Of a stretch of 64,000 nt of DNA, positions 1-64,000 are shown piece by piece. The DNA comes from a virus. The notes beneath the pieces were generated by a model. It did not search any database and was not told the DNA's origin. It saw only the letters and a list, made by a program, of their open reading frames with translations. The translations under genes were made by a program, and so were the position numbers. Numbering within the stretch: position 1 is the first letter of the stretch; each line of letters opens with the position of its first letter. The stretch is taken from positions 22,355 to 86,354 of the IMG/VR virus record IMGVR_UViG_3300044645_002359. One strand, written 5' to 3'.

Positions 1-181
1 TCCGGGTAGCTTATATTCCGGGACACGCTTTTGGAGACATGGCCCATCCAGACGTTGAACATGGTATTGTATCATCTAGCAATGGCAAATACGTGTTTGT
101 AAGGTTTGACAGAACAGTTTCACGATTCGGGTGGGACGGAGCTACATCACAATCTTGCTGCCCTGAGGATTTGGTAATCCT

Positions 182-439
182 ATGAATAAGCCCTACTTGT
201 TAATTGCCGGAGACTGCTATTACCCCCATGACACTTTAGATTGGGTAGGTTGTTTCTCAACCTACGAAGAAGCTCGAGAGCAAGTAGAACCCATTACTAC
301 ACATGATTACTACACTCAAGGGAAAAACAAGGGTGAAATTAAGTCTACTCGCACTACTTATGTTGTGAAAGGCGAAGAGTATGGAGCCCGGACTTGTGAT
401 TGGTACGAAATTGTTGACTTGAAGCGATGGACACAGTAA
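182..439 (+). CDS. hypothetical protein (85 aa)
   Basis: ORF in the co-oriented + strand array; no recognisable motif. Confidence 0.4.
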   Translation: MNKPYLLIAGDCYYPHDTLDWVGCFSTYEEAREQVEPITTHDYYTQGKNKGEIKSTRTTYVVKGEEYGARTCDWYEIVDLKRWTQ

Positions 440-454
440 ACACCTCCCTACAAG

Positions 455-522
455 GACCGGTCACCCGAACCGAACCGGTCGGTTTGCACCCTTGTTTCTG
501 CAGCGCAGAAACGGTTTAATAT
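455..522 (+). promoter_or_regulatory. hairpin-promoter cassette copy 1 (GACCGGT…ACCGGTC hairpin; -35 TTGTTT; palindromic spacer; -10 TTTAAT)
   Basis: Matches the recurrent cassette consensus; sits in an intergenic gap. Confidence 0.5.
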
Positions 523-583
523 TAGAGTGAAAGACTCCGAAGCCCTGTTGACACGACTCGTCGAGGGTAAATACTAAGTTCCT

Positions 584-1063
584 ATGTACTCAGCAATGAC
601 TATTGAAACTGAAGCCATCGATAAAATCGAACTGGTATTCAATCACATTCAAAATGTTCAAAGAAGTTGTTATAAGCTAGGGCTGAAACTTATGAAGCGT
701 GGAGATATTGAACTTGGTCGCAACCTAATTGCCAACGGACAAATCCACGACAACTCCAAATTTAAAGGCATTGAGTTTGCCCACCTTTTTCATTCAGACC
801 CTTTGCTTTCTGAAGTCGTCAAGCACCATCAATCTGTGAACCCTCATCACCCCGAATACTGGGGTAGCATCCACGATATGCCAAAAGTTTACGTTGCTGA
901 AATGGTGTGCGATTGGTATGCTCGGTCAACTGAGTTCGGTACCGGTATTCGAGAGTGGATTGATAGCAAAGCAACACAAAAATTCTCCTTCACTACTGAA
1001 GACCAGGTGTACAAAACCATTCAGGAAATGTTGTTCTTACTACTTGAGCCGAGCTTCAGCTAG
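584..1063 (+). CDS. hypothetical protein (159 aa)
   Basis: ORF downstream of cassette copy 1. Confidence 0.45.
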   Translation: MYSAMTIETEAIDKIELVFNHIQNVQRSCYKLGLKLMKRGDIELGRNLIANGQIHDNSKFKGIEFAHLFHSDPLLSEVVKHHQSVNPHHPEYWGSIHDMPKVYVAEMVCDWYARSTEFGTGIREWIDSKATQKFSFTTEDQVYKTIQEMLFLLLEPSFS

Positions 1064-1099
1064 CCTGGGTTATCTCTCTTTCGCACAGCGAAGGCTCGG

Positions 1100-1160
1100 G
1101 TAATCGACCGAAGACTTTCGGCTTGCACCCTTGTCTTTGCAACTCAAAACTACTATACTA
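1100..1160 (+). promoter_or_regulatory. hairpin-promoter cassette copy 2 (CCGAAgactTTCGG hairpin; -35 TTGTCT; -10 TATACT)
   Basis: Conserved cassette with the ATG at 1166, 6 nt after the -10. Confidence 0.5.
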
Positions 1161-1165
1161 TAAGT

Positions 1166-1405
1166 ATGAATTACAACGAGTTCCTCAAGCGTTTTTGGGA
1201 TAGTGCCGGAGAGGCGCGGCATAGTTTAAGGGTAGGGCAGCACCTTATGAATGAACTTGGCAAGGTGAGCCCCATTGCTTACAGCCGAATTCCCTCAGAG
1301 TTAGACCCGTTCTACAACGATCTTCTTCTCCCCAACTTCCTCAAATACCTGAAAGCAAACTGGAACGACCTGACCGATCCACTCAATTCTCCCGAACGCA
1401 AATGA
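1166..1405 (+). CDS. hypothetical protein (79 aa)
   Basis: ATG immediately after the cassette -10 (leaderless layout). Confidence 0.45.
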   Translation: MNYNEFLKRFWDSAGEARHSLRVGQHLMNELGKVSPIAYSRIPSELDPFYNDLLLPNFLKYLKANWNDLTDPLNSPERK

Positions 1406-1584
1406 CTCGTGTAGTGCCACTGTCTAACAAAGCTAAGAATCGTTTGGTCAACACCATGGAAAGTAACCCGGATATCCGCATTGAACAGCGGAAGGGTAAT
1501 AAGGTGTTTTTCATTTCAGCAAACGGAAAGTACTGTGCCTGGGTCGATCTTTCCGGCGACCCTAACTGGGTCATTGTTCTTTAA
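1402..1584 (+). CDS. hypothetical protein (60 aa)
   Basis: ATGA overlap with the upstream ORF. Confidence 0.35.
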   Translation: MTRVVPLSNKAKNRLVNTMESNPDIRIEQRKGNKVFFISANGKYCAWVDLSGDPNWVIVL

Positions 1585-1754
1585 CACACCTGTCTTTAAC
1601 CTTAACGTGACTCAACTAAAGACCGAAGTACCTTCCCAAACCATTAGCGATCCGATAGCCCTTAGCAACCCTGTTGTTGATAGTGTCCTTATTATAATAC
1701 TTTTCACCGCTCTCGTTTTCATGTTGAAACTCGCTGTGAAAGTCTCGAAAGTTC

Positions 1755-1816
1755 GGTAAACCGAACCGATCCGTTCGGTTCTCACCCTTGTTTCTGCAAG
1801 GCAGAAACGCTATGAT
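1755..1816 (+). promoter_or_regulatory. hairpin-promoter cassette copy 3 (GGTAAACCGAACcgatccGTTCGGTT; -35 TTGTTT; spacer CTGCAAGGCAGAAA; -10 TATGAT)
   Basis: Consensus copy; ATG at 1823. Confidence 0.55.
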
Positions 1817-1822
1817 TATTGT

Positions 1823-2065
1823 ATGAAACACTACCGGCTGTCCGTATCGGGTGAAGTGGTTACCAAGATCGTTGGTTTCGACTCACCCGACTCAGAACTT
1901 TACATTATCGCCCACGCTCACAATCTTTTGAAGTCGGGTGATTTTTTCTTCTTGGAGAAGGCAATTCTTGAGGAATGCCGTCCTAAAGATGAATCTGACG
2001 TCACTGTCGCAGAGTTTACTTTTAGCCGAGAAGGTTGGACTGCTTTCTACCCTGCGAGGGTCTAG
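1823..2065 (+). CDS. hypothetical protein (80 aa)
   Basis: Leaderless ATG after the cassette. Confidence 0.45.
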   Translation: MKHYRLSVSGEVVTKIVGFDSPDSELYIIAHAHNLLKSGDFFFLEKAILEECRPKDESDVTVAEFTFSREGWTAFYPARV

Positions 2066-2347
2066 GGTCTAAGGGCAAAGCCCTACCATACGGCTCAAAA
2101 CTGGGTGTAGCTCGGGCAGACGTTGCGGTGGACAAGGGGGCAGTACCCTTTAGCTCCACTTTCCCTTTACGGGGCTAATCTAGTTTCGACACCGTGAAAG
2201 TGTCACTTGAGTGAAAGCCGCTTGCATAAGCACAAAATAGACGCTAACAAAATCGTCAAATTCGAGAGGACTGCCGTAGCCGTTTGAGCTATAGCATTCT
2301 GACTCATTGCGGGGGCTTCGGCCCCCCTTAAACCAATTAGAAACAAA

Positions 2348-2740
2348 ATGTTGCAAATTACCTACGAGTCAGAACTAGACTCTGACTACAGGAAAGAACT
2401 TGATTCTTGCACAAGCGTTCAAGATTTGAAAGCCTTGATTGACAAGTACAAGGCAGTCTCCCCCGACTTAAAGGATGTTGTAATTGAGAGCGATGCCGAT
2501 TACAATGAGTTCAAGAAAGGCTTAGCCGTGGAACGAACTGGGCAATATGCTGGTGACGAATGGTGTGAAAGATTTGGCTCTTTGGCCCTTCCTGTCTACA
2601 TGCTTTACGCTTCACTTTTAGCCGGAGAGTATGGGGCACCTTGGGGAGTTGCTTACTTTAGAATGTGCGCGGAAGGGGCTGTCCCAGGTGTAGACCCTGA
2701 GCTTGCGAAACAAGAAATTTTCTCATTTCTGCCCAGTTAA
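2348..2740 (+). CDS. hypothetical protein (130 aa)
   Basis: ORF. Confidence 0.45.
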   Translation: MLQITYESELDSDYRKELDSCTSVQDLKALIDKYKAVSPDLKDVVIESDADYNEFKKGLAVERTGQYAGDEWCERFGSLALPVYMLYASLLAGEYGAPWGVAYFRMCAEGAVPGVDPELAKQEIFSFLPS

Positions 2741-2745
2741 ACAAA

Positions 2746-3096
2746 ATGGAAATCAACCCTAAATTATTGACCTCTTCCGGAAAGAAGAAAGTTAAGAAAA
2801 TCCTAGCAGAGTACAGTCCCCCAAACTATAACAGTCTAAATTGGAGTGACTTCCAAAGGGGGGAAGATTATTACAAGTTCCAATCTGAGTGGAATACCCA
2901 CAAGGTCCTCAGGGAAATTTTTGATGGGTCTGGAATTGAAGAGAATGATGAATACGAAAGCGGTTTTGAAGACCTTAGTTATAATGAAGGAATAATTTAC
3001 ACGAACATTGCCAACATTATAATCAGTTTAAGAAACCAAATTCAAAACACTGAAGAAACCGCCGATGAAGCTATCAGGCGATTGAATAATATCTGA
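2746..3096 (+). CDS. hypothetical protein (116 aa)
   Basis: ORF. Confidence 0.45.
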   Translation: MEINPKLLTSSGKKKVKKILAEYSPPNYNSLNWSDFQRGEDYYKFQSEWNTHKVLREIFDGSGIEENDEYESGFEDLSYNEGIIYTNIANIIISLRNQIQNTEETADEAIRRLNNI

Positions 3097-3104
3097 TTGG
3101 AAAA

Positions 3105-3338
3105 ATGACGCACTTACTTCTTGAAGGGCCAGACGGACGGTCTTATATTGCTAGGAAAGCAGAGCTTTCAAATGTTCCATGGGCATATGATAGGGAAAGC
3201 TGGTTGGTCACAGAATTTAACCACGGTACTAACCCGCCCACAGATTGGTGGATTGAAGAATCGGTGAACCAATGGGGTAGAAGCCAGACCTATGATAACC
3301 TGGACAAGTTTACCATCTTAGCAGCTCACTCAGACTAA
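3105..3338 (+). CDS. hypothetical protein (EGPDGR.YIA family, paralog A)
   Basis: Shares LEGPDGRSYIA with the next ORF's VEGPDGRHYIA. Confidence 0.45.
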   Translation: MTHLLLEGPDGRSYIARKAELSNVPWAYDRESWLVTEFNHGTNPPTDWWIEESVNQWGRSQTYDNLDKFTILAAHSD

Positions 3339-3359
3339 CCCTTGCACCTTTAAAACAAA

Positions 3360-3581
3360 ATGAACATTTACAATCAAGTTGCCTTAGTTGAAGGGCCTGA
3401 CGGAAGACATTATATCGCAGAATGGCACCCTAACTCTTACTGTATTATAGAAAACGAGGGAATTGGGTGGTGGTTGGGACCATTCGAGAAATTTGGATTA
3501 TTTGATGACAGGGAATGTCCGAAAGGTCCCCTACCTTCTTTGAAGGGTTACAAGATACTTGCACTTCCCCCGAAGCAATGA
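3360..3581 (+). CDS. hypothetical protein (EGPDGR.YIA family, paralog B)
   Basis: Tandem paralog of 3105..3338. Confidence 0.45.
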   Translation: MNIYNQVALVEGPDGRHYIAEWHPNSYCIIENEGIGWWLGPFEKFGLFDDRECPKGPLPSLKGYKILALPPKQ

Positions 3582-4285
3582 AAATCCTATCAAAATTCAA
3601 AGATTACTACGACTATGTAGAATACCTGTATAGCCAAGAAGGTGGAGACCCGGCTAACACTTATGTTCGTAGGGACGTGGAAGGTAGGGACGAGTATAGT
3701 TGTGGTTATTTTTCCATTGGTGCGAAAGGGGGAATTCCACCCAAACCGTTGCCAAAAGATGGCATATACTGGAAAAGAAACCCAGATGTATTCCCCTGGT
3801 CATATAAATGGTGCTCGGTATGTGGTAAGTTGTATCTATTGGTGGCTGAGGAACCTGGAGTGTGTCTCCCCAAATATAAACTAATTACCGAGGCTCACCC
3901 ATCCCTGGACTTAGTCTACAGCAGATCCCCTGGAGTTTGGTTCAAAGAACCGGACATTAAAAAGCTAATTGGAGTACCTAACCCAGCCTGCGTTGAAATA
4001 TCCAGAAAGCTACAAATTCCTGTCTTCATTTTGGAAGATTCCTACTACAAGAACCTTGGGGAACCATTTCATGTGACACTGAATCGAACGGTGCCAAACT
4101 TGGGGGAACTGGGGTTTGCGTCTATAATTTCTGCTGAGCAAATGTACCAGGAGATTGCAATGTTTTTGACTTCCCTTAGGGATAACCCCGACAGTTTGCC
4201 ACCAGTTAATATTTCGGACAAGGACCGATTGACACAAAAGGGGTTTGATTCTAAGATTTCTTTCCGCGGAAAACCACCTAAATAA
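3578..4285 (+). CDS. hypothetical protein (about 235 aa; start assigned at the ATGA-overlapping ATG)
   Basis: Long ORF; the ATG at 3578 overlaps the upstream TGA; the track alternative start is 3515. Confidence 0.45.
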   Translation: MKILSKFKDYYDYVEYLYSQEGGDPANTYVRRDVEGRDEYSCGYFSIGAKGGIPPKPLPKDGIYWKRNPDVFPWSYKWCSVCGKLYLLVAEEPGVCLPKYKLITEAHPSLDLVYSRSPGVWFKEPDIKKLIGVPNPACVEISRKLQIPVFILEDSYYKNLGEPFHVTLNRTVPNLGELGFASIISAEQMYQEIAMFLTSLRDNPDSLPPVNISDKDRLTQKGFDSKISFRGKPPK

Positions 4286-4313
4286 CCCACCGTAAATTCA
4301 ACAACAACAACAA

Positions 4314-4688
4314 ATGTATTTCTACGCTATCTCCCGCCGGGACCTTCCAACGCACCAACAAGCTATTCAGTCGGCCCATGCTCAGCTGGAGTATTGCCGT
4401 TTACGGGGAGTTCCTGAGGGCGAGCATCCCTCTTTCGTTTGGTTAACGGTGGAGGAGAGGTGGCACCTGATAGATTTACTCTTATCATTAGAGTATCACT
4501 CTATACCGGTAGTTAAGTTCCACGACCCAGACTACAAGGGCTATGACCCTAGCGCAATCGCTTGTTTGGTTAATGAGGAAAAACGATACTTGTTGTCTCA
4601 TCTTCCCCTCTGGAAGTGTGAAGCTCCTCGAAAGAAAAGTGGGCTGTTGAGCTGGTTTATCAGAAGAGGGGTAAGTTTAACTGAGTGA
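4314..4688 (+). CDS. hypothetical protein (124 aa)
   Basis: ORF. Confidence 0.45.
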   Translation: MYFYAISRRDLPTHQQAIQSAHAQLEYCRLRGVPEGEHPSFVWLTVEERWHLIDLLLSLEYHSIPVVKFHDPDYKGYDPSAIACLVNEEKRYLLSHLPLWKCEAPRKKSGLLSWFIRRGVSLTE

Positions 4689-4698
4689 ATGAGATACA

Positions 4699-6291
4699 AT
4701 GCAAGGTTCCTTTTCTGAACAGTCACTGAAGCAGTACGAAGAGTTAATCGGAGAAATAGCTTCTGTAAACTTTTCCGAATTAAATTCAGATGTGTACGAT
4801 TTCACACGTTGCGTTCGCGCGGACGGTACTGTCTACGGTTCACGAGGAAAGTGCCGCAAGGGACGTGAGGCTGCCGCAGGCGCTGGCCCTTCTCAAGCCC
4901 CGAGGAAGAGTACGGCAGCTCGAATGGCTGCTGCCGCTGAAAAGTTAGAAAGTCCTAAGCAAACTCCGGCCAAAGTTAAGGCACCGGTTCCCGCTCCCGT
5001 AGCAACTCCAGCAGTTAGAACCGTTAAAAAGCCCAGGGCAGCCCCACTCACCGCTGAGGGAAAGGCAGAGAAGAAGTGGCTCGCACAGAAAGATAAATTA
5101 GACGCGATAAAGGCAGAACACGCCAAGATGATTGCTGAGGTTGAAGCGCAGGGGCACAAAGTATACGCCACCGGTACGGGGGCCAGTATGCTTCATAGGC
5201 TGGCTAAAGAGAGGGGAATTGCTACACCGGCTCAGCTATCCAGTATGCGAATAAAACTCTTCCAACAAGAGCCTGAGCGCATCAAAAAAGAAAGGTTGGC
5301 GGAAGAAGAGAAGAAAAGACTGTCGGAAATTGCTGGAACCACTAGAGAACAGCGCAAGGGGATGGTCCGTGAGCGAATTGAGGAGCTGAAGAAGAGCAAA
5401 TATCTAGACACGTTGAAGGACGTTAATAACAACGTCGAAATGATGAAGAAGTGGATAGAAACAGACCCTTCCATGGATACCCTGAAAAACCGTGTTGCTT
5501 TGACGGCAATGCGGTCTTTCCGTGCGCAAATGGTGAGAGAAGCAAGGCTTAAGCGAGAAGAAAAGTACAGGAGCCTTGACGAATTCCTCAAAGAGTCGCC
5601 CAAGTATAACAGAACCCCTGGTTCCAGGGAGCCTATGAAAGCTAAGTATGATGACAGCGAAAGGGAGCAAAAAAGACTTGAAAAGATTTATGAAGCACAA
5701 GGGTTTAACGCTAGACCAGAACTTGTAAGGTCAAGATCTGACCTTGAGAAAAGGAAGGACATCCTAAGAGAGCCTGACGGAAGGCCACTAATTCTCTATC
5801 GAGGGGTATCGGAAGAAAGCTTAGCAAGACAGTTCCAAGGCTCTGGTCCAGACGGAGACAGACACTACCCTGGTCGGGGGGTGTATGGAAACGGGAGTTA
5901 CGCTGCTTCTGCGGGGGGAAATCCGGGTTCTTGGAACACGGACGGAAACTTTGACAAGACTGCACAAAGAACAGCTTCTTCGTATACGAGTAGTGGTGGA
6001 AACCCTAAGGATAAAGTTACAGCCTTCGCTCTTCGTTCGGACGCAAATGTGGTTCAGTTCGAAGGGACAAATCCTGCGCTAAGGGACTTAGAATACAGAA
6101 AATGGTCAAGAGAAATTAGGAAACAGGCGTCAGAGAAATTCGGGGCTGAGTTTAACGATCAGGGCGAAGCTGCCGCTGCTATGGGAATCCACGCCTATAG
6201 AGTTCCAATGAGTTCTGACGAAGACTACTGGATTATTCTAAATCGCGGTGCTGTCATCGCTGCACAAGATTCTCAACTACCAGACTTATGA
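4699..6291 (+). CDS. ADP-ribosyltransferase-like protein (R-S-E-type motifs), N-terminal DFTRCV…GKC module, K/E/A-rich central coiled coil
   Basis: C-terminal region carries LYRG…YTSSGG…QFEG, which resembles the Arg, STS and QxE motifs of ADP-ribosyltransferase toxins and T4 Alt. The N-terminal 45 aa are shared with the ORFs at 23382 and 29773. Confidence 0.5.
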   Translation: MQGSFSEQSLKQYEELIGEIASVNFSELNSDVYDFTRCVRADGTVYGSRGKCRKGREAAAGAGPSQAPRKSTAARMAAAAEKLESPKQTPAKVKAPVPAPVATPAVRTVKKPRAAPLTAEGKAEKKWLAQKDKLDAIKAEHAKMIAEVEAQGHKVYATGTGASMLHRLAKERGIATPAQLSSMRIKLFQQEPERIKKERLAEEEKKRLSEIAGTTREQRKGMVRERIEELKKSKYLDTLKDVNNNVEMMKKWIETDPSMDTLKNRVALTAMRSFRAQMVREARLKREEKYRSLDEFLKESPKYNRTPGSREPMKAKYDDSEREQKRLEKIYEAQGFNARPELVRSRSDLEKRKDILREPDGRPLILYRGVSEESLARQFQGSGPDGDRHYPGRGVYGNGSYAASAGGNPGSWNTDGNFDKTAQRTASSYTSSGGNPKDKVTAFALRSDANVVQFEGTNPALRDLEYRKWSREIRKQASEKFGAEFNDQGEAAAAMGIHAYRVPMSSDEDYWIILNRGAVIAAQDSQLPDL

Positions 6292-6437
6292 ACATTAACG
6301 AACCAAGCACCAGCCGTCAACTTGCTGCCCTGATTCAGGGTGTCAAAGGCGAGCACAGAGACCAATTTATTGAAGACGCTAAGAAAGCGAAAGACATGGG
6401 ATCTTTCATCAAGCACTTTCTGAAATCTTACGAATGA
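6288..6437 (+). CDS. small hypothetical protein (49 aa)
   Basis: ATGA-coupled small ORF, below the track cutoff. Confidence 0.3.
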   Translation: MNINEPSTSRQLAALIQGVKGEHRDQFIEDAKKAKDMGSFIKHFLKSYE

Positions 6438-6607
6438 CCGAAGAAGAGGAAACCTTCGAGGCCACAATGCAGAAACTATTCACTGCAAAGTGGAATATCC
6501 CTCAAGCAACCGCAGCTTTGGGCAAATCGGCGAATAAAGAAAACTGGGAAGAAACGAAAGATCTATTTCGGGAGTTTTGTGCTTTACACCCGCCTGCAAC
6601 CTTTTGA
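6434..6607 (+). CDS. small hypothetical protein (57 aa)
   Basis: ATGA-coupled small ORF. Confidence 0.3.
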   Translation: MTEEEETFEATMQKLFTAKWNIPQATAALGKSANKENWEETKDLFREFCALHPPATF

Positions 6608-6831
6608 GGTTGGCGGAAGGGGAGAAGTTTACCGGACCTTCGGCGAAGCTAAAATATGGGTGCCCTGAGACGTAAATACGTCGCCCATTATGAGAGGGTT
6701 CCCTGCCGAACTAGCAGGGTAGGACTCGGAGCCTAACATTGCGCTCTTAAACTTCTTGTGCCGTGGGAAAACGCACCTTGAAACAGGTGAGTGACCGTTT
6801 CCTATACGGATGTTGAATTCTATTTTACTGA

Positions 6832-7509
6832 ATGCTTGACCTCACTACACTTGTGGCCGTTTCCATCGTTGGAACTGCTGCAACCCCTCTGAGCGGATTC
6901 ACTGAGTTAAACAGACTGGAATACCCTGTCCCTCAGCAAGTCGCTATCAGAGTGATTGCCCCAGAAACGACCCTGGAATCGGGCCTCATTTGCACAGGCT
7001 GCGATCCCACAAAGTTTCTATCGGCTCCCGCTTACAAACTCACACCAGAGCGCAGAGCCCTTTTAAATACCATTCGCTTCGCTGAAGGAACCTGGAAAGA
7101 TGGCCACGAGGATGGCTACCGGGTTTTGTTCGGAGGTCGAATGGTTTCGTCTTTAGATAGACACCCGAACCAAATCCAATACTCCTCGCGCTACACCAGC
7201 GCAGCAGCCGGAGCTTACCAATTCCTTCCGGGAACTTGGGGAGAAGCCTCAAGAAAACTCAACCTTCTAAACTTCGGGCCTAAGAGCCAAGACCAAGCTG
7301 CTCTCTTTTTGATCGAACGGCGTAATGCCTTGAGCCTCGCAGATTCCGGGAAGATCACCCCAACGCTAATCGCAAAGCTAGCTCCTGAATGGGCCTCTCT
7401 TCCGACTTATGGCGGCAACAGCTACTATGGTCAGCCGGTCAAAAGGTATGAGGACCTGCGGCGCTTCTATGAGAGTAACTTGGCGATGCTCCGCCAGGAG
7501 GCAAGCTGA
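6832..7509 (+). CDS. lytic transglycosylase, lambda R-like (glycoside hydrolase family 104 (GH104)) with an about 70-aa N-terminal extension
   Basis: AEGTWKDGHEDGYRVLFGG…AAGAYQFLPGTW…FGPKSQDQAALFLI…WASLP aligns with lambda R over SEGT…GYDVIVGG…GAGRYQLL…FSPKSQDAVALQQI…WASLPG. Confidence 0.7.
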   Translation: MLDLTTLVAVSIVGTAATPLSGFTELNRLEYPVPQQVAIRVIAPETTLESGLICTGCDPTKFLSAPAYKLTPERRALLNTIRFAEGTWKDGHEDGYRVLFGGRMVSSLDRHPNQIQYSSRYTSAAAGAYQFLPGTWGEASRKLNLLNFGPKSQDQAALFLIERRNALSLADSGKITPTLIAKLAPEWASLPTYGGNSYYGQPVKRYEDLRRFYESNLAMLRQEAS

Positions 7510-7613
7510 TGAACGGTTTCCCGAACTTTACTTGCTCGTCGCAACAAGCTACAATGGTAGCGAGCCTGAGTAATCAGGCACTGAGCCGTGGTTGCCAACC
7601 GCAACAAACACGG

Positions 7614-7982
7614 ATGTCGAACTCTAATGTTTTCATGCGTTTTTCCAAATTAGCCTCATTCTTCCTCGTCGCAGGAATTCTTTCCGGAGTACCTGCACAA
7701 GCAAGGCAGTGTGGCCAAGCCAGTTGGTATGGCCCTGGCTTCTACGGGAACAAAACTGCCAACGGTGAAATTTACCGTCGTGGTACCATGACTGCAGCGC
7801 ACCCTTCACTCCCCCTTGGTAGCTGGGTAAGGGTTGTAAACCGAGATAATGGACTCATTGCCGATGTTCGTATTAACGACCGTGGTCCTTACTATGGTGG
7901 TCGAATTCTCGATCTCGGTCACGGTGCTGCAAGGAGCCTTGGAGTTAGTGGCGTGGCCAACGTTTGCATTTCTCGTCTCTGA
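7614..7982 (+). CDS. RlpA-like double-psi beta-barrel (DPBB) protein with a signal peptide
   Basis: ASWYGPGFYGNKTANGE…AAHPSLPLGSWVRVVN…NDRGPY…GRILDLGHGAARSLG matches the RlpA/3D-domain signature; the N-terminus MRFSKLASFFLVAGILSGVPAQA looks like a signal peptide. Confidence 0.6.
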   Translation: MSNSNVFMRFSKLASFFLVAGILSGVPAQARQCGQASWYGPGFYGNKTANGEIYRRGTMTAAHPSLPLGSWVRVVNRDNGLIADVRINDRGPYYGGRILDLGHGAARSLGVSGVANVCISRL

Positions 7983-8037
7983 TCGCCATGGGTGATGCCT
8001 TGCTGGTACTCACCCTTCTTTCCTATACTTCTTAAAA

Positions 8038-8256
8038 GTGACACGATTCAAATTTCGGACCCCTAACGGCTTGACCCGGATTGAGCTTTTAATCTGTGTG
8101 GCTATTTTTGGGATCCTTGCATCAATTGTTGCCGGGGAACTCTCTGGTAAAAGTCCGTACAGAATGAGTGACTGTGTTCGGTCCGGGGGAAATTGGACTG
8201 AAGGTTATGAACTCGGGCATGACACCGCACTTTGCATCTACGGCCCGAGAAAGTAA
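8038..8256 (+). CDS. membrane protein with a prepilin-type N-terminal segment (LTRIELLICVAIFGILASIVAG)
   Basis: Resembles the type IV pilin N-terminal methylation helix; sits downstream of the lysis genes, so it may instead be a holin-like transmembrane protein. Confidence 0.35.
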   Translation: MTRFKFRTPNGLTRIELLICVAIFGILASIVAGELSGKSPYRMSDCVRSGGNWTEGYELGHDTALCIYGPRK

Positions 8257-8276
8257 GTTCAACAACCTAAACTACA

Positions 8277-9248
8277 ATGTCCCAACTCAAAATAGAAACT
8301 CTTTTCAAGTACTTGAAAGTTACAGATTGGGGGGGAGAAGAGGTTTATTTCCCCTTTTACCATCAGAGGCCGTGCCCTCCGCCTGGGACTAGATGGCAAA
8401 AATTTGACCCAGTTGATCTAGGATTCAACACTGGAAATCACTTCCCCCACACCCAGATGTTTGTAGTAGGGAATCCGGATAGGGAAAGTACAAATATGTA
8501 TGTAGCTTTCCGTGAAAAGAGTTTACTAGAAAAGTTCATTTTCACGGTGAAGACACATTTCCACCCCTCAAGAGATGACTTTGTGTTGGTAGATGCAATT
8601 TTGTCTTTTATTAGAAAGTTTCCAGAATGTTGTTCCTCAGAAGCTTTCGAATTACAAAAAGAGATCCTACGGAAAAAAGGAAATTCCGAATTCAGCCGTT
8701 TCGATTTTTACGATAGAAGCCACATATACATTAACATAGTGAGTAAGTCCGAAGCTTCATACAAGGTCCATAACCTGAGGGATAGCTCCCGTTGTGTTAC
8801 AACACTTTCTCCTACAAGCCATTTCATGATTGAGCGGTCGGAGTCTAAAGCCAGGAAACAAAACCCTTTCTTCACGTCAGTGAATCGTAAAATCCTAGAG
8901 ATTACTAAAAAAGATGGGCAGACTTTGTTTTTTCCGATATTGCGAAATTATTTCATGGGAGTCGCAATGAACACTTTTCAAGACGCATTAGATTTTCTAG
9001 ACCTTGTCTCTCCCAATGTATATCCAGACTCGGACGTGCGTACAGTCGGGAAAGCTAAAAAAATCCTAGAAGATGTAACTAGAAGACTTTTTCAACTGAA
9101 AAACAGTTTAAATGCCCTCTCAGCCAACGAAGAGACAAGTAAATGGGTCGTCCAGGAAGTCCAAAAAGTCTATCCGAAGGGGAAAGTTTTTCATGGCTCA
9201 CGGACAACGGCCTATGAGTTCGGCCCTATAGGAGAAACTATGGTATAA
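8277..9248 (+). CDS. hypothetical protein (323 aa)
   Basis: Long ORF with no identifiable motif. Confidence 0.5.
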   Translation: MSQLKIETLFKYLKVTDWGGEEVYFPFYHQRPCPPPGTRWQKFDPVDLGFNTGNHFPHTQMFVVGNPDRESTNMYVAFREKSLLEKFIFTVKTHFHPSRDDFVLVDAILSFIRKFPECCSSEAFELQKEILRKKGNSEFSRFDFYDRSHIYINIVSKSEASYKVHNLRDSSRCVTTLSPTSHFMIERSESKARKQNPFFTSVNRKILEITKKDGQTLFFPILRNYFMGVAMNTFQDALDFLDLVSPNVYPDSDVRTVGKAKKILEDVTRRLFQLKNSLNALSANEETSKWVVQEVQKVYPKGKVFHGSRTTAYEFGPIGETMV

Positions 9249-9404
9249 TCCCCCATGGTAAATCTCCCAATAATCGACCCAATAGCAAGGTGATTGTAAC
9301 CCTGAGAGGGCAAAGTGCTATTTGCACCGGGGTTCATAACCCCACAATCACATTCCGGGATTTGTAACCCGGATCTGTACAGACAAAACATAAACAAAAA
9401 AAAA

Positions 9405-10253
9405 ATGAAAATTCGCATTATTGCTACCTCAGCAGCTATCGCTTCACTCGCCACTCCCGCGCTCGCCGCACCTCAATTTTCTGACGCTGCTCGGACAAAT
9501 TGGGCCTATGGCGCTCTTCAAAACCTCGCTGAAAAGTATGGTTGTGTTGCTGGTTATCCCGATGGTACTTTCCGTGGTAGCAATTCCACCACCCGTTACG
9601 AAAGCGTTGCTCTCGTGAGTGCCTGCATTGATCGGGTTTATGACACCCTGAGCCAAGCTGATCGTCGCATTGCAGACGAGGCTCGCATTGCAATCGTAGC
9701 GACTGATGCTCGTGTTTCTGCCCTTGAGAACACAGCAACTCGGAAAGCGGTTGGAGTCGGCAGTTACGTTGGTGCAGGCGTTAACCTGAATCGTCAAGGC
9801 GTTAGCAGCGATGCCTATGGAAACAATCGCACTGTTGTTGGAGCTACCCTTCAGGGACGTTTCCCCCTGGGTAACCTCTACGGAGTTTCCACTTCTGCCC
9901 GCCCCTATGTAAACTTTGCGGCTGGACCAGATAGCCAAATTGGTTCTGCCCTCGGTGTTCTGGGTACCGTTGACGTTTCCTTGGCTGGGCGTACCATTGG
10001 CGGTATCCTCGTTAGCAGCACTAACCTCTACTTCGGTGCCGGTGGCCAATGGGCTTTGACGAATAATGGTCAGGCCAACTATCAAACTAGCGTTGGTCAA
10101 GGTTCTCAGTTTGTATTTGTTGCCGGTGTTGAGCGTTCCTTCACTCCGTCCCTGGTTGGTTTCGCTGATCTGAAGTTCCCGACCCAGGAAAATGGTGTTG
10201 CTGGAACGGCTTACGCCCCAGTTGGCACTATCGGCCTCGGATTTAAGTTCTGA
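9405..10253 (+). CDS. SLH-domain outer-membrane beta-barrel protein (cyanobacterial Som/OprB-like mini-porin)
   Basis: Signal peptide, then the SLH motif FSDAARTNWAYGALQNLAEKYGCVAGYPDGTFRGSNSTTRYESVALV, then a Gly/Ser/Thr-rich region of alternating residues ending in …GLGFKF, the outer-membrane-protein C-terminal Phe. Confidence 0.6.
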   Translation: MKIRIIATSAAIASLATPALAAPQFSDAARTNWAYGALQNLAEKYGCVAGYPDGTFRGSNSTTRYESVALVSACIDRVYDTLSQADRRIADEARIAIVATDARVSALENTATRKAVGVGSYVGAGVNLNRQGVSSDAYGNNRTVVGATLQGRFPLGNLYGVSTSARPYVNFAAGPDSQIGSALGVLGTVDVSLAGRTIGGILVSSTNLYFGAGGQWALTNNGQANYQTSVGQGSQFVFVAGVERSFTPSLVGFADLKFPTQENGVAGTAYAPVGTIGLGFKF

Positions 10254-10258
10254 TTGCT

Positions 10259-10537
10259 GTGGGGGGTTTAACCCCCTCTTTCTTTTCATCCATTATTCCA
10301 AGCAAAATGACACCCGAAGATCAAACCAACGCAGTTATCAACCAAGTTAAAACTTCTTCGTTTTTCGTGGTTGCCGCACTGTCCCCCAGCTTCCTTATTT
10401 CTCTGCTTTGCGTTTTTGCTTACTTGGTTACGCAATTCCCCGAAATTAAGGAGCCAGTTTCTAACGTAATCAGCAACCTCCTGGCCCGTGCCGGAGTTAG
10501 GCCCAACCAACAAGACACTCACACCGATAGCAAATGA
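10259..10537 (+). CDS. small membrane protein (92 aa)
   Basis: Hydrophobic segment FVVAALSPSFLISLLCVFAYLV. Confidence 0.4.
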   Translation: MGGLTPSFFSSIIPSKMTPEDQTNAVINQVKTSSFFVVAALSPSFLISLLCVFAYLVTQFPEIKEPVSNVISNLLARAGVRPNQQDTHTDSK

Positions 10538-10673
10538 GTTCGATCCTTTCCCTTGAATTGATTTTCGCTCTGGTTATGTACGGGGCTGGTGTCATTACGG
10601 GGGCTTGGATTGTCGGAAAGCTTCGGCGCCAAAACCCTGTGACAACCAACAGGAATTAAAGTTGAGAGTATGG

Positions 10674-10738
10674 GGCGGAAAACCGAACGAAAACCTTCGG
10701 TTTTCACCCTTGTTTTCGCTCACCGAAAACGGTATGAT
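10674..10738 (+). promoter_or_regulatory. hairpin-promoter cassette copy 4
   Basis: AAAACCGAAcgaaaaccTTCGGTTTT hairpin; -35 TTGTTT; spacer TCGCTCACCGAAAA; -10 TATGAT. Confidence 0.55.
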
Positions 10739-10766
10739 TACTACATAAGCGAAACGAAACTCCCAG

Positions 10767-11018
10767 ATGACCATCAGCCAAATAGTTCACGAGCTATCCC
10801 TCGACAAGCTCAAAGAGCTCACTTCAGACTACGAACAGTTCGAGTGCGATGGTTCGATTCCCAACTGTTACCTTCGAAGGATGGCGGAACGGGCTCAACG
10901 AGAGCTGGGCCTGAACTCAGGCTTTCCTGTAATTCTTTGGGTGGAGAAGGTTGCGTTTGAAGCTTACCGTGAACTTTATAAGCGGTTGCAACACTTGCTT
11001 AGCGAAGAGGTCGGTTAA
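10767..11018 (+). CDS. hypothetical protein (83 aa)
   Basis: ORF downstream of the cassette. Confidence 0.4.
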   Translation: MTISQIVHELSLDKLKELTSDYEQFECDGSIPNCYLRRMAERAQRELGLNSGFPVILWVEKVAFEAYRELYKRLQHLLSEEVG

Positions 11019-11085
11019 CCGACCTTTACCTCCATCCTAAACAAGGCTATACTTAATTTAACAAGAAACTACGACGGAGCTGAAA

Positions 11086-12075
11086 ATGATCGCCCTACCC
11101 AACGTCAAGGAAGAAACGGTTATCGAGCCGTTAGTCAAAGAACTGATTCAGGTTACCGTTGAAACAGAAGGCGGTTTGGGTTACGTTCATAGGAAAACTT
11201 TTCAATTCAGTGCAGGAGAGACTCAAGTTCGCCTCAGTCCTTTGCCTACAGGAGTCAGGAAGATTCGAGTTAGGGCGGATATTGAGAGCAGCCAAACTTT
11301 GGTAGAACTTCTTCTGACTTTGGATGCTATTAACAATCTAGAGTACCAAGGTCCTGTCGGATTAACCCTCCCATACCTTCCTTACAGCCGTCAAGACCGC
11401 GCCTGCGCACCTGGCGAGGCTTTTGCCCTTTCTGTTCTTGTAAACTGCCTCGTCCCGTATCTCGGTGCCGACGACACTATCACAACTTGGGATGTTCACA
11501 GCAGTGTGGCACGAACCCTTTTCGATAGTAAATTCCAGGGAGTATTCTATAATGTCTCCGCAGCGAGTCTCTTGCAGAATTTTGAGCTTGAAAAAGATGT
11601 GGTATTCAATCCCTCAACCATTGTCATTGCCCCAGATAAGGGTGCTGTAGACCGGGCCACAGAAGTTCAAAATGTCCTGGGACTAGAACGGACCGTGTAC
11701 GCAACCAAAGTTCGCAATCCGGACGACGGCCAGATCCTAAGAACAGAAGTTCCCGAAGACGTGAATTACCGAGGCAAAAACCTTTTGATTGTAGACGACA
11801 TTTGTGATGGTGGCCGCACTTTCATCGAACTTGCCAAGGTTTTGCGAGAATACGAGCCGTCACGTATTGACCTTTATGTGACACATGGGATCTTCTCAAA
11901 AGGTTTCAAAGTTTTTGAGGGCTTTATTGACAACATCTACGTAGCCAACCTGTTGATGGAACTCATTGAGCACCGCGATGGACGAAAGTCGTTCCCATCA
12001 GGTTCTGACCTCTGTGAAAATGTGGGATGTTATAGAGAATTTCCGAGCAACGTGACTTATCTCCGAAACATTTAA
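11086..12075 (+). CDS. ribose-phosphate pyrophosphokinase (PRPP synthetase)-like; candidate ADPR-PP synthetase (Adps) of an NAD-reconstitution pathway
   Basis: 329 aa; PRPP/PRTase motif NLLIVDDICDGGRTF; Prs-like length; immediately upstream of the NAMPT-like gene. Confidence 0.65.
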   Translation: MIALPNVKEETVIEPLVKELIQVTVETEGGLGYVHRKTFQFSAGETQVRLSPLPTGVRKIRVRADIESSQTLVELLLTLDAINNLEYQGPVGLTLPYLPYSRQDRACAPGEAFALSVLVNCLVPYLGADDTITTWDVHSSVARTLFDSKFQGVFYNVSAASLLQNFELEKDVVFNPSTIVIAPDKGAVDRATEVQNVLGLERTVYATKVRNPDDGQILRTEVPEDVNYRGKNLLIVDDICDGGRTFIELAKVLREYEPSRIDLYVTHGIFSKGFKVFEGFIDNIYVANLLMELIEHRDGRKSFPSGSDLCENVGCYREFPSNVTYLRNI

Positions 12076-12113
12076 CCCTGCTCGACAACCCAAGTCAAAC
12101 CTCTTAACAAACA

Positions 12114-13616
12114 ATGAAACTCTTCGCCCCTAACCTTACAGACTTCTACAAGACGGGTCACTACCGCCAGTACCCTGAAAACACGGAGTTCATCTACTCG
12201 AACATGACCGCACGGTCGGACCGTCTCGCCAAGATGCTCCCCGACTACGACCACAAAGTAGTGGTAGCAGGTATTCTGGGCACAGCAGCTTGGTACCTTC
12301 GCGACCTTTGGAACGATACTTTCTTCAGTCAACCTAAAGACCGAGTACTTGAAAAGTACCGCAGGCGAATGGACTCGGCTCTCGGACCTGGCGCCGTGAG
12401 CACAGCCCACCTGGCCGAACTTCACGACCTCGGTTACCTTCCAATCCGAGTAAAGGCTCTCCCAGAAGGCACCCGTGTCAATCTGCGCGTCCCCTTCCTC
12501 ACGGTGGAGAACACACACCCCGACTTCTATTGGGTGACTAACTACATTGAAACTGCCCTGTCGGCTGAAGTTTGGAAGCATGTCAACAATGCAACCATCG
12601 CCTACGAGTTTCGCCGCCTACTTGACCGATACGCAGATCTAACAGGGACTGACCGGTCTTTTGTTGACTTCCAGGCGCACGACTTTTCCTTCCGAGGAGT
12701 TAGTGGTATTCACGATGCTGCTGCCCACGGGATTGGACACCTGTTCTCCTTCAAGGGTACGGACAACATCCCGGCAATTGACTTCTTGGAAGATTACTAC
12801 AACGTTGAAGGCGAATTTATCGCCGGTGGCGTCCCTGCTACCGAACACAGTGTTATGTGCACCGGGGGCCAAGATACTGAGATTGACACCTACAGGCGTC
12901 TGATTTCTGAAACTTACCCGACTGGTATTGTTAGCATTGTTAGCGACACTTGGGACTACTGGAACGTTCTCACGAACATTGCTGCCCAACTGGAGGAGAC
13001 GATCCTGAATCGCCAACCGGATGCCCTTGGCCTTGCCAAAGTTGTATTCCGCCCTGATAGTGGAGACCCCGAGAGAATCCTTTGCGGCGACCCGGACGCT
13101 GAACCCGGCAGTCCAGCCTTCAAAGGCTCTCTGCAGCTCCTCTGGGACCTCTTCGGAGGCACCGTAAACGAGCAGGGCTTCCGCGTCCTTAACCCTCGCG
13201 TGGGCCTCATCTACGGTGACTCGATCACCCTTCCTAGAGCTCTTTCCATTCTGGAGAACATGCACAGCAACGGATGGGCCAGCGGTAACGTTGTTTTCGG
13301 TGTGGGTTCGTACACTTACCAGTTCCACACTCGCGATACATTCGGCATCGCTTTCAAGACGACTTGGACTCAAATCAACGGTCAACCTGTCGAAGTTATG
13401 AAAGATCCGATTACCGACCGTGGAACTAAGAAGTCGGCCAAAGGGTTGCTTCGTGTTGAAGAAGAGAATGGCGAGTACGTTCTCTACGAGCAACAAAGTC
13501 GAGATGAAGAGAGTCGAGGAGAACTGCGAACCGTATTTATGAATAGCCAGGTCTTCGAAAGACCCGACGAGAGTTTGACGAACATTCGCAGTCGTCTTGT
13601 CTCGCCAAATTCCTAA
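12114..13616 (+). CDS. nicotinamide phosphoribosyltransferase (NAMPT/NadV)-like; candidate Namat
   Basis: 500 aa; the N-terminus NLTDFYKTGHYRQYPENTEFIYSNMTAR matches the NAMPT start (TDSYKVTHYKQYPPNT…); overall NAPRTase-family architecture. Confidence 0.75.
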   Translation: MKLFAPNLTDFYKTGHYRQYPENTEFIYSNMTARSDRLAKMLPDYDHKVVVAGILGTAAWYLRDLWNDTFFSQPKDRVLEKYRRRMDSALGPGAVSTAHLAELHDLGYLPIRVKALPEGTRVNLRVPFLTVENTHPDFYWVTNYIETALSAEVWKHVNNATIAYEFRRLLDRYADLTGTDRSFVDFQAHDFSFRGVSGIHDAAAHGIGHLFSFKGTDNIPAIDFLEDYYNVEGEFIAGGVPATEHSVMCTGGQDTEIDTYRRLISETYPTGIVSIVSDTWDYWNVLTNIAAQLEETILNRQPDALGLAKVVFRPDSGDPERILCGDPDAEPGSPAFKGSLQLLWDLFGGTVNEQGFRVLNPRVGLIYGDSITLPRALSILENMHSNGWASGNVVFGVGSYTYQFHTRDTFGIAFKTTWTQINGQPVEVMKDPITDRGTKKSAKGLLRVEEENGEYVLYEQQSRDEESRGELRTVFMNSQVFERPDESLTNIRSRLVSPNS

Positions 13617-13625
13617 ACTCAGGGC

Positions 13626-13645
13626 AAGGGAGAGTTTACTCTCCC
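13626..13645 (+). terminator. hairpin GGGAGAGTttaCTCTCCC after the NAMPT-like gene
   Basis: Perfect 8-bp stem directly after the stop codon. Confidence 0.4.
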
Positions 13646-13716
13646 TCTCCGGGGGGTATAATGATGAAAGAACTAACGTCCCCGTGCGATGGGGGAACAC
13701 CTAAATCACTAAGGTT

Positions 13717-14307
13717 ATGGACTACAAGACAATCGCATACAAAAAGACCATTCTGGTCCTCAATTCCACGTATGAACCACTCAATAGTACCTCATGGCGC
13801 AGGGCTAGAGTTCTAGTCTTGAAGGAAAAAGCTCATGTAGTTTCTAGTCGCACAATTCGCCTGAAAAACTACGTGAAGGTCCCCCAAGCCAAAATGGCTG
13901 CTGGAAAGCCTTCTCGCGCTCTCATTTTGAAGAGAGACGGACACACCTGCCAGTACTGTGAGTATTCCGGTCCCAACCTTACAATCGACCACGTAGTTCC
14001 GAAGTCTCGAGGCGGCCAAGACACTTGGCAGAACCTTGTTACTAGCTGCCTAGAATGTAACAACTGCAAGGACAATCGTACCCCAGAAGAATGGGCTATG
14101 GCCCTGAAGAAGGTGTTTGCCAAAGAAACTACGAATGTTTCCCCCTTGCCATTCACCTGGGATAGCTTCCAGGTCGGAATGATGGAGACCAGAGTAAACA
14201 GCCGGGGCACAACCTTAATTGGAAAGCCGAAGGCACCTTACAGCAAGATGTCTGTTACGATTAGCACTGCCGAAGTTGACGAGTGGCGCGAATACGTTTA
14301 CGTGTAA
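13717..14307 (+). CDS. HNH endonuclease
   Basis: CQYCEYSGPNLTIDHVVPKSRGGQDTWQNLVTSCLECNNCK is an HNH motif. Confidence 0.75.
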   Translation: MDYKTIAYKKTILVLNSTYEPLNSTSWRRARVLVLKEKAHVVSSRTIRLKNYVKVPQAKMAAGKPSRALILKRDGHTCQYCEYSGPNLTIDHVVPKSRGGQDTWQNLVTSCLECNNCKDNRTPEEWAMALKKVFAKETTNVSPLPFTWDSFQVGMMETRVNSRGTTLIGKPKAPYSKMSVTISTAEVDEWREYVYV

Positions 14308-14553
14308 CATCAACAGCCCTGTTTATCGGGGCTTTGCTTTTACAAACTTCCCCACTGAAACCTTACTGAAGTTTACAGAGAAAGTGAAAAAATCTAAGTT
14401 TAAGAAACTCATTCAGAAGCCACTAAGATTTCATCACCAGGACATTCACGAAGAGATTGAGGGTTTAACAGACCTTCTGCTTAACGTTTCCAACCGGCTG
14501 ATTCGAGTAGAGTCCTTGCTAGATAATCTAACTTCAAATAGCCCGAAGGGAGG

Positions 14554-14613
14554 GTAACCGAACGAAAGCCTTCGGTTCACACCCTTGTTTCTACGAGGCA
14601 GAAACGCTATACT
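14554..14613 (+). promoter_or_regulatory. hairpin-promoter cassette copy 5
   Basis: GGTAACCGAAcgaaagccTTCGGTT; -35 TTGTTT; spacer CTACGAGGCAGAAA; -10 TATACT; ATG at 14620. Confidence 0.55.
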
Positions 14614-14619
14614 TAGTTC

Positions 14620-15231
14620 ATGGAAAAGACCCCAACTACAACAAAAGAGCGGCCGATCTTTTTCAAAGGAGAAATGGTCCGAGCCATTTTGGACGGCAGC
14701 AAAACGCAGGAGCGGCGAATCGCTAAAGAGTTTGATGGCTTTCAAAATATGGATAAACTTTTGGCTCGGTTCCCTAATCAGGAAGGCTGCCCCTACGGCA
14801 AACCTGGCGATCGGTTGTGGATTCGCGAAACGTGGGCCGTTAGCAACATGTATGACAAACTCGCGCCATCGGCTATTTGCAAAGACTTGCCAAAGGGTCC
14901 TGGCCACGCACCAACCAAAGTCTTGTACCCATCAACCGACAGAATATCCGAAGGGATTAAACTTCGCCAATCTATCTTTATGCCCCGCTGGGCCAGCCGC
15001 ATCACTCTGGAGATCACTGCCATCAGGGTGGAGCAGCTGAATACAATCAGTGAGCCTGACGCAATGGCAGAAGGCGTAATTGAAGATTTCAGGCCACCTT
15101 TAGACAGGATGGGCATATGCAGCAACTACAGAGTTGCTTACCGAGATCTGTGGCAATCCATCCACGGCCCCGGATCATGGGCCGCCAACCCGTGGGTGTG
15201 GGTTGTGGAGTTTCGAAGGGTGCAGCTATGA
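14620..15231 (+). CDS. ASCH/PUA-like domain protein
   Basis: N-terminus RPIFFKGEMVRAILDGSKTQERR matches the PILF…MVRAIL.G.KTQTRR signature of phage ASCH-domain proteins. Confidence 0.5.
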   Translation: MEKTPTTTKERPIFFKGEMVRAILDGSKTQERRIAKEFDGFQNMDKLLARFPNQEGCPYGKPGDRLWIRETWAVSNMYDKLAPSAICKDLPKGPGHAPTKVLYPSTDRISEGIKLRQSIFMPRWASRITLEITAIRVEQLNTISEPDAMAEGVIEDFRPPLDRMGICSNYRVAYRDLWQSIHGPGSWAANPWVWVVEFRRVQL

Positions 15232-15824
15232 GCTACCCAATCCTGGGAAAAGGCGTGTCAAAACGACTAGGCCCAGCGGTAAACATCATTACTAGGTTTA
15301 ACACCTTTCGGCCAAGCGCACATTATCCATTGCGCGATGAGTTGGGTAGGGGTCGCTGGTATTATTCGAAAGAACTATTATCCATAGGCTATCGCCACAC
15401 CGGCAAAAACATTGTATGGGGTCAAACCATCAGCAGGGGGGAAGGTCTTCAGTTGCTTTTTGATGATCTTCTAGAACTAGAGTCCAATCTAAATCGCGAG
15501 TTGCCTTGGTTTCATCAGTGGCATTATTTGGTGCGTGCTGCTGTAATTTCAAGAGCCTTCCATGAAGGGTCCTATTTTTTCAGTAGCATGATGGGTATTG
15601 CAATGGGGAACGGCCCTTGGGGCACGCTTAACGGCTCGCATCGCCCTAGCTTATGCCTTGAAGAATGTCTTTCCTCGCAATGGGAGCACCTTGACGAACA
15701 ACAAAGAGAACTACGCATTGCTGAGCTTGATTTAGTGGACTTAAAAGACAAGCTTATGGAGCTGAAAGAAAAAGAAAAACCCCACGTAGGGCACTCGGGG
15801 AACGCTCGGAGGATACAACCATGA
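15228..15824 (+). CDS. hypothetical protein (about 198 aa)
   Basis: ATGA-coupled ORF. Confidence 0.4.
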   Translation: MSYPILGKGVSKRLGPAVNIITRFNTFRPSAHYPLRDELGRGRWYYSKELLSIGYRHTGKNIVWGQTISRGEGLQLLFDDLLELESNLNRELPWFHQWHYLVRAAVISRAFHEGSYFFSSMMGIAMGNGPWGTLNGSHRPSLCLEECLSSQWEHLDEQQRELRIAELDLVDLKDKLMELKEKEKPHVGHSGNARRIQP

Positions 15825-16060
15825 CTCGCCATATGGGCGGAAACTTTGATGATTTCCTTAGTGATGACGGTCTGTTGGAAGATTGCGAATTGATGGCCCT
15901 AGGACGGGTTTCAGGCCATGAAACTAGCCAGGGGTTGGATAGTAAAGTGATTGAGGAACTAAGGAATATCCACCACGAGCTGCTTGAAAAATCAAAGAAC
16001 CTCGACCCTGATTCCGAACGCATCCTTAGGGAAAATCTCTGGGACTTGTATGACTCTTGA
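15821..16060 (+). CDS. hypothetical protein (79 aa)
   Basis: ATGA overlap. Confidence 0.4.
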   Translation: MTRHMGGNFDDFLSDDGLLEDCELMALGRVSGHETSQGLDSKVIEELRNIHHELLEKSKNLDPDSERILRENLWDLYDS

Positions 16061-16277
16061 GATCAATATGGATGATTTCTGGTTGCATGAAGAAACCAAG
16101 CATGAACTCCTACTTATGAGAGCCCGTAAAAAGGTTTGCTCTTATAATCAGATTATACCGTCCGAGGATTTCACCACAGATAGCTACCTAGTTTTTCTAG
16201 AGTACGCTTCACCGAAGGAGCTGTCTGAGGATATTATAACAGAAGCTACATTTCAGAAAATTAACCCGATAGGGTGA
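16050..16277 (+). CDS. hypothetical protein (about 75 aa)
   Basis: ORF overlapping the upstream stop. Confidence 0.35.
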   Translation: MTLEINMDDFWLHEETKHELLLMRARKKVCSYNQIIPSEDFTTDSYLVFLEYASPKELSEDIITEATFQKINPIG

Positions 16278-16579
16278 GGACCATGAAAATTAAACACAAG
16301 GACATACTATCACGCGGGCGGTGGAGTGTAGGTGATTTACATCTCAATGAAGAACTAGATGAAGAATACAATGTAGACAAAACTTTTGACACCTCGAAAC
16401 GAGCCCGTTCTTATGCCAAGAGCCTCTTTCTCAGGAACCCTAGCCACACCATCTTCCTGACTGCCATCAAGCGAATAAAATTCGATGGTAAATACCTAAC
16501 TTGTACAAAGAAAGAGTGGGTTGTGACCTTGAAAAGTGGCAAAGTGAAGTTTAAAAGCAATGGTTTCTATTTTAGCTGA
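16274..16579 (+). CDS. hypothetical protein (101 aa)
   Basis: ORF. Confidence 0.4.
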   Translation: MRTMKIKHKDILSRGRWSVGDLHLNEELDEEYNVDKTFDTSKRARSYAKSLFLRNPSHTIFLTAIKRIKFDGKYLTCTKKEWVVTLKSGKVKFKSNGFYFS

Positions 16580-16687
16580 TTACCAAAACTAAACGGGCGG
16601 TTAACCGCCATAGCCCCCAGGTGACAGTCAGTGTAGGATGACCTTGGATTTGATCCCCCTTTTTTACAAACCCGTACCCCGGCAGCA

Positions 16688-16960
16688 ATGACATTTAAAG
16701 TTTTTACAGTCGAATACCGAGTTGGTGTAGTTTGTTATGATGCACTACCCCAAGTAGTATGCACAAGTATGGGCGATTTAAAATCTTTTTGCAGTCTTTT
16801 GGAGAGAGATAAAGACGTAATTGAGTATAAAATTACCTCTTGTGGTGTTACTTTCAGTAAAAAAACTTTAGATGCTGAGTATTTGATGACCAAACTTGTA
16901 GAAAAGTTCAATTGGAATTATGAAATTCCAGTGGTTCCATTTGTTTTTGAGGGTGATTAA
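16688..16960 (+). CDS. hypothetical protein (90 aa)
   Basis: ORF. Confidence 0.4.
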   Translation: MTFKVFTVEYRVGVVCYDALPQVVCTSMGDLKSFCSLLERDKDVIEYKITSCGVTFSKKTLDAEYLMTKLVEKFNWNYEIPVVPFVFEGD

Positions 16961-17065
16961 ATGTTGTAGACAAACTTCCAGATTTGGCATATTCTTGAAA
17001 TCAACTGGCTCGTCGTGAGCATCTGCCCCGTAATTGACCCATTCGCATTACTACCCCACAGCAAA

Positions 17066-17299
17066 ATGGCACGAATCACAGAAGAACAAATCCTGAGCAC
17101 AATCGGCGAACTTTGGCTTGTCGAGGTAAGAGAGTCTGAACGCGGGTGGGGAGGTGAGACCTGGAACGAACTTTTCACCACCTTCGGGGAAGCCCAGACT
17201 AGATTCATGGAAATTAACAAGGGTAATCCAACCGATCACGTTCCTGATTATTACATTGTTGCGTCCAAACCAAGGGTGGCCAAGATACACTTTAACTGA
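17066..17299 (+). CDS. hypothetical protein (77 aa)
   Basis: ORF; start chosen at an internal ATG (MARITEEQ…). Confidence 0.35.
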   Translation: MARITEEQILSTIGELWLVEVRESERGWGGETWNELFTTFGEAQTRFMEINKGNPTDHVPDYYIVASKPRVAKIHFN

Positions 17300-17366
17300 G
17301 GGGCGGTAAACCGCCCTACCCGGCTCGGTTTCCCGGCTTGTTTCTGCCACGCAGACACGGTATCAT
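17300..17366 (+). promoter_or_regulatory. hairpin-promoter cassette copy 6
   Basis: GGGCGGtaaaCCGCCC plus CCGGctcggtttcCCGG; -35 TTGTTT; spacer CTGCCACGCAGACA; -10 TATCAT; ATG at 17373. Confidence 0.55.
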
Positions 17367-17372
17367 TAGTTC

Positions 17373-18038
17373 ATGAACGAAGCTCCCTCGAAAACCATGA
17401 AACCGCTTCCTGAAGCTGTGACACAAGCTATCCTGTTGAAACCAGGGGACAGCGTCCAAGTCCCGGCTGTCGGCGTAAAAACAAAGGACGGTTGGAAGTA
17501 CGAGACCCAAGTCCCTTACCTCCACTTTCGGCAACAACCTGTAGAACCCGGTCTGTATCTAGTCACAGACATTTGGATGCACCCGAACGCGACAAATCCG
17601 GCTGACCCCTCTTCTTATTGTTACACTCTAAGGAGAATCCGTAGTAAGCGACGTCTTACTAGCTTAGAGTCAACCTGGAGGGAAAAGTACAAAAAGTCTG
17701 GATTTCAAGAGAAGTACTTTTCTTCCCAAAAAGTGAACTACAATTGCCTCGATTGGGATCAACTTATTAAGGAAGGTAAAGTTAAAACCGATGTGTACAA
17801 ACCGGGTGAGAAATTCAACCTAGACGAGTTCAAGAAGGATCTTGGTCAAGTGCTTTACAAGCACAAAGCAACTTTCCGACTTCGTCGCAGTTATGACGGG
17901 CCTTGGGATGCTGAGGGTTTTAATGTACTGATGGTATCTGTTCAAGGGGAAGATAAGGCCACACTTGCGACCGAGTGGCTGGACTTCCCTATCAGACGGT
18001 CGGAACCCACCTGGAAGGACGGTAAGCCGAACCGCTGA
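17373..18038 (+). CDS. hypothetical protein (221 aa)
   Basis: Leaderless ATG after the cassette; the C-terminal …DGKPNR is encoded by the downstream hairpin. Confidence 0.5.
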   Translation: MNEAPSKTMKPLPEAVTQAILLKPGDSVQVPAVGVKTKDGWKYETQVPYLHFRQQPVEPGLYLVTDIWMHPNATNPADPSSYCYTLRRIRSKRRLTSLESTWREKYKKSGFQEKYFSSQKVNYNCLDWDQLIKEGKVKTDVYKPGEKFNLDEFKKDLGQVLYKHKATFRLRRSYDGPWDAEGFNVLMVSVQGEDKATLATEWLDFPIRRSEPTWKDGKPNR

Positions 18039-18082
18039 GGGCGGTTAACCGCTCTTGTCCACACCCGAAAAACCTCTATAAT
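18029..18082 (+). promoter_or_regulatory. hairpin-promoter cassette copy 7 (-10 TATAAT)
   Basis: AACCGCtgagGGCGGTTAACCGC hairpins; -35 TTGTCC; -10 TATAAT; ATG at 18089. Confidence 0.5.
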
Positions 18083-18088
18083 GGAACC

Positions 18089-18496
18089 ATGGAACAAAAT
18101 CTGCGCCACTACCTGATCGACTGGCTTAACGAGTGGGGCTACAATGCCCTGGAAGAGTTGGCCGAATTTGACATCCGCGTTGCTCGCGATGAGCGTTACC
18201 CGAACCTCTTCAACCTGAAGTACGGCAGCGTGATGGCGGACAAGTCGCTGCCGATCGTTCGCGCTTGTCGTGGTGCTGTGGTTGAGCGTGTTGATAACGA
18301 TGGCGACCACTCGCCGTACTACCGCCTGGTAGCGTATGCTTTCGATCGTTTCTTCAACGTCGGCGAAGGTTATTGTCACGAACTAGATTGGTCGCATACC
18401 AAGGTTTATGAGAAGTACGATGGTTGCTTACATGCTGAGACTAAGGTAGAAACCTCAAAAGGTACAAACTATCAAAGAGATTTGCGAGAAGCCTGA
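18089..18496 (+). CDS. T4 Rnl1-like RNA ligase N-extein (motif I KYDG) fused to split-intein IntN; IntN is frameshifted and continues in another frame to about 18718
   Basis: DWLNEWGY…IVRACRGAVVERVD…DRFFNVGEG…KVYEKYDG tracks the T4 RnlA N-terminal region. This is followed by C|LHAETKVET (intein block A), and after a shift of one base by …YKITLENGNTIVLTGNHKVWD (block B, close to the gp41-1 IntN YKITLEDGKEIICSEEHLF). Confidence 0.6.
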   Translation: MEQNLRHYLIDWLNEWGYNALEELAEFDIRVARDERYPNLFNLKYGSVMADKSLPIVRACRGAVVERVDNDGDHSPYYRLVAYAFDRFFNVGEGYCHELDWSHTKVYEKYDGCLHAETKVETSKGTNYQRDLREA

Positions 18497-18688
18497 TGAA
18501 GTCAAAGTTTACGGCTTCGACCACAAATCTGAAGAGAAAGTAGAAGTTCCCATTGAGGCTGTCTCTGTCAAACAATGCAAGCCTGACACCCAGTGGTACA
18601 AAATCACATTGGAGAACGGAAACACCATCGTTCTAACAGGGAACCATAAAGTCTGGGATGAAGTGTCCCATTCCTACATCAGAGTAGA

Positions 18689-19789
18689 TCAACTTTCTGG
18701 AGAAGAGGAACTAAAGGAGTTTACTTGATACTTGACACTTTCACTAAGCTCATCTAGACTCATGTCCCGAATGTCTCTCTCCCAGATGTATATTACCGTA
18801 AACCCGTATTTCTCCGCAACTCCCTTCTTCTCTATATCCCTCTCCCAAATTTCTTCCACAAGGGTACTACCCCCTCCCGGAAGGTGAATACTGTCCCCAA
18901 ACGAATAGATTTCGGGGTTAGCGTGCCAATAGTCCCCCTGGACCTCTATTAGCACTTTGGTCCCCGTAATCAAAAAGTCAAATTGCCTTCTGGCAACAAA
19001 TCGAGAGAACTGAAATTTCAGACCCGCAAGTTCTAAAGCTTGAGACACCTTTTCTTCAACCTTGTTCATTTTCGTAAAAAACTTACCACTCAAGAAGTCA
19101 TCATTGACTTGCTTCCAGAATTTCCTTGTAAGCTCTCCTCTTCTTTCGGAGTACTCCTGCTTTCTTTCCTCGCCCCACCCCCTTCTCGTTTCCCTGAGTT
19201 TTTCTGCTATTGAACTCATCTTTTCCAAGGAAAAAGAAGCTCTAGTCAGAGAAATTGCCTCCGGGTTGGTAACCCTAAGCTTACCATAGCGCTCAAGATG
19301 AGTTTCGTTTATCTTTTCTTTGACATCTGAAAGTTGGAAAACATTGTCCACCCCGTACTTTGATCTAACTGTTTCATTTCTCTTGTGGTAAAATTCAGTT
19401 CCCTTACAGAGAACATTATTCACTCCGTACTTTTCTTGAGAAACTTTCACCATTTTACTTTTCTTTTGATTTGAACCATTAGCTTCTTTAATTTTTCTTA
19501 CAGGTATCTCAAAGTAGTCCATTAGAAAAGATAGTCTCCTGCCCGGTAATCCAAAAAGCTCTTTGAAGTCCGGGAAGCTGAACCCCTTAATCAGGTACAA
19601 GTGCTTTAGTTTTCTGCCACTCTCTAGTTTCAGCGCCGGGTAGCTAAGCTTCAAGGTGTTAAACCTGTACTCCTTTTCCGATAAACCAGGCCCCTTAAGA
19701 CAGGTTTTCAAATGAATCTTCCTTCCACACTCCTTAAGACAAACAAAGCAAACCAAACTCTTAACTAGAACCCCCATGAAAATCTCCAA
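18689..19789 (-). CDS. free-standing homing endonuclease (Vsr/DUF559-like PD-(D/E)xK C-terminal domain, repeated KYGVxNV N-terminal modules)
   Basis: The only − strand gene; C-terminal VLIEVQGDYWHANPE…ERDIEKK…GFTVIYIWERDI resembles a Vsr-like endonuclease domain; it sits between the IntN and IntC halves. Confidence 0.6.
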   Translation of the reverse strand: MEIFMGVLVKSLVCFVCLKECGRKIHLKTCLKGPGLSEKEYRFNTLKLSYPALKLESGRKLKHLYLIKGFSFPDFKELFGLPGRRLSFLMDYFEIPVRKIKEANGSNQKKSKMVKVSQEKYGVNNVLCKGTEFYHKRNETVRSKYGVDNVFQLSDVKEKINETHLERYGKLRVTNPEAISLTRASFSLEKMSSIAEKLRETRRGWGEERKQEYSERRGELTRKFWKQVNDDFLSGKFFTKMNKVEEKVSQALELAGLKFQFSRFVARRQFDFLITGTKVLIEVQGDYWHANPEIYSFGDSIHLPGGGSTLVEEIWERDIEKKGVAEKYGFTVIYIWERDIRDMSLDELSESVKYQVNSFSSSSPES

Positions 19790-20654
19790 AATAGAAAAGA
19801 TAGAAAGTGACTCCCACCTATATGATATACAAACTTTTACCCGTAACTTCTACGCTGAGGGGGTATTGGTACACAATAGCTTAATCAAGCTCTTCAACTA
19901 CAACGGGGACTGGATTGTTTCGACGTCCGGATCGGTGGCAGCAGCTTCGGAAGTTGGTTCCACTGGGCGTTCTTTTGAGGAACTGTTCTGGCTTGTCTTT
20001 GACGAAGTTGGTTATTCTCGGGAATGGCTCGATGAGGGTCTGTGCTATATCTTCGAACTGTGCCACCGCGATAACCGCATCGTTGTGGATTATGCAGAGC
20101 CTCAGTTACCGCTGCTGGCTGTGCGCGACCGTTCCAACGATTTCGAAGAGCTTGAACTTGTTTCGTTCTGCAACCTGTTCGGGTTCAAAGCTGCCAAGTC
20201 GTATGACCTGGGGAGCATGGAAGGCTTGATGGCAGTCGTGAACGATCGTGGCGCCGACCACGAAGGGTTTATCCTGTTTGACGGTGTTGGTCGTGCGAAA
20301 GCAAAGTCCGATGTGTACTGCCAAATGCACCGTGTTCGCGGAAACGGCGATCCGGACTTCTCCGAGCTTTTTCTGAACGACGATTTGGAAGAATTCCTAC
20401 TGCACTTCCCTGAGTACCGTGAGGGCTTCGACGTTCACCTGCGTTCCATCGACATAATGGAAGTTGCTGTGGAAGAGATCATGGGGGTTTACAACCACTT
20501 GAATCAGAAGGACTTTGCTCAAGTTGTAATTGCTAAGGAGAGGGAACTGTCGGGGGCTTGTTTTGCGATTCGCTCCGGTAAAGTTGGCTCCTTCGGTCAG
20601 TGGCTGGAAGGCTTGTCTCCGAAGAAGCTGGATGCCCTGCTGGGTATCAACTGA
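19776..20654 (+). CDS. split-intein IntC (…FYAEGVLVHN|S) fused to the RNA ligase 1 C-extein
   Basis: MKISKIEKIESDSHLYDIQTFTRNFYAEGVLVHNS gives intein blocks F and G with a +1 Ser. The extein SLIKLFNYNGDWIVSTSGS…EGFILFDGVGRAKAKSDVY matches T4 Rnl1 DGSLVST…KSKGS and motifs IV and V EGYVAV…KIKSDWY. Confidence 0.65.
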   Translation: MKISKIEKIESDSHLYDIQTFTRNFYAEGVLVHNSLIKLFNYNGDWIVSTSGSVAAASEVGSTGRSFEELFWLVFDEVGYSREWLDEGLCYIFELCHRDNRIVVDYAEPQLPLLAVRDRSNDFEELELVSFCNLFGFKAAKSYDLGSMEGLMAVVNDRGADHEGFILFDGVGRAKAKSDVYCQMHRVRGNGDPDFSELFLNDDLEEFLLHFPEYREGFDVHLRSIDIMEVAVEEIMGVYNHLNQKDFAQVVIAKERELSGACFAIRSGKVGSFGQWLEGLSPKKLDALLGIN

Positions 20655-20685
20655 CCTTAATTCCCTTTAGTAAAATCCAAACAAA

Positions 20686-20979
20686 ATGTCAATGTCAACC
20701 TACGTCTACGGTTATCGTTCCCCTGACGATGACGAACATCAAAAACATCTCAAAGTTCTAAGAGTTTGCCGCGAAGTTGGGGTTTCCCTTCCAGATGAAA
20801 CTTCGGACTATTTCGACGGTGTCAAACCAGAGTATATCGACCCAGATTGTACTCTGAAAGTGAGGATCCCGTTCATGAAGTCGTCCCCTGTCCTGGTTCC
20901 GCAGGCTATGAGATCATCCTTTCGGAGATTCCCCAAGGTGTCCATAAAATTCGATTTGAACATAGTTGGTAATCCCTAG
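20686..20979 (+). CDS. hypothetical protein (97 aa)
   Basis: ORF. Confidence 0.4.
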   Translation: MSMSTYVYGYRSPDDDEHQKHLKVLRVCREVGVSLPDETSDYFDGVKPEYIDPDCTLKVRIPFMKSSPVLVPQAMRSSFRRFPKVSIKFDLNIVGNP

Positions 20980-21011
20980 TTTTCTTTCTTACACATGCAC
21001 TCAACGAAACT

Positions 21012-21191
21012 ATGAACCCGAACAACGACGATCTGAACTATCTGCTTAGCCTACCCACCCCCAGACTGCTCAAGGTATTTCAAAGAGTGCGCGGCCAGTT
21101 GAGCGTGATAAATGAGTGTGACTGGGACAATTATAAACTTCAAGACGAGGAACTTAACTGGCTTCCTGAAAATGCGGATGTTTCGAGGTGA
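21012..21191 (+). CDS. small hypothetical protein (59 aa)
   Basis: ATG ORF below the track cutoff that fills an otherwise empty gap. Confidence 0.25.
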   Translation: MNPNNDDLNYLLSLPTPRLLKVFQRVRGQLSVINECDWDNYKLQDEELNWLPENADVSR

Positions 21192-21313
21192 GTTACAGAC
21201 GAACACGGTCACCCTAAGTTTAACCCAATATATGGGGCTTTGCAGATCAGAAATCTAGTGAATCTAAAAGAGAATCTTAAGGCAGAACTTGGCAAAAGGG
21301 AACATGTCACCCG

Positions 21314-21559
21314 TTGAATTCATTACAATTTCATCCTTTATATAAAATGATTTCAGTTCAATTTACAAACGCTGATTATGGCAATTCACCCATCGACCAT
21401 TACCCAGTGACACTTCCTTCAATTCCTGAGAGAGATAGTTTGGTGGAACTAGATGGAAAGTTACACCGTTTCAATGGCTCAACCTGGGAAGTCTGGTCCC
21501 ATAGCAATACACACGAGGTTAAGGTTGGCTTGTGTCCCATTTATTCCGAAAGTAATTAA
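21314..21559 (+). CDS. hypothetical protein (81 aa)
   Basis: ORF. Confidence 0.4.
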   Translation: MNSLQFHPLYKMISVQFTNADYGNSPIDHYPVTLPSIPERDSLVELDGKLHRFNGSTWEVWSHSNTHEVKVGLCPIYSESN

Positions 21560-21571
21560 CACGTCAGCAAA

Positions 21572-22045
21572 ATGGCAAAGTCTCAACATTATATCAATGC
21601 CCATGGTGAAGAAATTGACTTCACAGTTCAAGTGGCTACTCGTCCGAACCTTCGAGACAGTATTTCATACATGTTTCAATACCGTGGAATGAACATCCTT
21701 GAGCAGATGTTTGACAAGTGCGAAGTGGATCTCACCGTAGAAAAATTTGACCTTGAGTACCCCGAGCGATGGGCAAACTTGCTAGAGCTAAGAGCCATCC
21801 CTGAGAGAATGATGGTATGTTTTCCCAATCTAAAGACGGTATTCATTCAAACCCACTCTGTTTACCTTATTCAGAGCGTACATAATGGTCACGTATTTAT
21901 TGAGAAATTAATGGATGAAGAAGGTAACGAGGTGATCTACGATGAGGGAGACCCCAAAGATTTGACAAAACGCTATTGCCCACTTAATCGTGAGTTCAAG
22001 GGAATGTTCGTAGCCACTCCCAGTTCGATTCAACATATCCTTTAA
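21572..22045 (+). CDS. hypothetical protein (157 aa)
   Basis: ORF. Confidence 0.45.
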   Translation: MAKSQHYINAHGEEIDFTVQVATRPNLRDSISYMFQYRGMNILEQMFDKCEVDLTVEKFDLEYPERWANLLELRAIPERMMVCFPNLKTVFIQTHSVYLIQSVHNGHVFIEKLMDEEGNEVIYDEGDPKDLTKRYCPLNREFKGMFVATPSSIQHIL

Positions 22046-22405
22046 ATGGCCGAAATCAAAGTAGTCAACAAGTACCACATCGGCGGGAGGCCGATGAAGC
22101 CCCCGGAAGGAGTCATTCGTGCAGCAGTTTACCGCAGCACACCTTTAGGCAACCCTTTCAAAATGGTTAACTCTTCTATTGAGGAGAGGAACAGGGTGTG
22201 CGACGCTTACGAACAATGGTTACCAGCTAAGCTCCTGCAAGATGGAGCTGAGTTAGCCCAGTTCAACGAACTACTGAAACTAGCTCAAACACCGGGGTGC
22301 GAGGCACTAGAACTAATCTGCCATTGCGCCCCAAAACGTTGCCACGGAGACACCATTAAACGCTTACTCGAAACAGAACTTCAAAATGAAATTACCTTTG
22401 ACTAA
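22046..22405 (+). CDS. DUF4326-like protein
   Basis: GNPFKM…RVCDAYEQWL…CHCAPKRCHGD matches the DUF4326 pattern GNPF…Y..WL…C.C.P..CHGD. Confidence 0.45.
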   Translation: MAEIKVVNKYHIGGRPMKPPEGVIRAAVYRSTPLGNPFKMVNSSIEERNRVCDAYEQWLPAKLLQDGAELAQFNELLKLAQTPGCEALELICHCAPKRCHGDTIKRLLETELQNEITFD

Positions 22406-22625
22406 CGTCCTGTCAGAACTCTCTACTGAAGACAAGAATCTTTACACGGCACTTTTGAGTGTCGTCACAGTTGTAATTCTGCTCCTGCTGGGAATGACCT
22501 CTTGTGCTATCACGGAAAGTCGAGAGCGGATTAATAGAACAATCCTAGATTGCAGAAGTACAGCTGTTAATAGAGTCGAGTCAACAGATACACTCGACTT
22601 GATTTGTGGGAAACTGCCTCAGTGA
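22386..22625 (+). CDS. small membrane protein (79 aa)
   Basis: Transmembrane segment LLSVVTVVILLLLGMTSCAI. Confidence 0.35.
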   Translation: MKLPLTNVLSELSTEDKNLYTALLSVVTVVILLLLGMTSCAITESRERINRTILDCRSTAVNRVESTDTLDLICGKLPQ

Positions 22626-23362
22626 CACACTCCCGATATGCCATTATCGGAGACGTTCACTCTCAAGCATTCCCCTTGAAGAATGCCCTAGACTACTGTT
22701 ACGATAACAACTTAACTCCAATTATTCTTGGCGACCTTTTTGATTCGCAGTGTCAGGTTTCAGAGTCAGTTTCTGTTTACAACCTTGTAAGAAAGTCTCA
22801 GGGCGATCTTGGAGCGATTGTACTTCGCTCGAACCACCAGCACCTCCTTGAGAAACTTATCAAAAAAGAAGAGGTTTCCCTTAAAAAAGACTTGTGTAAA
22901 ACAGTCAGAGAGTTTCAAGAGGCAGGAATTTGTCTAACTGAGGTAGGGCAGTGGCTTGAAACTTTCCCTTACGTTTTCGCCTTCCGAGACTCTCGAGGAC
23001 AAGAGTACAGAGTCGCTCACGCGGAAATTCCTGCTTCAGTAAAGGTACCGAACTTCGATCAAACCTGGATGTATCTTCACCCCACGGAACAAGAGCTGCG
23101 ATGCCTGCTTTGGGGCGCCGATTACTCCCTGCCCAACCGTGACCGGTTCTGGTGGCTCGGGAAGCCCGAGAGGGACTGGGTAGCCGTCGCGGGCCATTAC
23201 CACAAGGTTGTCAACGATGGCCGCTCTCTCGTCCTCGACGCTGGGTGTGGAGGGAAGACCCGCGCCTGGTACGACAAGCGTCCCCCTGCGTTACTTCTCT
23301 ACGACGTTGAGGTCCAAAGCCTGATTGAATTCCCGGCTTTTGATAACTCGGTCGTAGGGTAA
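22622..23362 (+). CDS. metallophosphoesterase, PPP/ApaH-like (paralog 1)
   Basis: YAIIGDVHSQ…ILGDLFDS…LRSNHQHLL are PPP-family motifs; GTGA-coupled GTG start inferred. Confidence 0.6.
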   Translation: MTHSRYAIIGDVHSQAFPLKNALDYCYDNNLTPIILGDLFDSQCQVSESVSVYNLVRKSQGDLGAIVLRSNHQHLLEKLIKKEEVSLKKDLCKTVREFQEAGICLTEVGQWLETFPYVFAFRDSRGQEYRVAHAEIPASVKVPNFDQTWMYLHPTEQELRCLLWGADYSLPNRDRFWWLGKPERDWVAVAGHYHKVVNDGRSLVLDAGCGGKTRAWYDKRPPALLLYDVEVQSLIEFPAFDNSVVG

Positions 23363-23381
23363 GTTTCATCAGCGCAACTTC

Positions 23382-24032
23382 TTGATAATGAATCCTGGGT
23401 CAATCTCCGAAAGCACTCGCGAACTTGTATTTGACTTTACTCGGTGCGTCAAAGCCGACGGGAGCTTTTATGGTACGTCAGGTAAGTGCCGAAAAGGCTC
23501 CGAAGTTGATGCCAAGGAAAAACCCTATAAAGTAGGAGTAACTTGGGGCAAGTACAATATTCCAACCCCAGGCCACGCTCGCGTTGTCAAGAACCTGCTC
23601 AAGAAATCTCAGGTTGTGAACGTGATTATGAGCGGAGCGAAGACCAACGTCGACTGGAACTTGCGAAATCTAATGTTTCGCCGAGTGCTCAAGCAACAAG
23701 GGGTGGACGTTTCTCGTGTGAAATTCGTTCACGCCTCAAATACCTTTGAAGCTCTGACAAAGATCATTGATTCTCAAGGTTCGAAAAATGTTCTCCTTGC
23801 ACTTGGCGAAGATCGTAAGAACTACCTAGATGGACTGACCAAAAAGTTAGGGATCGGAGGGCAGTTAATCCCTCGTGCCGCTGGGTCGGAAAGTTCAACT
23901 ATGATGCGTGGGTTGATTGACTCCAAGGACTTCAAAAAGTTAGGAGAAATATACGGCAATGATCCTTATTTGGTGAAACTGGCTAGAATTATCCGGAACG
24001 AAGAGACGAAGAGGGACGGTAAACCGAACTGA
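23382..24032 (+). CDS. NMN/NaMN adenylyltransferase-like nucleotidyltransferase with the N-terminal DFTRCV…GKC module
   Basis: N-terminus LVFDFTRCVKADGSFYGTSGKCRKG is the shared module; then GKYNIPTPGHARVV (an HxGH-type motif) with cytidylyltransferase-fold similarity; paralog of 47873. Confidence 0.5.
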   Translation: MIMNPGSISESTRELVFDFTRCVKADGSFYGTSGKCRKGSEVDAKEKPYKVGVTWGKYNIPTPGHARVVKNLLKKSQVVNVIMSGAKTNVDWNLRNLMFRRVLKQQGVDVSRVKFVHASNTFEALTKIIDSQGSKNVLLALGEDRKNYLDGLTKKLGIGGQLIPRAAGSESSTMMRGLIDSKDFKKLGEIYGNDPYLVKLARIIRNEETKRDGKPN

Positions 24033-24079
24033 AGCCTTCGGCTTCCACCCTTGTTTTCGCTGAGCGAAAGCGGTATGAT
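24017..24079 (+). promoter_or_regulatory. hairpin-promoter cassette copy 8
   Basis: GGTAAACCGAActGAAGCCttcGGCTTC; -35 TTGTTT; spacer TCGCTGAGCGAAAG; -10 TATGAT; ATG at 24086. Confidence 0.55.
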
Positions 24080-24085
24080 TAATGT

Positions 24086-24409
24086 ATGAAAAGGAAAGTT
24101 AAAAAGAGAATCCAAAAACGGCTTCAGAAAAAAGTCTTTGATTTCGTACACCCGGTAGATCTGAACAAGGTTGTACCTCAAATTGAGAAAAACAAAAGGG
24201 CTATTCAGGCTCTTAGGGCTTTACACCTTGCTTACGATTCCGATCGACGGAGCGGTAGTGAGACCTACGGGTACTCTAGTTTAGAGAGTATCGAATCTAG
24301 CTTAGAGTACATCTGCGATCGCTGGGGCTGTGCATTCCGCTTAACTTGGCTTCTCGGAGTACCTGAAGCAGTGAGCAACCTGAAACAATTCAACTCATCT
24401 TCAAAATGA
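24086..24409 (+). CDS. hypothetical protein (107 aa)
   Basis: Leaderless ATG. Confidence 0.45.
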   Translation: MKRKVKKRIQKRLQKKVFDFVHPVDLNKVVPQIEKNKRAIQALRALHLAYDSDRRSGSETYGYSSLESIESSLEYICDRWGCAFRLTWLLGVPEAVSNLKQFNSSSK

Positions 24410-24711
24410 CCCTCAAGAATCTGAAAACTTTCCAGTCTGAAATCGAAAATCTTCTGAAGTTCGTGAAAAGAACTATTCAGTCTGATGACCGAGCTTGTGA
24501 AGATGACACCCTTCCTGGAATTCTGGTGACGGTTGGCGCCGGTGAGAACGATGACGGTTCTTTCTCTTGGAGTTACCAGACCGGTGACAACAGCTATACT
24601 GGAGGGGCATACGGCTTTCCCCACTGGGCCGTAATCAGCCTGCATCGCCGGAGCAACTGCCGCGCTCTTGCTCAGGATGCTGTGAACGAAATTCTCTACA
24701 GCCTAGTTTGA
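24406..24711 (+). CDS. hypothetical protein (101 aa)
   Basis: ATGA overlap. Confidence 0.4.
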   Translation: MTLKNLKTFQSEIENLLKFVKRTIQSDDRACEDDTLPGILVTVGAGENDDGSFSWSYQTGDNSYTGGAYGFPHWAVISLHRRSNCRALAQDAVNEILYSLV

Positions 24712-24746
24712 TACAGCGAATTCAACCCACTTAAACAACCGAAACC

Positions 24747-25127
24747 ATGCCTTGCAGTGACCCTTTCCCCTATGATCTCCCGGAGCCCCCTCCAAGGGAG
24801 CACACTCAACAAAAACTAAAATCAAACTCCTCTTACCAGAGAGCGAAGAATCTGGGACTTTACGGAGTCGAAACCACCGACGAAGAACTCCCTGGCAGAT
24901 TGATGGAAATTGCGTGCCAGGCGTTTCAAGAGTTGGATAATGCCCTCTCTGTGCTTATGTTTCCTGGGTTCGTGTACGAGTGTAAATTTCCAGAAAACCA
25001 CGAATGGTGGATCAACCATCAAGCGCGTGATGCAAAACGACTCGAAAGAGTTCTAGAGAATGCCCTAGCTAAACTAAGTGCTGAAGAGCAAGAGGTTCTC
25101 AAGGCTTTCTTCGGAGAGCAAAAATGA
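24747..25127 (+). CDS. hypothetical protein (126 aa)
   Basis: ORF. Confidence 0.4.
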   Translation: MPCSDPFPYDLPEPPPREHTQQKLKSNSSYQRAKNLGLYGVETTDEELPGRLMEIACQAFQELDNALSVLMFPGFVYECKFPENHEWWINHQARDAKRLERVLENALAKLSAEEQEVLKAFFGEQK

Positions 25128-25657
25128 ATACCATTGAACGAATTGCGGAGAACCTGGCTATATCTCTCTTAGAGTTTACGGGGAATTACTCAGGGTCTCC
25201 TTACAAAGAGAAGGCGGAGAAGGCTCTGGCAGAGTACAATATATGGGTGAGTAAAGGTTTGCAGTACGCTGCGGCGACCGGGTCTTTGAAGGACTTGGAG
25301 AAAGACATTTACTGGTTTCTCTGTGAGAACGAAGACAGCAGAACCGTTCAGTCTGCCGAGGTTGCAAGGATGGTTGAAGCCTTCCTAATCAGGCAGTCTG
25401 CTAAAGTAGACGCTGGCTCTCAAACACATGGAAAAACTTCCAGTGTAAGGGTGGATCCAGACAAAGTCATGCGATCTTTTCAAGAGGCCCTAGAGTCAGG
25501 ACTCTCGCAGGAAAGTGCGGTAGGGCAAGCAATCCTGTCGGCAACTCAGCAAATGTGGAGCCAATCTGATCTAGATGCCAATAGCGCTTCGATTCTATGC
25601 AGCTTTTCGGACCTGTGGAAAGAACTTTCCCTAAGCAAACCCTCTGAACAAACCTGA
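25124..25657 (+). CDS. hypothetical protein (177 aa)
   Basis: ATGA overlap. Confidence 0.45.
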   Translation: MNTIERIAENLAISLLEFTGNYSGSPYKEKAEKALAEYNIWVSKGLQYAAATGSLKDLEKDIYWFLCENEDSRTVQSAEVARMVEAFLIRQSAKVDAGSQTHGKTSSVRVDPDKVMRSFQEALESGLSQESAVGQAILSATQQMWSQSDLDANSASILCSFSDLWKELSLSKPSEQT

Positions 25658-25732
25658 ACAATGTCTTACCGCTCCCGTCGAAATTCAACCACCATGTCAT
25701 CTTCCTCATCTTCTGGATGAGGATTTTCCGGA

Positions 25733-25882
25733 TTGCTTACCGTCCTCTTCATCGGATTGAAACTCACCGGCCACATCACCTGGCCTTGGATTTGGGTTCT
25801 TTCCCCGTTGTGGATTTCCGCCCTGATCGCCATTGCTTTTATCGTCCTGTTCCTAGTTTTGGCTGTCCTCCTTAATAAGTGA
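25733..25882 (+). CDS. small membrane protein, paralog of 35765..35940 (TTG start; an in-frame TGA lies upstream)
   Basis: LLTVLFIGLKLTGHITWPWIWVLSPLWISALIAIAF aligns with GLLLGLKLTGQIAWSWLWVFSPILVV at 35765. Confidence 0.3.
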   Translation: MLTVLFIGLKLTGHITWPWIWVLSPLWISALIAIAFIVLFLVLAVLLNK

Positions 25883-26100
25883 CCCTTAGCACAACCAACA
25901 TCCGGAGAATCACCCCCGAGATCGCAGCCAAACTTGACATGCGACCGGGAGAGTGGTTTCGCAACTTGTTGCTGTGGGATTGCTATAAGGCAAGGCCCTT
26001 GGCTTTTAATCGTTGCACAGACCATCAGGAAGTTGTGGCCAAAGGGCTGTTGCCTGACGAGTTGTTGATTGGCGATTGCATTGACTTGGACTCTTCCTAG
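25879..26100 (+). CDS. hypothetical protein (73 aa, GTG start)
   Basis: GTGA-coupled ORF. Confidence 0.3.
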   Translation: MTLSTTNIRRITPEIAAKLDMRPGEWFRNLLLWDCYKARPLAFNRCTDHQEVVAKGLLPDELLIGDCIDLDSS

Positions 26101-26344
26101 TTACCAACATGTTTGAAAATTTAAAACAAAAATTCAGCGAGTGGCTCGAAGACACTACCCACTGGTTTAAAATCGGTGAGTCAACTATGTGGAGAGCTCG
26201 GAACAAACATTAAATTTAACAACCTGACACAAATGACAATACTACTCTCTTTTCTCCTAGTGGCAGCTACACTGGCTGTGAATCTTTCTATCTGGAGAGC
26301 TGCTGAGACTAAAGACGATCTCAAAAAGAATAAAACTAGTTTTT

Positions 26345-26426
26345 AGGGGGGACGGTTAACCGACTTTCTGCGGGGCGGAAAGGTTCGGTTCCCCCCCTTG
26401 TTTCTACTGTGCAGAAACGCTATGAT
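26345..26426 (+). promoter_or_regulatory. hairpin-promoter cassette copy 9 (long nested hairpin)
   Basis: GGGGGGAcggttaaccg…ggttcggtTCCCCCC; -35 TTGTTT; spacer CTACTGTGCAGAAA; -10 TATGAT. The conserved ATGAAC at 26433 opens only a 6-codon ORF. Confidence 0.5.
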
Positions 26427-26461
26427 TATTGCATGAACATGACACGAGCCTAATCTACAAA

Positions 26462-27586
26462 ATGGCAAACATCGAACGCAAACTTGCATCTGTCCGCAAA
26501 GTAACGGACATTCGCCCCATCCCCGACGCTGACGCCATCGAATGCGCCATTGTAGGTGGTGGTTGGCCCGTGGTAGTGAAAAAGGGAGAATTTCAGGTTG
26601 GCGACCTCGCCATCTACTTCGAGATTGATTCCTGGATTCCTCACGAACTTGCCCCATTCCTCTCCAAGGGGAAGAAACCAAGGGAGTATAATGGAGTGAA
26701 GGGGGAGAGGCTGAAAACTGTCAGGCTCCGTGGTCAAGTCTCCCAGGGTCTCCTGCTCCGCTTCTCGGACATCTCTCCAAGCTTCTACGTTGTCTCGCTA
26801 GCCGAACCTTACGGGGGGAGGGAATTTCTCCGAGTTGATCAGTGCGTGTGGGAGGAAGGTGAGGACTTCACTCTAGAGTTCGGAATTCAGAAATGGGAAG
26901 CTCCTGTCCCAGCTTGCTTGGCTGGTCAAGTTCGCGGGAACTTTCCTAGCTTCCTCGTGAAGACGGACCAGGAACGTTGTCAGAATGTTGTGGAGGAAAT
27001 CTTTGAGCGCCATAAGGGTGAAACCTACGAAGTTACTATCAAACTTGATGGGTCTTCCTGCACGGTCTACGTCAAGGACGGGGAAGTTGGGGTGTGCAGC
27101 CGTAACCTTGACCTCAAGGAAACCGAAGGCAATAGTTTCTGGAAGGCTGCTAGGGATCAGGGCATTATCGATGCTATGCTTGCATACAATGGGAAGACTG
27201 GTCACAGTATTGCCTTGCAGTCGGAAACCCTTGGAGAAGGCATCCAGGGCAACCAGGAAGGAATCAAGGGACAACGCCTATTCCTGTTTGACATCTTCGA
27301 TATCGACAGCCAAACTTACATGAAGCCAGGGGCCAGAATGAACCTCTTGGACAAGTACCTAGTTCCATTAGGCGCTGATTTAACCCATACCCCTGTCCTA
27401 CACCCCGCAATGTGTGTAACTGATAGTTCCGCCAACCTTGATGAGCTACTAGCGTACGCCGATGGCCCGTCCATGAACCCCAAAGTCAAACGCGAAGGCT
27501 TAGTATTCAAGTCCAATGACTCTGAGTTTTCCTTCAAGGCCATTAGTAATGAATGGCTCTTATCCAAGGGAAAGAAGGGTGGCTGA
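26462..27586 (+). CDS. ATP-dependent RNA ligase (KxDG nucleotidyltransferase with an N-terminal OB-like extension; DraRnl/Rnl5-like)
   Basis: Motif I IKLDGSS, motif IV EGLVFK, motif V FKAISNEWLLSKGKK; an N-terminal domain of about 170 aa precedes the nucleotidyltransferase. Confidence 0.65.
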   Translation: MANIERKLASVRKVTDIRPIPDADAIECAIVGGGWPVVVKKGEFQVGDLAIYFEIDSWIPHELAPFLSKGKKPREYNGVKGERLKTVRLRGQVSQGLLLRFSDISPSFYVVSLAEPYGGREFLRVDQCVWEEGEDFTLEFGIQKWEAPVPACLAGQVRGNFPSFLVKTDQERCQNVVEEIFERHKGETYEVTIKLDGSSCTVYVKDGEVGVCSRNLDLKETEGNSFWKAARDQGIIDAMLAYNGKTGHSIALQSETLGEGIQGNQEGIKGQRLFLFDIFDIDSQTYMKPGARMNLLDKYLVPLGADLTHTPVLHPAMCVTDSSANLDELLAYADGPSMNPKVKREGLVFKSNDSEFSFKAISNEWLLSKGKKGG

Positions 27587-27642
27587 TGCCAGTGCCCAAA
27601 GGACCCGTTGGCTGAATATTTAAAGTTTATCCACTCCGAAAA

Positions 27643-27864
27643 ATGCCCCCCCTAATCCGCTACGCAAACTGGCACATTCGCCGTTATAGGCAAAGAAATT
27701 CTACTCTGGAGCTAGCAATTATCTTTGCTTTTCATTGTTTGATTGCTTGTATTTCCTTGGCCGTAGGGGTCATGTCAACCCCTGTGAATCCCCTATTGGT
27801 GTCATGGGGCATCTCACTCCTTGCCGTTACCTGCTACATTCATCGCCCCATTCGCTACTACTGA
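27643..27864 (+). CDS. small membrane protein (73 aa)
   Basis: Two hydrophobic helices. Confidence 0.35.
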   Translation: MPPLIRYANWHIRRYRQRNSTLELAIIFAFHCLIACISLAVGVMSTPVNPLLVSWGISLLAVTCYIHRPIRYY

Positions 27865-27940
27865 CCGTCCCGCAACCCTTCACCGAAACATCCGACCCTC
27901 AACTACAAAAAGGGTATACCACCCGTACTCACACACCGCA

Positions 27941-28246
27941 ATGACTAAGCCCTTAGCCTACAACTACCCGCCCGGAACCACGCCGGAAGCAATCGAAGCC
28001 TTCCGCACCATGTGGGGACAAACCCCCGAAGATGACATTCGTTTGGGTTCAACCTTTGAGATTTTCCTGAAGGGTTATGTGTGCGGAAGAAATTTATCTA
28101 GGAATTTAGACCCTCAAGTAAGAGATAATGATAGTATACGAGATGAAATCAACGACTTGACTCAAAGGATTGAAGACTTGGAAAGATTCAAAGAAGCTAC
28201 AGTGAGTTATGATTCCCATGGCAATTATGCCAGACATGTTGGTTGA
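27941..28246 (+). CDS. hypothetical protein (101 aa)
   Basis: ORF from the first ATG. Confidence 0.4.
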   Translation: MTKPLAYNYPPGTTPEAIEAFRTMWGQTPEDDIRLGSTFEIFLKGYVCGRNLSRNLDPQVRDNDSIRDEINDLTQRIEDLERFKEATVSYDSHGNYARHVG

Positions 28247-28289
28247 TACTGTAATTAATTACCATGCAAACAAATAAACCACAACAACC

Positions 28290-28562
28290 ATGATCGACAC
28301 CATCCCGCCAACAACATTCGATACTCGAACAGATACCATTAGGTATCCGGACGGCGTTGAAGAAACCTTAGTCCAATACCAAAAACGCAACCGCCAATTT
28401 GAATATATCCGGGGCCTGCAAAATGCTTTAGAAAGAATGAAGGTCCTATATCAGAACCCCGGCTGCCTTACCGAAGGGGAGTATAACGCAGCGAAGGACG
28501 CCATCCAAGGGCAATTTGACTATTGGGAAATGAATCTGTTTATCGAATTCGGAGACAAATGA
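28290..28562 (+). CDS. hypothetical protein (90 aa)
   Basis: ORF. Confidence 0.4.
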   Translation: MIDTIPPTTFDTRTDTIRYPDGVEETLVQYQKRNRQFEYIRGLQNALERMKVLYQNPGCLTEGEYNAAKDAIQGQFDYWEMNLFIEFGDK

Positions 28563-29026
28563 CCATTACCAAATTCTCAGGCCAATTCAGTTTCCTGTCA
28601 AACTTTTATGAGAGCGTTCTAGAATACGAGGGGATCAAATACCCCACAGTCGAACACGCCTTTCAAGCAGCTAAGACTCAGGATCCCGAAGCTCGCCAGC
28701 AAATTGCAAATATGCAAAAGCCGAGCGAGGCCAAAGCTGCGGGAAACCGTAACGGCATTATCAGGGACTTTGACCCCGTAGAGTGGGAACTTAGAAAAAA
28801 CGGAGTCATGGAAGAGTTACTACGCATTAAATTTCAGAACCCAGATCTAAAAAACCTCCTAGCACAAACAGGAAACGCAAAACTAATCGAAGGCAACACT
28901 TGGGGAGACACTTATTGGGGAGTTGATGTTGTGACCGGCGAGGGCGCTAACAAACTTGGTGTCATCCTTGAGGGGATTCGCAACGAGATTGCTGAGGCAA
29001 TGGCAAAGAATAAGCGTCAATCTTGA
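28559..29026 (+). CDS. NADAR-domain protein (YbiA-like)
   Basis: FSGQFSFLSNFYESVLEYEGIKYPTVEHAFQAAK…GNTWGDTYWG matches the NADAR/DUF1768 signature F.G.Y.FLSNF…Y.T.EHAFQA.K. Confidence 0.7.
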   Translation: MTITKFSGQFSFLSNFYESVLEYEGIKYPTVEHAFQAAKTQDPEARQQIANMQKPSEAKAAGNRNGIIRDFDPVEWELRKNGVMEELLRIKFQNPDLKNLLAQTGNAKLIEGNTWGDTYWGVDVVTGEGANKLGVILEGIRNEIAEAMAKNKRQS

Positions 29027-29041
29027 ACATCCGCACAAACA

Positions 29042-29563
29042 ATGACTGCACTCAACAAAACCGAAGGCGACCTATTAGCAATGGCTCGCGAGGGCCAGTT
29101 TGACATAATCGTTCACGGGGCAAACTGCTTCAACAAAATGGCTTCTGGAATTGCCGGGCAAATCAGCCGTGAACACCCTGAGGCTGCTGAAGCCGACCGC
29201 GCCACAGAGTCTGGTGACAGGGGCAAGCTTGGCAACTATACTATGGCTCACGTGCGAGAGATATGGTTGATACAACGTGCCTTCACGATCGTTAACGCTT
29301 ACACTCAGTACACCTATGGGCGAGAAGGAGACTTGTTTGAGTACAACGCCTTTGAAAAGTTTCTGGCAAATTTTGAGACTTTTCTGAGAAAAGTGTACGT
29401 GTTGGCGGGTGCCGACAAGAAAACCAGGGTTGGCTTCCCTTACATCGGTTGTGGCCTTGCAGGTGGAGACGAGCAAAGAATAGTAGAGATGATCGAAAAC
29501 TTCTCTGTGTCTTGCCAAGACATTGCGGATGTCACTCTTGTTAGATTTGTCCGAGATACATGA
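29042..29563 (+). CDS. macro-domain protein (ADP-ribose binding or processing)
   Basis: FDIIVHGANCFNKMASGIAGQI matches the macro-domain core, with a phosphate-binding-loop-like GCGLAGGD. Confidence 0.55.
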   Translation: MTALNKTEGDLLAMAREGQFDIIVHGANCFNKMASGIAGQISREHPEAAEADRATESGDRGKLGNYTMAHVREIWLIQRAFTIVNAYTQYTYGREGDLFEYNAFEKFLANFETFLRKVYVLAGADKKTRVGFPYIGCGLAGGDEQRIVEMIENFSVSCQDIADVTLVRFVRDT

Positions 29564-29748
29564 ACTCACTACAATGGCTTAACGTTGCCAGTTGCTCTGC
29601 CCGCCGCTTATCAAGCCTTCGCTTCAGAGGTAGTTCCACATCGGAAACTAAGAAGGGAGAGAAAGAAACTCTCGATATGGCGCTCGCCAAGGTTAATACC
29701 ACTATCCTAAACCGTCTGAGGAAGCAACTCCCGAACCCTCAAGGGTAA
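29560..29748 (+). CDS. hypothetical protein (62 aa)
   Basis: ATGA overlap. Confidence 0.3.
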   Translation: MNSLQWLNVASCSARRLSSLRFRGSSTSETKKGEKETLDMALAKVNTTILNRLRKQLPNPQG

Positions 29749-29772
29749 AAGTAGTATAACTGCGGCTTCAAC

Positions 29773-30105
29773 ATGCAAGGTTCATTCTCTGAAGATTCTC
29801 TTAAAATCTTTCACAATTTGGCTTCACAGTCCCAAGGTTTAAGCTATAGTGAGTCTAGGGAAGATTCGTATGACTTTACACGCTGTGTAAGACCAAATGG
29901 GACCAGCTTTGGAACCTCAGGGAAATGCACACCACCGAATCGCCAAGCGGCGCCAAGTAATCTTGTAGCGGAAGTTAACCGCGAGGAAGTAGAGGCTCGG
30001 CAGTTAATGTCCGGTGGCCGCAGAAACAGCAGGGCTATGCAGCGCCGCGCAAAAGAACTACTTGAGAGTGCTCGAAGAAAGAGGAGCGGCAAGCCGACGG
30101 CATGA
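29773..30105 (+). CDS. small basic protein made of the shared N-terminal DFTRCV…GKC module plus an Arg-rich tail
   Basis: MQGSFSEDSLK…YDFTRCVRPNGTSFGTSGKC is near-identical to the N-terminus of 4699. Confidence 0.5.
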   Translation: MQGSFSEDSLKIFHNLASQSQGLSYSESREDSYDFTRCVRPNGTSFGTSGKCTPPNRQAAPSNLVAEVNREEVEARQLMSGGRRNSRAMQRRAKELLESARRKRSGKPTA

Positions 30106-30310
30106 GTTCGGTTCTCACGCTTCACTCCTACAGGTGAGGCACTATACTTGTAATACCCTTGTGGAAGCCCTTAGAGCGCACCAGGCGCTCCTAGAGGAGC
30201 CCGTTTCTCCTAACCCGGAGACCCCTGCCCCAATAGCGGCGGATGCTCTACAGGCGGTGTCCGTGCCCTCTGAGTTCATACACAAAGGCACCTCCACCCT
30301 GTGACGCAAA

Positions 30311-30376
30311 GGGCGGTAAACCGACCAAAAACTTTCGGTTCTCCCCCTTGTGCCTGCAGCGCAGAGACGCTATAGT
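30311..30376 (+). promoter_or_regulatory. hairpin-promoter cassette copy 10
   Basis: GGGCGGTAAACCGaccaaaaactttCGGTT; -35 TTGTGC; spacer CTGCAGCGCAGAGA; -10 TATAGT; ATG at 30383. Confidence 0.55.
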
Positions 30377-30382
30377 AATAAT

Positions 30383-31114
30383 ATGAAGAACGTCAATTAC
30401 GCCTTTATTGGCGACCTCCACTCTCAAATTTCGCCTTTGCGAAAAGCACTGAACTATTGCAACGAAAACGGATGCGTCCCTGTGCTTTTGGGCGACCTGT
30501 TTGACTCGCGCATGGAAACCAGCGATAGCGTAGCTGTCTACAACACTGTGCGTCAAGCTGTTGAAAACGGTGCGATTGCTCTGAGAAGCAATCACCAGAA
30601 CAAGCTGGAGCGTCACGCTCGCGGTAACAACGTTCTGTTGAAAGAAGGTTTTGATCGCACTGTCCGAGACTTTCAAGAAGCTGGTATCTGCTTGACTGAA
30701 GTAGGGCAATGGCTGGAAACTTTCCCGTATGGTATCGCCCTGAGGGACTCTCGAGGAGTCGAATACCGCTGCGCCCACGCAATGTTCCCCCGATGGGTTC
30801 TCGTTCCTGAAAACTACGATGGGGTTTACCGTGTGAACGAAGTGACTCGTAAAGCGAAAGATTACATGCTGTATGGGCCACGCCGTGCTGGTGCGGTCTG
30901 GCCTCAAGACCAAACTCGAGTGTTCTGGTGGGAAGAAGAATCGAATCGCGATTGGGTTCGTGTCGCGGGCCACTACCACCACATTCACGTGAGCGATAAG
31001 AGCCTTGTTCTCGACGGACAGATGGGTGGCAGCACCCAAGAAGGCTTCGACCCGGCGCAAGCTCGCCTCTGCGTCTGGAACCTCGAAGAGCAAACGCTTA
31101 CTCAATTCACCTGA
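30383..31114 (+). CDS. metallophosphoesterase, PPP/ApaH-like (paralog 2)
   Basis: YAFIGDLHSQ…LLGDLFDS…LRSNHQNKL; 50-60% similar to 22622..23362. Confidence 0.65.
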   Translation: MKNVNYAFIGDLHSQISPLRKALNYCNENGCVPVLLGDLFDSRMETSDSVAVYNTVRQAVENGAIALRSNHQNKLERHARGNNVLLKEGFDRTVRDFQEAGICLTEVGQWLETFPYGIALRDSRGVEYRCAHAMFPRWVLVPENYDGVYRVNEVTRKAKDYMLYGPRRAGAVWPQDQTRVFWWEEESNRDWVRVAGHYHHIHVSDKSLVLDGQMGGSTQEGFDPAQARLCVWNLEEQTLTQFT

Positions 31115-31121
31115 TTGCCTT

Positions 31122-31379
31122 ATGAACTATACTCCTGACCCCGGACCCACAGACAATGTCCTCCCGGAAGAAGTCGCTTTTCGAAGTACTGGTTTCTCCC
31201 TTGAGGACGCAGTCCAAATTCACTTGTGGGATTTGGTCGTTCAGTGCGAGAAACTTCGCAAACAGCGAAAGTTTAACCTTGTGAAGTTGCTTCAAACCGA
31301 GGGTGAGGATCTCGCCCTAGCTTACGAAAACAAAGAACTTTTCATCATTTCATACTTTCACCAAAACAAACAAGTTTGA
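31122..31379 (+). CDS. hypothetical protein (85 aa)
   Basis: ORF from the first ATG after the upstream stop. Confidence 0.35.
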   Translation: MNYTPDPGPTDNVLPEEVAFRSTGFSLEDAVQIHLWDLVVQCEKLRKQRKFNLVKLLQTEGEDLALAYENKELFIISYFHQNKQV

Positions 31380-31382
31380 TCT

Positions 31383-31544
31383 ATGCTTAGTCGTTTCTTA
31401 GGAGTTCTCTCTGGCCTTACCCTTATTTTGTTCGTCCTTCACTGGCGCGGTCTCCCCGTTCTCATCCTACTGAAGGCTATCCCCCTTCTACTTATTGTGG
31501 GTGCAGGGATTCTACTCATAGTAGCAGGTTTGTCCAAGGACTAA
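31383..31544 (+). CDS. small membrane protein (53 aa)
   Basis: Hydrophobic ORF below the track cutoff. Confidence 0.25.
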   Translation: MLSRFLGVLSGLTLILFVLHWRGLPVLILLKAIPLLLIVGAGILLIVAGLSKD

Positions 31545-31619
31545 CCCTTTACCCTCCTCTTCTGACTTAAGATAAAAGTCACAACCACGAAAACCAAACT
31601 TTCTCAAAAACAAAACCAA

Positions 31620-32438
31620 ATGTCTGTCACTAAAGTTGCAATCGGCTCTGGCGCCATTCTCCTTTCTCTGGTTCTAGCCGCAGGCCAATTTACCACAATT
31701 AGCACGGGTGAAAATGGTCTTTACATTGGCTTCGATGGCCAAGTCAAAAACGAAGTGCTGACCCCAGGCATCAAGTACGACGGGTTGGGCTCCATCAAGG
31801 TGTTTAACACTCGTAAGATCACTGTCACAGCGAACGACCTTCGTCCCAAGACTAAAGATAACACCATCATGAAAGAGATGGACGTCACGGTTACTTACAG
31901 CATTAATCCTAACTCCCTTTACGAGTTTTTCACCAACTACGACCTTACCAACCACGGTATTGCCGAAAACGGTCAGCTTCAACTGATGTCAAGTTACATC
32001 TCTCGTCTTATTACATCCGCTGTTAACCAGTCGGTAGACGAATTCCCTGCTTTGGCTGTTAACAGTAGTCTTGAGCAAATTCAAGACACAATTAAGGCCA
32101 ACCTTTCGGAAGCTTTACAGAAAAATGGTCTTGAAGGTAAGATCACCGTGGATTCAATCATAGTTGGCAAGGCAGACCTTCCTGACGACCTGGTTGCCTC
32201 GGTTAACCGTGTGGTTGCCGCTCAGTCGGGTTTGAAAGAACAACAAGTTAGGACAGAAACTGCCCAATTGAAGGCGGAAGAGAACAAAGCTCTGGCTTCT
32301 ACCGTTACCGCACAATCGTTGGAATACCAGCGAAATGAAATCCTGAAGGCTGCCTTTGCCAACGGATCCATTCAGAAGATGGTTATCATCAACGGTGCCA
32401 AGATGGACTTTCTGCCCGGTGGCTTGACCGATAAGTAA
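31620..32438 (+). CDS. SPFH/band-7 (prohibitin/HflC-like) membrane protein
   Basis: N-terminal transmembrane segment, then a beta-rich segment, then a coiled-coil segment, the pattern of SPFH domains. Confidence 0.5.
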   Translation: MSVTKVAIGSGAILLSLVLAAGQFTTISTGENGLYIGFDGQVKNEVLTPGIKYDGLGSIKVFNTRKITVTANDLRPKTKDNTIMKEMDVTVTYSINPNSLYEFFTNYDLTNHGIAENGQLQLMSSYISRLITSAVNQSVDEFPALAVNSSLEQIQDTIKANLSEALQKNGLEGKITVDSIIVGKADLPDDLVASVNRVVAAQSGLKEQQVRTETAQLKAEENKALASTVTAQSLEYQRNEILKAAFANGSIQKMVIINGAKMDFLPGGLTDK

Positions 32439-32455
32439 ACATAAGCTGAAGCAAC

Positions 32456-32523
32456 GGGGGACGGCTAACCGAACCGAAAGGGGCGGTTCCCTCCCTTGTT
32501 TCACTGAGAGAAAACGCTATAGT
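32456..32523 (+). promoter_or_regulatory. hairpin-promoter cassette copy 11
   Basis: GGGGGACGGCTAACCGAACCGaaaGGGGCGGTTCCCTCCC; -35 TTGTTT; spacer CACTGAGAGAAAA; -10 TATAGT; ATG at 32530. Confidence 0.55.
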
Positions 32524-32529
32524 AAGTTC

Positions 32530-32883
32530 ATGAAAACACAATCACTGGCACCAAAAACCAAAGAAATTCGCGGCGGCAAAGTTGCCGTCTTGTACAGCCC
32601 AGGCTTTGGCGCAGGTTGGAGCACCTGGAACTCAGACCCCGATAAAGGTCTCGAGCATTTCCTATTGTTTGACCCAACCTTGGTCCACATGGTGGAAAAC
32701 GACCAAAGGGAACGTATCCTCGCTTACGTTGAGTCCGTTTACCCTGATTCTGGCTTTTACGCAGGAGGGGCAGATAATCTCTCCATTCAGTGGATTCCAG
32801 AAGGTTGTCTGTTCAAAGTTACGGAGTACGATGGGGCAGAGTCCATTGAGTACCGTGATTACGATAACTGGAAAATTGCATGA
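32530..32883 (+). CDS. hypothetical protein (117 aa)
   Basis: Leaderless ATG. Confidence 0.45.
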   Translation: MKTQSLAPKTKEIRGGKVAVLYSPGFGAGWSTWNSDPDKGLEHFLLFDPTLVHMVENDQRERILAYVESVYPDSGFYAGGADNLSIQWIPEGCLFKVTEYDGAESIEYRDYDNWKIA

Positions 32884-32910
32884 ATCATAAATTTACAAAG
32901 AAGAATAAAT

Positions 32911-33111
32911 ATGGGTATGTACACTGAGATTTACGTGAATGTTGAGCTCAAGCGGGACACACCCGAGGAGGTACTCCATGTTCTCAAGGCAATGTGCGGC
33001 AAACTTGACCCCGAGGTGGAGAAAGAAGCACTGGAAGGTTACCCTGACAGGTGGTGCATGCTCTTCAGTGACTGCAGCTACTACACTCCAAAACTTACTG
33101 CAAGTATTTAG
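32911..33111 (+). CDS. hypothetical protein, apparently interrupted: a frame-shifted continuation, open from 33072, ends at 33285
   Basis: The downstream frame shifted by one base encodes a protein-like 57 aa with no start codon (…GDIKNYEGEIEKFFEWISPHVDAWDRDFMGYKRYEE…). Confidence 0.35.
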   Translation: MGMYTEIYVNVELKRDTPEEVLHVLKAMCGKLDPEVEKEALEGYPDRWCMLFSDCSYYTPKLTASI

Positions 33112-33364
33112 AGTGGGACACAATTTCAAAACAGTGGTCCCTCCTTGGCAAGGGAGACATTAAGAACTACGAAGGAGAGATTGAGAAGTTCTTTGAATGG
33201 ATCTCCCCACACGTGGATGCTTGGGATAGAGATTTTATGGGTTACAAACGATACGAGGAAAGTCAAATACCTCTTTTGTTCTAGAAGAAGGGCGACTCCT
33301 ACACGACTGAGCAACCCTCACCACAACTATACTAACACACCCTGACTTCAACCGAGAAGCAACA

Positions 33365-33565
33365 ATGAACTTCGAACAAATCTGGAATGAATCCCGTGGC
33401 CGTTTCACGAAAACCGGACGAGAGGCCATCCATAATGCTGATACCACCGATTGGGTGCAGAAAGGCATTGACCTAGCGTTCAACCACTCTTTCTGGGAAG
33501 ACATGGCTCGTGAAGCTGTTGAACGCCTTCAAGAAGAAATTGCAGGGGTAGACAACCTCCGCTGA
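33365..33565 (+). CDS. hypothetical protein (66 aa)
   Basis: ORF. Confidence 0.4.
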   Translation: MNFEQIWNESRGRFTKTGREAIHNADTTDWVQKGIDLAFNHSFWEDMAREAVERLQEEIAGVDNLR

Positions 33566-33599
33566 TTACTTCAACGAAACAACTATTCAAAACAAACAA

Positions 33600-33779
33600 T
33601 GGGACTCGACTCTCACCTCTACGCCGAAAAGTACGTCAGCAACTACGATCATTCCTCTCCTCAAGAGAGGGAAACTTACCACAAAATTGTGGAGGCCACG
33701 GGACTCTCATCCCTTGAATACCCTTTGCCTCGGAGCAACAGTGCAACGATCCGTGTGAAGGTTGCCTACTGGCGCTAAG
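33600..33779 (+). CDS. hypothetical protein (59 aa) that continues in frame beyond the TAA into 33803..34123
   Basis: ATG ORF; the same reading frame stays open for another 114 codons after the TAA at 33777. Confidence 0.3.
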
Positions 33780-33802
33780 CCAATCAGATTCATCAGTTCT
33801 TC

Positions 33803-34123
33803 GTGGAAGTTTCCAAAGAAGAGGACAACTGCCAAGACATTGAGGTTTCACGTGAAGATCTAGAGAATTTGCTGAACCTTGCAAAGCAAGCTCTAAAAAC
33901 TCGAGACAAGACTTTGGAGAACTTGAAAGAAGGAGAAGTTGTGGTAGGGCCGGAAGACATTCTTCCTACTCGATCAGGCTTTTTCTTCGGCTCCACAGAC
34001 TACGACGAGTATTACTACTCCGACCTTGAACACACGGTTAAAGTCCTGGAGAAAATACTCAACCATCCGGGTATCCCAAAAGAGGACTACAGCTGGAGCT
34101 TCATCTACCGAGCGTCCTGGTAA
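33803..34123 (+). CDS. hypothetical protein (GTG start, or a read-through continuation of 33600)
   Basis: ORF with no ATG. Confidence 0.35.
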   Translation: MEVSKEEDNCQDIEVSREDLENLLNLAKQALKTRDKTLENLKEGEVVVGPEDILPTRSGFFFGSTDYDEYYYSDLEHTVKVLEKILNHPGIPKEDYSWSFIYRASW

Positions 34124-34270
34124 TTGCCGAGAGTTTACCGTCTACCCCTGGCCCTATGTTAGGGCTGTCGGTGTCCACGCCGCCATTTCCCTAGGGTAAC
34201 CCCGGGAACAAAGTTGATACAGCCATCACTTGTATCCAAAACACAAAAACAATCAACTTGAGAGAAGAAA

Positions 34271-35764
34271 ATGACAACCTTTTTGAACGCACTCGAAAAC
34301 GAATTCAATACTACGACCACAGCCAACGGCGCAAAAGCCTATAAGTCCACAGGTTCCAAGAACCTGGACCTTTTCGGGAAGATTGCAGCCTGCCGCAACG
34401 ACGTTAGCGAAGCAACTCGCCTATTCAACCTTGCTTATGCTGAAGACCCTGAGACCGCAACCAGAATCCTGTTCTGGGCACGTGACATTCGCGGTGGCCA
34501 GGGTGAGCGTAAGATCTTCCGAGAAGTTTTCAAGGAGCTGGTTCGCAATGATGCTACAATCGGCGCGAAACTCATTAGTTTGATCCCGCAGTATGGACGC
34601 TGGGATGATGTGGTAGCCCTTGAAGGCACCCTAGTTTGGAATGTTGCACTCGAGGCAATCAAGGCACAGCTGAACGCTGACTTGAACACCGAAGTTGGAA
34701 ACTCCGTGTCATTGCTTGCGAAATGGCTCCCTTCCATTAACGCCTCTAGCAAGGAGTCTAAGAGGATTGGCCGCAAGATTGCCGAGGCAATGGGTTGGAA
34801 TGAGCGTCAATATCGCAAGGCTTTGACTGCTCTTAGGACACAAATCAAAATTGTCGAACAGGCAATGTGTGCCCGTGAGTGGGATGCCATTGATTATAGC
34901 AAGTTGCCTTCTCGTGCAGGCTTCATGTATCGGAAAGCTTTCGCAAATCGTGATGGCGACCGTTACCAGTCCTACCTGGATGCAGTTAAAAAAGGTGAAG
35001 CAAAGATCAATGCCGGTACTTTGTATCCGTATGACATCGTTGAGAAGTGTCTCTACAACCAAGAATCCAATGATACTCTAGAAGTAATGTGGAAAGCCCT
35101 GCCGAACTTCATGGAGGGCAAGGAATTGAATGGGCTTGTTGTTGCCGATGTTAGCCGTTCTATGTCAGGCCGTCCAATGGCAGTATCCATCTCTCTGGCG
35201 ATGTATATCGCAGAGCGTAATACCGGCATCTGGAAGGACAAGTTCCTAACATTCTCAGGGAATCCTTCTCTACAGACTGTGACTGGCAGTAGCCTTTCAA
35301 ACAAGGTTCGCAACCTTAGCCGAGCAGATTGGGGCGGTAACACTGATATTCAGAAGACGTTTGACCTTATTCTGGATACTGCAGTTCGGAACAACATTCC
35401 AGAGTCAGACATGCCCCGCAAACTGATTATTGTCTCAGACATGCAGTTTGATAACTGTGTTATCATGGGAGGTAATTACTCCGGTCGTATGAGTTATGGC
35501 GGAGCCCGAGTCACCAACTACGAAGCAATCCGCATCAAGTACGCTCAAGCTGGCTACAGCTTGCCCGAAGTTATCTTCTGGAATGTCGATTCCTCAGATA
35601 ACGTCCCGATGAAGGCACATGATTCCGGTACCGCTCTCGTTAGCGGTTGCTCTCCGTCAATCCTGACCGCAGTTCTTACCAGAAACGCAATCACCCCATT
35701 GTCCCTAATGAGAGATGCTGTTTATACTGAAAGGTATGACGCTGTGGGTGCGGTCTTTAACTGA
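34271..35764 (+). CDS. DUF2828 family protein with a C-terminal von Willebrand A domain with a metal-ion-dependent adhesion site (vWA/MIDAS) (Ro60/TROVE-like domain order)
   Basis: N-terminus LNALENEFNTTTTANGAKAYKSTGSKNLDLFGKIAACR…LFWARDIRGGQGERKIFR fits the DUF2828 signature; C-terminal VADVSRSMSG is a MIDAS DxSxS motif. Confidence 0.6.
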   Translation: MTTFLNALENEFNTTTTANGAKAYKSTGSKNLDLFGKIAACRNDVSEATRLFNLAYAEDPETATRILFWARDIRGGQGERKIFREVFKELVRNDATIGAKLISLIPQYGRWDDVVALEGTLVWNVALEAIKAQLNADLNTEVGNSVSLLAKWLPSINASSKESKRIGRKIAEAMGWNERQYRKALTALRTQIKIVEQAMCAREWDAIDYSKLPSRAGFMYRKAFANRDGDRYQSYLDAVKKGEAKINAGTLYPYDIVEKCLYNQESNDTLEVMWKALPNFMEGKELNGLVVADVSRSMSGRPMAVSISLAMYIAERNTGIWKDKFLTFSGNPSLQTVTGSSLSNKVRNLSRADWGGNTDIQKTFDLILDTAVRNNIPESDMPRKLIIVSDMQFDNCVIMGGNYSGRMSYGGARVTNYEAIRIKYAQAGYSLPEVIFWNVDSSDNVPMKAHDSGTALVSGCSPSILTAVLTRNAITPLSLMRDAVYTERYDAVGAVFN

Positions 35765-35940
35765 TGGAAAGGACCCTAGTAACTACGTTAATGTCAGCCC
35801 AGGGTCTTCTCCTTGGGTTGAAGTTAACAGGGCAAATAGCCTGGTCGTGGCTGTGGGTGTTTAGTCCTATTTTAGTTGTAAGCTGTGGGTTAGGGTTACT
35901 TATCCTCCTATTGATCCTAGGGTTGATGGGCGGTAAGTAA
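35765..35940 (+). CDS. small membrane protein (58 aa), paralog of 25733
   Basis: MERTLVTTLMSAQGLLLGLKLTGQIAWSWLWVFSPILVV…; ATGA-coupled. Confidence 0.35.
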
Positions 35941-36048
35941 GGCAGACCCGTAAGATGGTTCAGCAATCAAACCTTTCTTTGTAACAGAAAAAACCAACCA
36001 TCTTGTTTAAATAAAGTCAACTTCCCTGGTAGTTCACCGGGGCAACAA

Positions 36049-36166
36049 TGGGGAATGGTGCAATGGCAGCACACGTAATTAACGGTTACCTTGGATAAGG
36101 TACAGACAGCAATTACAAAAATTCCATTCCACGGACGTGACGGAGGTTCGATTCCTTCTTCCCCAT
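36049..36166 (+). ncRNA. tRNA-like RNA with a non-canonical insert of about 85 nt (acceptor TGGGGAA/TTCCCCA; D arm GTGC…GCAC; T arm GGAGGttcgattCCTTC)
   Basis: Canonical 7-bp acceptor, D and T arms, but no standard anticodon stem; the insert carries a TACCTTggatAAGGTA hairpin and a CAGACAGCAATTA motif. Confidence 0.4.
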
Positions 36167-36363
36167 TTTCGAAAATCAACTCAAGCAATCAACAATGAAG
36201 TCATCTCATCTTTACACTTTGATCGGTGTTGTAGCACTGTGGTTTGTATTGACCTTGACACTAATTCTCAAGGAAAACTATCAAGGTGCTATCGGAACCG
36301 GATTGGCCCTTTTCTTTTCCTCGGTTGGTACGATAGGTGTTGTTGCCCATTTTGAAGGGAACA

Positions 36364-36429
36364 GGCGGTAAACCGCCCCATGTGGTTCGGTTTGCACCCT
36401 TGTTTTCGCACCGCGAAAACGCTATGATT
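36364..36429 (+). promoter_or_regulatory. hairpin-promoter cassette copy 12
   Basis: GGCGGTAAACCGCC…GGTTCGGTTT; -35 TTGTTT; spacer TCGCACCGCGAAAA; -10 TATGAT; ATG at 36435. Confidence 0.55.
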
Positions 36430-36434
36430 ATAAC

Positions 36435-36878
36435 ATGAACCAAGAGACCTACTTCCCTTGCTCTCGCCAGATCGAGATCCTCGATCAGCACGAGAACGCC
36501 AACGAGATTCCTCCGTACGTTAATTATCTGGTGCGGTTTGAGAACCCCTACGGTGGAGAAAGTGTCGGAGTGGTAATTGAGCCCAACTCCGAAGGCGTCG
36601 AAGAAGTTTACACTAACCAGAAATTTCCGGTAGCTTCCATGCTTCCTGGCCAATCGGAAAATGACGAGCTTCTGCTCAACCTTTTCCGCACCTGGGTGTT
36701 GACTCCGCCGATGTTTACACAAGTCACTGTTCGTCAACAGACGGACAAGTTCTACACCTTGAGTTTTCACAATCAGCACTGGAATTTCCATGCCCGCTCT
36801 CGGAACCTCTCGTACATCAAAGGGAAGATTCGGAACCTAGCAAAGTCCCGTGATGTGAAGGTCACCTGGGAGGTTTGA
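36435..36878 (+). CDS. hypothetical protein (147 aa)
   Basis: Leaderless ATG. Confidence 0.45.
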   Translation: MNQETYFPCSRQIEILDQHENANEIPPYVNYLVRFENPYGGESVGVVIEPNSEGVEEVYTNQKFPVASMLPGQSENDELLLNLFRTWVLTPPMFTQVTVRQQTDKFYTLSFHNQHWNFHARSRNLSYIKGKIRNLAKSRDVKVTWEV

Positions 36879-37023
36879 CTCCAAGTTTACCTCCCTCCTT
36901 GAGGCCTATGCTGTTTTTGAGACGAGTCAGCGTTAACTAAAGGATAATGCGAGACAGTTAAAAACTTTTTCAGCTAGGTGGTTCAAATCCACTGTCAACA
37001 CTCATCTTGTTCACAAATAAAAC

Positions 37024-37147
37024 CGAAGAGTAGACAAGTGGTTAGGCAGCGGTAATGCAAAAAAGATTATCTAGTTTAGGTGATTCAGCAATACCCTAAT
37101 ACGCTAAAAGGAACCGCCATACGCAAGTTCGAATCTTGCCTCTTCGA
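37024..37147 (+). ncRNA. tRNA-like RNA with an insert of about 50 nt (acceptor CGAAGAG/CTCTTCG; T arm GCAAGttcgaatCTTGC)
   Basis: Perfect 7-bp acceptor and T arm; the middle carries a GGTAATGC…GCAATACC long stem and a GATTCAGCAATACC motif. Confidence 0.4.
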
Positions 37148-37255
37148 TTGTTTTTCTTTGAAAACGTAGATAGTTCAGCAATTCACCCTAACTCAATAAG
37201 GAAAACAACTATCTTGCTGAATCTAGTTTCAACAAACTATTTGCGAAGCAAATAA

Positions 37256-37373
37256 GGGACCGTAGCTCAACTGGTAGAGCGCTAAATAAAAGTTATCTTG
37301 TACAAGATACGTCAGCAATTAAAAAATACCTCGTTTAAAGGAGTGGTTGCAGGTTCGAGTCCTGCCGGTCCCA
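37256..37373 (+). ncRNA. tRNA-like RNA with a 46-nt insert (acceptor GGGACCG/CGGTCCC; D arm GCTCAACTGGTAGAGC; T arm GCAGGttcgagtCCTGC)
   Basis: Textbook tRNA 5' half and T arm; between them is a palindromic hairpin ATCTTgtacAAGAT plus ACGTCAGCAATTA; no well-paired anticodon stem. Confidence 0.45.
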
Positions 37374-37588
37374 TTTACCCCAAGTCTAGCCATGAAAATT
37401 TCACGGTTGTTACCCTGCTGGCCTGCACAGTGCTAACTCTCTCGCCAACGTGGGCAAAATACCAGAGTCTAATCACTGGCGCAAACCCGGAGGAAGTTCA
37501 AGAAAATGCCTTCAAGAAAAGTATGAGCTATCCGGTGGGCTCTCTCAAGTGTAGCCAGCGTTGTTCTCAGTGGTGGCATCACGACTGA
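37298..37588 (+). CDS. doubtful ORF overlapping the tRNA-like gene; possible small lipoprotein if it starts downstream (LLAC lipobox)
   Basis: The track ORF starts inside the tRNA-like element; no in-frame ATG lies after the RNA. Confidence 0.15.
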   Translation: MYKIRQQLKNTSFKGVVAGSSPAGPIYPKSSHENFTVVTLLACTVLTLSPTWAKYQSLITGANPEEVQENAFKKSMSYPVGSLKCSQRCSQWWHHD

Positions 37589-37616
37589 CTTAGCATCAAG
37601 AGTAAAAAAGTTTAAC

Positions 37617-37985
37617 ATGACAAATAGTACAACCCCGTTTCACTTGACCCAAAGTCACCTGAAACTGCTGAGGAGAATGCACGTAGGTTGGAGCGTCTGT
37701 GAGTTTGGTGCTCCCGAGATAGACCCAAAGAGACCATACGGCAACAGTTGGGTGCTTGGCGACATACACGAGATTTTGACAGGGGAAGACATAGACGAAC
37801 TAACTGAATCTCAGAAGGAGGAATACAGGCAGTTACACGAAGAAACTCAAACAGCCCTCCAGATTATCCTTTCCATGGGCAAGTTTGAGGAAGGCTTGTA
37901 CATACGGACTAACCCGTACTCTTCCACCTGGGTACCGTACCCACTCGCGGGCAGAATCGCGGAAAAATCACAAAACGCTACTTAG
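37617..37985 (+). CDS. hypothetical protein (122 aa)
   Basis: ORF. Confidence 0.45.
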   Translation: MTNSTTPFHLTQSHLKLLRRMHVGWSVCEFGAPEIDPKRPYGNSWVLGDIHEILTGEDIDELTESQKEEYRQLHEETQTALQIILSMGKFEEGLYIRTNPYSSTWVPYPLAGRIAEKSQNAT

Positions 37986-38133
37986 TGGGCCAAATCGTAA
38001 GACCTCTTTCAGATTTACACCAGACTCTACCAACGAAGCGGGGACAAGGGCTGCCTTGAACTGCCAGAAACACCGACTTTTTCGGTTTTTGGGGCGAGAA
38101 CCGGGGGTCAACCGGCTGAGACAGTTTCCAAGA

Positions 38134-38200
38134 GGTTCGGTTACCCGAACCGGGTGGTTCGGTTCCCCTCCTTGTTTTTGCAGCGCAAAAACGCTATAGT
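38134..38200 (+). promoter_or_regulatory. hairpin-promoter cassette copy 13
   Basis: GGTTCGGTTACCCGAACCgggtGGTTCGGTTCC; -35 TTGTTT; spacer TTGCAGCGCAAAAA; -10 TATAGT; ATG at 38207. Confidence 0.55.
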
Positions 38201-38206
38201 AAGAGT

Positions 38207-38410
38207 ATGAAAGTTGATCCCTCCACTCAAGTCTCCATCCGCTTTGACCCTGTGTCGGTCGAATGGTTTTTGCAAGAAACCGTGAAGGCAGGTGCCTTCA
38301 GTTTTCAAGCCACTAAGGTATCCCCGAATTTCTCGAGGCTCTCCGAGGCTGAAGCTGCTCTGGCTGCTCTGCTTGAAGTGTACGACGCTGCGATGAAAGC
38401 CTGCGCCTGA
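38207..38410 (+). CDS. hypothetical protein (67 aa)
   Basis: Leaderless ATG. Confidence 0.4.
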   Translation: MKVDPSTQVSIRFDPVSVEWFLQETVKAGAFSFQATKVSPNFSRLSEAEAALAALLEVYDAAMKACA

Positions 38411-38464
38411 GCTCAGTGAGTTCGGTAACCCAACCTTTTATTCTTTCTGAGAAACCGTCCCAGT

Positions 38465-38674
38465 ATGATTATGAAAACTACTAACGCCTCTGAGGAGGCT
38501 CTGCTCCTCGCTGGGTTAATGGCGGATTGCGCCATTCGTCTTGTCGGAGGACAAGACTTAAACGGCACGGTCCCCGCAGCGCACCCGGACGATTTTTCTT
38601 ACTTTGTCAAACACTTGCGTATTTCAGTAGAGCGGTACAACCGACACATCATGTCAATGAACAGCAATGACTAA
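38465..38674 (+). CDS. hypothetical protein (69 aa)
   Basis: ORF. Confidence 0.4.
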   Translation: MIMKTTNASEEALLLAGLMADCAIRLVGGQDLNGTVPAAHPDDFSYFVKHLRISVERYNRHIMSMNSND

Positions 38675-38912
38675 GCTCCTCTCCCTCGCCGCTCAAGCTA
38701 CGCTTGATGCTTTCACCGCCGGATGGCTAGACGAGCCCTTGGATCAGGATCGTTGTCAGTTGGCATCCTCTATTCGCGCCTTAGCAAATCAGCCCCAGGA
38801 AGTTCCTGTTCATATTCAGGGCGAGAGCTATTGGCCGTATGTGAACGGCATTGAGGCCATGCAAGTGTTCCTCGAGCGCATCGCCGACGAACTAGAGGGC
38901 CCCAATGGCTGA
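38667..38912 (+). CDS. hypothetical protein (81 aa)
   Basis: Overlapping ORF. Confidence 0.4.
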   Translation: MTKLLSLAAQATLDAFTAGWLDEPLDQDRCQLASSIRALANQPQEVPVHIQGESYWPYVNGIEAMQVFLERIADELEGPNG

Positions 38913-39156
38913 CTTATCCCCTGCCGCGCAAGCAGTGGTCAACAAAATTGCTGCCAGTGACTGCATTGATCGCGGGGATGTCTACTACCGCCAAGTCGCC
39001 ACCGTCACCATTCGCGCCGTGGCAGATCTGGTAGTTCCCCTTGAGCTAGGCCCCCCAGAGCAAGCGCCGATAGACAGCTTCCAGAGGCAAGACCAGCGCA
39101 GCAAGACCCGCCGCGAACTCCTTGCCCTAGCCACCGAGTTGGAGGGCTCCATTTAA
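38905..39156 (+). CDS. hypothetical protein (83 aa)
   Basis: Overlapping ORF. Confidence 0.4.
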   Translation: MADLSPAAQAVVNKIAASDCIDRGDVYYRQVATVTIRAVADLVVPLELGPPEQAPIDSFQRQDQRSKTRRELLALATELEGSI

Positions 39157-39578
39157 TGTCACCTTGTTCATCCTGCATCCACTATCGAGTGGCCATAGGC
39201 AGTCTTCACCCTATCGAAAGGTGGTGCGCTATTTCGGGAGAATGGTTAAGTGCCAGCGACGTATGGCACAATAATCCTGAGGCACATACCCGAGTTTGGG
39301 GAGTCAAAACAAACGACATCCCCGAGTGTAAGTTTACCATGTCTGCCCGAGAAGTTTGGGAGTTTGACGAATGGCGTGCTTCAAAAATGACTCTATACTA
39401 TCGGGAGAATCGCGGAGGGTACAAAGGCTTCCACAACGATTTGCGTAATAGCCACTGGATAGACGCTCTCAACGAAGAAAAAGAGGTGGAATTAAACAAC
39501 AGTAAGAGGTTCTGGCCCGGTGGTGATCTTCACCACTTTGTACAACGACAACCCCGCGCCATCGCCAACGAGCTATAG
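39156..39578 (+). CDS. hypothetical protein (140 aa)
   Basis: ORF. Confidence 0.45.
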   Translation: MSPCSSCIHYRVAIGSLHPIERWCAISGEWLSASDVWHNNPEAHTRVWGVKTNDIPECKFTMSAREVWEFDEWRASKMTLYYRENRGGYKGFHNDLRNSHWIDALNEEKEVELNNSKRFWPGGDLHHFVQRQPRAIANEL

Positions 39579-39579
39579 G

Positions 39580-39645
39580 GTCGGTAAGCCGCCCGTAAAC
39601 GTTCGGTTCTCCCCCCTTGTTTTCGCACCGCTAAAACGCTAAAAT
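39580..39645 (+). promoter_or_regulatory. hairpin-promoter cassette copy 14 (-10 TAAAAT, leader of about 27 nt)
   Basis: CGGTAAGCCGCCCGTAAACGTTCGGTT; -35 TTGTTT; spacer TCGCACCGCTAAAA. Confidence 0.45.
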
Positions 39646-39676
39646 ACTTACAGTTCAAACAACCCTAACAAACAAA

Positions 39677-40504
39677 ATGCCCGCATTTGCAGTCACAGAC
39701 AACCTCAACTGGGAAGTTGAGCAGCGTCCCGTTTTCTTCCCTGATTCCCAGGGTAATCCCGTCCGCTTCGAGGACCGGGTTGCTATTGTTCGCAGCGACA
39801 ATGAGTTCCCCCTGGGTATCGTGTCCGAGGATTACGAAACGGTCCAGAACAAAGACCTGCTTGGTCTCATCAACCCTATGGTTGAAGAAGGTCTGCTTAC
39901 CATTGAAAACATGGGTTATCTGGCCCACGGCGCCAAAGTGTTCGCCCAGGCTGAGATTAACCAAGAGTTCCGCGTGATCGGCGAAGATTACAAAGCTTTC
40001 ATCACCCTGCTGAACGGTCACGTGGGTAATGCCTCTGTGGCTATCGGTCCGGTGGCCACCCGCGTTATTTGCGGTAACACTTTCTCCATGGCATACTCTA
40101 ACATTGGAGAGAAGTTCCGCCACTCTCTGGGTGTGAATGAGCGCATTCTTGAGAGCACCGCAGTGCTTGACTTTGTGAATAGCGCCATGGAAAAGTATTC
40201 CAAAAACGTTGAAACCATCGCCTCGGCAACTTGCACTTCCGCTCAATTCCGCACCTTCCTGGAAGCAACCTATAAGAAGGAAGCGGATAAGATGCGCAAT
40301 GTGAACGTTCTCAACGATCTGTTCTACAACGGCGCTGGCAACGAAGGTCGTACCTTCTACGACGCCATGAATGCGGTCACGGACTTCAGCTCCAATCGCA
40401 GCCGGAAGACTTCCTCTGGCCGCTTCGGCTACGCCAACTTCGGTCAAGGTGCCTCCATCAACCAACGGGCGATGCGAGTGGCCCTGGAGATGGCGGCGGT
40501 CTGA
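39677..40504 (+). CDS. DUF932-like (phage/plasmid-like protein TIGR03299-like)
   Basis: 275 aa; the RVICGNTFS motif is typical of DUF932 proteins. Confidence 0.45.
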   Translation: MPAFAVTDNLNWEVEQRPVFFPDSQGNPVRFEDRVAIVRSDNEFPLGIVSEDYETVQNKDLLGLINPMVEEGLLTIENMGYLAHGAKVFAQAEINQEFRVIGEDYKAFITLLNGHVGNASVAIGPVATRVICGNTFSMAYSNIGEKFRHSLGVNERILESTAVLDFVNSAMEKYSKNVETIASATCTSAQFRTFLEATYKKEADKMRNVNVLNDLFYNGAGNEGRTFYDAMNAVTDFSSNRSRKTSSGRFGYANFGQGASINQRAMRVALEMAAV

Positions 40505-40571
40505 CCTGAGCTTACAAGGGTCACAGGGTTGTCCCTGTGGCCTTTTCACACTGGTACACACCCTGTAAACT

Positions 40572-41171
40572 ATGAATATCGAAACGCTAGAAAAGTTCTG
40601 TTCGTCTTGGAGAACAAACTTTGAGAAGCCCTTCGTCTACGATAAAAAAACTTATTCTACTGATGGGCACATTCTCCTCCGTATCGACAGGATGCTAGAA
40701 GGTGTTGAAGAGAATCCTGACTTTCCTTATGACAGGATTAAGGAAAACTTCGACGGATCTTTTTTGAACCCTGCTCCCTTGGCCGACTATCGCACTGAGG
40801 AGAAGACAGAGATCTGTCCCGAGTGTAATGGAAAAGGAATTGTGTCGACTTGCCCTGAATGTGCAGGAAGTAGGGAGGTAGAATGGGACTCCGGATGGAA
40901 CTACTACACTGCTGAATGCCAATCTTGTGAAGGTACAGGGACCCTAGCTGACGGAGATTCGGGGGATGAATGCGATAACTGCGATGGAAAGGGAGTAATT
41001 GCGGTGAGAGAGACAGTACAGATTGGAAACTCAACTTTCACTAATCTCCTAATCAACAAACTTCTAAACAATTTGCCCGAAGACCTTGAGATCTTCCCGA
41101 GCACCGAGAAGCGAAAGCCAGCACTCCTGCGTTGGAATGGTGGTGACGGTCTTCTTATGCCCCTCCTCTGA
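40572..41171 (+). CDS. Cys-rich protein with DnaJ-type CxxCxGxG zinc-finger repeats
   Basis: CPECNGKG…CPECAGSR…CQSCEGTG…CDNCDGKG. Confidence 0.5.
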   Translation: MNIETLEKFCSSWRTNFEKPFVYDKKTYSTDGHILLRIDRMLEGVEENPDFPYDRIKENFDGSFLNPAPLADYRTEEKTEICPECNGKGIVSTCPECAGSREVEWDSGWNYYTAECQSCEGTGTLADGDSGDECDNCDGKGVIAVRETVQIGNSTFTNLLINKLLNNLPEDLEIFPSTEKRKPALLRWNGGDGLLMPLL

Positions 41172-41203
41172 TTCACCTCGTAAACAACAAAACTCACAAA
41201 AAA

Positions 41204-41674
41204 ATGACAATCACCAACCTTGCACAATCCGCTCGCCTAAGCATTCAACTGGACACTTCCCCAGGTCTTCCAAAGCTGCCCCACATTCCCCGCAACATCC
41301 TCGCCGACAAACTGACTCCGGAACAGCAGGAGGCAAACCTCCTTCACGTGTCTCTCTGGATCGTTGAGCGCGACCAGGGAAACTTGAAGATGAACTCGTG
41401 GCATGATTCTTGGGCGAACAATTTTGGCTGTGATTTGGATGGCAAGTACTGGAAGTGGTGCGGTGAACCCTCCTATAAGGAAGGTTTCTACAGCTGCGGT
41501 ACCGTTCACTGCATTGCCGGTTTCGCCCAGGCAATGGCCGGAGAGGTGGCGTTTGCTACGTACCCGGCTGCTGCCGGTGAGCACCTGCTCGGAATAGAAG
41601 CTGCCTGCCACTTTAACGACAAAGAACACACAGCACTGCAATACCTGAATAAAGTCATCGCCCGCAACTCCTGA
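41204..41674 (+). CDS. hypothetical protein (156 aa)
   Basis: ORF. Confidence 0.45.
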   Translation: MTITNLAQSARLSIQLDTSPGLPKLPHIPRNILADKLTPEQQEANLLHVSLWIVERDQGNLKMNSWHDSWANNFGCDLDGKYWKWCGEPSYKEGFYSCGTVHCIAGFAQAMAGEVAFATYPAAAGEHLLGIEAACHFNDKEHTALQYLNKVIARNS

Positions 41675-41822
41675 ACTAACCTGAATCGAAAAACGTGAAC
41701 ATCCGCCCCCATGCCTTCCTGCAATCCGTCCGATTTATCGAGAGGGGTGGCACCATCTTAATGCCAAAAGACTTAACCCTGGCAACAAACGCAAACATTC
41801 GTTTCCTACTTAAAGACCAAAA

Positions 41823-42110
41823 ATGCAAATCACATACAAAGCCCCAACTGCCATTGAACGCACAGTCGAACTTGACGAGTCCGAGTTGCCGCCCCTATAT
41901 GCTGCAATCCGAGACTGCTTCCTACAACGTCTCAGAACTTTTGGATTGGCGGACCCTTACTTACCCTTCGAAGAGGCAGCGATTGAAGTCTGCCGTAAAG
42001 TTGGTGTGGACCCGTCTAATCGCTTCGATGTAGTTGCATTCTTTGATGGTTTTCTTATTGGCGGGGAACCTGAAAATTCTAGTGAGGTAGAAAACAATGG
42101 AAATGAATGA
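41823..42110 (+). CDS. hypothetical protein (95 aa)
   Basis: ORF. Confidence 0.4.
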   Translation: MQITYKAPTAIERTVELDESELPPLYAAIRDCFLQRLRTFGLADPYLPFEEAAIEVCRKVGVDPSNRFDVVAFFDGFLIGGEPENSSEVENNGNE

Positions 42111-42414
42111 CTTTTACGATTATATCGTTGAGTATGAGGTTGAAAGTATTGAAGAAGAGTTTTTCCTGAGGTCCATAAAGAACATTTGTGATTCAGTTCC
42201 TGCAGAACATACGCCACTACTGTTATGGAAATGCGTTCTAGATATGTACAGGTTTTCGGTCCAAAGTGGAGACGCAATGTCTGAAGCTAAGAGAGTAATT
42301 GACGGGCAGACTAGGCTTTTAGTGGAGAATGACAATGCAATGACTGAAGCACAAATAGTTTTTGAGAAAATTTCAAAACAGATGAAATCACAAGAAGTCG
42401 GCGATGGAAACTAA
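42097..42414 (+). CDS. hypothetical protein (105 aa)
   Basis: ORF. Confidence 0.4.
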   Translation: MEMNDFYDYIVEYEVESIEEEFFLRSIKNICDSVPAEHTPLLLWKCVLDMYRFSVQSGDAMSEAKRVIDGQTRLLVENDNAMTEAQIVFEKISKQMKSQEVGDGN

Positions 42415-42841
42415 AATAACTAGCTTGAGAGTAACTGAAAGGGTTACAAAATCCAAAGGCAACTACCCCGATATTCCATTCCTAATAGTCGATATAACTT
42501 GGAAAATCTCTGAAGGTGACTTTTATTTTTTCAGGTTTCTAAGGGATTCACACGATGTGATTGAAGGACTGGCAATTGATAACCCTTTATCTTACGGTCT
42601 GTGTGGAGTCCCGACAAAGTTCACGAAGGTTTGGACTCCCCATGACCAAAAGTGGGTGTATCTGGAGAAGTTCCAAACTTTTTGGATGAAAGCATGGGTT
42701 TCTGATTGCCCTGTAGTTAGGATAGTGCTAGATGAACTAAGGCATTTTCATCAAACTGGTGAGTTCTCGTCGGTTTACAGGTTCTACAAAGAATCCACTC
42801 TCTATGCCCATTTGTCTACGTTGGATTCTTTCATGGATTAA
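42404..42841 (+). CDS. hypothetical protein (145 aa)
   Basis: ORF. Confidence 0.4.
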   Translation: METKITSLRVTERVTKSKGNYPDIPFLIVDITWKISEGDFYFFRFLRDSHDVIEGLAIDNPLSYGLCGVPTKFTKVWTPHDQKWVYLEKFQTFWMKAWVSDCPVVRIVLDELRHFHQTGEFSSVYRFYKESTLYAHLSTLDSFMD

Positions 42842-42867
42842 ACAGGGTAAAATTAGCTAGGTCAACT

Positions 42868-43158
42868 ATGGAAAACTTGGAAAAGAACGACGAAAATCCA
42901 GAGTGTTGCCGCCGCAGTTTCGGTGCCTCTCTCAAAGATACCGCCGCTAGATTGCTGGCCGACCCTACAATTGCCCCTCGCCAAGTTGCGAAAGATAGGT
43001 TAGCAATTTGCGAAAGTAATGTTTGCGGAGCGTTTAACGAAAAGAGTTCAACTTGTGAGCAATGTGGATGCTATATGCCATTAAAAACGACGATGGCGAA
43101 CATGAGGTGCCCACGAGATTATTGGACTGAATGGAAGAGAGGGCAAAGTGAAGATTGA
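42868..43158 (+). CDS. Cys-rich putative zinc-binding protein (96 aa)
   Basis: Paired CxxC motifs (CESNVC…CEQCGC). Confidence 0.4.
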   Translation: MENLEKNDENPECCRRSFGASLKDTAARLLADPTIAPRQVAKDRLAICESNVCGAFNEKSSTCEQCGCYMPLKTTMANMRCPRDYWTEWKRGQSED

Positions 43159-43435
43159 TCGCCTAACCTTCAAAGTCTGGCCATCCGAGTTCGTTAAAGA
43201 CTTTTTGCAAGCTGACAACGAAGTGAGACTCCCATGGTTGCAAAGACAGCCCGGTTTCCTGAACAAAACTTCCGAGTTCAAAGCGAATGGTGAAGTTTCT
43301 ATCCTGATTTTCTGGAAAAGTGATTCAGATTGGTCCGAAGCTAAGAAAAAAGTTCTCGAGTTGGAAAACGTAGAGCGTTTACTGAAACAACGCTCTCCGG
43401 GTTCTTTTAGACTCATAAGTTCACTTTCTCTTTGA
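43148..43435 (+). CDS. hypothetical protein (95 aa)
   Basis: ORF. Confidence 0.4.
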   Translation: MKIDRLTFKVWPSEFVKDFLQADNEVRLPWLQRQPGFLNKTSEFKANGEVSILIFWKSDSDWSEAKKKVLELENVERLLKQRSPGSFRLISSLSL

Positions 43436-43480
43436 GAGAGAGTTTACCTCTTCTCAGTCAACGCTAGACTAAATGTGAAT

Positions 43481-43552
43481 GCCCTGGTAGCTCAGTGGAA
43501 GAGCAGCGACCTTCTAAGTCGTCGGTCGGGGGTTCGAATCCCTCTCAGGGTG
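43481..43552 (+). tRNA. tRNA-Arg (anticodon UCU)
   Basis: Cloverleaf: D arm GCTCagtggaaGAGC; anticodon stem GCGAC/GTCGT with loop CTTCTAA; T arm GGGGGttcgaatCCCTC; acceptor has two G-U pairs. Confidence 0.6.
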
Positions 43553-43592
43553 TCGGTTGCTTTCGCAACCCTATCAAACAACAACATATCAA

Positions 43593-43745
43593 ATGGCAAA
43601 TCTTTCTCTAACCGCGAGAGCAGCAAGGATCTCTACCAAGAGCCCTTCTGGAGCTAATCTCTTGCTGAAGCTTGGCGAAGCTAAGACTAAGTCAGAAGTC
43701 CAACTGGCTTTGGAAGAATACGACAGAGCTCTAACTTCGAACTGA
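43593..43745 (+). CDS. hypothetical protein (50 aa)
   Basis: ATG ORF downstream of the tRNA. Confidence 0.25.
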   Translation: MANLSLTARAARISTKSPSGANLLLKLGEAKTKSEVQLALEEYDRALTSN

Positions 43746-43797
43746 TTCACTTGTCAGGGTTGGCCTAAACGTGAACAACCCTGACGTTTCAACTCAT

Positions 43798-43887
43798 GGG
43801 CGTGTGGTGTACGGTAGCACAGGGTCCCTTATGAAGACCACTCCGGCAGATTACCGGCTAGTTAGGGTTCGACTCCCTACGCGCCTA
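43798..43887 (+). tRNA. type-II-like tRNA (long variable arm CCGGcagattaCCGG; anticodon loop CTTATGA, identity ambiguous)
   Basis: Acceptor GGGCGTG/CGCGCCT; T arm TAGGGttcgactCCCTA; weak anticodon stem. Confidence 0.4.
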
Positions 43888-43971
43888 TTTGATTTTGGGT
43901 AATAATGACCATGCTTTGTAACCAAAGCATTAACAACCTGCATTAGCAATCTACGCTAACAACGACAAAAA

Positions 43972-44208
43972 ATGGCAAACACCAATCTAATTAAAAAACT
44001 AACGGAAAAATGGTCTCAGCCTGATAGTATGCCTGGTAAAGGATACGAACTGGTTAAAGCCCTAAAGCAAGATTATTATGTACAGCCCTTATCATTTTGC
44101 AATCTAGAAAATTCATCTTCGAAAGAAGGGTCTGAATGGGCCATCTCAGGTGGGAGAGAAGAGAAGTTCAAGCCAAGATTCAACGCACCCAAAGGTTTCA
44201 ATTCATAA
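43972..44208 (+). CDS. hypothetical protein (78 aa)
   Basis: ORF. Confidence 0.4.
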   Translation: MANTNLIKKLTEKWSQPDSMPGKGYELVKALKQDYYVQPLSFCNLENSSSKEGSEWAISGGREEKFKPRFNAPKGFNS

Positions 44209-44211
44209 GCC

Positions 44212-44517
44212 ATGTCACTAATTTCCAAACAAGATAAAGAACTCGCAATCGAAGCCCTTGATTTTTACGCATCAGAGTTAATCTTAGAAAGGGAATTTCT
44301 CACCTCAGGGGTAGATTCCAAACTTGGATACGTCTCCGCAGGCTATGATTCTGCTCAAAACGATATTATTCTAAATGAGGTTGACTCCTTAGCCAAGGCT
44401 GGCATTCACTGCGAAAGTTCCAATGCTCGTGCAGTTTTGTCTAACAAGATTCGGAGCGTTCAAACCCTTAAAAACTGGATTGCATTGGACCTTGCCAAGT
44501 CTAATTTGAAAGGTTAG
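44212..44517 (+). CDS. hypothetical protein (101 aa)
   Basis: ORF. Confidence 0.4.
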   Translation: MSLISKQDKELAIEALDFYASELILEREFLTSGVDSKLGYVSAGYDSAQNDIILNEVDSLAKAGIHCESSNARAVLSNKIRSVQTLKNWIALDLAKSNLKG

Positions 44518-44566
44518 TGCGCCGGGGGAGGGTAAAATTGAGGGTAGGTCTACCCCCCCTTCAGCC

Positions 44567-45487
44567 GTGAAACTCGAAGCCGTTATTGTTTGCGTCAACT
44601 ACTCTGACTTTTTGGCGCATACCCTACCAAGTACCAGAAATCAATTCGATAAACTTGTAGTTGTTACCGATACTAAGGATAACGATACTAAGAAGCTATG
44701 CGAATACTACAATGTAGAATGTGTTCAAACAGACGTATTCTATGAGGGGGGAGACGCATTTAATAAAGGTAAGGGTATCAATGCCGGTTTAGAGCGATTG
44801 GACCTTGATGGCTGGGTTATTCACTTAGATTCAGACATTTACTTGCCACCTCAAACACGGTCGATTCTAGAGAATTTGCCTCTAGATAATGGGAAAATCT
44901 ACGGGGCTGACCGTCTAATGTGCCCTGGTTACGAAGAGTGGTTGAGATTCTTAGATAAACCCTCCCCTATTCAAGACTCTTGGATTTTCATCCACCCTAC
45001 AAGATTCCCGGTCGGAGTCCGAATCGCAGAGTATAAAACTTGGCACGGTGGCTATGAACCAATTGGCTACTTCCAGCTATGGAATCCAGAAGGGTCAGGT
45101 ATTCACCGTTACCCGAATGAACACGGGTTCGCCGACCGTACAGATGTTCTGCATTGCAAAAAATGGCCTAGAGAAAAAAGAGAATTGCTTCCTGAAATTC
45201 TCGTTATACACCTAGAAAGCGAAGCAGGAATAGGTCTAAATTGGAAAGGCAGAAAGACTCCAATGTTTGGGCCAAAAGCCACCTTGCCAACCCTATCTTG
45301 GCTGGACAAACTATTTTTATTCTTAAATAAATTAAGCAAGTGCGGTTACAAACCTAACCTTAAAGTCTCAAAGGAATCAAAGAAAGAAAAATTAAGTAAG
45401 TTAGAACAAGGTGAGATAAAAGTCATAGGTGCAGGCTCAATTGAAGGTCCATTAGATGACTCATTGGAAGAGTGGCTGAGAGGCTGA
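44567..45487 (+). CDS. putative GT-A-fold glycosyltransferase / nucleotide-sugar transferase (GTG start)
   Basis: N-terminus AVIVCVNYSDFLAHTLPS…KLVVVTDTKDND with the DxD-like HLDSDIY resembles family-2 glycosyltransferases. Confidence 0.35.
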   Translation: MKLEAVIVCVNYSDFLAHTLPSTRNQFDKLVVVTDTKDNDTKKLCEYYNVECVQTDVFYEGGDAFNKGKGINAGLERLDLDGWVIHLDSDIYLPPQTRSILENLPLDNGKIYGADRLMCPGYEEWLRFLDKPSPIQDSWIFIHPTRFPVGVRIAEYKTWHGGYEPIGYFQLWNPEGSGIHRYPNEHGFADRTDVLHCKKWPREKRELLPEILVIHLESEAGIGLNWKGRKTPMFGPKATLPTLSWLDKLFLFLNKLSKCGYKPNLKVSKESKKEKLSKLEQGEIKVIGAGSIEGPLDDSLEEWLRG

Positions 45488-45549
45488 TAGCAGCAGTTTC
45501 GAAAACTGCAGAGGGTTAAACCTCCGGGGGTTCAAATCCCTCCTCTTCC
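45465..45549 (+). tRNA. tRNA-Ser (anticodon CGA), type II
   Basis: Acceptor GGAAGAG/CTCTTCC; D stem GCTG/TAGC; anticodon stem GCAGT/ACTGC with loop TTCGAAA; variable arm AGAGGGttaaaCCTCC; T arm GGGGGttcaaatCCCTC; overlaps the last 8 codons of the upstream CDS. Confidence 0.7.
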
Positions 45550-45588
45550 GTTTACGGTTTTTTCCGATGAATAATAATAAGTTCAGCG

Positions 45589-45858
45589 GTGCTGAAGAAA
45601 CCGTCTTACACAAAATTTAACATGACAATTGAAAACAAAACAGACTTCGTGAACGAAGTTATTTCACGAGTGCTTAGCAATGCCCCTGTGAGCGAAGTTA
45701 TGAGAGTTTATTCTCTATCGGTCCAGGCAGCAATTGAAGAACTTGACGACGAAGGATTCCTTCAAGCTGTTCTTAACGCGGGGTACACAGACTTAATTGA
45801 AAAGTATGTCGAACCCGAAGACTTTTTCGAAGAGGGAGAGCTTGCAGAGGTTATCTGA
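45589..45858 (+). CDS. hypothetical protein (89 aa)
   Basis: ORF. Confidence 0.4.
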   Translation: MLKKPSYTKFNMTIENKTDFVNEVISRVLSNAPVSEVMRVYSLSVQAAIEELDDEGFLQAVLNAGYTDLIEKYVEPEDFFEEGELAEVI

Positions 45859-45861
45859 CGA

Positions 45862-45926
45862 AGACGGTTAACCGAACGGAAACTGACGGTTTCCTCCCTT
45901 GTTTTGCTCCGGCGAAACCGCTATAG
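45862..45926 (+). promoter_or_regulatory. hairpin-promoter cassette copy 15
   Basis: ACGGTTAACCGaacggaaactgACGGTTTCC; -35 TTGTTT; spacer TGCTCCGGCGAAAC; -10 TATAGT. The conserved ATGAAC at 45935 opens a 14-codon ORF before the real gene. Confidence 0.5.
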
Positions 45927-45955
45927 TAGGTTCATGAACGAGCCTACTTTTACGT

Positions 45956-46453
45956 ATGAAGAGAGCCATTCAAATTAAAGGAAGGGTTTCTCTGCCAGAG
46001 GACACTCTTCACCGATTGTTTAAGATTGCGAACAAAATTGTTGTTCCTTCCAGTTGGACCCTCGGTGAAGTGGGTTCCAGGGCTCAACCCCCTTGGCTTC
46101 TACCTCTAGTGGAAGAAGCTTTAGTAAGGTTAAACTCACAAGGATCCCGTAAGTTTCGGTTCCTGAGTAAGGACTCCCCGGCCATGAGGGAAATCTCGGC
46201 AATTGCTTATGGAAAAGGTTCCGTACCGACGCACACGGACCACGTCTCGGGGTTATCTCTGCTGACTTTCCTTGGTGGTTCTCTTGAAGATAGCGACGGA
46301 TGTCATCTTGTGGCAGAGGGAGAGTTCTACGCTGGAGGGCAAATGGTAACCCTTAACGCTGGACAGTCGCTTGTTTTCGACGACAGTGAGCCTCACTCTT
46401 GGATGCATAACGGTTACTGGTTTTTTGCTTGCAATGCGCTTGAGAAAGTTTAG
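45956..46453 (+). CDS. cupin / 2OG-Fe(II) oxygenase-like protein (HxD…H), paralog A
   Basis: PTHTDHVSG…PHSWMHNG; paralog of 47241. Confidence 0.4.
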   Translation: MKRAIQIKGRVSLPEDTLHRLFKIANKIVVPSSWTLGEVGSRAQPPWLLPLVEEALVRLNSQGSRKFRFLSKDSPAMREISAIAYGKGSVPTHTDHVSGLSLLTFLGGSLEDSDGCHLVAEGEFYAGGQMVTLNAGQSLVFDDSEPHSWMHNGYWFFACNALEKV

Positions 46454-46674
46454 CATGGCAAAATACTACCCCTGAAAGCTTTCGTTGAACTTGTGGCAGA
46501 AGCCACTTTGCATAACTATTTGAACAGTGGAACCGACCGAGTCACAGAGCCACACTGGCCATCCGTCATATACGAAATTTCCGAAGTTAAGCTAGAGAGG
46601 AAAGTCCGGCGAGGGCCGGAAAGAATGAAAGCAAAGCACTACGAAAGTTCCAACCAGTAACCAGATACCAATAA

Positions 46675-47256
46675 ATGAAAACGAACAGCGTTCTCTGTCA
46701 AATTGACCGGCGCGGTCGCTTGAGCAAGCCCGAAACTCTGAGGGATTATGGCAAACTTAGAGACCACATGATTCAGCGACCTTGGGAGTTGCTGAGCGAC
46801 GAGACTTTTATAGATTTAATTACCGAAAAGGGTTGTACCTTTCACGGGTGCTTGTTTAAGGGTCTTGATCTCATGGAGCTACAGTACCAGCGTCTTTGCT
46901 GGCACACTCAAACCCTCATCGGCGTAGACTTTGATAAGTGTAAAATTCACCCGGAGGAAATGACAGACCTTTACTCACACTTGGGCTACCGACCTTGGAT
47001 TGCCTATCGGACTTTCTCTGACGGGGAATTTCAGGGGAGGAATTCTTACCGACTGCTGTGGAAAGTCTGCGTCAATTTAAATGTTTCCTACGAACGAACC
47101 CATGCTTTCATCAAAGCCTTCGCAGCACTTGCCGGAGAAGGCATCGCCGACAAACACAGTATGGACCCCAGTCGAATGTGGCAGGGTAGCCGAAAAGGCT
47201 TCACCCATTACGACCCGGAATCCCCTTCACTAGACCTGCAATGCTCAGTACTTTGA
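46675..47256 (+). CDS. hypothetical protein (193 aa)
   Basis: ORF. Confidence 0.45.
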   Translation: MKTNSVLCQIDRRGRLSKPETLRDYGKLRDHMIQRPWELLSDETFIDLITEKGCTFHGCLFKGLDLMELQYQRLCWHTQTLIGVDFDKCKIHPEEMTDLYSHLGYRPWIAYRTFSDGEFQGRNSYRLLWKVCVNLNVSYERTHAFIKAFAALAGEGIADKHSMDPSRMWQGSRKGFTHYDPESPSLDLQCSVL

Positions 47257-47759
47257 CCGAAATTACTGTGGTTTCCCGGTACCTCTACGTCACAAGTGAG
47301 ATGGCAGAAGACCTTGTAAGAGAAGCAAGAAGTTACCCGGAAGAGTGGTCATTCGGTGCTGTCGACGTGGCGAAACTTCCGGAATCTTGTCAGCACTTGG
47401 GGCAACAAGCGATTGAGTCTTTGAACGAAGAGACAAGAGATTTCACATGGAGTCTCGGCGGTCAGTCACATGCAAAACCAGCAATGGCGTTTGGCCGTGG
47501 GAGCATCCCTTTCCATATTGACGAAATTACGGGGTTGACTTTGCTGATTCTCGTATATTGCCGCCCTTTGCAGTTTAACCAGGCTGCTCACGACAATTTA
47601 ACTTTGTCCGGTCAATTCTTATCGGAAGACGGGTACACCCCATTGACCCTGGGAAAAGCTCTAGTCTTTAACGATTGCAAACCCCACGCCTGGTTGACAA
47701 ACTCGGCCTGGGCCTTCGCTACGTTCCCTGTCGTAAAGGAGCGCAGGTACGCTCTCTGA
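47241..47759 (+). CDS. cupin / 2OG-Fe(II) oxygenase-like protein (HxD…H), paralog B
   Basis: PFHIDEITG…KPHAWLTN; same architecture as 45956. Confidence 0.4.
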   Translation: MLSTLTEITVVSRYLYVTSEMAEDLVREARSYPEEWSFGAVDVAKLPESCQHLGQQAIESLNEETRDFTWSLGGQSHAKPAMAFGRGSIPFHIDEITGLTLLILVYCRPLQFNQAAHDNLTLSGQFLSEDGYTPLTLGKALVFNDCKPHAWLTNSAWAFATFPVVKERRYAL

Positions 47760-47872
47760 GGCCCTGTAAGAGCCTTCGCTCCGCTCCGCCCCCCGACCCC
47801 CTGGCCCAGCTCTGAAGCTCCCCTCTCGGCCTTCTAGGCCCCCTTCACAAAGTTCACCCTATTGCCTTAAAA

Positions 47873-48394
47873 GTGAGAAGCAAAATTGCTTTAACGTTCG
47901 GCCGGTTCAATATCGGTCACTCAGGCCATGTTGAGCTGATTGAGAAATTGCTCATCCACGGCGATATTGCCAAAGTGTACGTATCGTCCGGTGGGAAGAA
48001 CAACGACTGGAACCTTCGCGTTCTCCTCCTGCGCACGTTGTGTCGCCAAGCGGGACTTGACCTAAACAGGGTATCATTTCTCAAGGCCATTAATCCTTTC
48101 AAGGCTCTCTCCGAGACTTTAGAAGGTTGTGACCCTGAGAACGTTTCTCTGGTTCTCGGCTCTGACCAAGTTACGATTGGAAGGGAACTTTCGCAAAGAT
48201 TCGACGTTTTCTTCTTTGAAAATGGAAGAAGTAGTTCAAGCACTGAAGTGAGAAAGATCCTAGACAGGGGTGCAACCTTAACCCTTTACTCCAATAACCG
48301 ATACGCCTTGAAACTTGCAAAACTCTTGAGACACGAGGAAACTTCAAATGAAAAGTTCAGAAAAACTCAAAGAAAAACTAAGAACCCTGCTTAA
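47873..48394 (+). CDS. NMN/NaMN adenylyltransferase-like nucleotidyltransferase (GTG start), paralog of 23382
   Basis: FGRFNIGHSGH (an HxGH-type motif); NDWNLRVLLLRTLCRQAGLDLNRVSF parallels VDWNLRNLMFRRVLKQQGVDVSRVKF of 23382. Confidence 0.5.
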   Translation: MRSKIALTFGRFNIGHSGHVELIEKLLIHGDIAKVYVSSGGKNNDWNLRVLLLRTLCRQAGLDLNRVSFLKAINPFKALSETLEGCDPENVSLVLGSDQVTIGRELSQRFDVFFFENGRSSSSTEVRKILDRGATLTLYSNNRYALKLAKLLRHEETSNEKFRKTQRKTKNPA

Positions 48395-48569
48395 GAACTA
48401 CCCTGGGCTTAAGGTCAGTGCTCGCTGGCCTTGGGAAGAACAAACCTTTCAGGAAATTGCCTGGGTGGTTCAAGACTACGTGAACAACAGTGGGGACGTA
48501 ATCAACGAGGATCCGCTGCAAGAGTGGATTGAAGAGTACAACTTTTTCCGGTTTGAAGTTGAAAAGTAA
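48348..48569 (+). CDS. hypothetical protein (73 aa)
   Basis: Overlapping ORF. Confidence 0.35.
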   Translation: MKSSEKLKEKLRTLLKNYPGLKVSARWPWEEQTFQEIAWVVQDYVNNSGDVINEDPLQEWIEEYNFFRFEVEK

Positions 48570-48573
48570 GCTC

Positions 48574-48638
48574 GGGCGGTAAACCGAACGGAAACTTTCG
48601 GCTTCCCACCTTGGCTCTGGCTCGCAAACCAGGTATAG
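48574..48638 (+). promoter_or_regulatory. hairpin-promoter cassette copy 16
   Basis: GGGCGGTAAACCGAACGGaaactttCGGCTTCCCACC; -35 TTGGCT; -10 TATAGT; ATG at 48646. Confidence 0.5.
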
Positions 48639-48645
48639 TTGTTGT

Positions 48646-49107
48646 ATGAACGAACTCGAAGCCTACGTGATGGTCGGTGCCCCTGGCTCTGGAAAGTCGA
48701 CCCAAGTTTCTAAGCTGGTCGCCAGCCACCCGGATGCCATTGTGATTTCCGGTGATGATATCCGCGCTGAACTCTACGGCGACGCAAACATCCAAGGCAA
48801 TTACGTCGAAATTCACGACCGTATGCTGGAAATTCTCGAAGAGAATGTCGGTCGCACCGTAATCATGGATGGCACCCACTACAGGGCCGCTTACCGCAAG
48901 GAAGCTATCGCTATGCTGAACTCATACGGGTACAACAAAGTTGTTGCTGTAGTAGTCGACAAACCTCTTGCTGTTTGCTTGCGACAGAACTCTTTGCGGG
49001 ACCGTAAAGTTCCCGAGCATGTGATTGAGCGCATGCACAACTCTTTGCAAGCTTCCCTCAAGAGCATCATCAACGAACCCTTCCACCGAATTGACTTTAT
49101 ATACTGA
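48646..49107 (+). CDS. P-loop polynucleotide 5'-kinase domain protein (T4 Pnk kinase-like)
   Basis: Walker A VMVGAPGSGKST, then …ISGDDIRAELYG, similar to the Pnk kinase N-domain. Confidence 0.6.
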   Translation: MNELEAYVMVGAPGSGKSTQVSKLVASHPDAIVISGDDIRAELYGDANIQGNYVEIHDRMLEILEENVGRTVIMDGTHYRAAYRKEAIAMLNSYGYNKVVAVVVDKPLAVCLRQNSLRDRKVPEHVIERMHNSLQASLKSIINEPFHRIDFIY

Positions 49108-49111
49108 CGCA

Positions 49112-49825
49112 ATGATCACCTACAGCAACAAATTACATCAAGGTGACGTAGTTGCCCTCGGGGATATTCACGCGACCTGGACTCTTTTTGGGCAATTTCT
49201 GAGTTGGGTGAAAGACTCTCGGGCTACAGTCATCCTTTTGGGGGATATGTGTGACCGTGGCGGTGGCGACCTGAAAGTTTTAGAGCAGGTGAAAAGGCTC
49301 CTTAACGGTCCGGAGGACTGGGGGCTTCAAGCCTTTTATGCCCTGATGGGAAACCATGAGAGAATGTTTCTTGATGCCATGTTGGGTGATCCTCATGGTC
49401 AAGGTTACCACTTGTGGATACAAAACGGGGGCAATTTTGATCAGGCACCTGAGATGGTGAAAGAGCACGCAGCCTGGATAAAAGAACTACCAATCTACAT
49501 GACCATCGGTGATACTTTATTTGTACACGGGGGTATTTACCCTGGTCACGACCCAGCTAAAGCTGTTGCGGAGAAACGAGGAGATGCTCTTCTGTGGATG
49601 CGCCAACCTTTCCTCACGTTTGGCCCTGAGTTCGAACTTTGGAACCCTAACTTAAAGAGGGTTGTTCACGGTCACACACCCACGGTTTTTGAAGAAGGTG
49701 GTCAAGATCGCGTGCCAATTCACAAAGGCGACAGGGTGAATATTGACACCGGTGCTTACGCTCGTAAAGGGTGCCTCACTGCCTACAACGTTACTCAAGA
49801 TACCTTTTGCCAGTTCTTCCGTTAG
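49112..49825 (+). CDS. metallophosphoesterase, PPP/ApaH-like (paralog 3; GDxHG, GDxxDRG, GNHE)
   Basis: VVALGDIHAT…LLGDMCDRGG…LMGNHE; adjacent to the Pnk-like kinase. Confidence 0.65.
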   Translation: MITYSNKLHQGDVVALGDIHATWTLFGQFLSWVKDSRATVILLGDMCDRGGGDLKVLEQVKRLLNGPEDWGLQAFYALMGNHERMFLDAMLGDPHGQGYHLWIQNGGNFDQAPEMVKEHAAWIKELPIYMTIGDTLFVHGGIYPGHDPAKAVAEKRGDALLWMRQPFLTFGPEFELWNPNLKRVVHGHTPTVFEEGGQDRVPIHKGDRVNIDTGAYARKGCLTAYNVTQDTFCQFFR

Positions 49826-49860
49826 GTTTAACTTTCAATCTAGACAACAATTTCTAAACC

Positions 49861-50757
49861 ATGAAACTTTTGCTCGTTGATACTTCGGCCCTCCTATACC
49901 GCTCTCGTTCAGCACTTTGCCGGGCCATGGGAGAAATGGTTACGAGTTTCGGGGTGCCTGTTACCGGCACCTACGGTTTTTGTAACGCCTTGTTCGCTGT
50001 CATGGCGGAGAACAACTACGACTGCGTAATCCCTTGTTTCGATAAAGGAGGAAACTTTCGTAAGAAAGAAGAAGGAACTTACAAAGCGAATCGGGAAAAG
50101 GCTAGCGTTGAGCATTACTCCGACCTTAGCCTTTTGCTTGAGGACGTTCTTCCTACTCTTGGTTTCTCCCCTGTCGGCGCCCAAGGATTTGAGGCTGACG
50201 ACGTTATCGCGCACATTTCTCGCAACTCTCCCGCTTATTCAGAAATCCATATTTTTTCTTGCGATAAAGACCTTTTACAACTTGTAACTGAACGTGTGAA
50301 AGTGCTTCTATTTAGCTCAACCAAGAAGATGGAACTTGTTGACGTAGAAGGGGTGAAGAAACACTTCGGAGTAATGCCTTCGGAAGTCAAATACTTCAAG
50401 GCATTGGCAGGTGATTCTTCCGACAATATCGCGGGTATTGCTGGCATCGGGCCGAAGACTGCTTTGAAAATTATTGAAGAGTGCCGAGCTGATAGCACCA
50501 GCGAAGGATTCTCGATTGCAGACCGGATCACCTTCCACCCAAAGGTTGTGTCTAAAGCCTCAACCTTCTTGGGGAATCTTCGCCTTGTAACTCTAGAAAA
50601 CGATGTCCCCGATCTGTCTTGGTATGCTTCTTCACCACCTATAGAATCACACGTGAAAACGTTGTTTGAAGGGCTTGAGTTCAAGTCATATTTGAAGCCT
50701 GCTCGGTTGGGTAAAGTCCTGAAAACTCTCAAAGTTCTACAAGTTAATGAAACTTGA
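49861..50757 (+). CDS. 5'-3' exonuclease / flap endonuclease (T4 RNase H / Pol I N-domain-like)
   Basis: LLLVDTSALLYRS…FDKGGNFRKKEEGTYKANR…GFEADDVIA…GIAGIGPKTALKIIEE (the helix-three-turn-helix (H3TH) motif). Confidence 0.7.
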   Translation: MKLLLVDTSALLYRSRSALCRAMGEMVTSFGVPVTGTYGFCNALFAVMAENNYDCVIPCFDKGGNFRKKEEGTYKANREKASVEHYSDLSLLLEDVLPTLGFSPVGAQGFEADDVIAHISRNSPAYSEIHIFSCDKDLLQLVTERVKVLLFSSTKKMELVDVEGVKKHFGVMPSEVKYFKALAGDSSDNIAGIAGIGPKTALKIIEECRADSTSEGFSIADRITFHPKVVSKASTFLGNLRLVTLENDVPDLSWYASSPPIESHVKTLFEGLEFKSYLKPARLGKVLKTLKVLQVNET

Positions 50758-51005
50758 AAATGATCTCCCTAAAGTGCAGATTCACAACAAGTCAGTTTAG
50801 AGTCTTAGGCAACTTTGCTTTAATTGTAGGCCAATTCATTCTTCTTTTCAAAAGCAGGCAGATCGGTCTCCTGACACTTCTTCTTGGAAGCAGCCTCAGC
50901 CTCCCTTACTTTCTAAAACAAAAACAATGGGATGTCGTTGCTGTGATCGTAATGGGAATTACCCTTAACCTTTCCGGCCTTTTCATAAACCCTTTTCTCA
51001 TGTGA
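50754..51005 (+). CDS. small membrane protein (83 aa)
   Basis: Hydrophobic helices. Confidence 0.35.
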   Translation: MKMISLKCRFTTSQFRVLGNFALIVGQFILLFKSRQIGLLTLLLGSSLSLPYFLKQKQWDVVAVIVMGITLNLSGLFINPFLM

Positions 51006-51014
51006 GTGTAGAGT

Positions 51015-51077
51015 CGGATAACCGAACCGCTGAAGGCGGTTCACCCCCTTGTCTCTGAAGAGATGGCACGCTATGAT
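51015..51077 (+). promoter_or_regulatory. hairpin-promoter cassette copy 17
   Basis: AACCGCtgaaGGCGGTT; -35 TTGTCT; -10 TATGAT; ATG at 51084. Confidence 0.5.
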
Positions 51078-51083
51078 TATAGT

Positions 51084-51221
51084 ATGAAAAACGACTCGAT
51101 TCGCTGCAAACTCGGACCCCGTGAGAAGGGCCGGAAACATAAGGGCAAGGCGAAGCCCCAAGCTCTGCGCCAGGCGAAATCCCGTCGTGCTAACCTCCTT
51201 CAAAAACTCGCTGCAAAATGA
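51084..51221 (+). CDS. small basic protein (45 aa, K/R-rich)
   Basis: Leaderless ATG directly after the cassette; ATGA-coupled to the next ORF; below the track cutoff. Confidence 0.35.
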   Translation: MKNDSIRCKLGPREKGRKHKGKAKPQALRQAKSRRANLLQKLAAK

Positions 51222-51475
51222 CAACCCTGCCCTGCATCCATCTTAACGGCACTGGTGCCGCTTCCCTTGCCGCGGAGTACGAGGAGGCCTACAGAGCCCT
51301 TCAGAATGCCCAGAGCAAGCTGGCTGAAGCCACCTGTCATCCCCGCGACTTCTACCCTCTTGGAGACCAAGCCTGGTCTCAAGCCCGTGAAGAACGCGAG
51401 AGTGCCCTGAAAAAACTTCGCGAAGTTAAAGAGTACTTGGCAGGTTGGGTGAATCACTGCTCTGATTATTCCTGA
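51218..51475 (+). CDS. hypothetical protein (85 aa)
   Basis: ORF. Confidence 0.4.
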   Translation: MTTLPCIHLNGTGAASLAAEYEEAYRALQNAQSKLAEATCHPRDFYPLGDQAWSQAREERESALKKLREVKEYLAGWVNHCSDYS

Positions 51476-51509
51476 ACTTTTCGATAAACACTGAACCCCG
51501 TGAGTTAAA

Positions 51510-51830
51510 ATGAAAGAAAAGTACGCCATCTTTCTGTTGTTAATTCCTGTTATTATCTTTTCTTTTCTGTTTTCTAAGAATCGAGGAGGTAGTGAAAGAT
51601 ACTATACTAAGAAAAGTCTCTCAACAAGGGGAATAGAAATCACTAAGTCTGAAAACGAAATAGGTGACGAAGCGTGCTCACATCTCTCTTACTGCAAACA
51701 ATCTAAACCGAGTGAATCACTGAAACCACCCGTGCCTTCAGTGCCAGGACCCTTACCAGTAGTAGGACTCTTTTCGGCTCTAGCCTACAGCCGCAAACTT
51801 CGACAGAGGATAAAAAATGAGCATCCATGA
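51510..51830 (+). CDS. secreted or membrane protein (106 aa)
   Basis: N-terminal hydrophobic segment. Confidence 0.35.
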   Translation: MKEKYAIFLLLIPVIIFSFLFSKNRGGSERYYTKKSLSTRGIEITKSENEIGDEACSHLSYCKQSKPSESLKPPVPSVPGPLPVVGLFSALAYSRKLRQRIKNEHP

Positions 51831-52038
51831 GTTCTGCGCTGAAGAAATGATACGGTTCGCTCAAGCTAATCCCCAAGTTCAAAAAGAAAAAGACCACGAA
51901 GGACGGAGTGAAATGATTTCTTTTATAGCTTTACAAAATTGTAACTATTTAGATTATCTCCAGGATAGAGAAGACAGCTTTTCTTTAAAGCCGAAAAATG
52001 TTTCTAATCCCTTAAGAAGTTCCAACCCGGCCTTCTAA
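51817..52038 (+). CDS. hypothetical protein (73 aa)
   Basis: ORF. Confidence 0.35.
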   Translation: MSIHEFCAEEMIRFAQANPQVQKEKDHEGRSEMISFIALQNCNYLDYLQDREDSFSLKPKNVSNPLRSSNPAF

Positions 52039-52041
52039 ACT

Positions 52042-52404
52042 GTGTCACTTAACAAGAAAAGTCTAATCACCGAAAAAATGAACGACAACTTAAGCAGGAT
52101 TAAGCCCAAGCTGAGAACCGAGGGTCGAGTCTCAGGCAACTTCGGCAGAAATAAAGTTGAGGGAAAAAGACAGACTCTGGATCTGAGCTCCAGCATATTG
52201 AACAAAGACATTTTGAGGATCCCCGATCCCCGAAAAGTTTACGAAAGGCTGGAACAAGCCTATACTATTACCACAGACCCCGAGCTGAAAGCTTTCCTAG
52301 CTGAAATGCTTAAGAAGCGTAAAGCAACGACCCAGACTAAAGTAGCCGAAAAAACTGCTCGTCCTCGGTCCGAATACTGGGAGGAAGTTAACCGTGTACG
52401 GTAA
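52042..52404 (+). CDS. hypothetical protein (120 aa)
   Basis: ORF. Confidence 0.4.
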   Translation: MSLNKKSLITEKMNDNLSRIKPKLRTEGRVSGNFGRNKVEGKRQTLDLSSSILNKDILRIPDPRKVYERLEQAYTITTDPELKAFLAEMLKKRKATTQTKVAEKTARPRSEYWEEVNRVR

Positions 52405-52633
52405 CCCTGTGACTTATAAATCGCCTCTTCGAATATACGAAAACCTACCATCACTTGTAGTTTACAAGTGCTCTCAAACAGAGACTGTGGTTGGTAAGGT
52501 TTACAAAACTCCCGAAGGGAAGTGGTTTTTAGCAACACGATATGTAAGCCATTGGCAACCTATTGAGGTATTTGCTAAGTACCAAGGTTTCCTTTTTCTA
52601 AACAAACTTCACAAACAACACACTCAAACTTGA
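52394..52633 (+). CDS. hypothetical protein (79 aa)
   Basis: ORF. Confidence 0.35.
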   Translation: MYGNPVTYKSPLRIYENLPSLVVYKCSQTETVVGKVYKTPEGKWFLATRYVSHWQPIEVFAKYQGFLFLNKLHKQHTQT

Positions 52634-52886
52634 GTCAAACGTTCAGGCTGCTTCGGCAGCCCGGAAGTAGGTGACAAAGGAACGCATTCGTTCAGTCTGT
52701 TTACAGGCCGGGATTGTCTCCAAAGGAACGCGCAAAGCAACCCTAGGAGAACACAATGATTAACACTTCAGACAATTCAACCAAAGGTCTCAACCCTCTG
52801 TTTCTTATCAAAAAAAGCCTTATCAAAGAAAGCAAACTCAAAGAAGCACAGCTTGAGATGGCCAAGAAACCCTAAATTCTATAAAA

Positions 52887-53147
52887 ATGAGCTATATCCC
52901 TGTTTTAGTATTGCTTCCAGAGCCAGAAGCCGAAGAAATTCACCGATCTGTAAACCTTTCTAACCATGAATGGCTTGTTCTTTCTCAATGCACAGAATCT
53001 TTTTCTGCTGCTTACCGGGAAAGTCACAGCCAAGTGATTGCAACTTATGTCACTCGTGGGCAGCTAGATTTAGCTGTTGAAGAGGCGGCGAAAATGAACG
53101 GTTTGCTACAGCAACTCGATAAAATTCAAGCCAAACTTGTATCCTGA
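52887..53147 (+). CDS. hypothetical protein (86 aa)
   Basis: ORF. Confidence 0.4.
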   Translation: MSYIPVLVLLPEPEAEEIHRSVNLSNHEWLVLSQCTESFSAAYRESHSQVIATYVTRGQLDLAVEEAAKMNGLLQQLDKIQAKLVS

Positions 53148-53155
53148 CGAATCAA

Positions 53156-53554
53156 ATGCTTAGCAATGTTCCCCCTGTCGTGTTTGACATTGACATGACA
53201 TTGACCAGCGAATGGTACTACAATGACAACGTCACTCGACTCCACGTGAACAAGCCGATCGTTCAACTTGCAAGAGCACTTGTTGATTCAGGAGTTCCAG
53301 TTGTGATTTCGACCGCTCGACCCGAACGATTGAGAATTGACTCTCAAATTTGGCTTCGAGGCATCGGGCTCAAATACGAAGCCTTGTATATGAGAGAAGA
53401 CGGGGACGACCGTCCAGATCACTACGTTAAAACCGAACAAGCACTTTCGATTATCGAAGATTTCGGACGCCCTATGTTGTGGTATGACGACAACGCGGAC
53501 AACTGCAAAGTTGTGAAAAACCTGGGAATCCCCTGCATACAAGTAATTCAATGA
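53156..53554 (+). CDS. HAD-superfamily phosphatase (DxDxT; Pnk 3'-phosphatase-like)
   Basis: VVFDIDMTLT motif I, followed by a small Rossmann-like core. Confidence 0.5.
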   Translation: MLSNVPPVVFDIDMTLTSEWYYNDNVTRLHVNKPIVQLARALVDSGVPVVISTARPERLRIDSQIWLRGIGLKYEALYMREDGDDRPDHYVKTEQALSIIEDFGRPMLWYDDNADNCKVVKNLGIPCIQVIQ

Positions 53555-53772
53555 AGAAGGATCAAAAAGAAATAAGTTTAAAACCTCCGATTAAAATTGG
53601 CCTAAAAGAGGCTCAAAACCGCAGGGATTTGATGGCGACTATGGCAGAGATGAGCCAGCACTTACCTAACGTTTCTTCGGAAAAGCAAGAGCTAGTGGCT
53701 CAGTTCATGGTAGAACAACTCCGTGGGGCGGCTAACCGAACCGAACCGTTCGGTTCTAACCCTGACTCCTAA
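53551..53772 (+). CDS. hypothetical protein (73 aa)
   Basis: ATGA overlap. Confidence 0.35.
   Translation: MKKDQKEISLKPPIKIGLKEAQNRRDLMATMAEMSQHLPNVSSEKQELVAQFMVEQLRGAANRTEPFGSNPDS
53728..53758 (+). terminator. cassette-type hairpin without a promoter half (CCGAACcgaaccGTTCGG)
   Basis: Hairpin only; the next ATG is at 53772. Confidence 0.4.
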
Positions 53773-54050
53773 TGGAGACCCAAGCTAAACTAAAATTACC
53801 GAAACAACTTCCAATGGTTACCGAATCCGAAATTTCCATTACGTTTAACAACGAATCTTGGAAGCTCTTGTACGACCTTTTAAAAGTGAGGCAATATTCT
53901 CTCGAGCGCGATGTTGCCCGGGCAGACGAAACTGGCTCAATGGACTTTGCGCAAATTCTCCTGGACGAAGCTGCTGAATGCAAGGAGATTTCCGATCTGA
54001 TCTCATTTAACATTACTCTCAACAACTTATCAGAAGCCTTTGTAGATTAA
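53772..54050 (+). CDS. hypothetical protein (92 aa)
   Basis: ORF. Confidence 0.4.
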   Translation: METQAKLKLPKQLPMVTESEISITFNNESWKLLYDLLKVRQYSLERDVARADETGSMDFAQILLDEAAECKEISDLISFNITLNNLSEAFVD

Positions 54051-54082
54051 AGTAAAGTTCACTGTTCACTCGCGAAGCTTTC

Positions 54083-54391
54083 ATGCTATCCCCGAATACA
54101 AGGCTACGGTTAGAAAACATTGCAGATAGGATTTCAAAAAACGAAGAGGTTTCATTCGAAGAAGCCTCGTTCATTCAAAAATGGGCGAACCATAACCGTC
54201 ACGCTTATGAGATCCTTCAGAGGGCTAGGCGGAGGGCAATATCGGGGGAGCCTGAGCCGGGGTCGCTTGACGATCTTATCGACGGTATGAACCTCGGCTT
54301 TGCAGATCCCTCCTCTCACCTAATCGGTCCTCAATCTCCAGACGACCTTGCAAACTTTTTCAAAGCACCACCCTGGCTCAAAAATGACTGA
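54083..54391 (+). CDS. hypothetical protein (102 aa)
   Basis: ORF. Confidence 0.4.
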   Translation: MLSPNTRLRLENIADRISKNEEVSFEEASFIQKWANHNRHAYEILQRARRRAISGEPEPGSLDDLIDGMNLGFADPSSHLIGPQSPDDLANFFKAPPWLKND

Positions 54392-54614
54392 TAAACTCCC
54401 TGAAGAAAGCCTTGAGCTGTACGACGATTGCTTTCACGTGAAAGAAAGTGCGTGTAAAACTTGGAATTCTTGTCAGACTGATGGAACCAAACTAGTCACT
54501 TCATTGTCAAAACAACTTTGCATTAACGCCACCCGCTTCTACCTGAAAAATAAACAGGAAACATCCTTAGAAAATGTCAGAACTTACGAAGGAACGGTCG
54601 GAGGGAAACTTTGA
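54384..54614 (+). CDS. hypothetical protein (76 aa)
   Basis: ATGA-coupled. Confidence 0.35.
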   Translation: MTDKLPEESLELYDDCFHVKESACKTWNSCQTDGTKLVTSLSKQLCINATRFYLKNKQETSLENVRTYEGTVGGKL

Positions 54615-54759
54615 CTGCCGAGAGTAAACTGGAAACCTTGGACCCCTTAACTCCTTGGTACGAGTTTCTTTCATACTGCGAAGTTTGTCGGAGTCTGGGT
54701 GTGACTCCTTCAGTGGGCCGTTTCACTCGCTATCAAAACTACCTGAAGACAATCAAACA

Positions 54760-55704
54760 ATGACAAACGAACTAACCAGCCCCATGTTAGATAGAGCCAA
54801 AGGCTGCTTAATCGGACTCGCAATCGGCGATGCCTTGGGTGCGCCAGTAGAATTTGGCAGTTACGGGTCTTTTGACCCTGTTGTTGGGTTCAGGGATGGA
54901 GGACCATTCAACCTTAAAGCGGGCCAATGGACCGATGATACTTCTCAGGCTTTGTGCTTGGCCGACTCCATTCTGTCCAACAAAGGGTTTAGCCAAGGCG
55001 ACTTCCTAAACAGGATGATTAATTGGAAGCAGTATGGACACAACAGCAGTACTGGGAAGTGTTTTGACATTGGAATCGGAACGGCCCATGCTCTCCAGTC
55101 TTATAGCAGCACAGGCAAGGTGCCAGTGAATACAAATTCAGGTGGTAACGGAAACATAATGAGGCTCGCACCGGTTGCTATAGCTTTCTTTAGGGATAAC
55201 TACAAAACCCAAGAGATTGCCAGCCTGTCGAGTCTAACTACCCATGGCCACATTTCAGCATTAACTTGCGCGGACTTCCTCAGTGTGATGCTAAGGTCTT
55301 ATATCGTAAGTAGTGATTGCGAAGGGGACATTACATATAACTGTCAAACTAACGAGGAAACTTATGAAATTGACCTGTGTAGTGTGACTCTGGAAAGAAT
55401 AGCGAATGCTGTGACTTCTGAGGAAAGTGAGTGGCATAATGTAAGCGGATTCTCAACCGACACTTTGTGTGCAGCTTTGTATTGTTTCTTCAACACGGAG
55501 TCCTTTGAAGAATGTGTATTGGCTGCGGTAAACCTTGGCGGAGACGCGGATAGCGTAGGCGCCGTAGCTGGACAAATTGCAGGAGCTTACTACGGGCTTT
55601 CCGGTATACCTCAAAGATTCATTGTTGGATTGCAGGACAGCGATAAGTTTCTGAATTTGGCAGAACAATTATTTAACTTGTATCGAAACAAAGATGAAAA
55701 CTAA
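54760..55704 (+). CDS. ADP-ribosylglycohydrolase (ARH/DraG family)
   Basis: LDRAKGCLIGLAIGDALGAPVEF…GQWTDDTSQAL is the ARH signature. Confidence 0.75.
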   Translation: MTNELTSPMLDRAKGCLIGLAIGDALGAPVEFGSYGSFDPVVGFRDGGPFNLKAGQWTDDTSQALCLADSILSNKGFSQGDFLNRMINWKQYGHNSSTGKCFDIGIGTAHALQSYSSTGKVPVNTNSGGNGNIMRLAPVAIAFFRDNYKTQEIASLSSLTTHGHISALTCADFLSVMLRSYIVSSDCEGDITYNCQTNEETYEIDLCSVTLERIANAVTSEESEWHNVSGFSTDTLCAALYCFFNTESFEECVLAAVNLGGDADSVGAVAGQIAGAYYGLSGIPQRFIVGLQDSDKFLNLAEQLFNLYRNKDEN

Positions 55705-56371
55705 AGCGGAAAAGGGCAAATTCATTGCCTTTGAAGGAATAGATGGATGCGGAAAGACAACTCAACTGGCAAGTATCGCCGATTGGCTGTGGTCAAGTGG
55801 ATTACTGCCGGAAGGGACTCACGTTGTAGAAACCAGAGAACCCGGTTGTTTGTCACAAGTTAGAGCCCTACTTAAAGATCCTGACACTACGTTGACTCCG
55901 AGAGCCGAACTCCTATTGTTAATGGCTGATCGAGCCCAACATGTAGAAACTGTAATTAAGCCCGAACTCGAAAGGGGCAATTGGGTACTATGCGATCGGT
56001 TCTACACCAGCACCATGGCATATCAAGGTTGGGGAAGAGCCCTAGGGTGGCAGGCTGTTAAGCAAGCCCACGAACTCGCTTGTGGTTTGTTTTATCCAGA
56101 CTTTGAGATCTACTTCGATGTCCCTGCTGATGAAGCTGCTTTGAGGATTGAAAGGAGGAATAAGCAACTGAGACGGGAGCATGGAAGGAACTTTGAGGTT
56201 AAAGACCGTTTTGAGGCACAGGGGTCCTCATTTATGAACAGGGTAATTGAGGGGTTCGATAATGCGATTAAGCTCCCTTTCCTTAAAGAGTACTCTCACG
56301 TTACGATCGACGGGTGTCGCAAACCTGAAGAGGTTACTGCCGAGTGCATTGAGAAAATTTCGAGGCTATGA
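55694..56371 (+). CDS. tmk: thymidylate kinase
   Basis: FIAFEGIDGCGKTTQ P-loop and DRF…S motif. Confidence 0.75.
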   Translation: MKTKAEKGKFIAFEGIDGCGKTTQLASIADWLWSSGLLPEGTHVVETREPGCLSQVRALLKDPDTTLTPRAELLLLMADRAQHVETVIKPELERGNWVLCDRFYTSTMAYQGWGRALGWQAVKQAHELACGLFYPDFEIYFDVPADEAALRIERRNKQLRREHGRNFEVKDRFEAQGSSFMNRVIEGFDNAIKLPFLKEYSHVTIDGCRKPEEVTAECIEKISRL

Positions 56372-56730
56372 AACCTTTTCTACATGGGCGAAAACACGCC
56401 AAGAAGTACGGTGGGTCACCAGATGATTATGCCGACATCGACGACTTCATTGACAGCAGCAAGATCGCGTTTCCCGACATACGCCACCGTGCTTTATTGC
56501 ATTCTTCTTTCGGCTGTTTCGTCGTCGAGCAAATGTTCGGACGCACTCGTGTAAACTCTGCGGGGTTTACTTACTCTCCGCGAGACATTGCCGAAGACCA
56601 TATAATTCAAGACCTAGGGTTTATCCCCACAGTCGAGAAATACTTGAACAACATGGAAATTCAGCCGTGGATGTCAGGTACCAACAAATCACCAAACAAA
56701 CAAAACAAATTCATTCCGATCGGAGACTAA
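56368..56730 (+). CDS. hypothetical protein (120 aa)
   Basis: ATGA overlap. Confidence 0.4.
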   Translation: MKPFLHGRKHAKKYGGSPDDYADIDDFIDSSKIAFPDIRHRALLHSSFGCFVVEQMFGRTRVNSAGFTYSPRDIAEDHIIQDLGFIPTVEKYLNNMEIQPWMSGTNKSPNKQNKFIPIGD

Positions 56731-56733
56731 ACC

Positions 56734-57210
56734 ATGTCACAATCCCTTGACTCTCTCATTCAAGACTTCATCTCTTACCAAGAGCAATTCGGGAAGGTAG
56801 CTACGGAAAAACTCAAAGAATTCTTCGTAGAATTCTGGGAAAAGAACCCTGCCATCAAAGCCGTAACTTGGAATCAATACGCACCTTACTTCAACGACGG
56901 AGATCCTTGTGAGTTTAGTGTAAATGACCCTTACTTCACGAACGCTGAAGGAGAAGACCTTGAGGAAATCACCCGGTGGGGTGAATACGAAGGGGAAAAA
57001 GAGGATATCTGGTCCGAGTACTCGTTCTCAGGTCGATACGGTGCTGTCGCACCTGAAGGAGTAGACCCCGTCTCAACAGACTCTCTTTCGACTCTTTTGA
57101 CCTCTGAGGTGATGGAATCAATCATGAAGACAACCTTCGGGTCAGACAACACCGTAATTGCAACACGAGAAGGGTTTCAGGTGGAGGACTTTTCGGGAGG
57201 GCATGACTGA
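56734..57210 (+). CDS. hypothetical acidic protein (158 aa)
   Basis: ORF. Confidence 0.4.
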   Translation: MSQSLDSLIQDFISYQEQFGKVATEKLKEFFVEFWEKNPAIKAVTWNQYAPYFNDGDPCEFSVNDPYFTNAEGEDLEEITRWGEYEGEKEDIWSEYSFSGRYGAVAPEGVDPVSTDSLSTLLTSEVMESIMKTTFGSDNTVIATREGFQVEDFSGGHD

Positions 57211-57237
57211 ACTTTCCAAGAGATAGGTTAAAAAAAA

Positions 57238-57303
57238 GGGGGGTTAACCGAACCGAAACGGTCGGTCTCCGCCCTTGTTTTCGCTCCGAGAAAACGCTAT
57301 AGT
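57238..57303 (+). promoter_or_regulatory. hairpin-promoter cassette copy 19
   Basis: GGGGGGTTAACCGAACCGaaacGGTCGGTCTCCGCCC; -35 TTGTTT; spacer TCGCTCCGAGAAAA; -10 TATAGT; ATG at 57310. Confidence 0.55.
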
Positions 57304-57309
57304 AAGAGC

Positions 57310-57915
57310 ATGGAACTCAAGTCTACCCTCTCCTCCTCGTTCTTCCGTCGGTTCTGCCCCGACCCCACCGTGATGTATGATCTTGGCGATCTCCACGCTG
57401 AGTTAAACGCTCGCTTCTTCAACGGTGAACTGCCTGTCCTTCCTTCCGACACTTACTCCGACAAGAACGGCGAGACTCGCACTCGCTTCGGCACCCTAAA
57501 GTGGGATGGCCGCATGGGACAGCGCACTCTGGGCACCTACAAGGCTTCGGCTCGCCGTGGACACGGAACCATCCGCCTGGCCCGCTCGATCGCCTCGGAC
57601 CCTGTGAAGACCCGCAGCGTTCTTCTGCACGAGATGCTCCACAAGTACCTTGACTTCAAAGGTATGGACGACGGTATTCTCGGACACGGCGAGAATTTCG
57701 TCACCGAAGCGAAACGCATCAATGAAAGCTGTCAAGCCGCTGGAGTTGACTACCGTATTCACTTCTACGATGAAGAAGTTACCAAGGACGAACCCTTCGT
57801 GATTTCCGAACTTGCTAAGAAAGAGATCTACTGCGGTAAAGACCTCGATGTAGCTCGCAACATGCAGGCTATTATGAGGGCAGCGTTCGACCAAAAGTTC
57901 GAATACTTCCAGTGA
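57310..57915 (+). CDS. HExxH zinc-metallopeptidase-like protein (SprT/Wss1-like)
   Basis: LLHEMLHKYLD motif in a 201-aa protein. Confidence 0.4.
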   Translation: MELKSTLSSSFFRRFCPDPTVMYDLGDLHAELNARFFNGELPVLPSDTYSDKNGETRTRFGTLKWDGRMGQRTLGTYKASARRGHGTIRLARSIASDPVKTRSVLLHEMLHKYLDFKGMDDGILGHGENFVTEAKRINESCQAAGVDYRIHFYDEEVTKDEPFVISELAKKEIYCGKDLDVARNMQAIMRAAFDQKFEYFQ

Positions 57916-57954
57916 GACCTTCGGGTCTCTTTTTATTTCACCTTGAGACAGTAA

Positions 57955-58317
57955 ATGAAACCTACACAAGAACAATTAAACGAATGGGCAGAGTGCTACT
58001 TTTCGTCTGGCGCCGGCATGTCTACTATTCGAGAAACCATTATGCCAAACTTAGTTCAAAATGTTGTAGAGTGGGCCACCGAAGAGATTGCACAGGTGTT
58101 CGATAGAAAAGAACAAGCAGGAGCGAAAGGTTACGGACCGAGTGTGCCAGCTAAGATAGTACGAGAGTTAGGAGCCCCTGCTGGGTTAACCCTGAAAGAA
58201 ATGTCTCTTCGTGCTCTTGAGGACTTGGTCCCCTTGGACCAAAGAAGAGGGAATTCTTACAAACTACTTGAAACAGTTCTGTCGAACATTCCTGAATCAC
58301 CAACCAACATCAGGTGA
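57955..58317 (+). CDS. hypothetical protein (120 aa)
   Basis: ORF. Confidence 0.4.
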   Translation: MKPTQEQLNEWAECYFSSGAGMSTIRETIMPNLVQNVVEWATEEIAQVFDRKEQAGAKGYGPSVPAKIVRELGAPAGLTLKEMSLRALEDLVPLDQRRGNSYKLLETVLSNIPESPTNIR

Positions 58318-58371
58318 AAGGGTGGGTAAATCTACTCTAGTTGGACACTGTTATACCAACCTACATACGAA

Positions 58372-59859
58372 ATGACTATGGCAATAGAAAGTACAAAGCA
58401 AGCCGCTGCGGCAGTCTGCGATAAAAATACCAAATGCGACAATAGCTGCTCCGTTGGTGAAACCGTTGTCTGTGACTTACGCTCTCGCTCTGCCCCACGC
58501 AGAATTGACCTCGATACACTTTACAAGTGCGACCCGAAAGATTACATCGGTTACTTCGCTGACGATTCCTCCTACGACAATCTTATTCAAGAAGACTGCG
58601 ACGTTTACGTTGCCGGTGTCAAAGTTGTCGCTTTTCGTAAGTCCCTGTTCCCAAAACTGAAGGAAGGTTCCAAGGGCGACCCAAAGACTTGGGAATACTT
58701 CCGCTGGGCAGCCCGCGATCTGTATTCTGACCAGCGCGGTCTGGTTGCCGGTCGGGAACTTACAACCGATCTCGAAATCAGAGTAACTAATGGTATTCTA
58801 AACTTCTTCAAAAAAGCCATTGCTGGGCAAGTCACAGAAGTTGAAGAGGCTCTTAAAATTGTTGCTCTTTCTCCAGATCATGGTAAGCTTACAGTAAGAA
58901 TCACCGAAGTCAAGAAAGACTATCCGGAAATTGCCAAAGCTCTTGAGCCCATCGAAGCCGAACTTCGTAAGAAAACGACGAGCGAAGAAAGAAAAGTAGA
59001 GCTGAAGAAAGCAAAGGGAGAAGAACTTGCGAAGTGGTTCCCGACCTGGTTGACACGAACTTGGGCTAAGGCTGAAAACAAAGTAGAGGCAGCTAAGCTA
59101 GGGGACGACAGGTATATCAGCAAGCAGCTGCGTTCAAACAAGTGCTATTCTAACGTTCTTGGTGCCTTCGATAGAGGGGCAAGAAATCCTTACGGTCGCT
59201 TAACCGCTACTACTCTTAAAAACTACGACGGTTTCGTGAGTCATACAGACATCTACCAAACCGCTTGTGCCGCTCTGAAAGAAACCCTAAACACACAAGA
59301 AAACCCCCGTTGGGATCGTCTTCACGACCGCTTCGGTAACGTGAAAGATCCACATTATAACCTTTTCGGTACGGTATTTACCGCCCTCACCTTAAACTGG
59401 AATTTCCGCTGTGCTATGCACTATGACGGGAACAATTGCGAAGGCGGTATTGCCGTTCTTACCGCAATGACTCAAGGCGAGTACGAAGGTCATTACCTTG
59501 TATTCCCAGAAATCCGGTGCGCCTTTGATCTTCGTGACGGGGACTTTATTGCAGGTGACAACCAGGGTTTGATTCATGGCAACACCGCTATGATTCCAAA
59601 GACTCCTGATGCGGAAAGAGTATCCTTCGTTTTCTATTCTCGCGAGCGTATGACCTTGCTTGATGACATGGAGTGCGAGGACTGCCGCCGCGATTTCATG
59701 AAATACGCAGCTGAGAACTACACTCAGTACGGTAAAGGTCACAAAACCTGGAATGGTGTGTGGCAGGGAATGTGGAAGTCTTCGGAATGGATGGACTTCA
59801 AAGAACTTAACGGTGCGGAGCGTTGCTCAAACACCAACTACTGGGGAACTGAAAATTAA
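58372..59859 (+). CDS. two-domain protein: unknown N-domain plus 2OG-Fe(II) dioxygenase-like double-stranded beta-helix (DSBH) domain (HxD…H…RxS); fused version of 60571 plus 61062
   Basis: MHYDGNN…LIHGN…RVSFVFYSRE facial triad with a 2OG-binding Arg-x-Ser; paralogous over its full length to the two following split ORFs. Confidence 0.5.
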   Translation: MTMAIESTKQAAAAVCDKNTKCDNSCSVGETVVCDLRSRSAPRRIDLDTLYKCDPKDYIGYFADDSSYDNLIQEDCDVYVAGVKVVAFRKSLFPKLKEGSKGDPKTWEYFRWAARDLYSDQRGLVAGRELTTDLEIRVTNGILNFFKKAIAGQVTEVEEALKIVALSPDHGKLTVRITEVKKDYPEIAKALEPIEAELRKKTTSEERKVELKKAKGEELAKWFPTWLTRTWAKAENKVEAAKLGDDRYISKQLRSNKCYSNVLGAFDRGARNPYGRLTATTLKNYDGFVSHTDIYQTACAALKETLNTQENPRWDRLHDRFGNVKDPHYNLFGTVFTALTLNWNFRCAMHYDGNNCEGGIAVLTAMTQGEYEGHYLVFPEIRCAFDLRDGDFIAGDNQGLIHGNTAMIPKTPDAERVSFVFYSRERMTLLDDMECEDCRRDFMKYAAENYTQYGKGHKTWNGVWQGMWKSSEWMDFKELNGAERCSNTNYWGTEN

Positions 59860-59883
59860 CCCTTAGGTCGGTTACCGGAGCGG

Positions 59884-59922
59884 AGTAGATTCAAATTTAC
59901 TCTGCTTTTATCCAGCTATATT
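59884..59922 (+). terminator. rho-independent terminator (GGAGTAGAttcaaattTACTCTGC plus TTTTAT)
   Basis: Stem-loop followed by a T-tract. Confidence 0.5.
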
Positions 59923-59947
59923 AGAACTGAAGTTTACCAAGAGAGAA

Positions 59948-60172
59948 ATGACAAACTTTGACGACCTCTTTGAAGCAGTAGAATCTTCTTCATACGACTT
60001 GTCCAGAAACCTGGACACCATACGTTATGAAATTGAAGGTCTCACTAGGGAATATGAGGAACTACTTAATCTGTTGCAAGTTTCTGACCATCAGTCAGCG
60101 GTAGAAGCAATTATTTCTCTTAAGTCTAAACGAGATCTTACTGCACCTCGGAGAGGATCGGAAACGCTTTAA
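59948..60172 (+). CDS. hypothetical protein (74 aa)
   Basis: ORF. Confidence 0.4.
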   Translation: MTNFDDLFEAVESSSYDLSRNLDTIRYEIEGLTREYEELLNLLQVSDHQSAVEAIISLKSKRDLTAPRRGSETL

Positions 60173-60262
60173 CGAAGTCCATATCAAAAGCTAATAACAC
60201 TTATAGAGACCTTGTGGATTTGAGCTAACTCTCTTTAATTTCACCACTATACGACAACAAAC

Positions 60263-60574
60263 ATGACGACTGAACCGCAAGCCGAAAGTGAAGAACAATC
60301 CTCTCAGGAAACTTTACAAACAACTGTTACTATCAATCTACCCCCAGATTTTGCAGAGGCTTTCAACTCTCTGGCAGAACGCGAAGGACTATCTCAAGAT
60401 GCGCTGGTTATGCGCTCTCTTGGCCTTTACTCCGTAGCATCGCAAGCTGAGAAGGGGGGTTACGCTTTGTCTTTCACCCGGATTGAAGGAACCAACGACC
60501 TGACTGCCAAGGAAGCTATTCGCATCGAAGACGAGCCAGAATCTAACTTGTTTATTCCAGGCAAGAGGCAATGA
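60263..60574 (+). CDS. hypothetical protein (103 aa)
   Basis: ORF. Confidence 0.4.
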   Translation: MTTEPQAESEEQSSQETLQTTVTINLPPDFAEAFNSLAEREGLSQDALVMRSLGLYSVASQAEKGGYALSFTRIEGTNDLTAKEAIRIEDEPESNLFIPGKRQ

Positions 60575-61065
60575 TTCGAGTAGCAATAGCGAAAGAATTG
60601 CAGTCTAGAGCTGAACCATTGCGGATCGATAGGGGAACCCTTGAAAACTGCCCTCGCAGTGAATACATTGGACAATTCCCCAAGACAACAGATTATGACA
60701 CTGTCATAGACAAAGACTGTGACGTTTACGTCTCAGGTGTGAAAGTCTTGTCCTTCCGAAAAGCTCTCTTTCCAATTCTTTCCGAGGGTTCTTCCAAACA
60801 GAAAGAAACTTGGGACTTTTTCCGAGCAGCTTCAAAAGAAGTTTATGGCACCCAAAGAGGTGTCGTTGCGGGCACAGAGTTTACAACTCGTCCCGAGTCA
60901 CGCTTAACTAAAGGCCAGGTTGCTTTCTTCGCCGGTGCTTCAGTGGGTTTGATTACAACGCTTCCTCAAGCGCGAGAGGCTCTGGAAAGTTCCAACGAAC
61001 TCACTAGCAAGACTCTCAAGATCAAGTATATAAAGAAAGACTACCCAGAACTTGCGGAAAAATGA
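60571..61065 (+). CDS. N-domain paralog (split copy) of the 58372 protein
   Basis: RIDRGTLENCPRSEYIGQFP…DCDVYVSGVKVLSFRKALFP parallels RIDLDTLYKCDPKDYIGYFA…DCDVYVAGVKVVAFRKSLFP. Confidence 0.5.
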   Translation: MIRVAIAKELQSRAEPLRIDRGTLENCPRSEYIGQFPKTTDYDTVIDKDCDVYVSGVKVLSFRKALFPILSEGSSKQKETWDFFRAASKEVYGTQRGVVAGTEFTTRPESRLTKGQVAFFAGASVGLITTLPQAREALESSNELTSKTLKIKYIKKDYPELAEK

Positions 61066-62057
61066 AGCCCTTGGAGGCAGAAATTCGCACACTGAGCCCC
61101 GAAGACCCGAAACTAGAAAGTCTGAGAAACCAGAGAAGGGAACTACTTTGGTGTTGGTTTGAACCTTGGTTACTGGAAGTTTGGTTGCCCTCTGAAAACA
61201 AAGTAGAAGAAGTCAAAAAAGTTTTAAACACTTACATTAGCTCTCAGTTAAATTTCAACCATTGCTACAGTAACGTCCTGGGGGCAATTGACCGTGGGGC
61301 AAGATTCCCCTATGGTCGTTTGAGCGGAACCACTCAGAGATACTATGAGCAGTTCTCTAAATACAGAGACATTTATTACGCGGCCTGCGAAGGTTTCAGG
61401 TACAATTTTCCGGAGACCTGGAGCAAAGTTAAAGAAGTAATTTCGAAGGCTAAAGACCCTAACTACAACTTGTTCGGCACTGCCTTTACGAGCGTAACTC
61501 TAAACTTCAATTTTAAGACTGCCTACCACGTTGACAAGAACAACTTGAAAGGGGGGCTGGCTGTCTTGACTGCGTTCACAAAGGGAGACTATGAGGGCCA
61601 CTACTTAGTGTTCCCCGAAGTTAAGCTAGCTTTCAACTTGAGAGACGGGGACTTTATCGTAGGAGACACTCAAGTCCTACTTCACGGGAACAGCCCCATG
61701 ACAAAACTCACTGAGGATGCTGAGCGGGTTTCTCTGGTTTTCTACTCTCGAGAGAATATGACCCGATTGGACGATCTTGATTGTGAAGAATGCCGAAAAC
61801 AATTCATGAAGTTTTCACTTCAGTCCCTGAAGGAACGGGGCAAAGATCACAAAGACTGGAGGGGCGTGTGGCAAGGAATGTGGACTTCTCAGGAGTGGTT
61901 AGACTTTCGAAAAGAAAGAAACTTGGAACACTGTTCAAACTCCAACTGGCAGCTTTCTTCGCCTTACGAGAATGAAGTTACGAAAGAGATGAAGCTGTTT
62001 AAGGACGATCCAGGTGAGGGATGGAAACTCGTACAAGTATTTACACAAGGTCGGTAA
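61062..62057 (+). CDS. 2OG-Fe(II) dioxygenase-like (HxD…H…RxS) paralog, ATGA-coupled to 60571
   Basis: AYHVDKNN…LLHGN…[10 protein letters not shown]; about 55% identical to the C-half of 58372. Confidence 0.5.
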
Positions 62058-62113
62058 CCGCCCGGAAGCCTTCGGCTTCCTCCCTTGTTTCTGATCCACA
62101 TAAACGCTATGAT
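62049..62113 (+). promoter_or_regulatory. hairpin-promoter cassette copy 20
   Basis: GGTCGGTAACCGCCCGGAAGCCttcGGCTTCC; -35 TTGTTT; spacer CTGATCCACATAAA; -10 TATGAT; ATG at 62120. Confidence 0.55.
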
Positions 62114-62119
62114 TGTTGT

Positions 62120-62704
62120 ATGGAAATCTACTTTAGCACAGACGTTGAAACTGACGGGCCGATTCCCGGCCCCAACAGCATGCTCTCCCTAGGGTCAGCT
62201 GCGTTCTCCTCTTCAGGAAAGCTGCTGGCTACCTTCTCGGTGAACCTGGAGACCCTCCCCGGAGCCGAGCCGGACCCCTCTACCCAAGCGTGGTGGGAGG
62301 CCCACCCAGAGGCTTACAGAGCCTCCAGAGAAGGGACCCTGGCCCCGGACCAAGCCATGCTTGCCTTTTCACAGTGGGTCACTGCTACGGTCAGCTCGTA
62401 CACTCAAGCGACTGTTAGAAAAGTTTCTCCAGTATTCGTCGGGTTCCCTGCAGGTTTTGACTTCCTCTTCGTGTATTGGTACCTTATTAAATTCACAGGG
62501 CAATCCCCGTTCAGCTTCTCCGCACTTGACGGTAAGACCTATGCCATGGCACTTCTTAAGAAAGGCTACCGGCAATCTACAAAAAAGAACTATCCGAAGG
62601 AATGGTTCCCCCCGACTGACAAACACACTCACATTGCTGTGGAAGATGCCATCGAGCAGGGTCGTATTTTCTGTAAGATGCTGGCCGCAAATGGACAATC
62701 TTGA
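62120..62704 (+). CDS. DEDDh (DnaQ-like) 3'-5' exonuclease
   Basis: [11 protein letters not shown] (Exo I) … [10 protein letters not shown] (Exo III, H-x4-D). Confidence 0.5.
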
Positions 62705-63038
62705 AATTTACAACCGTAAGCATAAGCTCGTGCTAGAACTGAGAGAACTAGGCGAAGAAGAAGCTGAAGATAGCCTGTTGGAGGAGTTGGACGATCTCTG
62801 GCATAAGATGAATGAATCAGACCGTCATAAGGCCCAAGCTTTCACCTATACTTTGCTTTACGGATCCTCCTTACCCCCTACAATCTCCCATTCAGAAAAG
62901 ATGAGAGAGTACTCTGGAAAAGTTAATGCATCTTTTAAGGCGCTACTGGAAGGGGATATCGAAACTAGTGATACTCTCCTAAAGGAAGTCAGATCGCTAT
63001 GGGAAGAATTAATCTCAGATGATTTCCCAGAAGAATGA
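62691..63038 (+). CDS. hypothetical protein (115 aa)
   Basis: ORF from the ATG; overlaps the upstream gene by 14 nt. Confidence 0.35.
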
Positions 63039-63112
63039 TTGAGATCCTAGCTGCATTCATAGCCTTCGGCTTGTTCATGTTTGTATTATCTGTCCTTTAA
63101 CTCTCAACCTTA

Positions 63113-63877
63113 ATGAAAGACCCACTCTTCCTTCTCCAAGCCGGAGGCCCGCTACCCACCGAGAAAATTGCCTGCAGCTTTTCGTGTTATCCAGTGAAGT
63201 ATTGTCCTTTTTCGGATATCAAGAAGTTAGACCCCAAGGAATCCTTAACTCAACTTGTCCCAGTAGGTTCCGTAGAGTTTGTTAAAGCTTATAGTGAGCA
63301 CGTGAGCATCGAGCTTCCCAGGGACTTTTCTTATGGCATTTGCGACGGTCAACTTGACCAGTTCCTGATGAGATCTATGCGAAAGGGGACTTACGGTGAG
63401 GCAACCCTTATTGATTTTGTCAAACCCATTGAGATAAAGTTTTTCACAGGAAATGTAAAAGGGCATCTTGAAATGGAGGCACCGGGGCTCATTCCGAATG
63501 ATACTCCAGTCTGGGTTACCGAAGCCGTACCCTTCGGAGCCGAATTTCGCTTCTATATTCACGACTTCATTGGTGGTGGTAAAATCCAAGGTTGGTCTCG
63601 ATACGATGATTCAAACATGCAATGTTCAGAGCCTGACTTTGGCCTGGTTGAAGCCGTAATGAAAGAGTTGGAGTACGGGGGTGCTCCAGGTGCCTATACA
63701 ATTGACATTGGGTGGAGGCCTGATTTAGAACGCTATTGCTTAGTTGAACTCAATGATGCATGGGCATTAGGATTATACGAAAATGCAGACCCTCAATCTA
63801 ATCCACCTACCCGACAGCAGTACGCCGATATGTTGGTCTCTCGCTGGAGACAAATTCTTTTCTGCAGTTTAGTATAA
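63113..63877 (+). CDS. ATP-grasp fold protein
   Basis: EFRFYIHDFIGGG…YTIDIGW…LVELNDAWALGLY matches ATP-grasp C-terminal motifs. Confidence 0.5.
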   Translation: MKDPLFLLQAGGPLPTEKIACSFSCYPVKYCPFSDIKKLDPKESLTQLVPVGSVEFVKAYSEHVSIELPRDFSYGICDGQLDQFLMRSMRKGTYGEATLIDFVKPIEIKFFTGNVKGHLEMEAPGLIPNDTPVWVTEAVPFGAEFRFYIHDFIGGGKIQGWSRYDDSNMQCSEPDFGLVEAVMKELEYGGAPGAYTIDIGWRPDLERYCLVELNDAWALGLYENADPQSNPPTRQQYADMLVSRWRQILFCSLV

Positions 63878-64000
63878 TGTGTGCTTTATTCGGATGTGAC
63901 CTAGAAGAAGTCACGCAAAACAACATCCAAACAATACAACGCATTGCTCTTGAATCACAGGTCAGAGGCAAACATGCTACTGGCATCTCCTACATTGGAA
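63877..64000 (+). CDS. class-II (Ntn) glutamine amidotransferase domain, asparagine-synthetase-like (partial; runs off the window)
   Basis: The MCALFGC N-terminus carries the catalytic Cys2 and an RGKHATGIS motif. Confidence 0.45.
   Translation, partial: MCALFGCDLEEVTQNNIQTIQRIALESQVRGKHATGISYIG

Follow-up and report, generated by a model that had tools for sequence, protein, structure and literature searches.

An apparently virus-only family of cyanophage proteins predicted to tether a small outer membrane barrel to the cell wall

[quoted passage not shown] We consider it probable that the product is a phage-specific, wall-tethered outer membrane (OM) protein which remodels the envelope early, likely to protect the infected cell. 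With moderate confidence, it is better described as a tethered anchor, a "mini-OmpM", than as a mini-porin. The first-pass annotation, which had read the ORF as a mini Som/OprB porin, was right in part. The gene, the parts of its product and the terminator are the following.

9405..10253, plus strand: complete coding sequence, 282 amino acids plus stop (signal peptide, SLH domain, helical stalk, eight-stranded OM beta-barrel)
9405..9467, plus strand: Sec-type signal peptide, residues 1-21, MKIRIIATSAAIASLATPALA, followed by AP, read from the sequence
9477..9596, plus strand: single SLH domain, residues 25-64 (Pfam PF00395, E=6.5e-7)
9594..9752, plus strand: long alpha-helical stalk, residues 64-116 (AlphaFold2 helices 64-81 and 84-116), a homologue of the OmpM and SlpA stalks, which are trimeric coiled coils
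9765..10250, plus strand: eight-stranded transmembrane beta-barrel, residues 121-282 (AlphaFold2 model, conserved polar lumen, beta-signal-like C-terminal GLGFKF)
10261..10287, plus strand: hairpin resembling an intrinsic terminator, GGGGGGTTTAACCCCC with a T-rich tail, 8 nt past the stop codon

The ORF runs on the plus strand from the ATG at 9405 to the stop codon at 10251-10253. Some gene callers choose a GTG at 9315, giving 312 amino acids and a reading frame which traverses a structured RNA leader; the family alignment places the start at MKIRII and not at this GTG. The antisense ORF 9444-10289 (281 amino acids) was rejected as a shadow of the real gene. The SLH-barrel gene has its own terminator, and the cassette is moron-like.

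The signal peptide proposed at first pass is supported by K2 and R4, the hydrophobic core and the A-L-A ahead of A22; on inspection it contains no lipobox cysteine. A21 is at least 90% conserved in the family, whose alignment shows the same layout of the N-terminal region throughout. The SLH domain claimed in the same reading was confirmed by Pfam (29.7 bits against a cutoff of 20.8), and within its TRxE motif R64 is invariant (100%) and E66 is 91% conserved in the family alignment, which is consistent with ligand binding by the domain. The cysteines of the Som-type YGC...AC.D pattern are present as C47 and C74. In the AlphaFold2 monomer model the SLH region has low confidence (pLDDT 30-60). 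Judged by sequence, its SLH type would be that of the periplasm-facing stalks of Som and OmpM.

The SLH-stalk module is 46% identical over 91 residues to the N-terminus of a Som porin of the picocyanobacterium Cyanobium, with a stalk of about equal length. An hmmsearch of the PDB with the family profile found OmpM (8BYS, 1.3e-17; 8BYM, 5.6e-16; 8BZ2, 1.7e-15) and SlpA (7ZGX, 5.5e-14), in alignments spanning both SLH domain and stalk, through profile position ~119. As a simple heptad scan gave no crisp coiled-coil register, trimerisation of the stalk is proposed from homology alone. At least 567 cellular relatives of the SLH-stalk were confirmed, all those listed being picocyanobacterial, which bears out the cyanobacterial host suggested earlier; the best homologues are not non-OM SLH proteins of Firmicutes.

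The C-terminal part had been read as an OM beta-barrel with a typical end, and the model agrees with this. AlphaFold2, run on an alignment of 69 sequences, places eight strands at residues 121-281, mostly with pLDDT 85-95. This part of the protein is glycine rich (30/166 residues) and ends in GLGFKF; the family C-terminus reads ...G-x-G-[FIWL]-K-F, with phenylalanine as the last residue in 62 of 69 members. Each strand has one hydrophobic and one polar face, the hydrophobic fraction being 0.64 on the lipid side and 0.28 towards the lumen. Positions conserved at 90% or more are concentrated inside (25/54 lumen-facing versus 5/53 lipid-facing; Fisher p=2.7e-5), where invariant Arg, Asp, Glu, Tyr, Asn and Gln line the lumen, as in closed OmpA-type barrels. 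Foldseek searches with the barrel found Ail, OmpA and OmpX, with Ail and OmpX on top among the PDB matches, a resemblance at fold level only (7-17% identity). A closed antiparallel eight-stranded barrel of the OmpA/OmpW class, with hydrophobic outer face and filled polar lumen, is thus strongly supported as a model. The predicted extracellular connecting segments are fairly conserved (0.63-0.70), and indels fall at the predicted periplasmic turns; as modelled, this would be unusual for a surface-exposed shield. The fold neighbours PagL and PagP raised the idea of a lipid A enzyme, which was ruled out because the barrel has no histidine at all and the catalytic set of His and Ser (with Glu or Asp) is impossible.

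The family comprises 190 confirmed full-length relatives in IMG/VR, all on viral contigs, the longest of which reaches 279 kb. Full-length matches were found in viral contigs only: none occurs among the best 80 of the at least 567 cellular loci, these 80 covering only residues ~24 to 110/150. The longest cellular match (L084, a Cyanobium contig, residues 24-246) was considered as a cellular short form and rejected, being an ordinary GC-rich Som/OprB host porin running off the contig end. By sequence, the SLH-barrel family thus appears to be virus-only, absence from cells being judged on the listed cellular matches and hence not absolute; it was first seen in cyanophage S-PM2. Among the 120 best family matches 114 are 265-323 amino acids long, almost all with an SLH match. 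In sister phages the locus of the SLH form is occupied by barrel-only orthologues, and cyanophage S-CBWM1 has a barrel-only analogue (A0A3G1L3F6). In BFVD many small OMP barrels of phages are found, the model of Q5GQG9, from the S-PM2 p168 family, being the top viral structural match. A phmmer search with the barrel alone against 1.84 billion representative proteins returned 15 representative clusters, all of its own family. No OMP family in Pfam, NCBIfam or PHROGs claims these proteins beyond SLH and the N-terminal part of por_somb, and the window protein has no match in PHROGs.

The phage origin of the window, assumed from the start, is borne out by these viral relatives, by PHROG matches (minor head protein, endolysin, RNA ligase, NAMPT), by its tRNAs, by its best isolate matches, the cyanophages PSS2, S-CBWM1, B3 and B23, and by two RNA elements, a glutamine riboswitch and a tmRNA of the permuted type. 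With megablast, positions 1-25000, which hold the SLH-barrel gene, gave just a 42 nt match to an unrelated PRPP synthetase gene. The closest described homologues share the architecture: S-PM2 p168 (T4-GC 861; 45.6% identity over 91% of length) and S-CREM1 gp199, annotated "iron uptake porin" (48.5% over 92%). The proteins co-align among the A1-type members of the family. Compared with the S-PM2 and S-CREM1 proteins, that of the window belongs to a divergent clade from an unrelated larger phage (~200-280 kb), has a stalk four residues shorter, and is preceded by a degenerate tRNA relic in place of the intact tRNA-Gly. The family has itself been described before, under the name of the SLH-domain protein of S-PM2, whose transcript is early and abundant and for which a protective role was proposed (PMC2984593).

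Upstream of the gene lie the following elements.

9290..9351, plus strand: tRNA-like cloverleaf of 62 nt in the 5' leader (fold z=-3.75, compensatory pairs, covariance-model matches, alignment to tRNA-Gly)
9355..9372, plus strand: conserved hairpin CCGGG-ATTTGTAA-CCCGG, 3' of the tRNA-like element
9241..9249, plus strand: tentative candidate for an extended -10 promoter, TGgTATAAT, which overlaps the upstream ORF at its stop codon
7509..7982, plus strand: RlpA-family (DPBB) lytic-transglycosylase-like secreted protein (TIGR00413, Pfam DPBB_1)

A tRNA-Gly directly precedes the SLH-barrel gene, ~58 nt upstream, in 44/83 loci, and in other lineages an equivalent hairpin follows it. The covariance model of the 62 nt element matches the same position in other lineages, and from its sequence the element would be a shortened relic of the tRNA-Gly gene found before the SLH-barrel gene in S-PM2-like phages. 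ARAGORN does not call it a tRNA, and the leader RNA has no Rfam match even at E<=1. That the adjacent tRNA-Gly(UCC) serves to decode the glycine-rich gene was rejected by codon use: in S-PM2 p168, 27 of 34 glycine codons are GGT and three GGA, while the window gene has 18 GGT, 8 GGC, 8 GGA and one GGG. A sigma-70 two-hexamer scan upstream of the gene found no promoter; the candidate -10, spotted by eye, is kept in L088 and L089 and not in relatives lacking the upstream ORF of 323 amino acids. Co-occurrence of the SLH form with this ORF was also rejected, as L086, L087 and L090 keep the SLH form without it. Envelope-directed neighbours include, upstream, the RlpA-like gene (TIGR00413, 104.6 bits against a cutoff of 82.15) and an endolysin-like gene (phrog_90, E=9.5e-33), and also a prepilin-like protein. 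A same-strand DPBB gene precedes the OMP gene in 36/84 loci.

Taken together, these features suggest how the protein might work. The Sec signal peptide would export it, and an eight-stranded barrel with a terminal-Phe beta-signal implies insertion by BAM into the host outer membrane. The SLH domain and the ~50 residue stalk look like a copy of the peptidoglycan-anchoring module of Som, homologous to the OmpM/SlpA stalks. By this homology the stalk would trimerise, and three SLH domains would bind pyruvylated peptidoglycan-linked polysaccharide and staple the OM to the wall, with the filled-lumen barrel serving as an anchor or surface module and not as a general diffusion pore. Production would be early and abundant, from a cassette that is linked to a tRNA and brings a terminator of its own, the timing being taken from the S-PM2 homologue only. 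The envelope may then be remodelled by pore-less tethers, by occupation of SLH sites and OM surface, or by both. The likeliest payoff would be protection of the infected cell, either because the envelope is more stable or because further phages or grazers are kept out; a gain in solute uptake is unlikely. Within this range exclusion or surface masking comes foremost, itself at less than an even chance, tether reinforcement or competition follows slightly behind, and other roles take the rest. Since barrel-only orthologues sit at the same locus, tethering is not the whole function and the barrel acts on its own. A more elaborate scheme seems to us rather unlikely: pore-less, virus-only "staples" made from a phage tRNA operon at the start of infection, with the tRNA or its relic as mRNA processing signal, would compete or co-assemble with Som trimers, leaving the envelope sealed or stiffened and closed to superinfection, the RlpA-like wall enzyme being a co-transferred partner.

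Several known systems resemble the protein in part. The Som/SLH-OprB porins (SomA/SomB, Slr1841 family, NF033921) have in common with it the signal peptide, the single SLH domain, the YGC...AC.D cysteines, a similar helical linker and, presumably, binding to pyruvylated wall-linked polysaccharide; they differ in size (~500-550 amino acids versus ~280) and in carrying an OprB barrel, whereas the window protein has an unrelated eight-stranded one and belongs to a phage-only family. The outer membrane of cyanobacteria detaches when Slr1841 or CsaB is lowered (bioRxiv 10.1101/2020.03.24.006684). The order of SLH domain, coiled-coil stalk and C-terminal OM barrel is that of OmpM of Veillonella (8BYM/8BYS) and SlpA of Deinococcus (7ZGX). 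The SlpA barrel has ~30 strands and is a porin. That of OmpM has 16 strands and has been shown to act as a porin (PMC10628300), while the eight-stranded barrel of the window protein is, on the model, probably pore-less. The OmpM stalk is a trimeric coiled coil; pyruvylated polymers are what the SLH domains of cyanobacteria bind, and the ligand in Negativicutes is polyaminated peptidoglycan and not a pyruvylated polymer (PMC10628300). OmpA and OprF also combine an eight-stranded barrel with a peptidoglycan-binding domain. The window protein reverses their order, with the wall module N-terminal and made of SLH plus coiled coil instead of OmpA_C, and no sequence similarity to them was found (no Pfam OMP match at E<=1). 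Virus-encoded eight-stranded OM barrels are likewise known from lambda (Lom, of the Ail/OmpX family), S-CBWM1 (A0A3G1L3F6) and Cellulophaga phages (OmpA-like), none of them tethered to the wall by an SLH-stalk. Lom is encoded by a prophage and made in lysogens; unlike this, the window gene apparently belongs to a lytic cyanophage in which its expression would be early.

The reading as a mini Som/OprB porin, that is a shortened channel altering OM permeability or uptake of nutrients such as iron in infection, holds for the Som-like N-terminal SLH domain and linker and fails for the barrel. In its favour are this module, the automatic annotation of the S-CREM1 homologue as "iron uptake porin" and the full-length SLH-OprB porin which cyanophage S-SRM01 does encode. 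The latter, a true porin of 486 amino acids, served as a control and matches OprB and the whole of NCBIfam por_somb (NF033921; 286 bits, positions 1-485). By comparison, the window protein aligns to por_somb only with residues 24-89 (model positions 6-71 of 485), its 72.7 bits falling below the cutoff of 100, and has no match to PF04966 (OprB) or any other Pfam OMP family at E<=1. OprB is also absent from the S-PM2 and S-CREM1 homologues. In blastp the barrel was compared with those of a host porin (E=0.49) and of S-SRM01 (E=9.8), neither being significant. Because the barrel is eight-stranded and not half of a 16-18-stranded porin, the permeability role proposed at first pass is unlikely in the sense of general diffusion, and the invariant charged and polar lumen points the same way. 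Some eight-stranded barrels (OmpW, CarO, OprG) let small molecules through, and the modelled barrel may contain a narrow channel; as a whole we consider the porin reading improbable.

An alternative closer to the favoured reading, and overlapping it so far as to differ mainly in emphasis, makes the barrel itself an effector of superinfection exclusion or receptor masking, which binds or displaces a host OM receptor or LPS while the SLH-stalk immobilises it. T5 Llp and Cor, for instance, block FhuA. The barrel-only orthologues and the S-CBWM1 analogue, the frequency of small OMP barrels in phages and the conserved loops L1, L3 and L4, which would suit a specific partner, fit this idea, as does the early, abundant and supposedly protective S-PM2 homologue (PMC2984593). 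PADLOC defence models give no match, however, and since most of the members listed keep the SLH-stalk and the aligned ones keep TRxE, wall attachment is under selection; as a separate explanation we give exclusion a minor chance. A role in lysis, in which the protein helps to free or break the SLH-tethered OM at the end of infection, is suggested by the upstream endolysin-like and RlpA-family genes and by the possibility that its SLH module vies for sites on the wall with the SLH domains of host porins. It could so stand in for spanins, which, to our knowledge, cyanophages appear to lack. Yet the transcript of the S-PM2 homologue appears with the earliest and not the late ones, the gene comes with a leader and a terminator of its own, its linkage is to tRNA genes and not to the endolysin, there is no inner-membrane anchor or lipobox as in spanins, and a protein spanning from OM to wall would re-tether the membrane, not release it; this is even less probable than the porin. 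Hardly credible, finally, is an S-layer protein forming an SLH-anchored surface lattice, or a particle-borne wall binder aiding adsorption, as the SLH domain and the GenBank annotation of the S-PM2 protein might suggest. S-layer proteins carry a lattice domain on their SLH, whereas here the remainder is a membrane-embedded barrel with beta-signal, so that the fold contradicts it; virion assembly in the cytoplasm cannot be reconciled with a signal peptide that is cleaved, and the SLH type matches the periplasm-facing stalks.

Picocyanobacteria fix their outer membrane to the wall via SLH porins. Under the favoured reading, a wall-tethered barrel, this family is a candidate for a factor that acts early in envelope remodelling or exclusion, in viruses abundant in the sea and in fresh water. 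In isolates it is labelled "putative S-layer protein" or "iron uptake porin". Both names mislead, and the latter would wrongly imply an auxiliary metabolic gene for iron uptake. The tight linkage to tRNA-Gly and the structure-preserving relic suggest that a phage mRNA depends on a tRNA for its maturation or expression. With the host anchor copied and the channel swapped for a minimal barrel, these proteins represent a natural experiment on tethering versus transport in OmpM/Som-type proteins.

The SLH-barrel gene (OMP gene) encodes a 282 amino acid protein with a Sec signal peptide layout (K2, R4, a hydrophobic core and A-L-A before A22), no lipobox cysteine at the N-terminus, a single SLH domain at residues 25-64 (Pfam, E=6.5e-7, above cutoff) and a Gly-rich remainder ending in GLGFKF; as a description of the sequence, the first-pass annotation was accurate. 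Alignment of 69 family members places the start at MKIRII.... An alternative GTG at 9315, giving 312 amino acids, is adopted by some public gene calls, e.g. P0005. This extension (9315-9404) was rejected, as its extra 90 nt are a structured RNA leader; so was an antisense ORF of 281 amino acids (9444-10289, minus strand), a shadow of the real gene. Both are gene-calling traps. The locus contains:

6832-7506: endolysin-like ORF (phrog_90, E=9.5e-33)
7509-7979: RlpA-family DPBB protein with a signal-peptide-like N-terminus (TIGR00413, 104.6 bits against a cutoff of 82)
8038-8253: 72 amino acid protein with a prepilin-type N-terminal methylation domain (TIGR02532, above cutoff)
end of the run 6832-9248: ORF of 323 amino acids without assigned function, upstream of the SLH-barrel gene
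9241-9249: candidate promoter, a perfect match to the extended -10 (TGgTATAAT) that is conserved in some relatives only
9290-9351: tRNA-like cloverleaf of 62 nt, in the leader
9355-9372: hairpin after the cloverleaf, in the leader
9405-10253, plus strand: SLH-barrel CDS, from ATG 9405 to the stop codon at 10251-10253
10261-10287: strong terminator-like hairpin with a T-run, after the stop codon

To judge from its sequence, the N-terminal half of the protein is the wall anchor of the host. In a scan of 185,579 prokaryotic species (one genome per species) at least 567 cellular relatives were confirmed, all Synechococcus, Cyanobium or Prochlorococcaceae, and in the best 80 of these only residues ~24-110/150 are covered, at 38-53% identity. 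The module shares 46% identity over 91 residues with the host porin on a Cyanobium contig (L084), together with the YGC...AC.D cysteines and a stalk of about the same length. The family profile matches OmpM of Veillonella (8BYS, E=1.3e-17; also 8BYM and 8BZ2) and SlpA of Deinococcus (7ZGX, E=5.5e-14), with alignments running through the SLH domain and the coiled-coil stalk. The ligand-binding motif TRxE is kept in the phage family (R64 100%, E66 91%). OmpM ties the outer membrane to the wall by a triple coiled-coil stalk, and cyanobacterial SLH domains have pyruvylated polymers as their ligand (PMC10628300). In Synechocystis the outer membrane detaches when the SLH porin Slr1841 or the pyruvyl transferase is reduced (bioRxiv 10.1101/2020.03.24.006684).

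The C-terminal half is, by sequence comparison and structure prediction, not an OprB porin. Of the 485 positions of por_somb, the NCBIfam model for cyanobacterial iron uptake porins (SomB type), only 6-71 are matched, by residues 24-89, and the score of 72.7 bits falls short of the cutoff (100); no OprB match at E<=1 was found for the window protein or its homologues in S-PM2 and S-CREM1. In contrast, the freshwater Synechococcus phage S-SRM01 (L003, 4890-6350) carries a full-length SLH-OprB porin of 486 amino acids that matches OprB and the entire por_somb model (286 bits), so that true Som porins exist on phages alongside the short family. Pairwise similarity of the barrel to the host porin barrel or to the S-SRM01 porin was not significant, and a phmmer search without word index with residues 105-282 against 1.84 billion representative proteins recovered only 15 clusters, all of the same family. 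AlphaFold2 with the family alignment predicts residues 64-116 as one long helix and residues 121-281 as eight strands, at pLDDT ~85-95, the SLH part being poorly defined in the monomer model; Foldseek matches for the barrel are Ail, OmpA and OmpX. Independent sequence tests agree with the structure evidence. Each strand has one hydrophobic face (overall hydrophobic fraction 0.64 on the lipid face vs 0.28 on the lumen face), and conservation of at least 90% is found at 25 of 54 lumen-facing vs 5 of 53 lipid-facing positions (Fisher p=2.7e-5). The terminal residue is Phe in 62 of the 69 members, as in the OMP beta-signal. Unusually for a surface-exposed shield, it is the predicted periplasmic turns that carry indels, the predicted outer loops being fairly conserved. 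Sequence and structure evidence together give an architecture of signal peptide, SLH domain, stalk and eight-stranded anchor, in which the export signal, the Som/OmpM-type wall anchor and the membrane barrel with its OMP C-terminus are all strongly supported. The label "mini Som/OprB porin" should therefore be dropped, given the eight-stranded barrel, the missing OprB match and a por_somb match that is below cutoff and N-terminal only.

The family comprises 838 members at E<=1e-3, of which 120 were listed; 114 of these best 120 have 265-323 amino acids, almost all of the 114 with a precomputed SLH match. Full-length matches were confirmed in 190 stretches of IMG/VR; among isolates they occur in S-PM2 (p168, annotated as "putative S-layer protein") and in S-CREM1 (annotated as "iron uptake porin"), and none was present among the best cellular loci listed in the 185,579-species scan, the sole apparent exception (L084) being a normal host porin. 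The evidence for absence of the full-length family from cells is strong but not absolute, and restriction of the family to phages is well supported. A 201-kb contig carries the identical protein, and the IMG/VR viral contigs with close relatives reach 279 kb in length. Variants, barrel-only and others, include P0089, P0086, P0092, P0106, P0016 and P0129: the SLH domain is cleanly deleted in P0016, a collagen-like G-x-T insertion is found in the beta4-beta5 hairpin of P0106, and in P0129 half of the barrel is replaced by an unrelated C-terminus. In sister phages (L097-L099 and L102, about 5930-6560) exactly the same locus carries a barrel-only orthologue (signal peptide and barrel, 188 amino acids), with the RlpA-like gene on one side and the genes for PRPP synthetase and NAMPT on the other. 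BFVD holds a barrel-only analogue in cyanophage S-CBWM1 and many further phage-encoded small OMP barrels.

The leader is linked to tRNA-Gly. It folds more stably than shuffled sequences do (z=-3.75), and six of 23 predicted pairs are kept among relatives through two-sided changes. The element occurs once in the window, has no Rfam match and is not called as a tRNA by ARAGORN. Distant lineages gave weak matches to a covariance model built from it; in every case the match closely precedes the SLH-barrel gene, and the matches are genuine tRNA-Gly genes. Of 83 viral loci, 44 have such a gene ahead of the SLH-barrel gene (40 UCC, 4 GCC), its 3' end lying 44-141 nt (mode 58) from the start codon; S-PM2 is among them (L002, 4816-4887, 44-nt gap). 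The window element aligns with these genes at acceptor stem, D-stem and T-arm and lacks ~10 nt of the anticodon/variable region; it is a tRNA relic that has kept its fold, and in the window lineage it stands, with the hairpin, in place of the tRNA-Gly gene. The linkage of the family to a tRNA or its relic is strongly supported. Relic and hairpin may serve as an mRNA processing or expression signal; a tRNA-Gly for decoding the gene's own Gly codons was rejected, since these are mostly GGT.

The source is a large, novel phage of picocyanobacteria. Among 50,697 phage records none is closely related to it at the nucleotide level, and its best protein matches are cyanophages (PSS2, S-CBWM1 and Synechococcus phages B3 and B23). 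Nearly all ORFs of the window are on the plus strand; its genes include a minor-head-protein-like ORF, several tRNAs and the genes for endolysin-like and RlpA-like proteins. A permuted (two-piece type) tmRNA is found at 2103-2287 (Rfam RF04321, 73 bits against a gathering score of 47; ARAGORN 2069-2378, tag ANKIVKFERTAVAV), and a glutamine (glnA) riboswitch aptamer at 52638-52688 (RF01739, 41.3 bits against 35); the same riboswitch is annotated in S-CREM1 near its homologue of the SLH-barrel gene. Two tRNA-model matches of 118 nt each (36049-36166 and 37256-37373; model positions 1-71), not reported by ARAGORN, may be tRNA genes with insertions or introns. Downstream of the SLH-barrel gene, PRPP synthetase (11086-12075) and nicotinamide phosphoribosyltransferase (NAMPT, 12114-13616) form an NAD-salvage pair, after which comes an HNH endonuclease (13717-14307). 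The ORFs at 19776-20654, 26429-27586, 31620-32438 and 34271-35764 comprise two ORFs resembling RNA ligases (one of them weakly matching an intein-splicing fragment), an SPFH/Band-7 protein and a Ro60/TROVE-like DUF2828 protein with 58% identity to Synechococcus phages B3 and B23. An ADP-ribosylglycohydrolase is encoded at 54655-55704, and two paralogues resembling Tet/JBP-type 2OG-Fe oxygenases at 58372-59859 and 61062-62057; this set suggests nucleic-acid base modification. An EF-Ts gene (PF00889; L004, 1-325) sits on the same phage contig, just outside the window on its left side and ~10 kb upstream from the SLH-barrel gene.

By homology, the stalk would be trimeric, the SLH domain would bind the pyruvylated wall polymer and the barrel would be inserted by BAM; the context suggests early envelope remodelling as the role. 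What the phage gains is less certain. Protection by surface or receptor masking is favoured, if tentatively, by the barrel-only orthologues and by its having been proposed in the literature. Reinforcement of the tether, or competition with host SLH porins, is an only slightly less probable payoff.

The remaining readings are less probable. The lumen holds invariant R152, R166, D190, E243 and D255 and several Tyr, Asn and Gln, a set resembling that of closed OmpA-type barrels, and a narrow channel is improbable; a PagL/PagP-type enzyme is excluded by the lack of histidine in the barrel. A same-strand upstream RlpA-like gene occurs in 36 of 84 loci with the OMP gene, adjacent to it in many of them, distant lineages included. 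Together with the upstream run, in which sister phages share a 60-nt block of the prepilin-type gene at 93% conservation, this recurrence suggests that the genes form an envelope-directed set. These endolysin-like and RlpA-like neighbours give some weight to a lysis accessory; this reading is nevertheless very unlikely, as the S-PM2 homologue is expressed early and the cassette is separate and tRNA-linked. Other roles take up the rest of the probability.

The phage protein is a clear member of the p168 family of S-PM2 and belongs to none of the OMP sequence families, Som/OprB included, from which score and barrel separate it; it fits the OmpM-like class only loosely, as barrel size differs and the trimer is predicted by homology. 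Its N-terminus would work like an OmpM/Som tether and its C-terminus like an OmpA/OmpX/Lom anchor, so that it is a miniature OmpM or Som in the ancestry of its N-terminus and an inverted OmpA in its logic. The p168 family entered the catalogues with the S-PM2 genome; to our knowledge, and in the literature searched, it has not been described as an eight-stranded wall-tethered barrel or as linked to tRNA-Gly, and its database names, "S-layer protein" and "iron uptake porin", are misleading.

Follow-up and report, generated by a model that had tools for sequence, protein, structure and literature searches.

NAD+ reconstitution pathway 1 (NARP1) consists of a Prs-like enzyme (Adps) and a NAMPT-like enzyme (Namat) and is already known in ~4% of sequenced phages. 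Its activity and counter-defence function have been reported for homologs from SPbetaL1, Bas63, FADO, ICP1, the mycobacteriophage DyoEdafos, and Paenibacillus foliorum. Namat adjoins 97% of Adps-clade genes (Osterman et al.). [quoted passage not shown] Namat is recognised by an arginine of the SCL loop that stacks on adenine, whose place can be taken by Lys or Tyr together with the following residue, and by an aromatic selectivity clamp, where the NAMPT-mimicking mutations F392G/Y396K reduce the activity of SPbetaL1 Namat. The repressor NrtR, which is de-repressed by ADPR, controls a regulon with an extra prs paralog that was unexplained in 2008, and the link of this paralog to NARP1 has already been suggested in the literature. 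In this work, we describe a gene pair that is very likely the NARP1 module of a large uncultivated phage, probably a cyanophage.

Organisation of the locus

The window is the whole 64-kb stretch of DNA that was analysed. Its ORFs include two co-oriented genes on the + strand that are separated by a 38-bp spacer, with the Prs-like gene first. The first-pass annotation had placed a full-length Prs homolog directly 5' of a full-length NAMPT homolog, and both ORFs were recovered with exactly the same coordinates. JGI and PGAP-style naming labels these genes 'ribose-phosphate pyrophosphokinase' and 'nicotinamide/nicotinate phosphoribosyltransferase'. The features of the locus are as follows.

11009..11024, + strand: perfect 16-nt palindrome GGTCGGTTAACCGACC, found by sequence inspection; overlaps the stop codon of an upstream 83-aa ORF
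11025..11053, + strand: weak sigma-70-like promoter candidate TTTACC-17-TATACT, 9/12 matches; sigma-70 may not be the promoter type of the host
11076..11079, + strand: Shine-Dalgarno-like GGAG, found by sequence inspection, 6 nt 5' of the ATG of the Prs-like gene
11086..12075, + strand: adps-like gene, 329 aa, ATG start, PRPS-fold; predicted ADP-ribose pyrophosphate synthetase
12114..13616, + strand: namat-like gene, 500 aa, ATG start, NAMPT-fold; predicted nicotinamide ADP-ribose transferase
13717..14307, + strand: free-standing HNH endonuclease gene (PF01844, 54.8 bits), directly 3' of the pair

The palindrome is a weak candidate for the point where the upstream transcription unit ends, and it is absent from the terminator-scan output because it has no T-run. 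The region holds four sigma-70-like sites against a shuffled mean of 2.8, which is not above expectation. The HNH endonuclease gene also adjoins the pair in three related metagenomic phages and is probably a mobile element, not a component of the pathway. No Macro (Adpp) or RyR-domain gene was detected beside the pair in the window, and the locus thus has the plain two-gene form of NARP1. The PADLOC search returned no match. The family matches of both proteins have E-values of 1e-36 to 1e-184, far beyond chance.

The Prs-like protein

The Prs-like protein passes only one of the Prs models, the broad subfamily model for ribose-phosphate diphosphokinase (TIGR01251), and does so marginally (125 bits, cut-off 113). 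All equivalog-level Prs models were missed, for example NF002095 (115 bits, cut-off 296). The protein also matches Pfam PF00156 and PF13793, and PHROG 619 at 233 bits.

Its PP loop, DDICDGGRTFIE (D237-D238-I239-C240-D241-G242-G243-R-T-F246), is of the Adps type. Adps of Felixounavirus, the genus that includes Bas63, has the identical loop, ICP1 Adps has DDICDG in common with it, and the motif is invariant as DDICDGG.TF in 50 relatives. The PP loop of E. coli Prs differs (DDMIDTGGTLCK), and SPbetaL1 and FADO Adps carry another loop (DDLSSFGGTF). K208 corresponds to the catalytic beta-hairpin lysine of ICP1 (K185), and R102, H138, D184, D237, and D238 are conserved, where the ICP1 acceptor residues are R87, H121, D161, D212, and D213. 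All six are kept in PRPS too and thus denote competence, not specificity. Of the two adenine contacts in ICP1, F18 corresponds to F41, where E. coli Prs also has Phe, and Phe92 corresponds to Cys107. The latter position, occupied by M in Felix and by S in SPbetaL1, is therefore not conserved among validated Adps.

The AF2 model (pLDDT 89.4) ends at the strand 323-328 with no alpha11-alpha12 helices after it. The TIGR01251 match likewise stops at profile position 273 of 309, and the sequence terminates just past FPSNVTYLRNI, which is aligned with LPNVRTLTLS of E. coli. The N-terminal ~20 aa are poorly modelled and a disordered insertion of ~30 aa precedes the last strand. Foldseek comparison of the model with PRPS structures gave TM-scores of 0.6-0.73.

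Pairwise comparison is ambiguous for this protein: Felix and ICP1 Adps score 116 and 102 bits, canonical and archaeal PRPS 69-81 bits, and the Adps of SPbetaL1 and FADO 54-57 bits. Trees and HMMs were therefore needed. Phylogenies of both proteins, which had been proposed as a check in the first-pass annotation, were constructed as simple NJ trees, not maximum likelihood trees. Canonical PRPS were represented by the enzymes of E. coli, B. subtilis, and human and by two from archaea. Bootstrap support for the split between canonical PRPS and the Adps-like proteins, with the window protein among the latter, was 95/100 and 194/200. The validated phage Adps group together without the window family, so that the phylogenetic bracketing is incomplete on the Prs side. 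The protein scored 145.5 bits with the validated-Adps HMM and 68.6 bits with the canonical PRPS HMM, and the archaeal PRPS controls exhibited the opposite order. These results place the protein on the Adps side of the family, and it is predicted from its sequence and model to convert ADPR and ATP to ADPR-PP and AMP.

The NAMPT-like protein

The family models that match the NAMPT-like protein are NF006629 (537 bits, cut-off 405), PF04095 (134 bits), and PHROG 448 (616 bits). The Namat selectivity clamp was found at G398-S-Y-T-Y-Q-F-H-T-R-D408, where the aromatic residues Y400 and F404 correspond to F392 and Y396 of SPbetaL1. Mammalian NAMPT and the NARP2-type Nampt of nt-1, Riv-10, and RBC57 carry GG[GA]LLQ..xRD in place of the clamp. 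The SCL stacking arginine R37 is aligned with R40 of SPbetaL1. At phi3 of the SCH motif, an atypical His stands in place of the usual Asn or Val. The catalytic core in common with Nampt is kept (D10, Y12, F191, R194, D217, H245, R313, D315, and R407 in T406-R407-D408; D13, Y15, F189, R192, D215, the catalytic His, R306, D308, and R399 in SPbetaL1). The Namat-clade protein in PDB 9ke8 has Q and R at the two clamp positions, and a search of the literature for its identity returned nothing.

The following comparisons place this protein with Namat. It scored 499 bits to PDB 9w5x, whose sequence is 100% identical to SPbetaL1 Namat, and 214 bits to mammalian NAMPT. The blastp score was 466 bits to SPbetaL1 Namat (46% identity) against 189-205 bits to nt-1 and mammalian NAMPT, and the HMM scores were 591 bits for validated Namat against 286 bits for Nampt. 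The NJ tree split Nampt from Namat in 100/100 and 200/200 bootstraps with the window protein on the Namat side. The tblastn spectrum among phages exhibits a break between ~37% and ~32% identity. The protein thus belongs to the Namat clade, and the predicted reaction is ADPR-PP and nicotinamide to NAD+ and PPi.

Five NAMPT homologs of ~810 aa were considered as Adps-Namat fusions and rejected. Their insertion of ~310 aa splits RPD|SGDP exactly and has Cys as its first residue, Asn as its last, and Ser directly after it, which identifies it as an intein.

Two distant nucleotidyltransferase genes

The first-pass annotation had also listed two NMNAT-like genes. Both ORFs exist, and their assignment holds at the level of the nucleotidyltransferase superfamily, below the NMNAT cut-offs.

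23382-24032: HIGH-superfamily nucleotidyltransferase paralog, 10 kb from the pair
47873-48394: HIGH-superfamily nucleotidyltransferase paralog, 34 kb from the pair

Both are divergent and carry the HxGH and SxTxxR signatures of HIGH-superfamily nucleotidyltransferases. No cut-off of the curated models was reached (best TIGR00125, 23.3 bits against 27.7), and the NMNAT models gave E-values of only 0.03-0.1. The best query-normalised TM-score of the AF2 model (pLDDT 91) was 0.70 to Francisella NadM, and the fold matches are evenly distributed among PPAT, NadD, and NMNAT, with E ~1e-4. One distant homolog is named NMNAT by JGI. The DARPin/ankyrin matches in the PDB profile search with the nucleotidyltransferase alignment are spurious and come from a short GHxEIVxxLLKxG motif. 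The hhalign comparison with the Acinetobacter 'NadM' gave no match, which is expected since that protein is NrtR. Both paralogs sit in conserved kinase-metallophosphoesterase-exonuclease/RNA-ligase neighbourhoods, and their genomic setting is that of nucleic-acid end-healing modules, not of NAD genes. No Nudix box was found within the 64-kb window.

Phage context and bacterial relatives

The phage context of the pair is indicated by PHROG matches, tRNAs, and the one-strand gene layout. Identical or near-identical proteins are found on metagenomic contigs of up to 201 kb with unchanged gene order, and the order of the Prs-like gene followed by the NAMPT-like gene is kept in the three related metagenomic phages that also have the HNH gene. 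Many of the top homologs of one protein come from contigs equal in length to those of the other. The phage collection searched at the DNA level contained no close relative. The source is a large uncultivated phage (~200 kb), probably a cyanophage.

The closest cellular relatives of the pair are prs-nadV operons next to nrtR (59% identity for NadV/Namat and 37% for Prs2/Adps). Among the matches from the phage collection, the best was Acinetobacter phage MD-2021a, at 59% identity. It was considered as a classical prs-nadV-nadM locus and rejected, as this contig belongs to a bacterial chromosome and its 'NadM/Nudix' gene encodes NrtR. The DDICDGG and clamp signatures in the gamma-proteobacterial NrtR-controlled prs-nadV operons are in keeping with the second, ADPR-induced prs paralog that was puzzling in 2008.

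Function of the gene pair

The proposal of Adps and Namat in the first-pass annotation is borne out at the sequence level by the motifs, clades, HMMs, C-terminal loss, and adjacency. In family and sub-clade, in the specificity determinants described in the literature, and in its conserved adjacency, the window pair matches NARP1; the enzymatic activities and the counter-defence role, which have been demonstrated for homologs only, would apply to it by analogy. A host defence effector (TIR, SIR2, or SEFIR-type) would split NAD+ into ADP-ribose and nicotinamide. ADPR-PP would then be formed by Adps, with ATP donating its beta,gamma-pyrophosphate to the terminal ribose of ADPR. Namat would swap the pyrophosphate of ADPR-PP for nicotinamide and yield NAD+ directly, with no NMN and no NMNAT. 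The pair is a further example of the already described NARP1, and no biology beyond the known system is indicated.

Classical nicotinamide salvage, in which the Prs-like protein makes PRPP from ribose-5-phosphate, the NAMPT-like protein makes NMN from PRPP and nicotinamide, and the phage 'NMNAT-like' ORFs complete NAD+, had been the alternative in the first-pass annotation and would resemble NARP2. Host NadD, NadM, or NadR could also take the last step. We regard this reading as very unlikely. Both proteins do contain generic Prs and NAPRTase/NAMPT domains, and Namat-type enzymes still turn PRPP and nicotinamide into NMN in vitro. However, the NAMPT-like protein does not belong with the KVP40/NARP2 type. 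It has no GG.LLQ and is set apart from NARP2 and mammalian Nampt in 200/200 bootstraps, and the Prs-like protein has neither the PRPS C-terminal module nor the canonical PP loop. The signatures of the two small ORFs, the TM-score of 0.70 to Francisella NadM, and the homolog named NMNAT favour salvage, but these ORFs are below all curated cut-offs, their fold matches are not NMNAT-specific, they lie 10 and 34 kb off among end-healing genes, and the window has no Nudix box. The 'NadM' beside the closest bacterial homolog, being NrtR, also speaks against salvage. The same ORFs bear on a dual route, which we consider very unlikely, where NARP1 would operate when ADPR is present, and residual PRPP-dependent Nampt activity, with NMN completed by host or phage nucleotidyltransferases, would protect against defences that leave no usable ADPR, such as aRES. 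There is a slight chance that one or both paralogs adenylylate NMN, perhaps forming a split NadR-like unit together with the neighbouring P-loop kinase, which would give such a hybrid of NARP1 and a PRPP- or NR-based route; if true, the hybrid would be effective as well where NARP1 by itself is defeated, as by aRES. Namat enzymes retain roughly half of the activity of human Nampt on PRPP in vitro, PRPP-based NARP2 works against aRES, where NARP1 on its own fails, and the phage encodes two HIGH-superfamily nucleotidyltransferases. Nevertheless, no phage in the survey of Osterman et al. had both NARP1 and NARP2, the nucleotidyltransferases are linked to end-healing genes instead of NAD genes, the pair has no Macro (Adpp) or RyR accessory gene beside it, and Adps-clade enzymes are not known to make PRPP.

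It is also conceivable, though improbable, that the same chemistry serves another role. The pair would then be an auxiliary metabolic module, related to NrtR-controlled prs-nadV and not dedicated to counter-defence, that recycles ADPR and nicotinamide to sustain NAD+ in infection (e.g. for NAD+-consuming phage or host enzymes). The closest cellular homologs are indeed chromosomal prs-nadV-nrtR operons, not prophage genes, and a housekeeping function of bacterial NARP1 has been raised by Osterman et al. and Lan et al. However, NARP1 deletion or addition altered the sensitivity to NAD+-depleting defences in all phages tested to date, and did not raise NAD+ in cells free of such defences. With this assignment, the known range of NARP1 grows by a lineage of uncultivated freshwater phages of 190-280 kb, whose hosts are probably cyanobacteria, and immunity that depletes NAD+ would count among the relevant selective pressures in those hosts. 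For annotation, the DDICDGG PP loop together with the GS-aromatic-T-Y-Q-aromatic-x-TRD clamp sets the pair apart from true Prs and Nampt.

Comparison with known systems

The NARP1 loci of Bacillus phages SPbetaL1 and FADO, E. coli phage Bas63 (Felixounavirus), and Vibrio phage ICP1 also consist of adjacent co-oriented genes with the Prs-like gene first. The window pair has in common with them the Namat clamp and SCL arginine, the catalytic lysine, the absence of C-terminal PRPS helices, the same clades in both trees, and, for the Felixounavirus type, an identical Adps PP loop. Identity to these references is 42-46% for Namat and 25-34% for Adps. The window pair differs from them in the N-terminal stretch and disordered insertion of Adps, the SCH phi3 His, the Cys at the position of ICP1 F92, and the host, which is probably a cyanobacterium. 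NARP1-AP (with the Macro-domain phosphatase Adpp) and RyDEP-extended NARP1 have the core of Adps and Namat in common with the window pair, whereas no Macro or RyR-domain gene was detected next to this pair in the window.

The prs-nadV(-nrtR) operons of Acinetobacter, Shewanella, and others are now regarded as chromosomal NARP1. They have the same gene order as the phage pair, the DDICDGG PP loop, and the GS[FY]TY..TRD clamp. These operons have the ADPR-responsive repressor NrtR adjacent, which is absent from the phage locus, whereas the phage pair lies among phage genes with the HNH endonuclease gene next to it.

NARP2 (KVP40-type Nampt and bifunctional Nmnat/Nudix) has the NAMPT fold, the catalytic core, and NAD+ as the end product, as in the window. 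However, its Nampt has GG.LLQ instead of the aromatic clamp, prefers PRPP, and is only 28-32% identical to the window protein, and the pathway requires Nmnat and lacks a Prs-like enzyme. Canonical class I PRPP synthetase and NAMPT/NadV have the same overall folds as the window proteins (205-214 bits to mammalian NAMPT). The window pair differs from canonical Prs in the missed equivalog models, the remodelled PP loop, and the loss of the C-terminal helices, and from canonical NAMPT in the presence of the Namat clamp.

The gene pair and its locus

The first-pass annotation had reported a Prs-like gene and a NAMPT-like gene side by side. Both open reading frames (ORFs) were recovered at exactly those coordinates, on the same strand, with the Prs-like ORF first and a spacer of 38 bp.

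11009-24: perfect palindrome upstream of the Prs-like gene
11025-11053: weak sigma-70-like site upstream of the Prs-like gene
11086-12075, plus strand: Prs-like ORF (329 aa), with GGAG 6 nt 5' of its ATG
12114-13616, plus strand: NAMPT-like ORF (500 aa)

The Prs-like ORF was assigned to the ribose-phosphate diphosphokinase family by its matches to TIGR01251 (125 bits, cut-off 113), PF00156, PF13793, and PHROG 619 (233 bits). The NAMPT-like ORF was assigned to the NAMPT/NAPRTase family by its matches to NF006629 (537 bits, cut-off 405), PF04095, and PHROG 448 (616 bits). No terminator-like site was found between the two genes. Downstream, the conserved neighbour encodes a free-standing HNH endonuclease, and neither flank of the pair has a Macro (Adpp, NARP1-AP) or RyR-domain (RyDEP) gene. 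The predicted NARP1 module is of the plain two-gene form.

The window genes are nearly all on one strand, many of them match PHROGs, and tRNA genes are present. Metagenomic contigs of up to 201 kb encode proteins identical or 97% identical to the pair, and contigs of 189-282 kb encode relatives; the local gene order is conserved. This places the window in a large uncultivated phage, for which no close relative at the DNA level was found in the phage collection.

NARP1 consists of Adps, which converts ADPR and ATP to ADPR-PP, and Namat, which converts ADPR-PP and nicotinamide to NAD+ (Osterman et al.). It has been reported that the Adps clade is apart from cellular Prs, that the Namat clade is apart from the Nmnat-associated Nampt of NARP2, and that 97% of Adps-clade genes adjoin Namat. 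NARP1 occurred in 4.3% of phages, and the two pathways were never carried by one phage (Osterman et al.).

Comparison of the NAMPT-like protein with Namat and Nampt

The structure of SPbetaL1 Namat has revealed a selectivity clamp of two parts (Lan et al., PMC12774641). The first part is the helix motif GS-X-phi1-X-phi2-X-phi3-TRD, where the aromatics at positions 3 and 7 (F392 and Y396) stack on the adenine of ADPR-PP. The second part is R40, which lies in a loop. When the clamp is mutated, NAD+ synthesis is lost and PRPP-dependent NMN synthesis is retained (PMC12774641).

The NAMPT-like protein is a Namat, with its activity predicted from homology and signature residues. In the multiple alignment its clamp motif is GV-GSYTYQFHTRD, and R37, Y400, and F404 correspond to R40, F392, and Y396 of SPbetaL1. 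The validated Namats (SPbetaL1, FADO, a member of Felixounavirus, to which Bas63 belongs, and ICP1) exhibit GS[FY]TYQY.TRD, whereas the NARP2-type Nampts (nt-1, Riv-10, and Caulobacter phage RBC57) and mammalian NAMPT exhibit GG[GA]LLQ...RD. Its catalytic core is preserved (D10, Y12, F191, R194, D217, H245, R313, D315, and T406-R407-D408).

The PDB entries 9w5x/9w5w score 499 bits against the window protein and mammalian NAMPT 214 bits; 9w5x matches, at 100% identity, the product of the SPbetaL1 gene that adjoins SPbetaL1 Adps. The identity to SPbetaL1 Namat is 46% (466 bits), compared to 28-32% (144-205 bits) for Nampts. The phage matches (2,028 records) exhibit a gap between ~37% identity (NARP1-type) and ~32% (T4-like, NARP2-type). 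The HMM of four validated Namats scores 591 bits and that of four Nampts 286 bits. Phylogenetic placement of both proteins had been proposed in the first-pass annotation. In the neighbour-joining (NJ) trees, Nampt and Namat are split in 100/100 and 200/200 bootstraps and the window protein groups with Namat; the node that unites the validated Namats also includes its family.

PDB 9ke8/9keo (495 aa, named 'nicotinamide phosphoribosyltransferase') groups with the SPbetaL1 and FADO Namats, but Gln and Arg replace the two aromatics of the clamp (GAQTYQRNTRD), which would make it a useful test case for the clamp rule. The record of ICP1 isolate 2018_Mat_004 (Vibrio phage; L002) exhibits an in-frame stop at ~3060-3075, near the Namat N-terminus (…THV*SNFT…), and a shorter CDS with start 3133 is annotated. 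A sequencing error, a pseudogene, or a truncated Namat could each account for this.

The homologs P0016, P0033, P0035, P0036, and P0110 are ~810-aa proteins with a ~310-aa intein exactly within the catalytic RPD|SGDP; the intein starts with Cys, ends in ...SGN, and is followed by Ser. The Namat genes of Felixounavirus and Pectobacterium phage CB7 also carry insertions or an HNH gene. Given these inteins and insertions, namat appears prone to invasion by selfish elements.

Comparison of the Prs-like protein with Adps and PRPS

The structure of ICP1 Adps has defined three family signatures: a PP loop that has been remodelled (C215-S220, following D212-D213-I214), a lysine in the hairpin (K185), and the absence of helices alpha11-alpha12 at the C-terminus (Liu et al., PMC13586617).

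The Prs-like protein is Adps-like, and its putative activity likewise follows from homology and signature residues. Its PP loop, DDICDGGRTFIE, is identical to that of Felixounavirus Adps. The window protein and ICP1 Adps have DDICDG in common, where E. coli Prs has DDMIDTGGTLCK, and DDICDGG.TF is invariant among 50 relatives. K208 (K185 in ICP1), H138, D184, and R102 are conserved. Cys107 replaces the ICP1 adenine contact F92, at a position that is variable among validated Adps too. The sequence ends just past FPSNVTYLRNI, which is aligned with E. coli LPNVRTLTLS; PRPS continues beyond this point into filament and regulatory helices, whereas the window protein stops there. In its AlphaFold2 model (pLDDT 89.4) the C-terminal helices are absent and the chain stops after the last beta-strand (323-328). 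The extra length of the 329 aa is accounted for by an N-terminus that is poorly modelled and by a disordered insertion (290-320).

In pairwise comparison, Felixounavirus Adps scores 116 bits, ICP1 Adps 102, the PRPS of E. coli and archaea 69-81, and the Adps of SPbetaL1 and FADO 54-57; alone these scores are ambiguous because validated Adps are strongly divergent among themselves. The validated-Adps HMM scores 145.5 bits and the canonical-PRPS HMM 68.6 bits, and archaeal PRPS controls exhibit the opposite preference. The protein is far below all equivalog-level Prs models. The canonical controls of the tree were human PRPS1 and B. subtilis Prs (sequences 100% identical to PDB 8dbc and 1dkr), E. 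coli Prs, and two archaeal fragments. The protein is placed apart from canonical PRPS, on the Adps-like side, in 95/100 and 194/200 NJ bootstraps. In these trees the validated phage Adps form a subgroup that does not include the window family.

Classical salvage and the two nucleotidyltransferase ORFs

The first-pass annotation had also considered classical salvage, in which Prs and NadV feed an NMNAT. The best match in the phage collection (L001, 59% identity) appears to favour this, as its prsA_2 and NAMPT homolog lie beside a gene annotated as bifunctional NMN adenylyltransferase/ADP-ribose pyrophosphatase. However, that third gene is the ADPR-responsive repressor NrtR (NF050029, 471 bits, cut-off 400), not an NMNAT. 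The record, titled 'Acinetobacter phage MD-2021a', is an Acinetobacter chromosomal contig with transporters, regulators, and metabolic genes (CAKLQF020000015.1). In a second bacterial relative, nrtR adjoins prs-nadV as well. It has been reported that NrtR is released from the prs-nadV operator specifically by ADPR, and that the dedicated second prs paralog was unexpected and unexplained (Rodionov et al., PMC2330246). The proteins of these bacterial relatives exhibit the DDICDGG loop and the aromatic clamp of the window pair, and the chromosomal NARP1 of Paenibacillus foliorum has been shown to be active. With its NrtR neighbour, the release by ADPR, the shared loop and clamp, and the active P. 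foliorum pathway, the bacterial sister group supports an ADPR-based pathway and does not contradict it. Acinetobacter NadV was reportedly characterised as a Nampt, with PRPP only; such an assay would not discriminate because Namat retains PRPP-dependent Nampt activity. Classical salvage is very unlikely on the evidence of the 64 kb covered.

The two NMNAT-like genes that the pair was proposed to feed do exist as ORFs.

22604-23362: second metallophosphoesterase, directly 5' of ORF 23382
23382-24032 and 47873-48394, plus strand: HIGH-superfamily nucleotidyltransferase paralogs (HxGH and SxTxxR motifs)
48646-49107: AAA_33 P-loop kinase, 3' of ORF 47873
to 49825: metallophosphoesterase, after the kinase
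49861-50757: 5'-3' exonuclease, after the metallophosphoesterase

The paralogs share 33% identity (E = 5e-30). Neither reaches the curated cut-offs (PF01467, 18.7 bits vs 21; TIGR00125, 23.3 vs 27.7), and NMNAT models match them at E = 0.03-0.1. The fold model (pLDDT 91) matches PPAT, NadD, archaeal NMNAT, and NadM about equally (E ~1e-4, 11-18% identity), with the highest TMq for NadM (0.70). No Nudix box was found within the 64-kb window of the ~200-kb genome. The order nucleotidyltransferase, kinase, metallophosphoesterase, exonuclease is kept in distant phages (L016-L018), and ORF 23382 is flanked by an Rnl1-like gene and an Rnl2-like RNA ligase gene. Given these neighbours, both genes are part of nucleic-acid end-healing neighbourhoods, which lie 10 and 34 kb from the NAD pair. 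The regions 47873-50757 and 21572-24032 resemble a Pnkp-like module for end healing that includes an uncharacterised nucleotidyltransferase. No specific support for NMNAT function was found in the 64 of ~200 kb covered.

Other features of the window and the host

2103-2287, plus strand: permuted two-piece tmRNA (Rfam RF04321, 73 bits, gathering score 47)
9315-10253, plus strand: SLH-domain protein gene, two genes upstream of the NARP1 pair
18089-18496 and 19776-20654: T4 Rnl1-like RNA ligase, apparently split in two ORFs
18689-19789, minus strand: 366-aa ORF between the Rnl1-like halves
26429-27586: Rnl2-type RNA ligase
34271-35764, plus strand: 497-aa protein with DUF2828, DUF7788, and weak vWA (PHROG 850 'RNA-binding protein', 508 bits)
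36049-36166 and 37256-37373, plus strand: two 118-nt tRNA-like genes (Rfam only, no ARAGORN call)
43480-43554, 43797-43888, and 45465-45551: tRNA-Arg(TCT), tRNA-Ile(TAT), and tRNA-Ser(CGA) (ARAGORN)
52638-52688, plus strand: glutamine riboswitch aptamer (RF01739, 41.3 bits, gathering score 35)

Phage-encoded permuted tmRNAs are unusual; permuted tmRNAs are known in cyanobacteria and alpha- and beta-proteobacteria. ARAGORN calls the tmRNA at 2069-2378 with the tag peptide ANKIVKFERTAVAV. Glutamine riboswitches of this family typically occur in cyanobacteria and marine cyanophages. The homolog of the SLH protein in a related metagenomic phage (L014, 3406-4941) is a 511-aa SLH and OprB porin, the architecture of cyanobacterial outer-membrane porins; the window gene may have an auxiliary or superinfection-related role. 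From their general occurrence, the tmRNA, the riboswitch, and the SLH/OprB-type porin gene point to cyanobacterial hosts for this phage lineage.

The 118-nt tRNA-like genes may be intron-containing or otherwise atypical. A 70-bp match to Listeria phages (43481-43550) corresponds simply to the tRNA-Arg gene. At the start of 19776-20654, the C-terminal splicing motif of inteins is matched below threshold, and the Rnl1-like split could be an interruption by an intein or another mobile element. The product of 34271-35764, whose gene lies among tRNA-like and RNA-repair genes, may be a Ro/TROVE-like RNA-binding factor.

Comparison with known NARP1 systems

The clamp, the PP loop, the missing C-terminal helices, the NJ splits, and the HMM scores agree with the first-pass reading of the pair as NARP1 (Adps plus Namat). 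On homology and signature residues, the locus is very probably a NARP1 module by mechanism. NARP1 has already been described and structurally dissected and is common; the findings in this work add a probable new member in a further phage lineage.

Follow-up and report, generated by a model that had tools for sequence, protein, structure and literature searches.

Fractured genes, as described by Dassa et al. [quoted passage not shown] Their hosts include gp41, NrdJ, NrdA, IMPDH, DnaE, DNA ligase, and terminase, and all three coding regions lie on one strand. A different arrangement is seen in actinobacteriophages, where VSR-like endonucleases are encoded antisense inside contiguous inteins; there the host genes code for terminase, polymerase, capsid, and ThyX, and the RNA ligases listed in the same preprint as intein hosts are of the RtcB type only (bioRxiv 10.1101/2025.01.02.630785). 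Among the endonucleases themselves, I-Bth0305I is the prototype of the EDxHD homing endonuclease family (PMC3239194).

The DNA analysed here, a viral stretch of 64,000 nucleotides ("the window"), contains an RNA ligase gene in two pieces. A split intein divides the gene, and an endonuclease gene runs antisense between the halves. As a whole, the locus is very probably best explained as a mobile fractured-gene cassette within an Rnl1 ligase gene of a large phage-like genome, the window copy having probably been disabled by a deletion.

Anatomy of the divided ligase gene

The N-extein of the Rnl1-type ligase, 112 aa long, occupies positions 18089-18424 of the + strand and ends in motif I, K109-Y-D-G112. 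It is followed in frame by the start of IntN with block A (Cys1-LHAETKVETSKG-T, 18425-18465, +), which is identical to that of the relatives L001 and L002 this far. The remainder of IntN (18468-18728, +; stop at 18726-18728) is in the +1 frame, where the sequence from 18468 reads ...TIKEICEKPDEVKVYGFD...YKITLENGNTIVLTGNHKVW...EFT and includes block B, LTGNH (the TxxH motif). Next comes the free-standing gene for a candidate homing endonuclease of 362 aa on the - strand (18689-19777; stop at 18689-18691). Its likely start is the ATG at 19777, with a GGAG 6 nt upstream. The 3' end of this gene and the IntN ORF overlap tail to tail by 40 nt, and at its other end the palindrome CATG is common to the endonuclease ATG and the IntC start codon. 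IntC (34 aa, MKISKIEKIESDSHLYDIQTFTRNFYAEGVLVHN, terminal His-Asn) spans 19776-19877 (+) and opens the C-terminal ORF (19776-20654, +), in which it leads directly into the +1 Ser (AGC, 19878-19880). This serine is the first residue of the 258-aa C-extein (19878-20654, +, stop included), the part of the ligase that carries motifs III, IV, and V.

The order within the insert is IntN, antisense endonuclease, IntC, and the insertion point lies between Gly112 and Ser113, three residues past the adenylylated motif I lysine. Excising the 1453 bases between the ligase halves yields a 370-aa ligase of the T4 Rnl1 type. The sequence features named in the original prediction were all recovered at the positions it gave. 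Its statement that the endonuclease is the only - strand gene also held, as no other tested - strand ORF of at least 150 aa had a family match; one that was inspected, 36261-36791, is overlapped by a + strand ORF.

The spliced protein matches PF09511 (RNA_lig_T4_1) at 2.4e-19 (70.5 bits, cut-off 28.3 bits) and phrog_562 at 1e-41; the latter match covers profile residues 25-350 of 377 and reaches residue 347 of the window ligase. T4 RNA ligase 1 (RnlA; 2C5U, 5TT6) is a distant match, its structures aligning with residues 34-270 at E 1.7e-8, and the nucleotidyltransferase domain and motifs I, III, IV, and V are in register. Thus, KYDGSL of motif I is aligned with K99-EDGSL of 2C5U, and motifs III (IFEL, 170), IV (EGFIL, 241), and V (AKAK, 252) are aligned with NFEF, EGYVA, and FKIK of the same structure. 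The T4_Rnl1_C domain (PF20819) gave no Pfam match in the window protein at E up to 0.1; a weak match is present in the distant homologue L014. Uninterrupted homologues of 370 aa, which are 90% identical to the spliced protein over 100% of its length, read VYEKYDG/SLIKLFNYNG, the same as the joined exteins (the slash marks the insertion point). The intein-less allele L008 reads ...GAGAAATACGATGGG up to the insertion site and TCTCTTATTAAGTTGTTC... beyond it. By these profile and motif matches, the host gene is assigned to the T4 Rnl1-type RNA ligases. The same window also has a second RNA ligase, a Metallophos phosphoesterase, and tRNA genes.

The joined intein matches PF14890 at 42.8 bits (cut-off 35.8), and its blocks align with those of the known split inteins NrdJ-1 and gp41-1 (8UBS, 6QAZ), which are its best matches among solved structures. 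The striking similarity of IntN to gp41-1 that had been claimed was not borne out: the match of the joined intein to gp41-1 is weak (phmmer E 0.005), and NrdJ-1 is much closer (8UBS, E 1.1e-10, residues 12-135, block B His aligned). Cys1, the TxxH motif, and the terminal HN with Ser+1 are common to all three, as is an IntC of similar size. IntC can be aligned to the C-terminal blocks of both known inteins in the pattern KI.KIE....YDI....F.A..(I/V)L.HN. However, identity to both is low, and the extein and the insertion site are different. The catalytic residues Cys1 (18425-18427), L-T-G-N-H (TxxH), V-H-N, and Ser+1 are all found, and they are kept in every relative, even in the distant L014 and L016. 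In the relatives IntN is 101 aa, and the split falls between blocks B and F. By these matches and conserved residues, the split intein is of class-1 type. A search for related inteins through shared 5-residue words returned six proteins and may have missed contiguous or otherwise-hosted relatives; tblastn of the intein against 50,697 GenBank phage records returned only a Campylobacter phage PhoH intein and Brucella phage terminase regions. A three-piece intein was considered and rejected: the +1-frame remainder of IntN contains no ATG, GTG, or TTG before the TTG at 18609, already inside block B, and so is not an ORF of its own.

Six metagenomic loci (L001/L002, L003, L004, L012, and L013) have the same geometry together with an intact N-terminal ORF. 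Their ORFs encode 208-213 aa for N-extein plus IntN and 292 aa for IntC plus C-extein. In these intact relatives, two precursors would be made, one consisting of N-extein and IntN and the other of IntC and C-extein. The intein halves would then associate and trans-splice through an acyl shift at Cys1, attack by Ser+1, and cyclisation of the terminal Asn, releasing the 370-aa ligase. The relatives have either an uninterrupted 370-aa gene or the same intein halves; none was found in which the two ORFs are separate genes lacking intein motifs, the finding that had been named as evidence against the original prediction.

The deletion in the window copy

The original prediction placed block B one base out of frame. 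A frame break is indeed found, but it is more than a detail: it results from a real 2-nt deletion that truncates the N-precursor after 14 intein residues. In DNA alignment with five relatives, the deletion falls between positions 18465 and 18466, where the relatives have ACGAAAACT and the window has ACAAACT. Directly after the N-extein, the window copy reads in-frame CLHAETKVETSKGT and then 10 out-of-frame residues (..NYQRDLREA) before the tandem stops TGA TGA (18466-18496, +). IntN is frameshifted after residue 14, the N-precursor lacks block B, and the whole N-terminal ORF (18089-18496, +) encodes a truncated product of 135 aa.

It is very unlikely that the locus is, as first read, a working fractured gene whose frame break is a sequencing or assembly error and whose halves are trans-spliced into an active ligase. 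Such a reading accords with a copy that is intact in all but the 2-nt gap and nearly identical to the intact relatives. However, exactly the same 135-aa product is present in separately made NCBI/JGI, Logan, and ENA assemblies (four sources), and L006 and L007 show 100% identity with the window over the deletion site. In addition, the loss of 2 nt outside a homopolymer (ACGAAAAC to ACAAAC) is atypical for short-read error. Since the truncated product recurs in independent assemblies, the deletion is real and not an assembly artefact; these assemblies may come from related samples, and they rule out an artefact while saying nothing on how widely the deletion has spread.

Because IntN ends after 14 residues without block B, the window copy is most likely unable to trans-splice. 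The ligase would most probably be non-functional, and the allele, on this reading of the sequence, is probably null. No other damage is seen in the window copy: the reading frames of the endonuclease, IntC, and C-extein are intact. Thus, the deletion is either very recent, or tolerated, or bypassed somehow.

A bypass could take two forms. In the more elaborate one, the frameshifted allele would be alive, a +1 slip at UCA-AAA-G (18455-18461) giving a little N-precursor that is competent to splice; the ligase would then be gated by both frameshifting and trans-splicing, with antisense transcription of the endonuclease gene, running over both intein ORFs, as a third layer of control. We regard this as very unlikely. 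Very unlikely, too, is the simpler form, in which a +1 slip near UCA-AAA-GGU-ACA-AAC yields a low level of N-precursor one residue shorter, so that the ligase is down-regulated and not lost. A tRNA-Lys could re-pair from AAA to AAG at 18458-18461, restoring the IntN frame, and all other parts of the window copy are preserved. However, no +1 stimulator is known at the site, the codon that follows (GGU) is neither rare nor a stop, and no SD-like element lies upstream; furthermore, the A4 run is too short for transcriptional slippage, and the relatives need no such device. A search for programmed frameshifting at the deletion found no canonical slippery site or stimulator. The null allele remains the reading that we adopt.

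The endonuclease and the movement of the cassette

In the predicted endonuclease, a Cys/His cluster at the N-terminus and DUF7487 helical repeats are combined with a nuclease domain of the EDxHD/Vsr-like type at the C-terminus. As a single sequence, it matches DUF7487 and, weakly, DUF559/Vsr, and a phmmer search of the PDB with it was uninformative; the assignment required a profile and a predicted structure. A profile built from 34 homologues matches 3R3P (I-Bth0305I) at 3.7e-6 and Vsr (1CW0) at 0.005, and in the AF2 model (pLDDT 89.8) 3R3P is the best structural match at TM 0.74, with 1VSR at 0.65. Residues E278, D282, H285, and D314 are invariant among the 34 homologues. The N-terminal ~230 residues are helical; two stretches in them match DUF7487, with a recurring KYGV.NV motif, and a C..C..H..C cluster is conserved. 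Neither NUMOD models nor solved DNA-binding domains were matched by this region. In sequence profile and predicted fold alike, I-Bth0305I is the closest match of the endonuclease, which is placed in the EDxHD/Vsr-like homing family. The description of the gene as a Vsr/DUF559-type endonuclease agrees with the weak Vsr/DUF559 matches, but I-Bth0305I ranks ahead of Vsr in both profile and fold.

Like I-Bth0305I (PMC3239194; 3R3P), its top match in nuclease profile and predicted fold, the window endonuclease has the conserved E, D, H, and D residues and a separate N-terminal helical region that is presumed to bind DNA. However, identity in the core is only ~20%, the N-terminus consists of DUF7487 and the Cys/His cluster, and the gene lies between intein halves, whereas that of I-Bth0305I lies in a group I intron of recA. 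No convincing promoter was found for the antisense gene, promoter-like matches in the region not exceeding the shuffle expectation; counts from promoter and terminator scans at the locus were likewise no higher than in shuffles. Of two promoter-like sites, neither of which is relied on, one (TTGTCC-16-TATAAT) ends 7 nt upstream of the ligase ATG and the other (TTGACA-17-TAGACT) lies just past the IntN stop.

The endonuclease is on the - strand in the window, in L001-L004, and in L012-L015, and its ORF is intact in the window, L001, L003, L012, and L013. The gene is frameshifted in L004 and absent from L016, in which the split intein is still present. The distant Rnl1 genes L014 and L015 have the same insertion site and an antisense endonuclease.

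Nucleotide identity across intein and endonuclease is 98.7-100%, while that of the exteins is 86-89%. Between the window and L001, IntC is 100% identical, and the window IntN remainder is 98.7% identical to the intact IntN. L012 and L004 share 98% of their cassette nucleotides but only 66-70% in the exteins. Between intein clades, dN/dS is about 0.09-0.10 for the endonuclease and 0.014 for IntC; for IntN, dS is saturated and dN/dS is not computable. The flanks of the cassette show co-conversion: extein identity decays with distance from the junction, and the first five C-extein codons have five synonymous differences between intein-plus alleles (AGC TTA ATC AAG CTC) and the intein-less one (TCT CTT ATT AAG TTG). 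Among the best 120 homologues, 8 alleles are intein-plus and 108 are intein-less, and the nearest neighbours of the intein-plus alleles are mostly intein-less. A scan of IMG/VR with the N-terminal ORF found intein-less alleles only. The cassette has spread horizontally, and it is under purifying selection. Taken together, the discordant identities of cassette and exteins, dN/dS values of ~0.1 or less, and the scattered alleles indicate a cassette that, to judge from these comparisons, is actively homing.

We consider it highly improbable that the - strand gene is an ordinary Vsr-type mismatch-repair nuclease or a decaying passenger, in a vertically inherited cassette that does not home. The JGI annotation ("G:T-mismatch repair DNA endonuclease"), the weak Pfam Vsr/DUF559 matches, and the frameshift in L004 and loss in L016 with the split intein kept are in its favour. 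Against it stand the higher rank of the homing endonuclease I-Bth0305I, an extra N-terminal region of roughly 230 aa that is missing from Vsr, the low dN/dS, and near-identical cassette DNA in exteins of 66-89% identity, with co-conversion and a scattered distribution. A group I intron with an endonuclease gene, or two independent ligase genes without an intein, can be dismissed: EDxHD endonucleases do also occur in group I introns, but 17900-20800 is without any Rfam match at thresholds as lax as E 1, the break is bordered exactly by intein blocks, and excision restores the homologue sequence residue for residue.

For the homing cassette, the following cycle may be proposed. The endonuclease would cleave ligase alleles that lack the intein in co-infecting phages, close to the codons for motif I, and recombinational repair would then copy the whole IntN-endonuclease-IntC cassette, along with a few tens of flanking bases, into the broken allele. 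It is conceivable, though unlikely, that the cassette acts as a gene drive that is still spreading even though it now destroys its host gene.

Comparison with known fractured genes and inteins

The locus was originally taken for the known fractured-gene arrangement. This is so as regards split-intein halves with an endonuclease gene between them, but not as regards orientation. As in the fractured genes of Dassa et al. (2009), the gene for a host enzyme is present as two co-oriented ORFs at one locus, the split falls at the usual endonuclease insertion point with a long IntN and an IntC of ~35 aa, and a Vsr-like endonuclease gene lies between the halves, its ORF overlapping the neighbouring intein ORFs. 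The phage context and an insertion in an active-site motif are also shared. However, the fractured genes of PMC2677866 have same-strand endonucleases, whereas that of the window is antisense and overlaps both intein ORFs, and the window locus is without a non-coding spacer or an upstream hairpin. An N-terminal ORF that runs uninterrupted through IntN, a trait of the 2009 set, is absent from the window but present in L001-L004, L012, and L013.

The host gene differs as well, an Rnl1-type RNA ligase not being among the eight host types of the 2009 study. The suggestion that such an arrangement had gone unreported for an RNA ligase agrees with searches of the literature, which returned no report of it for Rnl1. 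In 50,697 GenBank phage records, megablast found nothing that matches 17300-21300, and tblastn of the ligase against the same records found only relatives of <36% identity, none of them interrupted. For this known kind of selfish element, both the host gene and the orientation seen at the locus are new. With it, an RNA-repair enzyme split inside motif I joins the hosts of natural split inteins, which so far have been mostly enzymes of DNA replication and packaging.

Most stages of a homing cycle are represented in this one gene family, from alleles that are still empty to those with an intact cassette; in L004 the endonuclease has decayed, in L016 it has been lost while the intein is still split, and in the window the intein itself is broken. 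To our knowledge, NrdJ-1 and gp41-1 are the fastest known split inteins. As carriers of a new Cys1/Ser+1 split intein related to these two, the intact relatives are a candidate orthogonal protein-ligation tool, and they are also a source of a new EDxHD endonuclease whose candidate target is defined.

The window locus shares with the actinobacteriophage inteins an EDxHD/Vsr-like endonuclease placed antisense in the endonuclease slot of the intein and signs of horizontal spread among divergent exteins. In those inteins, however, the sense frame runs through and the intein is contiguous, whereas at the window locus the sense strand is closed, and the intein is truly in two parts. With its antisense, tightly overlapped endonuclease gene, the locus forms a bridge between fractured genes of the same-strand kind (Dassa et al., 2009) and contiguous inteins that harbour antisense Vsr-like endonucleases.

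The fractured RNA ligase gene

An RNA ligase 1 gene in the window is divided between two + strand open reading frames (ORFs). The first (18089..18496) contains 112 ligase residues, with K109-Y-D-G112 at their end. G112 is followed in frame by CLHAETKVETSKGT, which begins the N-terminal intein half (IntN), and then by ten unrelated residues and two stop codons; the rest of IntN (…TIKEICEKPDEVKVYGFD…YKITLENGNTIVLTGNHKVW…EFT) lies in the next reading frame and extends to a stop at 18726-18728. The second ORF (19776..20654) starts with a 34-residue C-terminal half (IntC) ending in VHN, followed by Ser and 257 ligase residues. A single − strand ORF (18689..19777) fills the gap. GGAG precedes its ATG, and one CATG palindrome serves both this ATG and the IntC start codon; at the 3' end, the ORF runs 40 nt into the IntN ORF. 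A promoter-like TTGTCC-16-TATAAT sequence (18055-18082, +) ends 7 nt upstream of the ligase ATG (18089), so an mRNA starting there would be leaderless or nearly so, and a TTGACA-17-TAGACT site (18732-18760, +) is found just past the IntN stop; counts of promoter-like sites at the ligase locus are not above those in shuffled sequences.

Joining the ligase parts (exteins) yields a 370-aa protein that matches Pfam RNA_lig_T4_1 (70.5 bits) and PHROG 562, "RNA ligase and tail fiber attachment catalyst" (1e-41). In alignment with T4 Rnl1 structures (1.7e-8), KYDGSL falls on K99-EDGSL, which places the intein insertion three residues past the catalytic lysine; motifs III, IV, and V are in register, the last two being intact as originally predicted. 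The closest of 451 homologues (P0001 and P0002) are uninterrupted 370-aa proteins, 90% identical over their full length and present on contigs of up to 282 kb, which read …VYEKYDG/SLIKLFNYNG… across the junction (slash). By sequence comparison, the predicted ligase reconstruction is exact.

Once joined, the intein halves score above the cut-off of the Pfam intein model (42.8 versus 35.8 bits), in keeping with the proposed split intein in a T4 Rnl1-type ligase. Alignment with known split inteins matches both NrdJ-1 and gp41-1, and Cys1, the block B TxxH, the terminal His-Asn, and Ser+1 are all found. The best solved relative is NrdJ-1 (E 1.1e-10); gp41-1, to which IntN had been thought strikingly similar, is far weaker (0.005). 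A group I intron is excluded, as no Rfam family matches the locus. In a word-indexed search with the intein, every hit was a split N-ORF of an Rnl1 ligase (39-100% identity); neither a contiguous form nor a different host appeared. The ligase intein also matches about 40 Brucella phage genomes (e.g. HF569090.1 926-1240; 28% identity, E 9e-5) in a stretch annotated "terminase large subunit" and "HNH endonuclease", which may be another intein-plus-endonuclease interruption, in this case of a terminase gene.

The − strand protein contains a DUF7487 region and weak DUF559/Vsr matches. A profile built from 34 homologues first finds the I-Bth0305I catalytic domain (3R3P, 3.7e-6) and next Vsr, and the AlphaFold model (pLDDT 89.8) likewise best matches 3R3P (target-normalised TM 0.74), then Vsr. 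Since E278, D282, H285, and D314 are also invariant among the homologues, the protein is assigned as a predicted member of the EDxHD/Vsr-like homing endonuclease family typified by I-Bth0305I [PMC3239194], the type of enzyme expected between the halves.

A frame break in this copy

In five related loci the N-ORF is uninterrupted and encodes 208-213 aa, comprising the N-extein and a 101-aa IntN. DNA alignment reveals that the window is two bases short at 18465/18466, with ACAAACT in place of ACGAAAACT, truncating the product to 135 aa. Block B had been correctly placed in another frame; the break is a real, probably inactivating 2-nt deletion. An assembly artefact is ruled out by matching contigs from several sources: the 135-aa product recurs, residue for residue, in a 10.7-kb JGI/NCBI contig, a Logan assembly of SRR27428156, a MEGAHIT-style ENA contig, and a 201-kb contig, and the DNA across the deletion site is 100% identical in the two contigs compared as DNA. 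The deletion thus represents a genuine allele. The +1-frame remainder of IntN has no start codon upstream of block B, and no frameshift signal is recognisable at the break; consequently, most of IntN should be missing from the N-precursor, and reconstitution of the ligase would not be expected. Most likely, the window carries a recently inactivated allele. A second RNA ligase (26429..27586, +; PF09414 and PHA02142 OB fold) could make this loss tolerable and may buffer it.

Genomic surroundings

Besides the second ligase, the RNA-metabolism neighbourhood includes genes for a DUF4326 protein (22046-22405, +), a Metallophos phosphoesterase (22604-23362, +), and a DUF2828/DUF7788 vWA protein listed in PHROGs as "RNA-binding protein" (34271-35764, +). 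Two 118-nt matches to the tRNA model RF00005 (36049-36166, 41.5 bits; 37256-37373, 50.1 bits; both +), neither called by ARAGORN, have normal acceptor, D, and T arms, with ~45 extra nt in the anticodon region. These insertions are alike (GUUAyCUUG…CAAGrUAC…CAGCAAUUAmAAAAAU). Because two RNA ligases and a phosphoesterase are encoded in the same window, a connection with tRNA processing could be envisaged. Phage tRNAs are present for Arg(tct) (43480-43554), Ile(tat) (43797-43888), and Ser(cga) (45465-45551), all on the + strand. A permuted, two-piece type tmRNA gene is matched at 2103-2287 (+; RF04321, 73 bits), and ARAGORN likewise calls a tmRNA, at 2069-2378 with the tag peptide ANKIVKFERTAVAV; a glutamine riboswitch aptamer is located at 52638-52688 (+; RF01739, 41.3 bits versus a 35-bit cut-off). 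Most + strand genes have no Shine-Dalgarno sequence upstream. We take the riboswitch, the permuted tmRNA, and the scarce Shine-Dalgarno sequences as hints of a cyanobacterial host. A nicotinamide phosphoribosyltransferase gene (12114-13616) is followed directly by a free-standing HNH endonuclease gene (13717-14307, +), and in the related locus L012 these two genes are likewise paired upstream of the ligase.

Spread of the cassette and its relation to known fractured genes

Between the window and its relative L001, DNA identity is 98.7% for IntN, 99.0% for the endonuclease gene, and 100% for IntC, versus 88.7% and 86.5% for the exteins; similarly, L012 and L004 are 98% identical in the intein halves and 66-70% in the exteins. 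Intein-containing alleles in the window's clade open the C-extein with the codons AGC TTA ATC AAG CTC, where an intein-less allele has TCT CTT ATT AAG TTG for these five amino acids, and identity decays within 30-90 nt of the junction; we read this pattern as co-conversion. Among the best 120 ligase homologues the intein is present in 8 and absent in 108, and most intein-containing alleles have an intein-less allele as their closest neighbour by extein. The endonuclease shows a dN/dS of ~0.09-0.10 between the two intein clades, and IntC one of 0.014. Taken together, identity discordance, co-conversion, scattered distribution, and low dN/dS indicate recent horizontal spread of the cassette by homing, with selection for a working endonuclease and intein parts. 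Further stages of the homing cycle appear to be represented among relatives: L004 (2915-4002) has a frameshifted endonuclease gene between intact intein halves, and in the distant ligase of L016 (4492-4666) the intein is split at this very site, but its halves are separated by just 173 nt and the endonuclease gene is absent, as would be expected of later stages. Another distant ligase (L014/L015) has an antisense endonuclease at this site too, with no overlap between that gene and its neighbours. With the window, these relatives make up a neat natural series in which the evolution of inteins and homing endonucleases can be followed, and the split intein is a candidate new tool for protein engineering.

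"Fractured genes" were defined from 26 loci with eight host types (gp41, IMPDH, DnaE, NrdA, NrdJ, DNA ligase, terminase, and one unknown), half of which contain Vsr-like endonucleases; all three coding regions are on the same strand [Dassa et al. 2009, PMC2677866]. The window locus shares their logic and their endonuclease family, and one of their inteins, NrdJ-1, is a relative of the intein here. The original assignment to this arrangement was thus right in kind; however, the host gene here is Rnl1, and the endonuclease is antisense and overlaps both neighbours. Antisense Vsr-like endonucleases are described in contiguous actinobacteriophage inteins, for which split derivatives were predicted [bioRxiv 10.1101/2025.01.02.630785]; the RNA-ligase hosts in that work are of the RtcB type, unlike the Rnl1 type here. 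As had been anticipated, we found no report of an intein in an Rnl1 ligase in the literature and no split-intein Rnl1 locus among GenBank phages. The locus is not a new principle; what is new is the host gene and the strand arrangement of a known kind of element.
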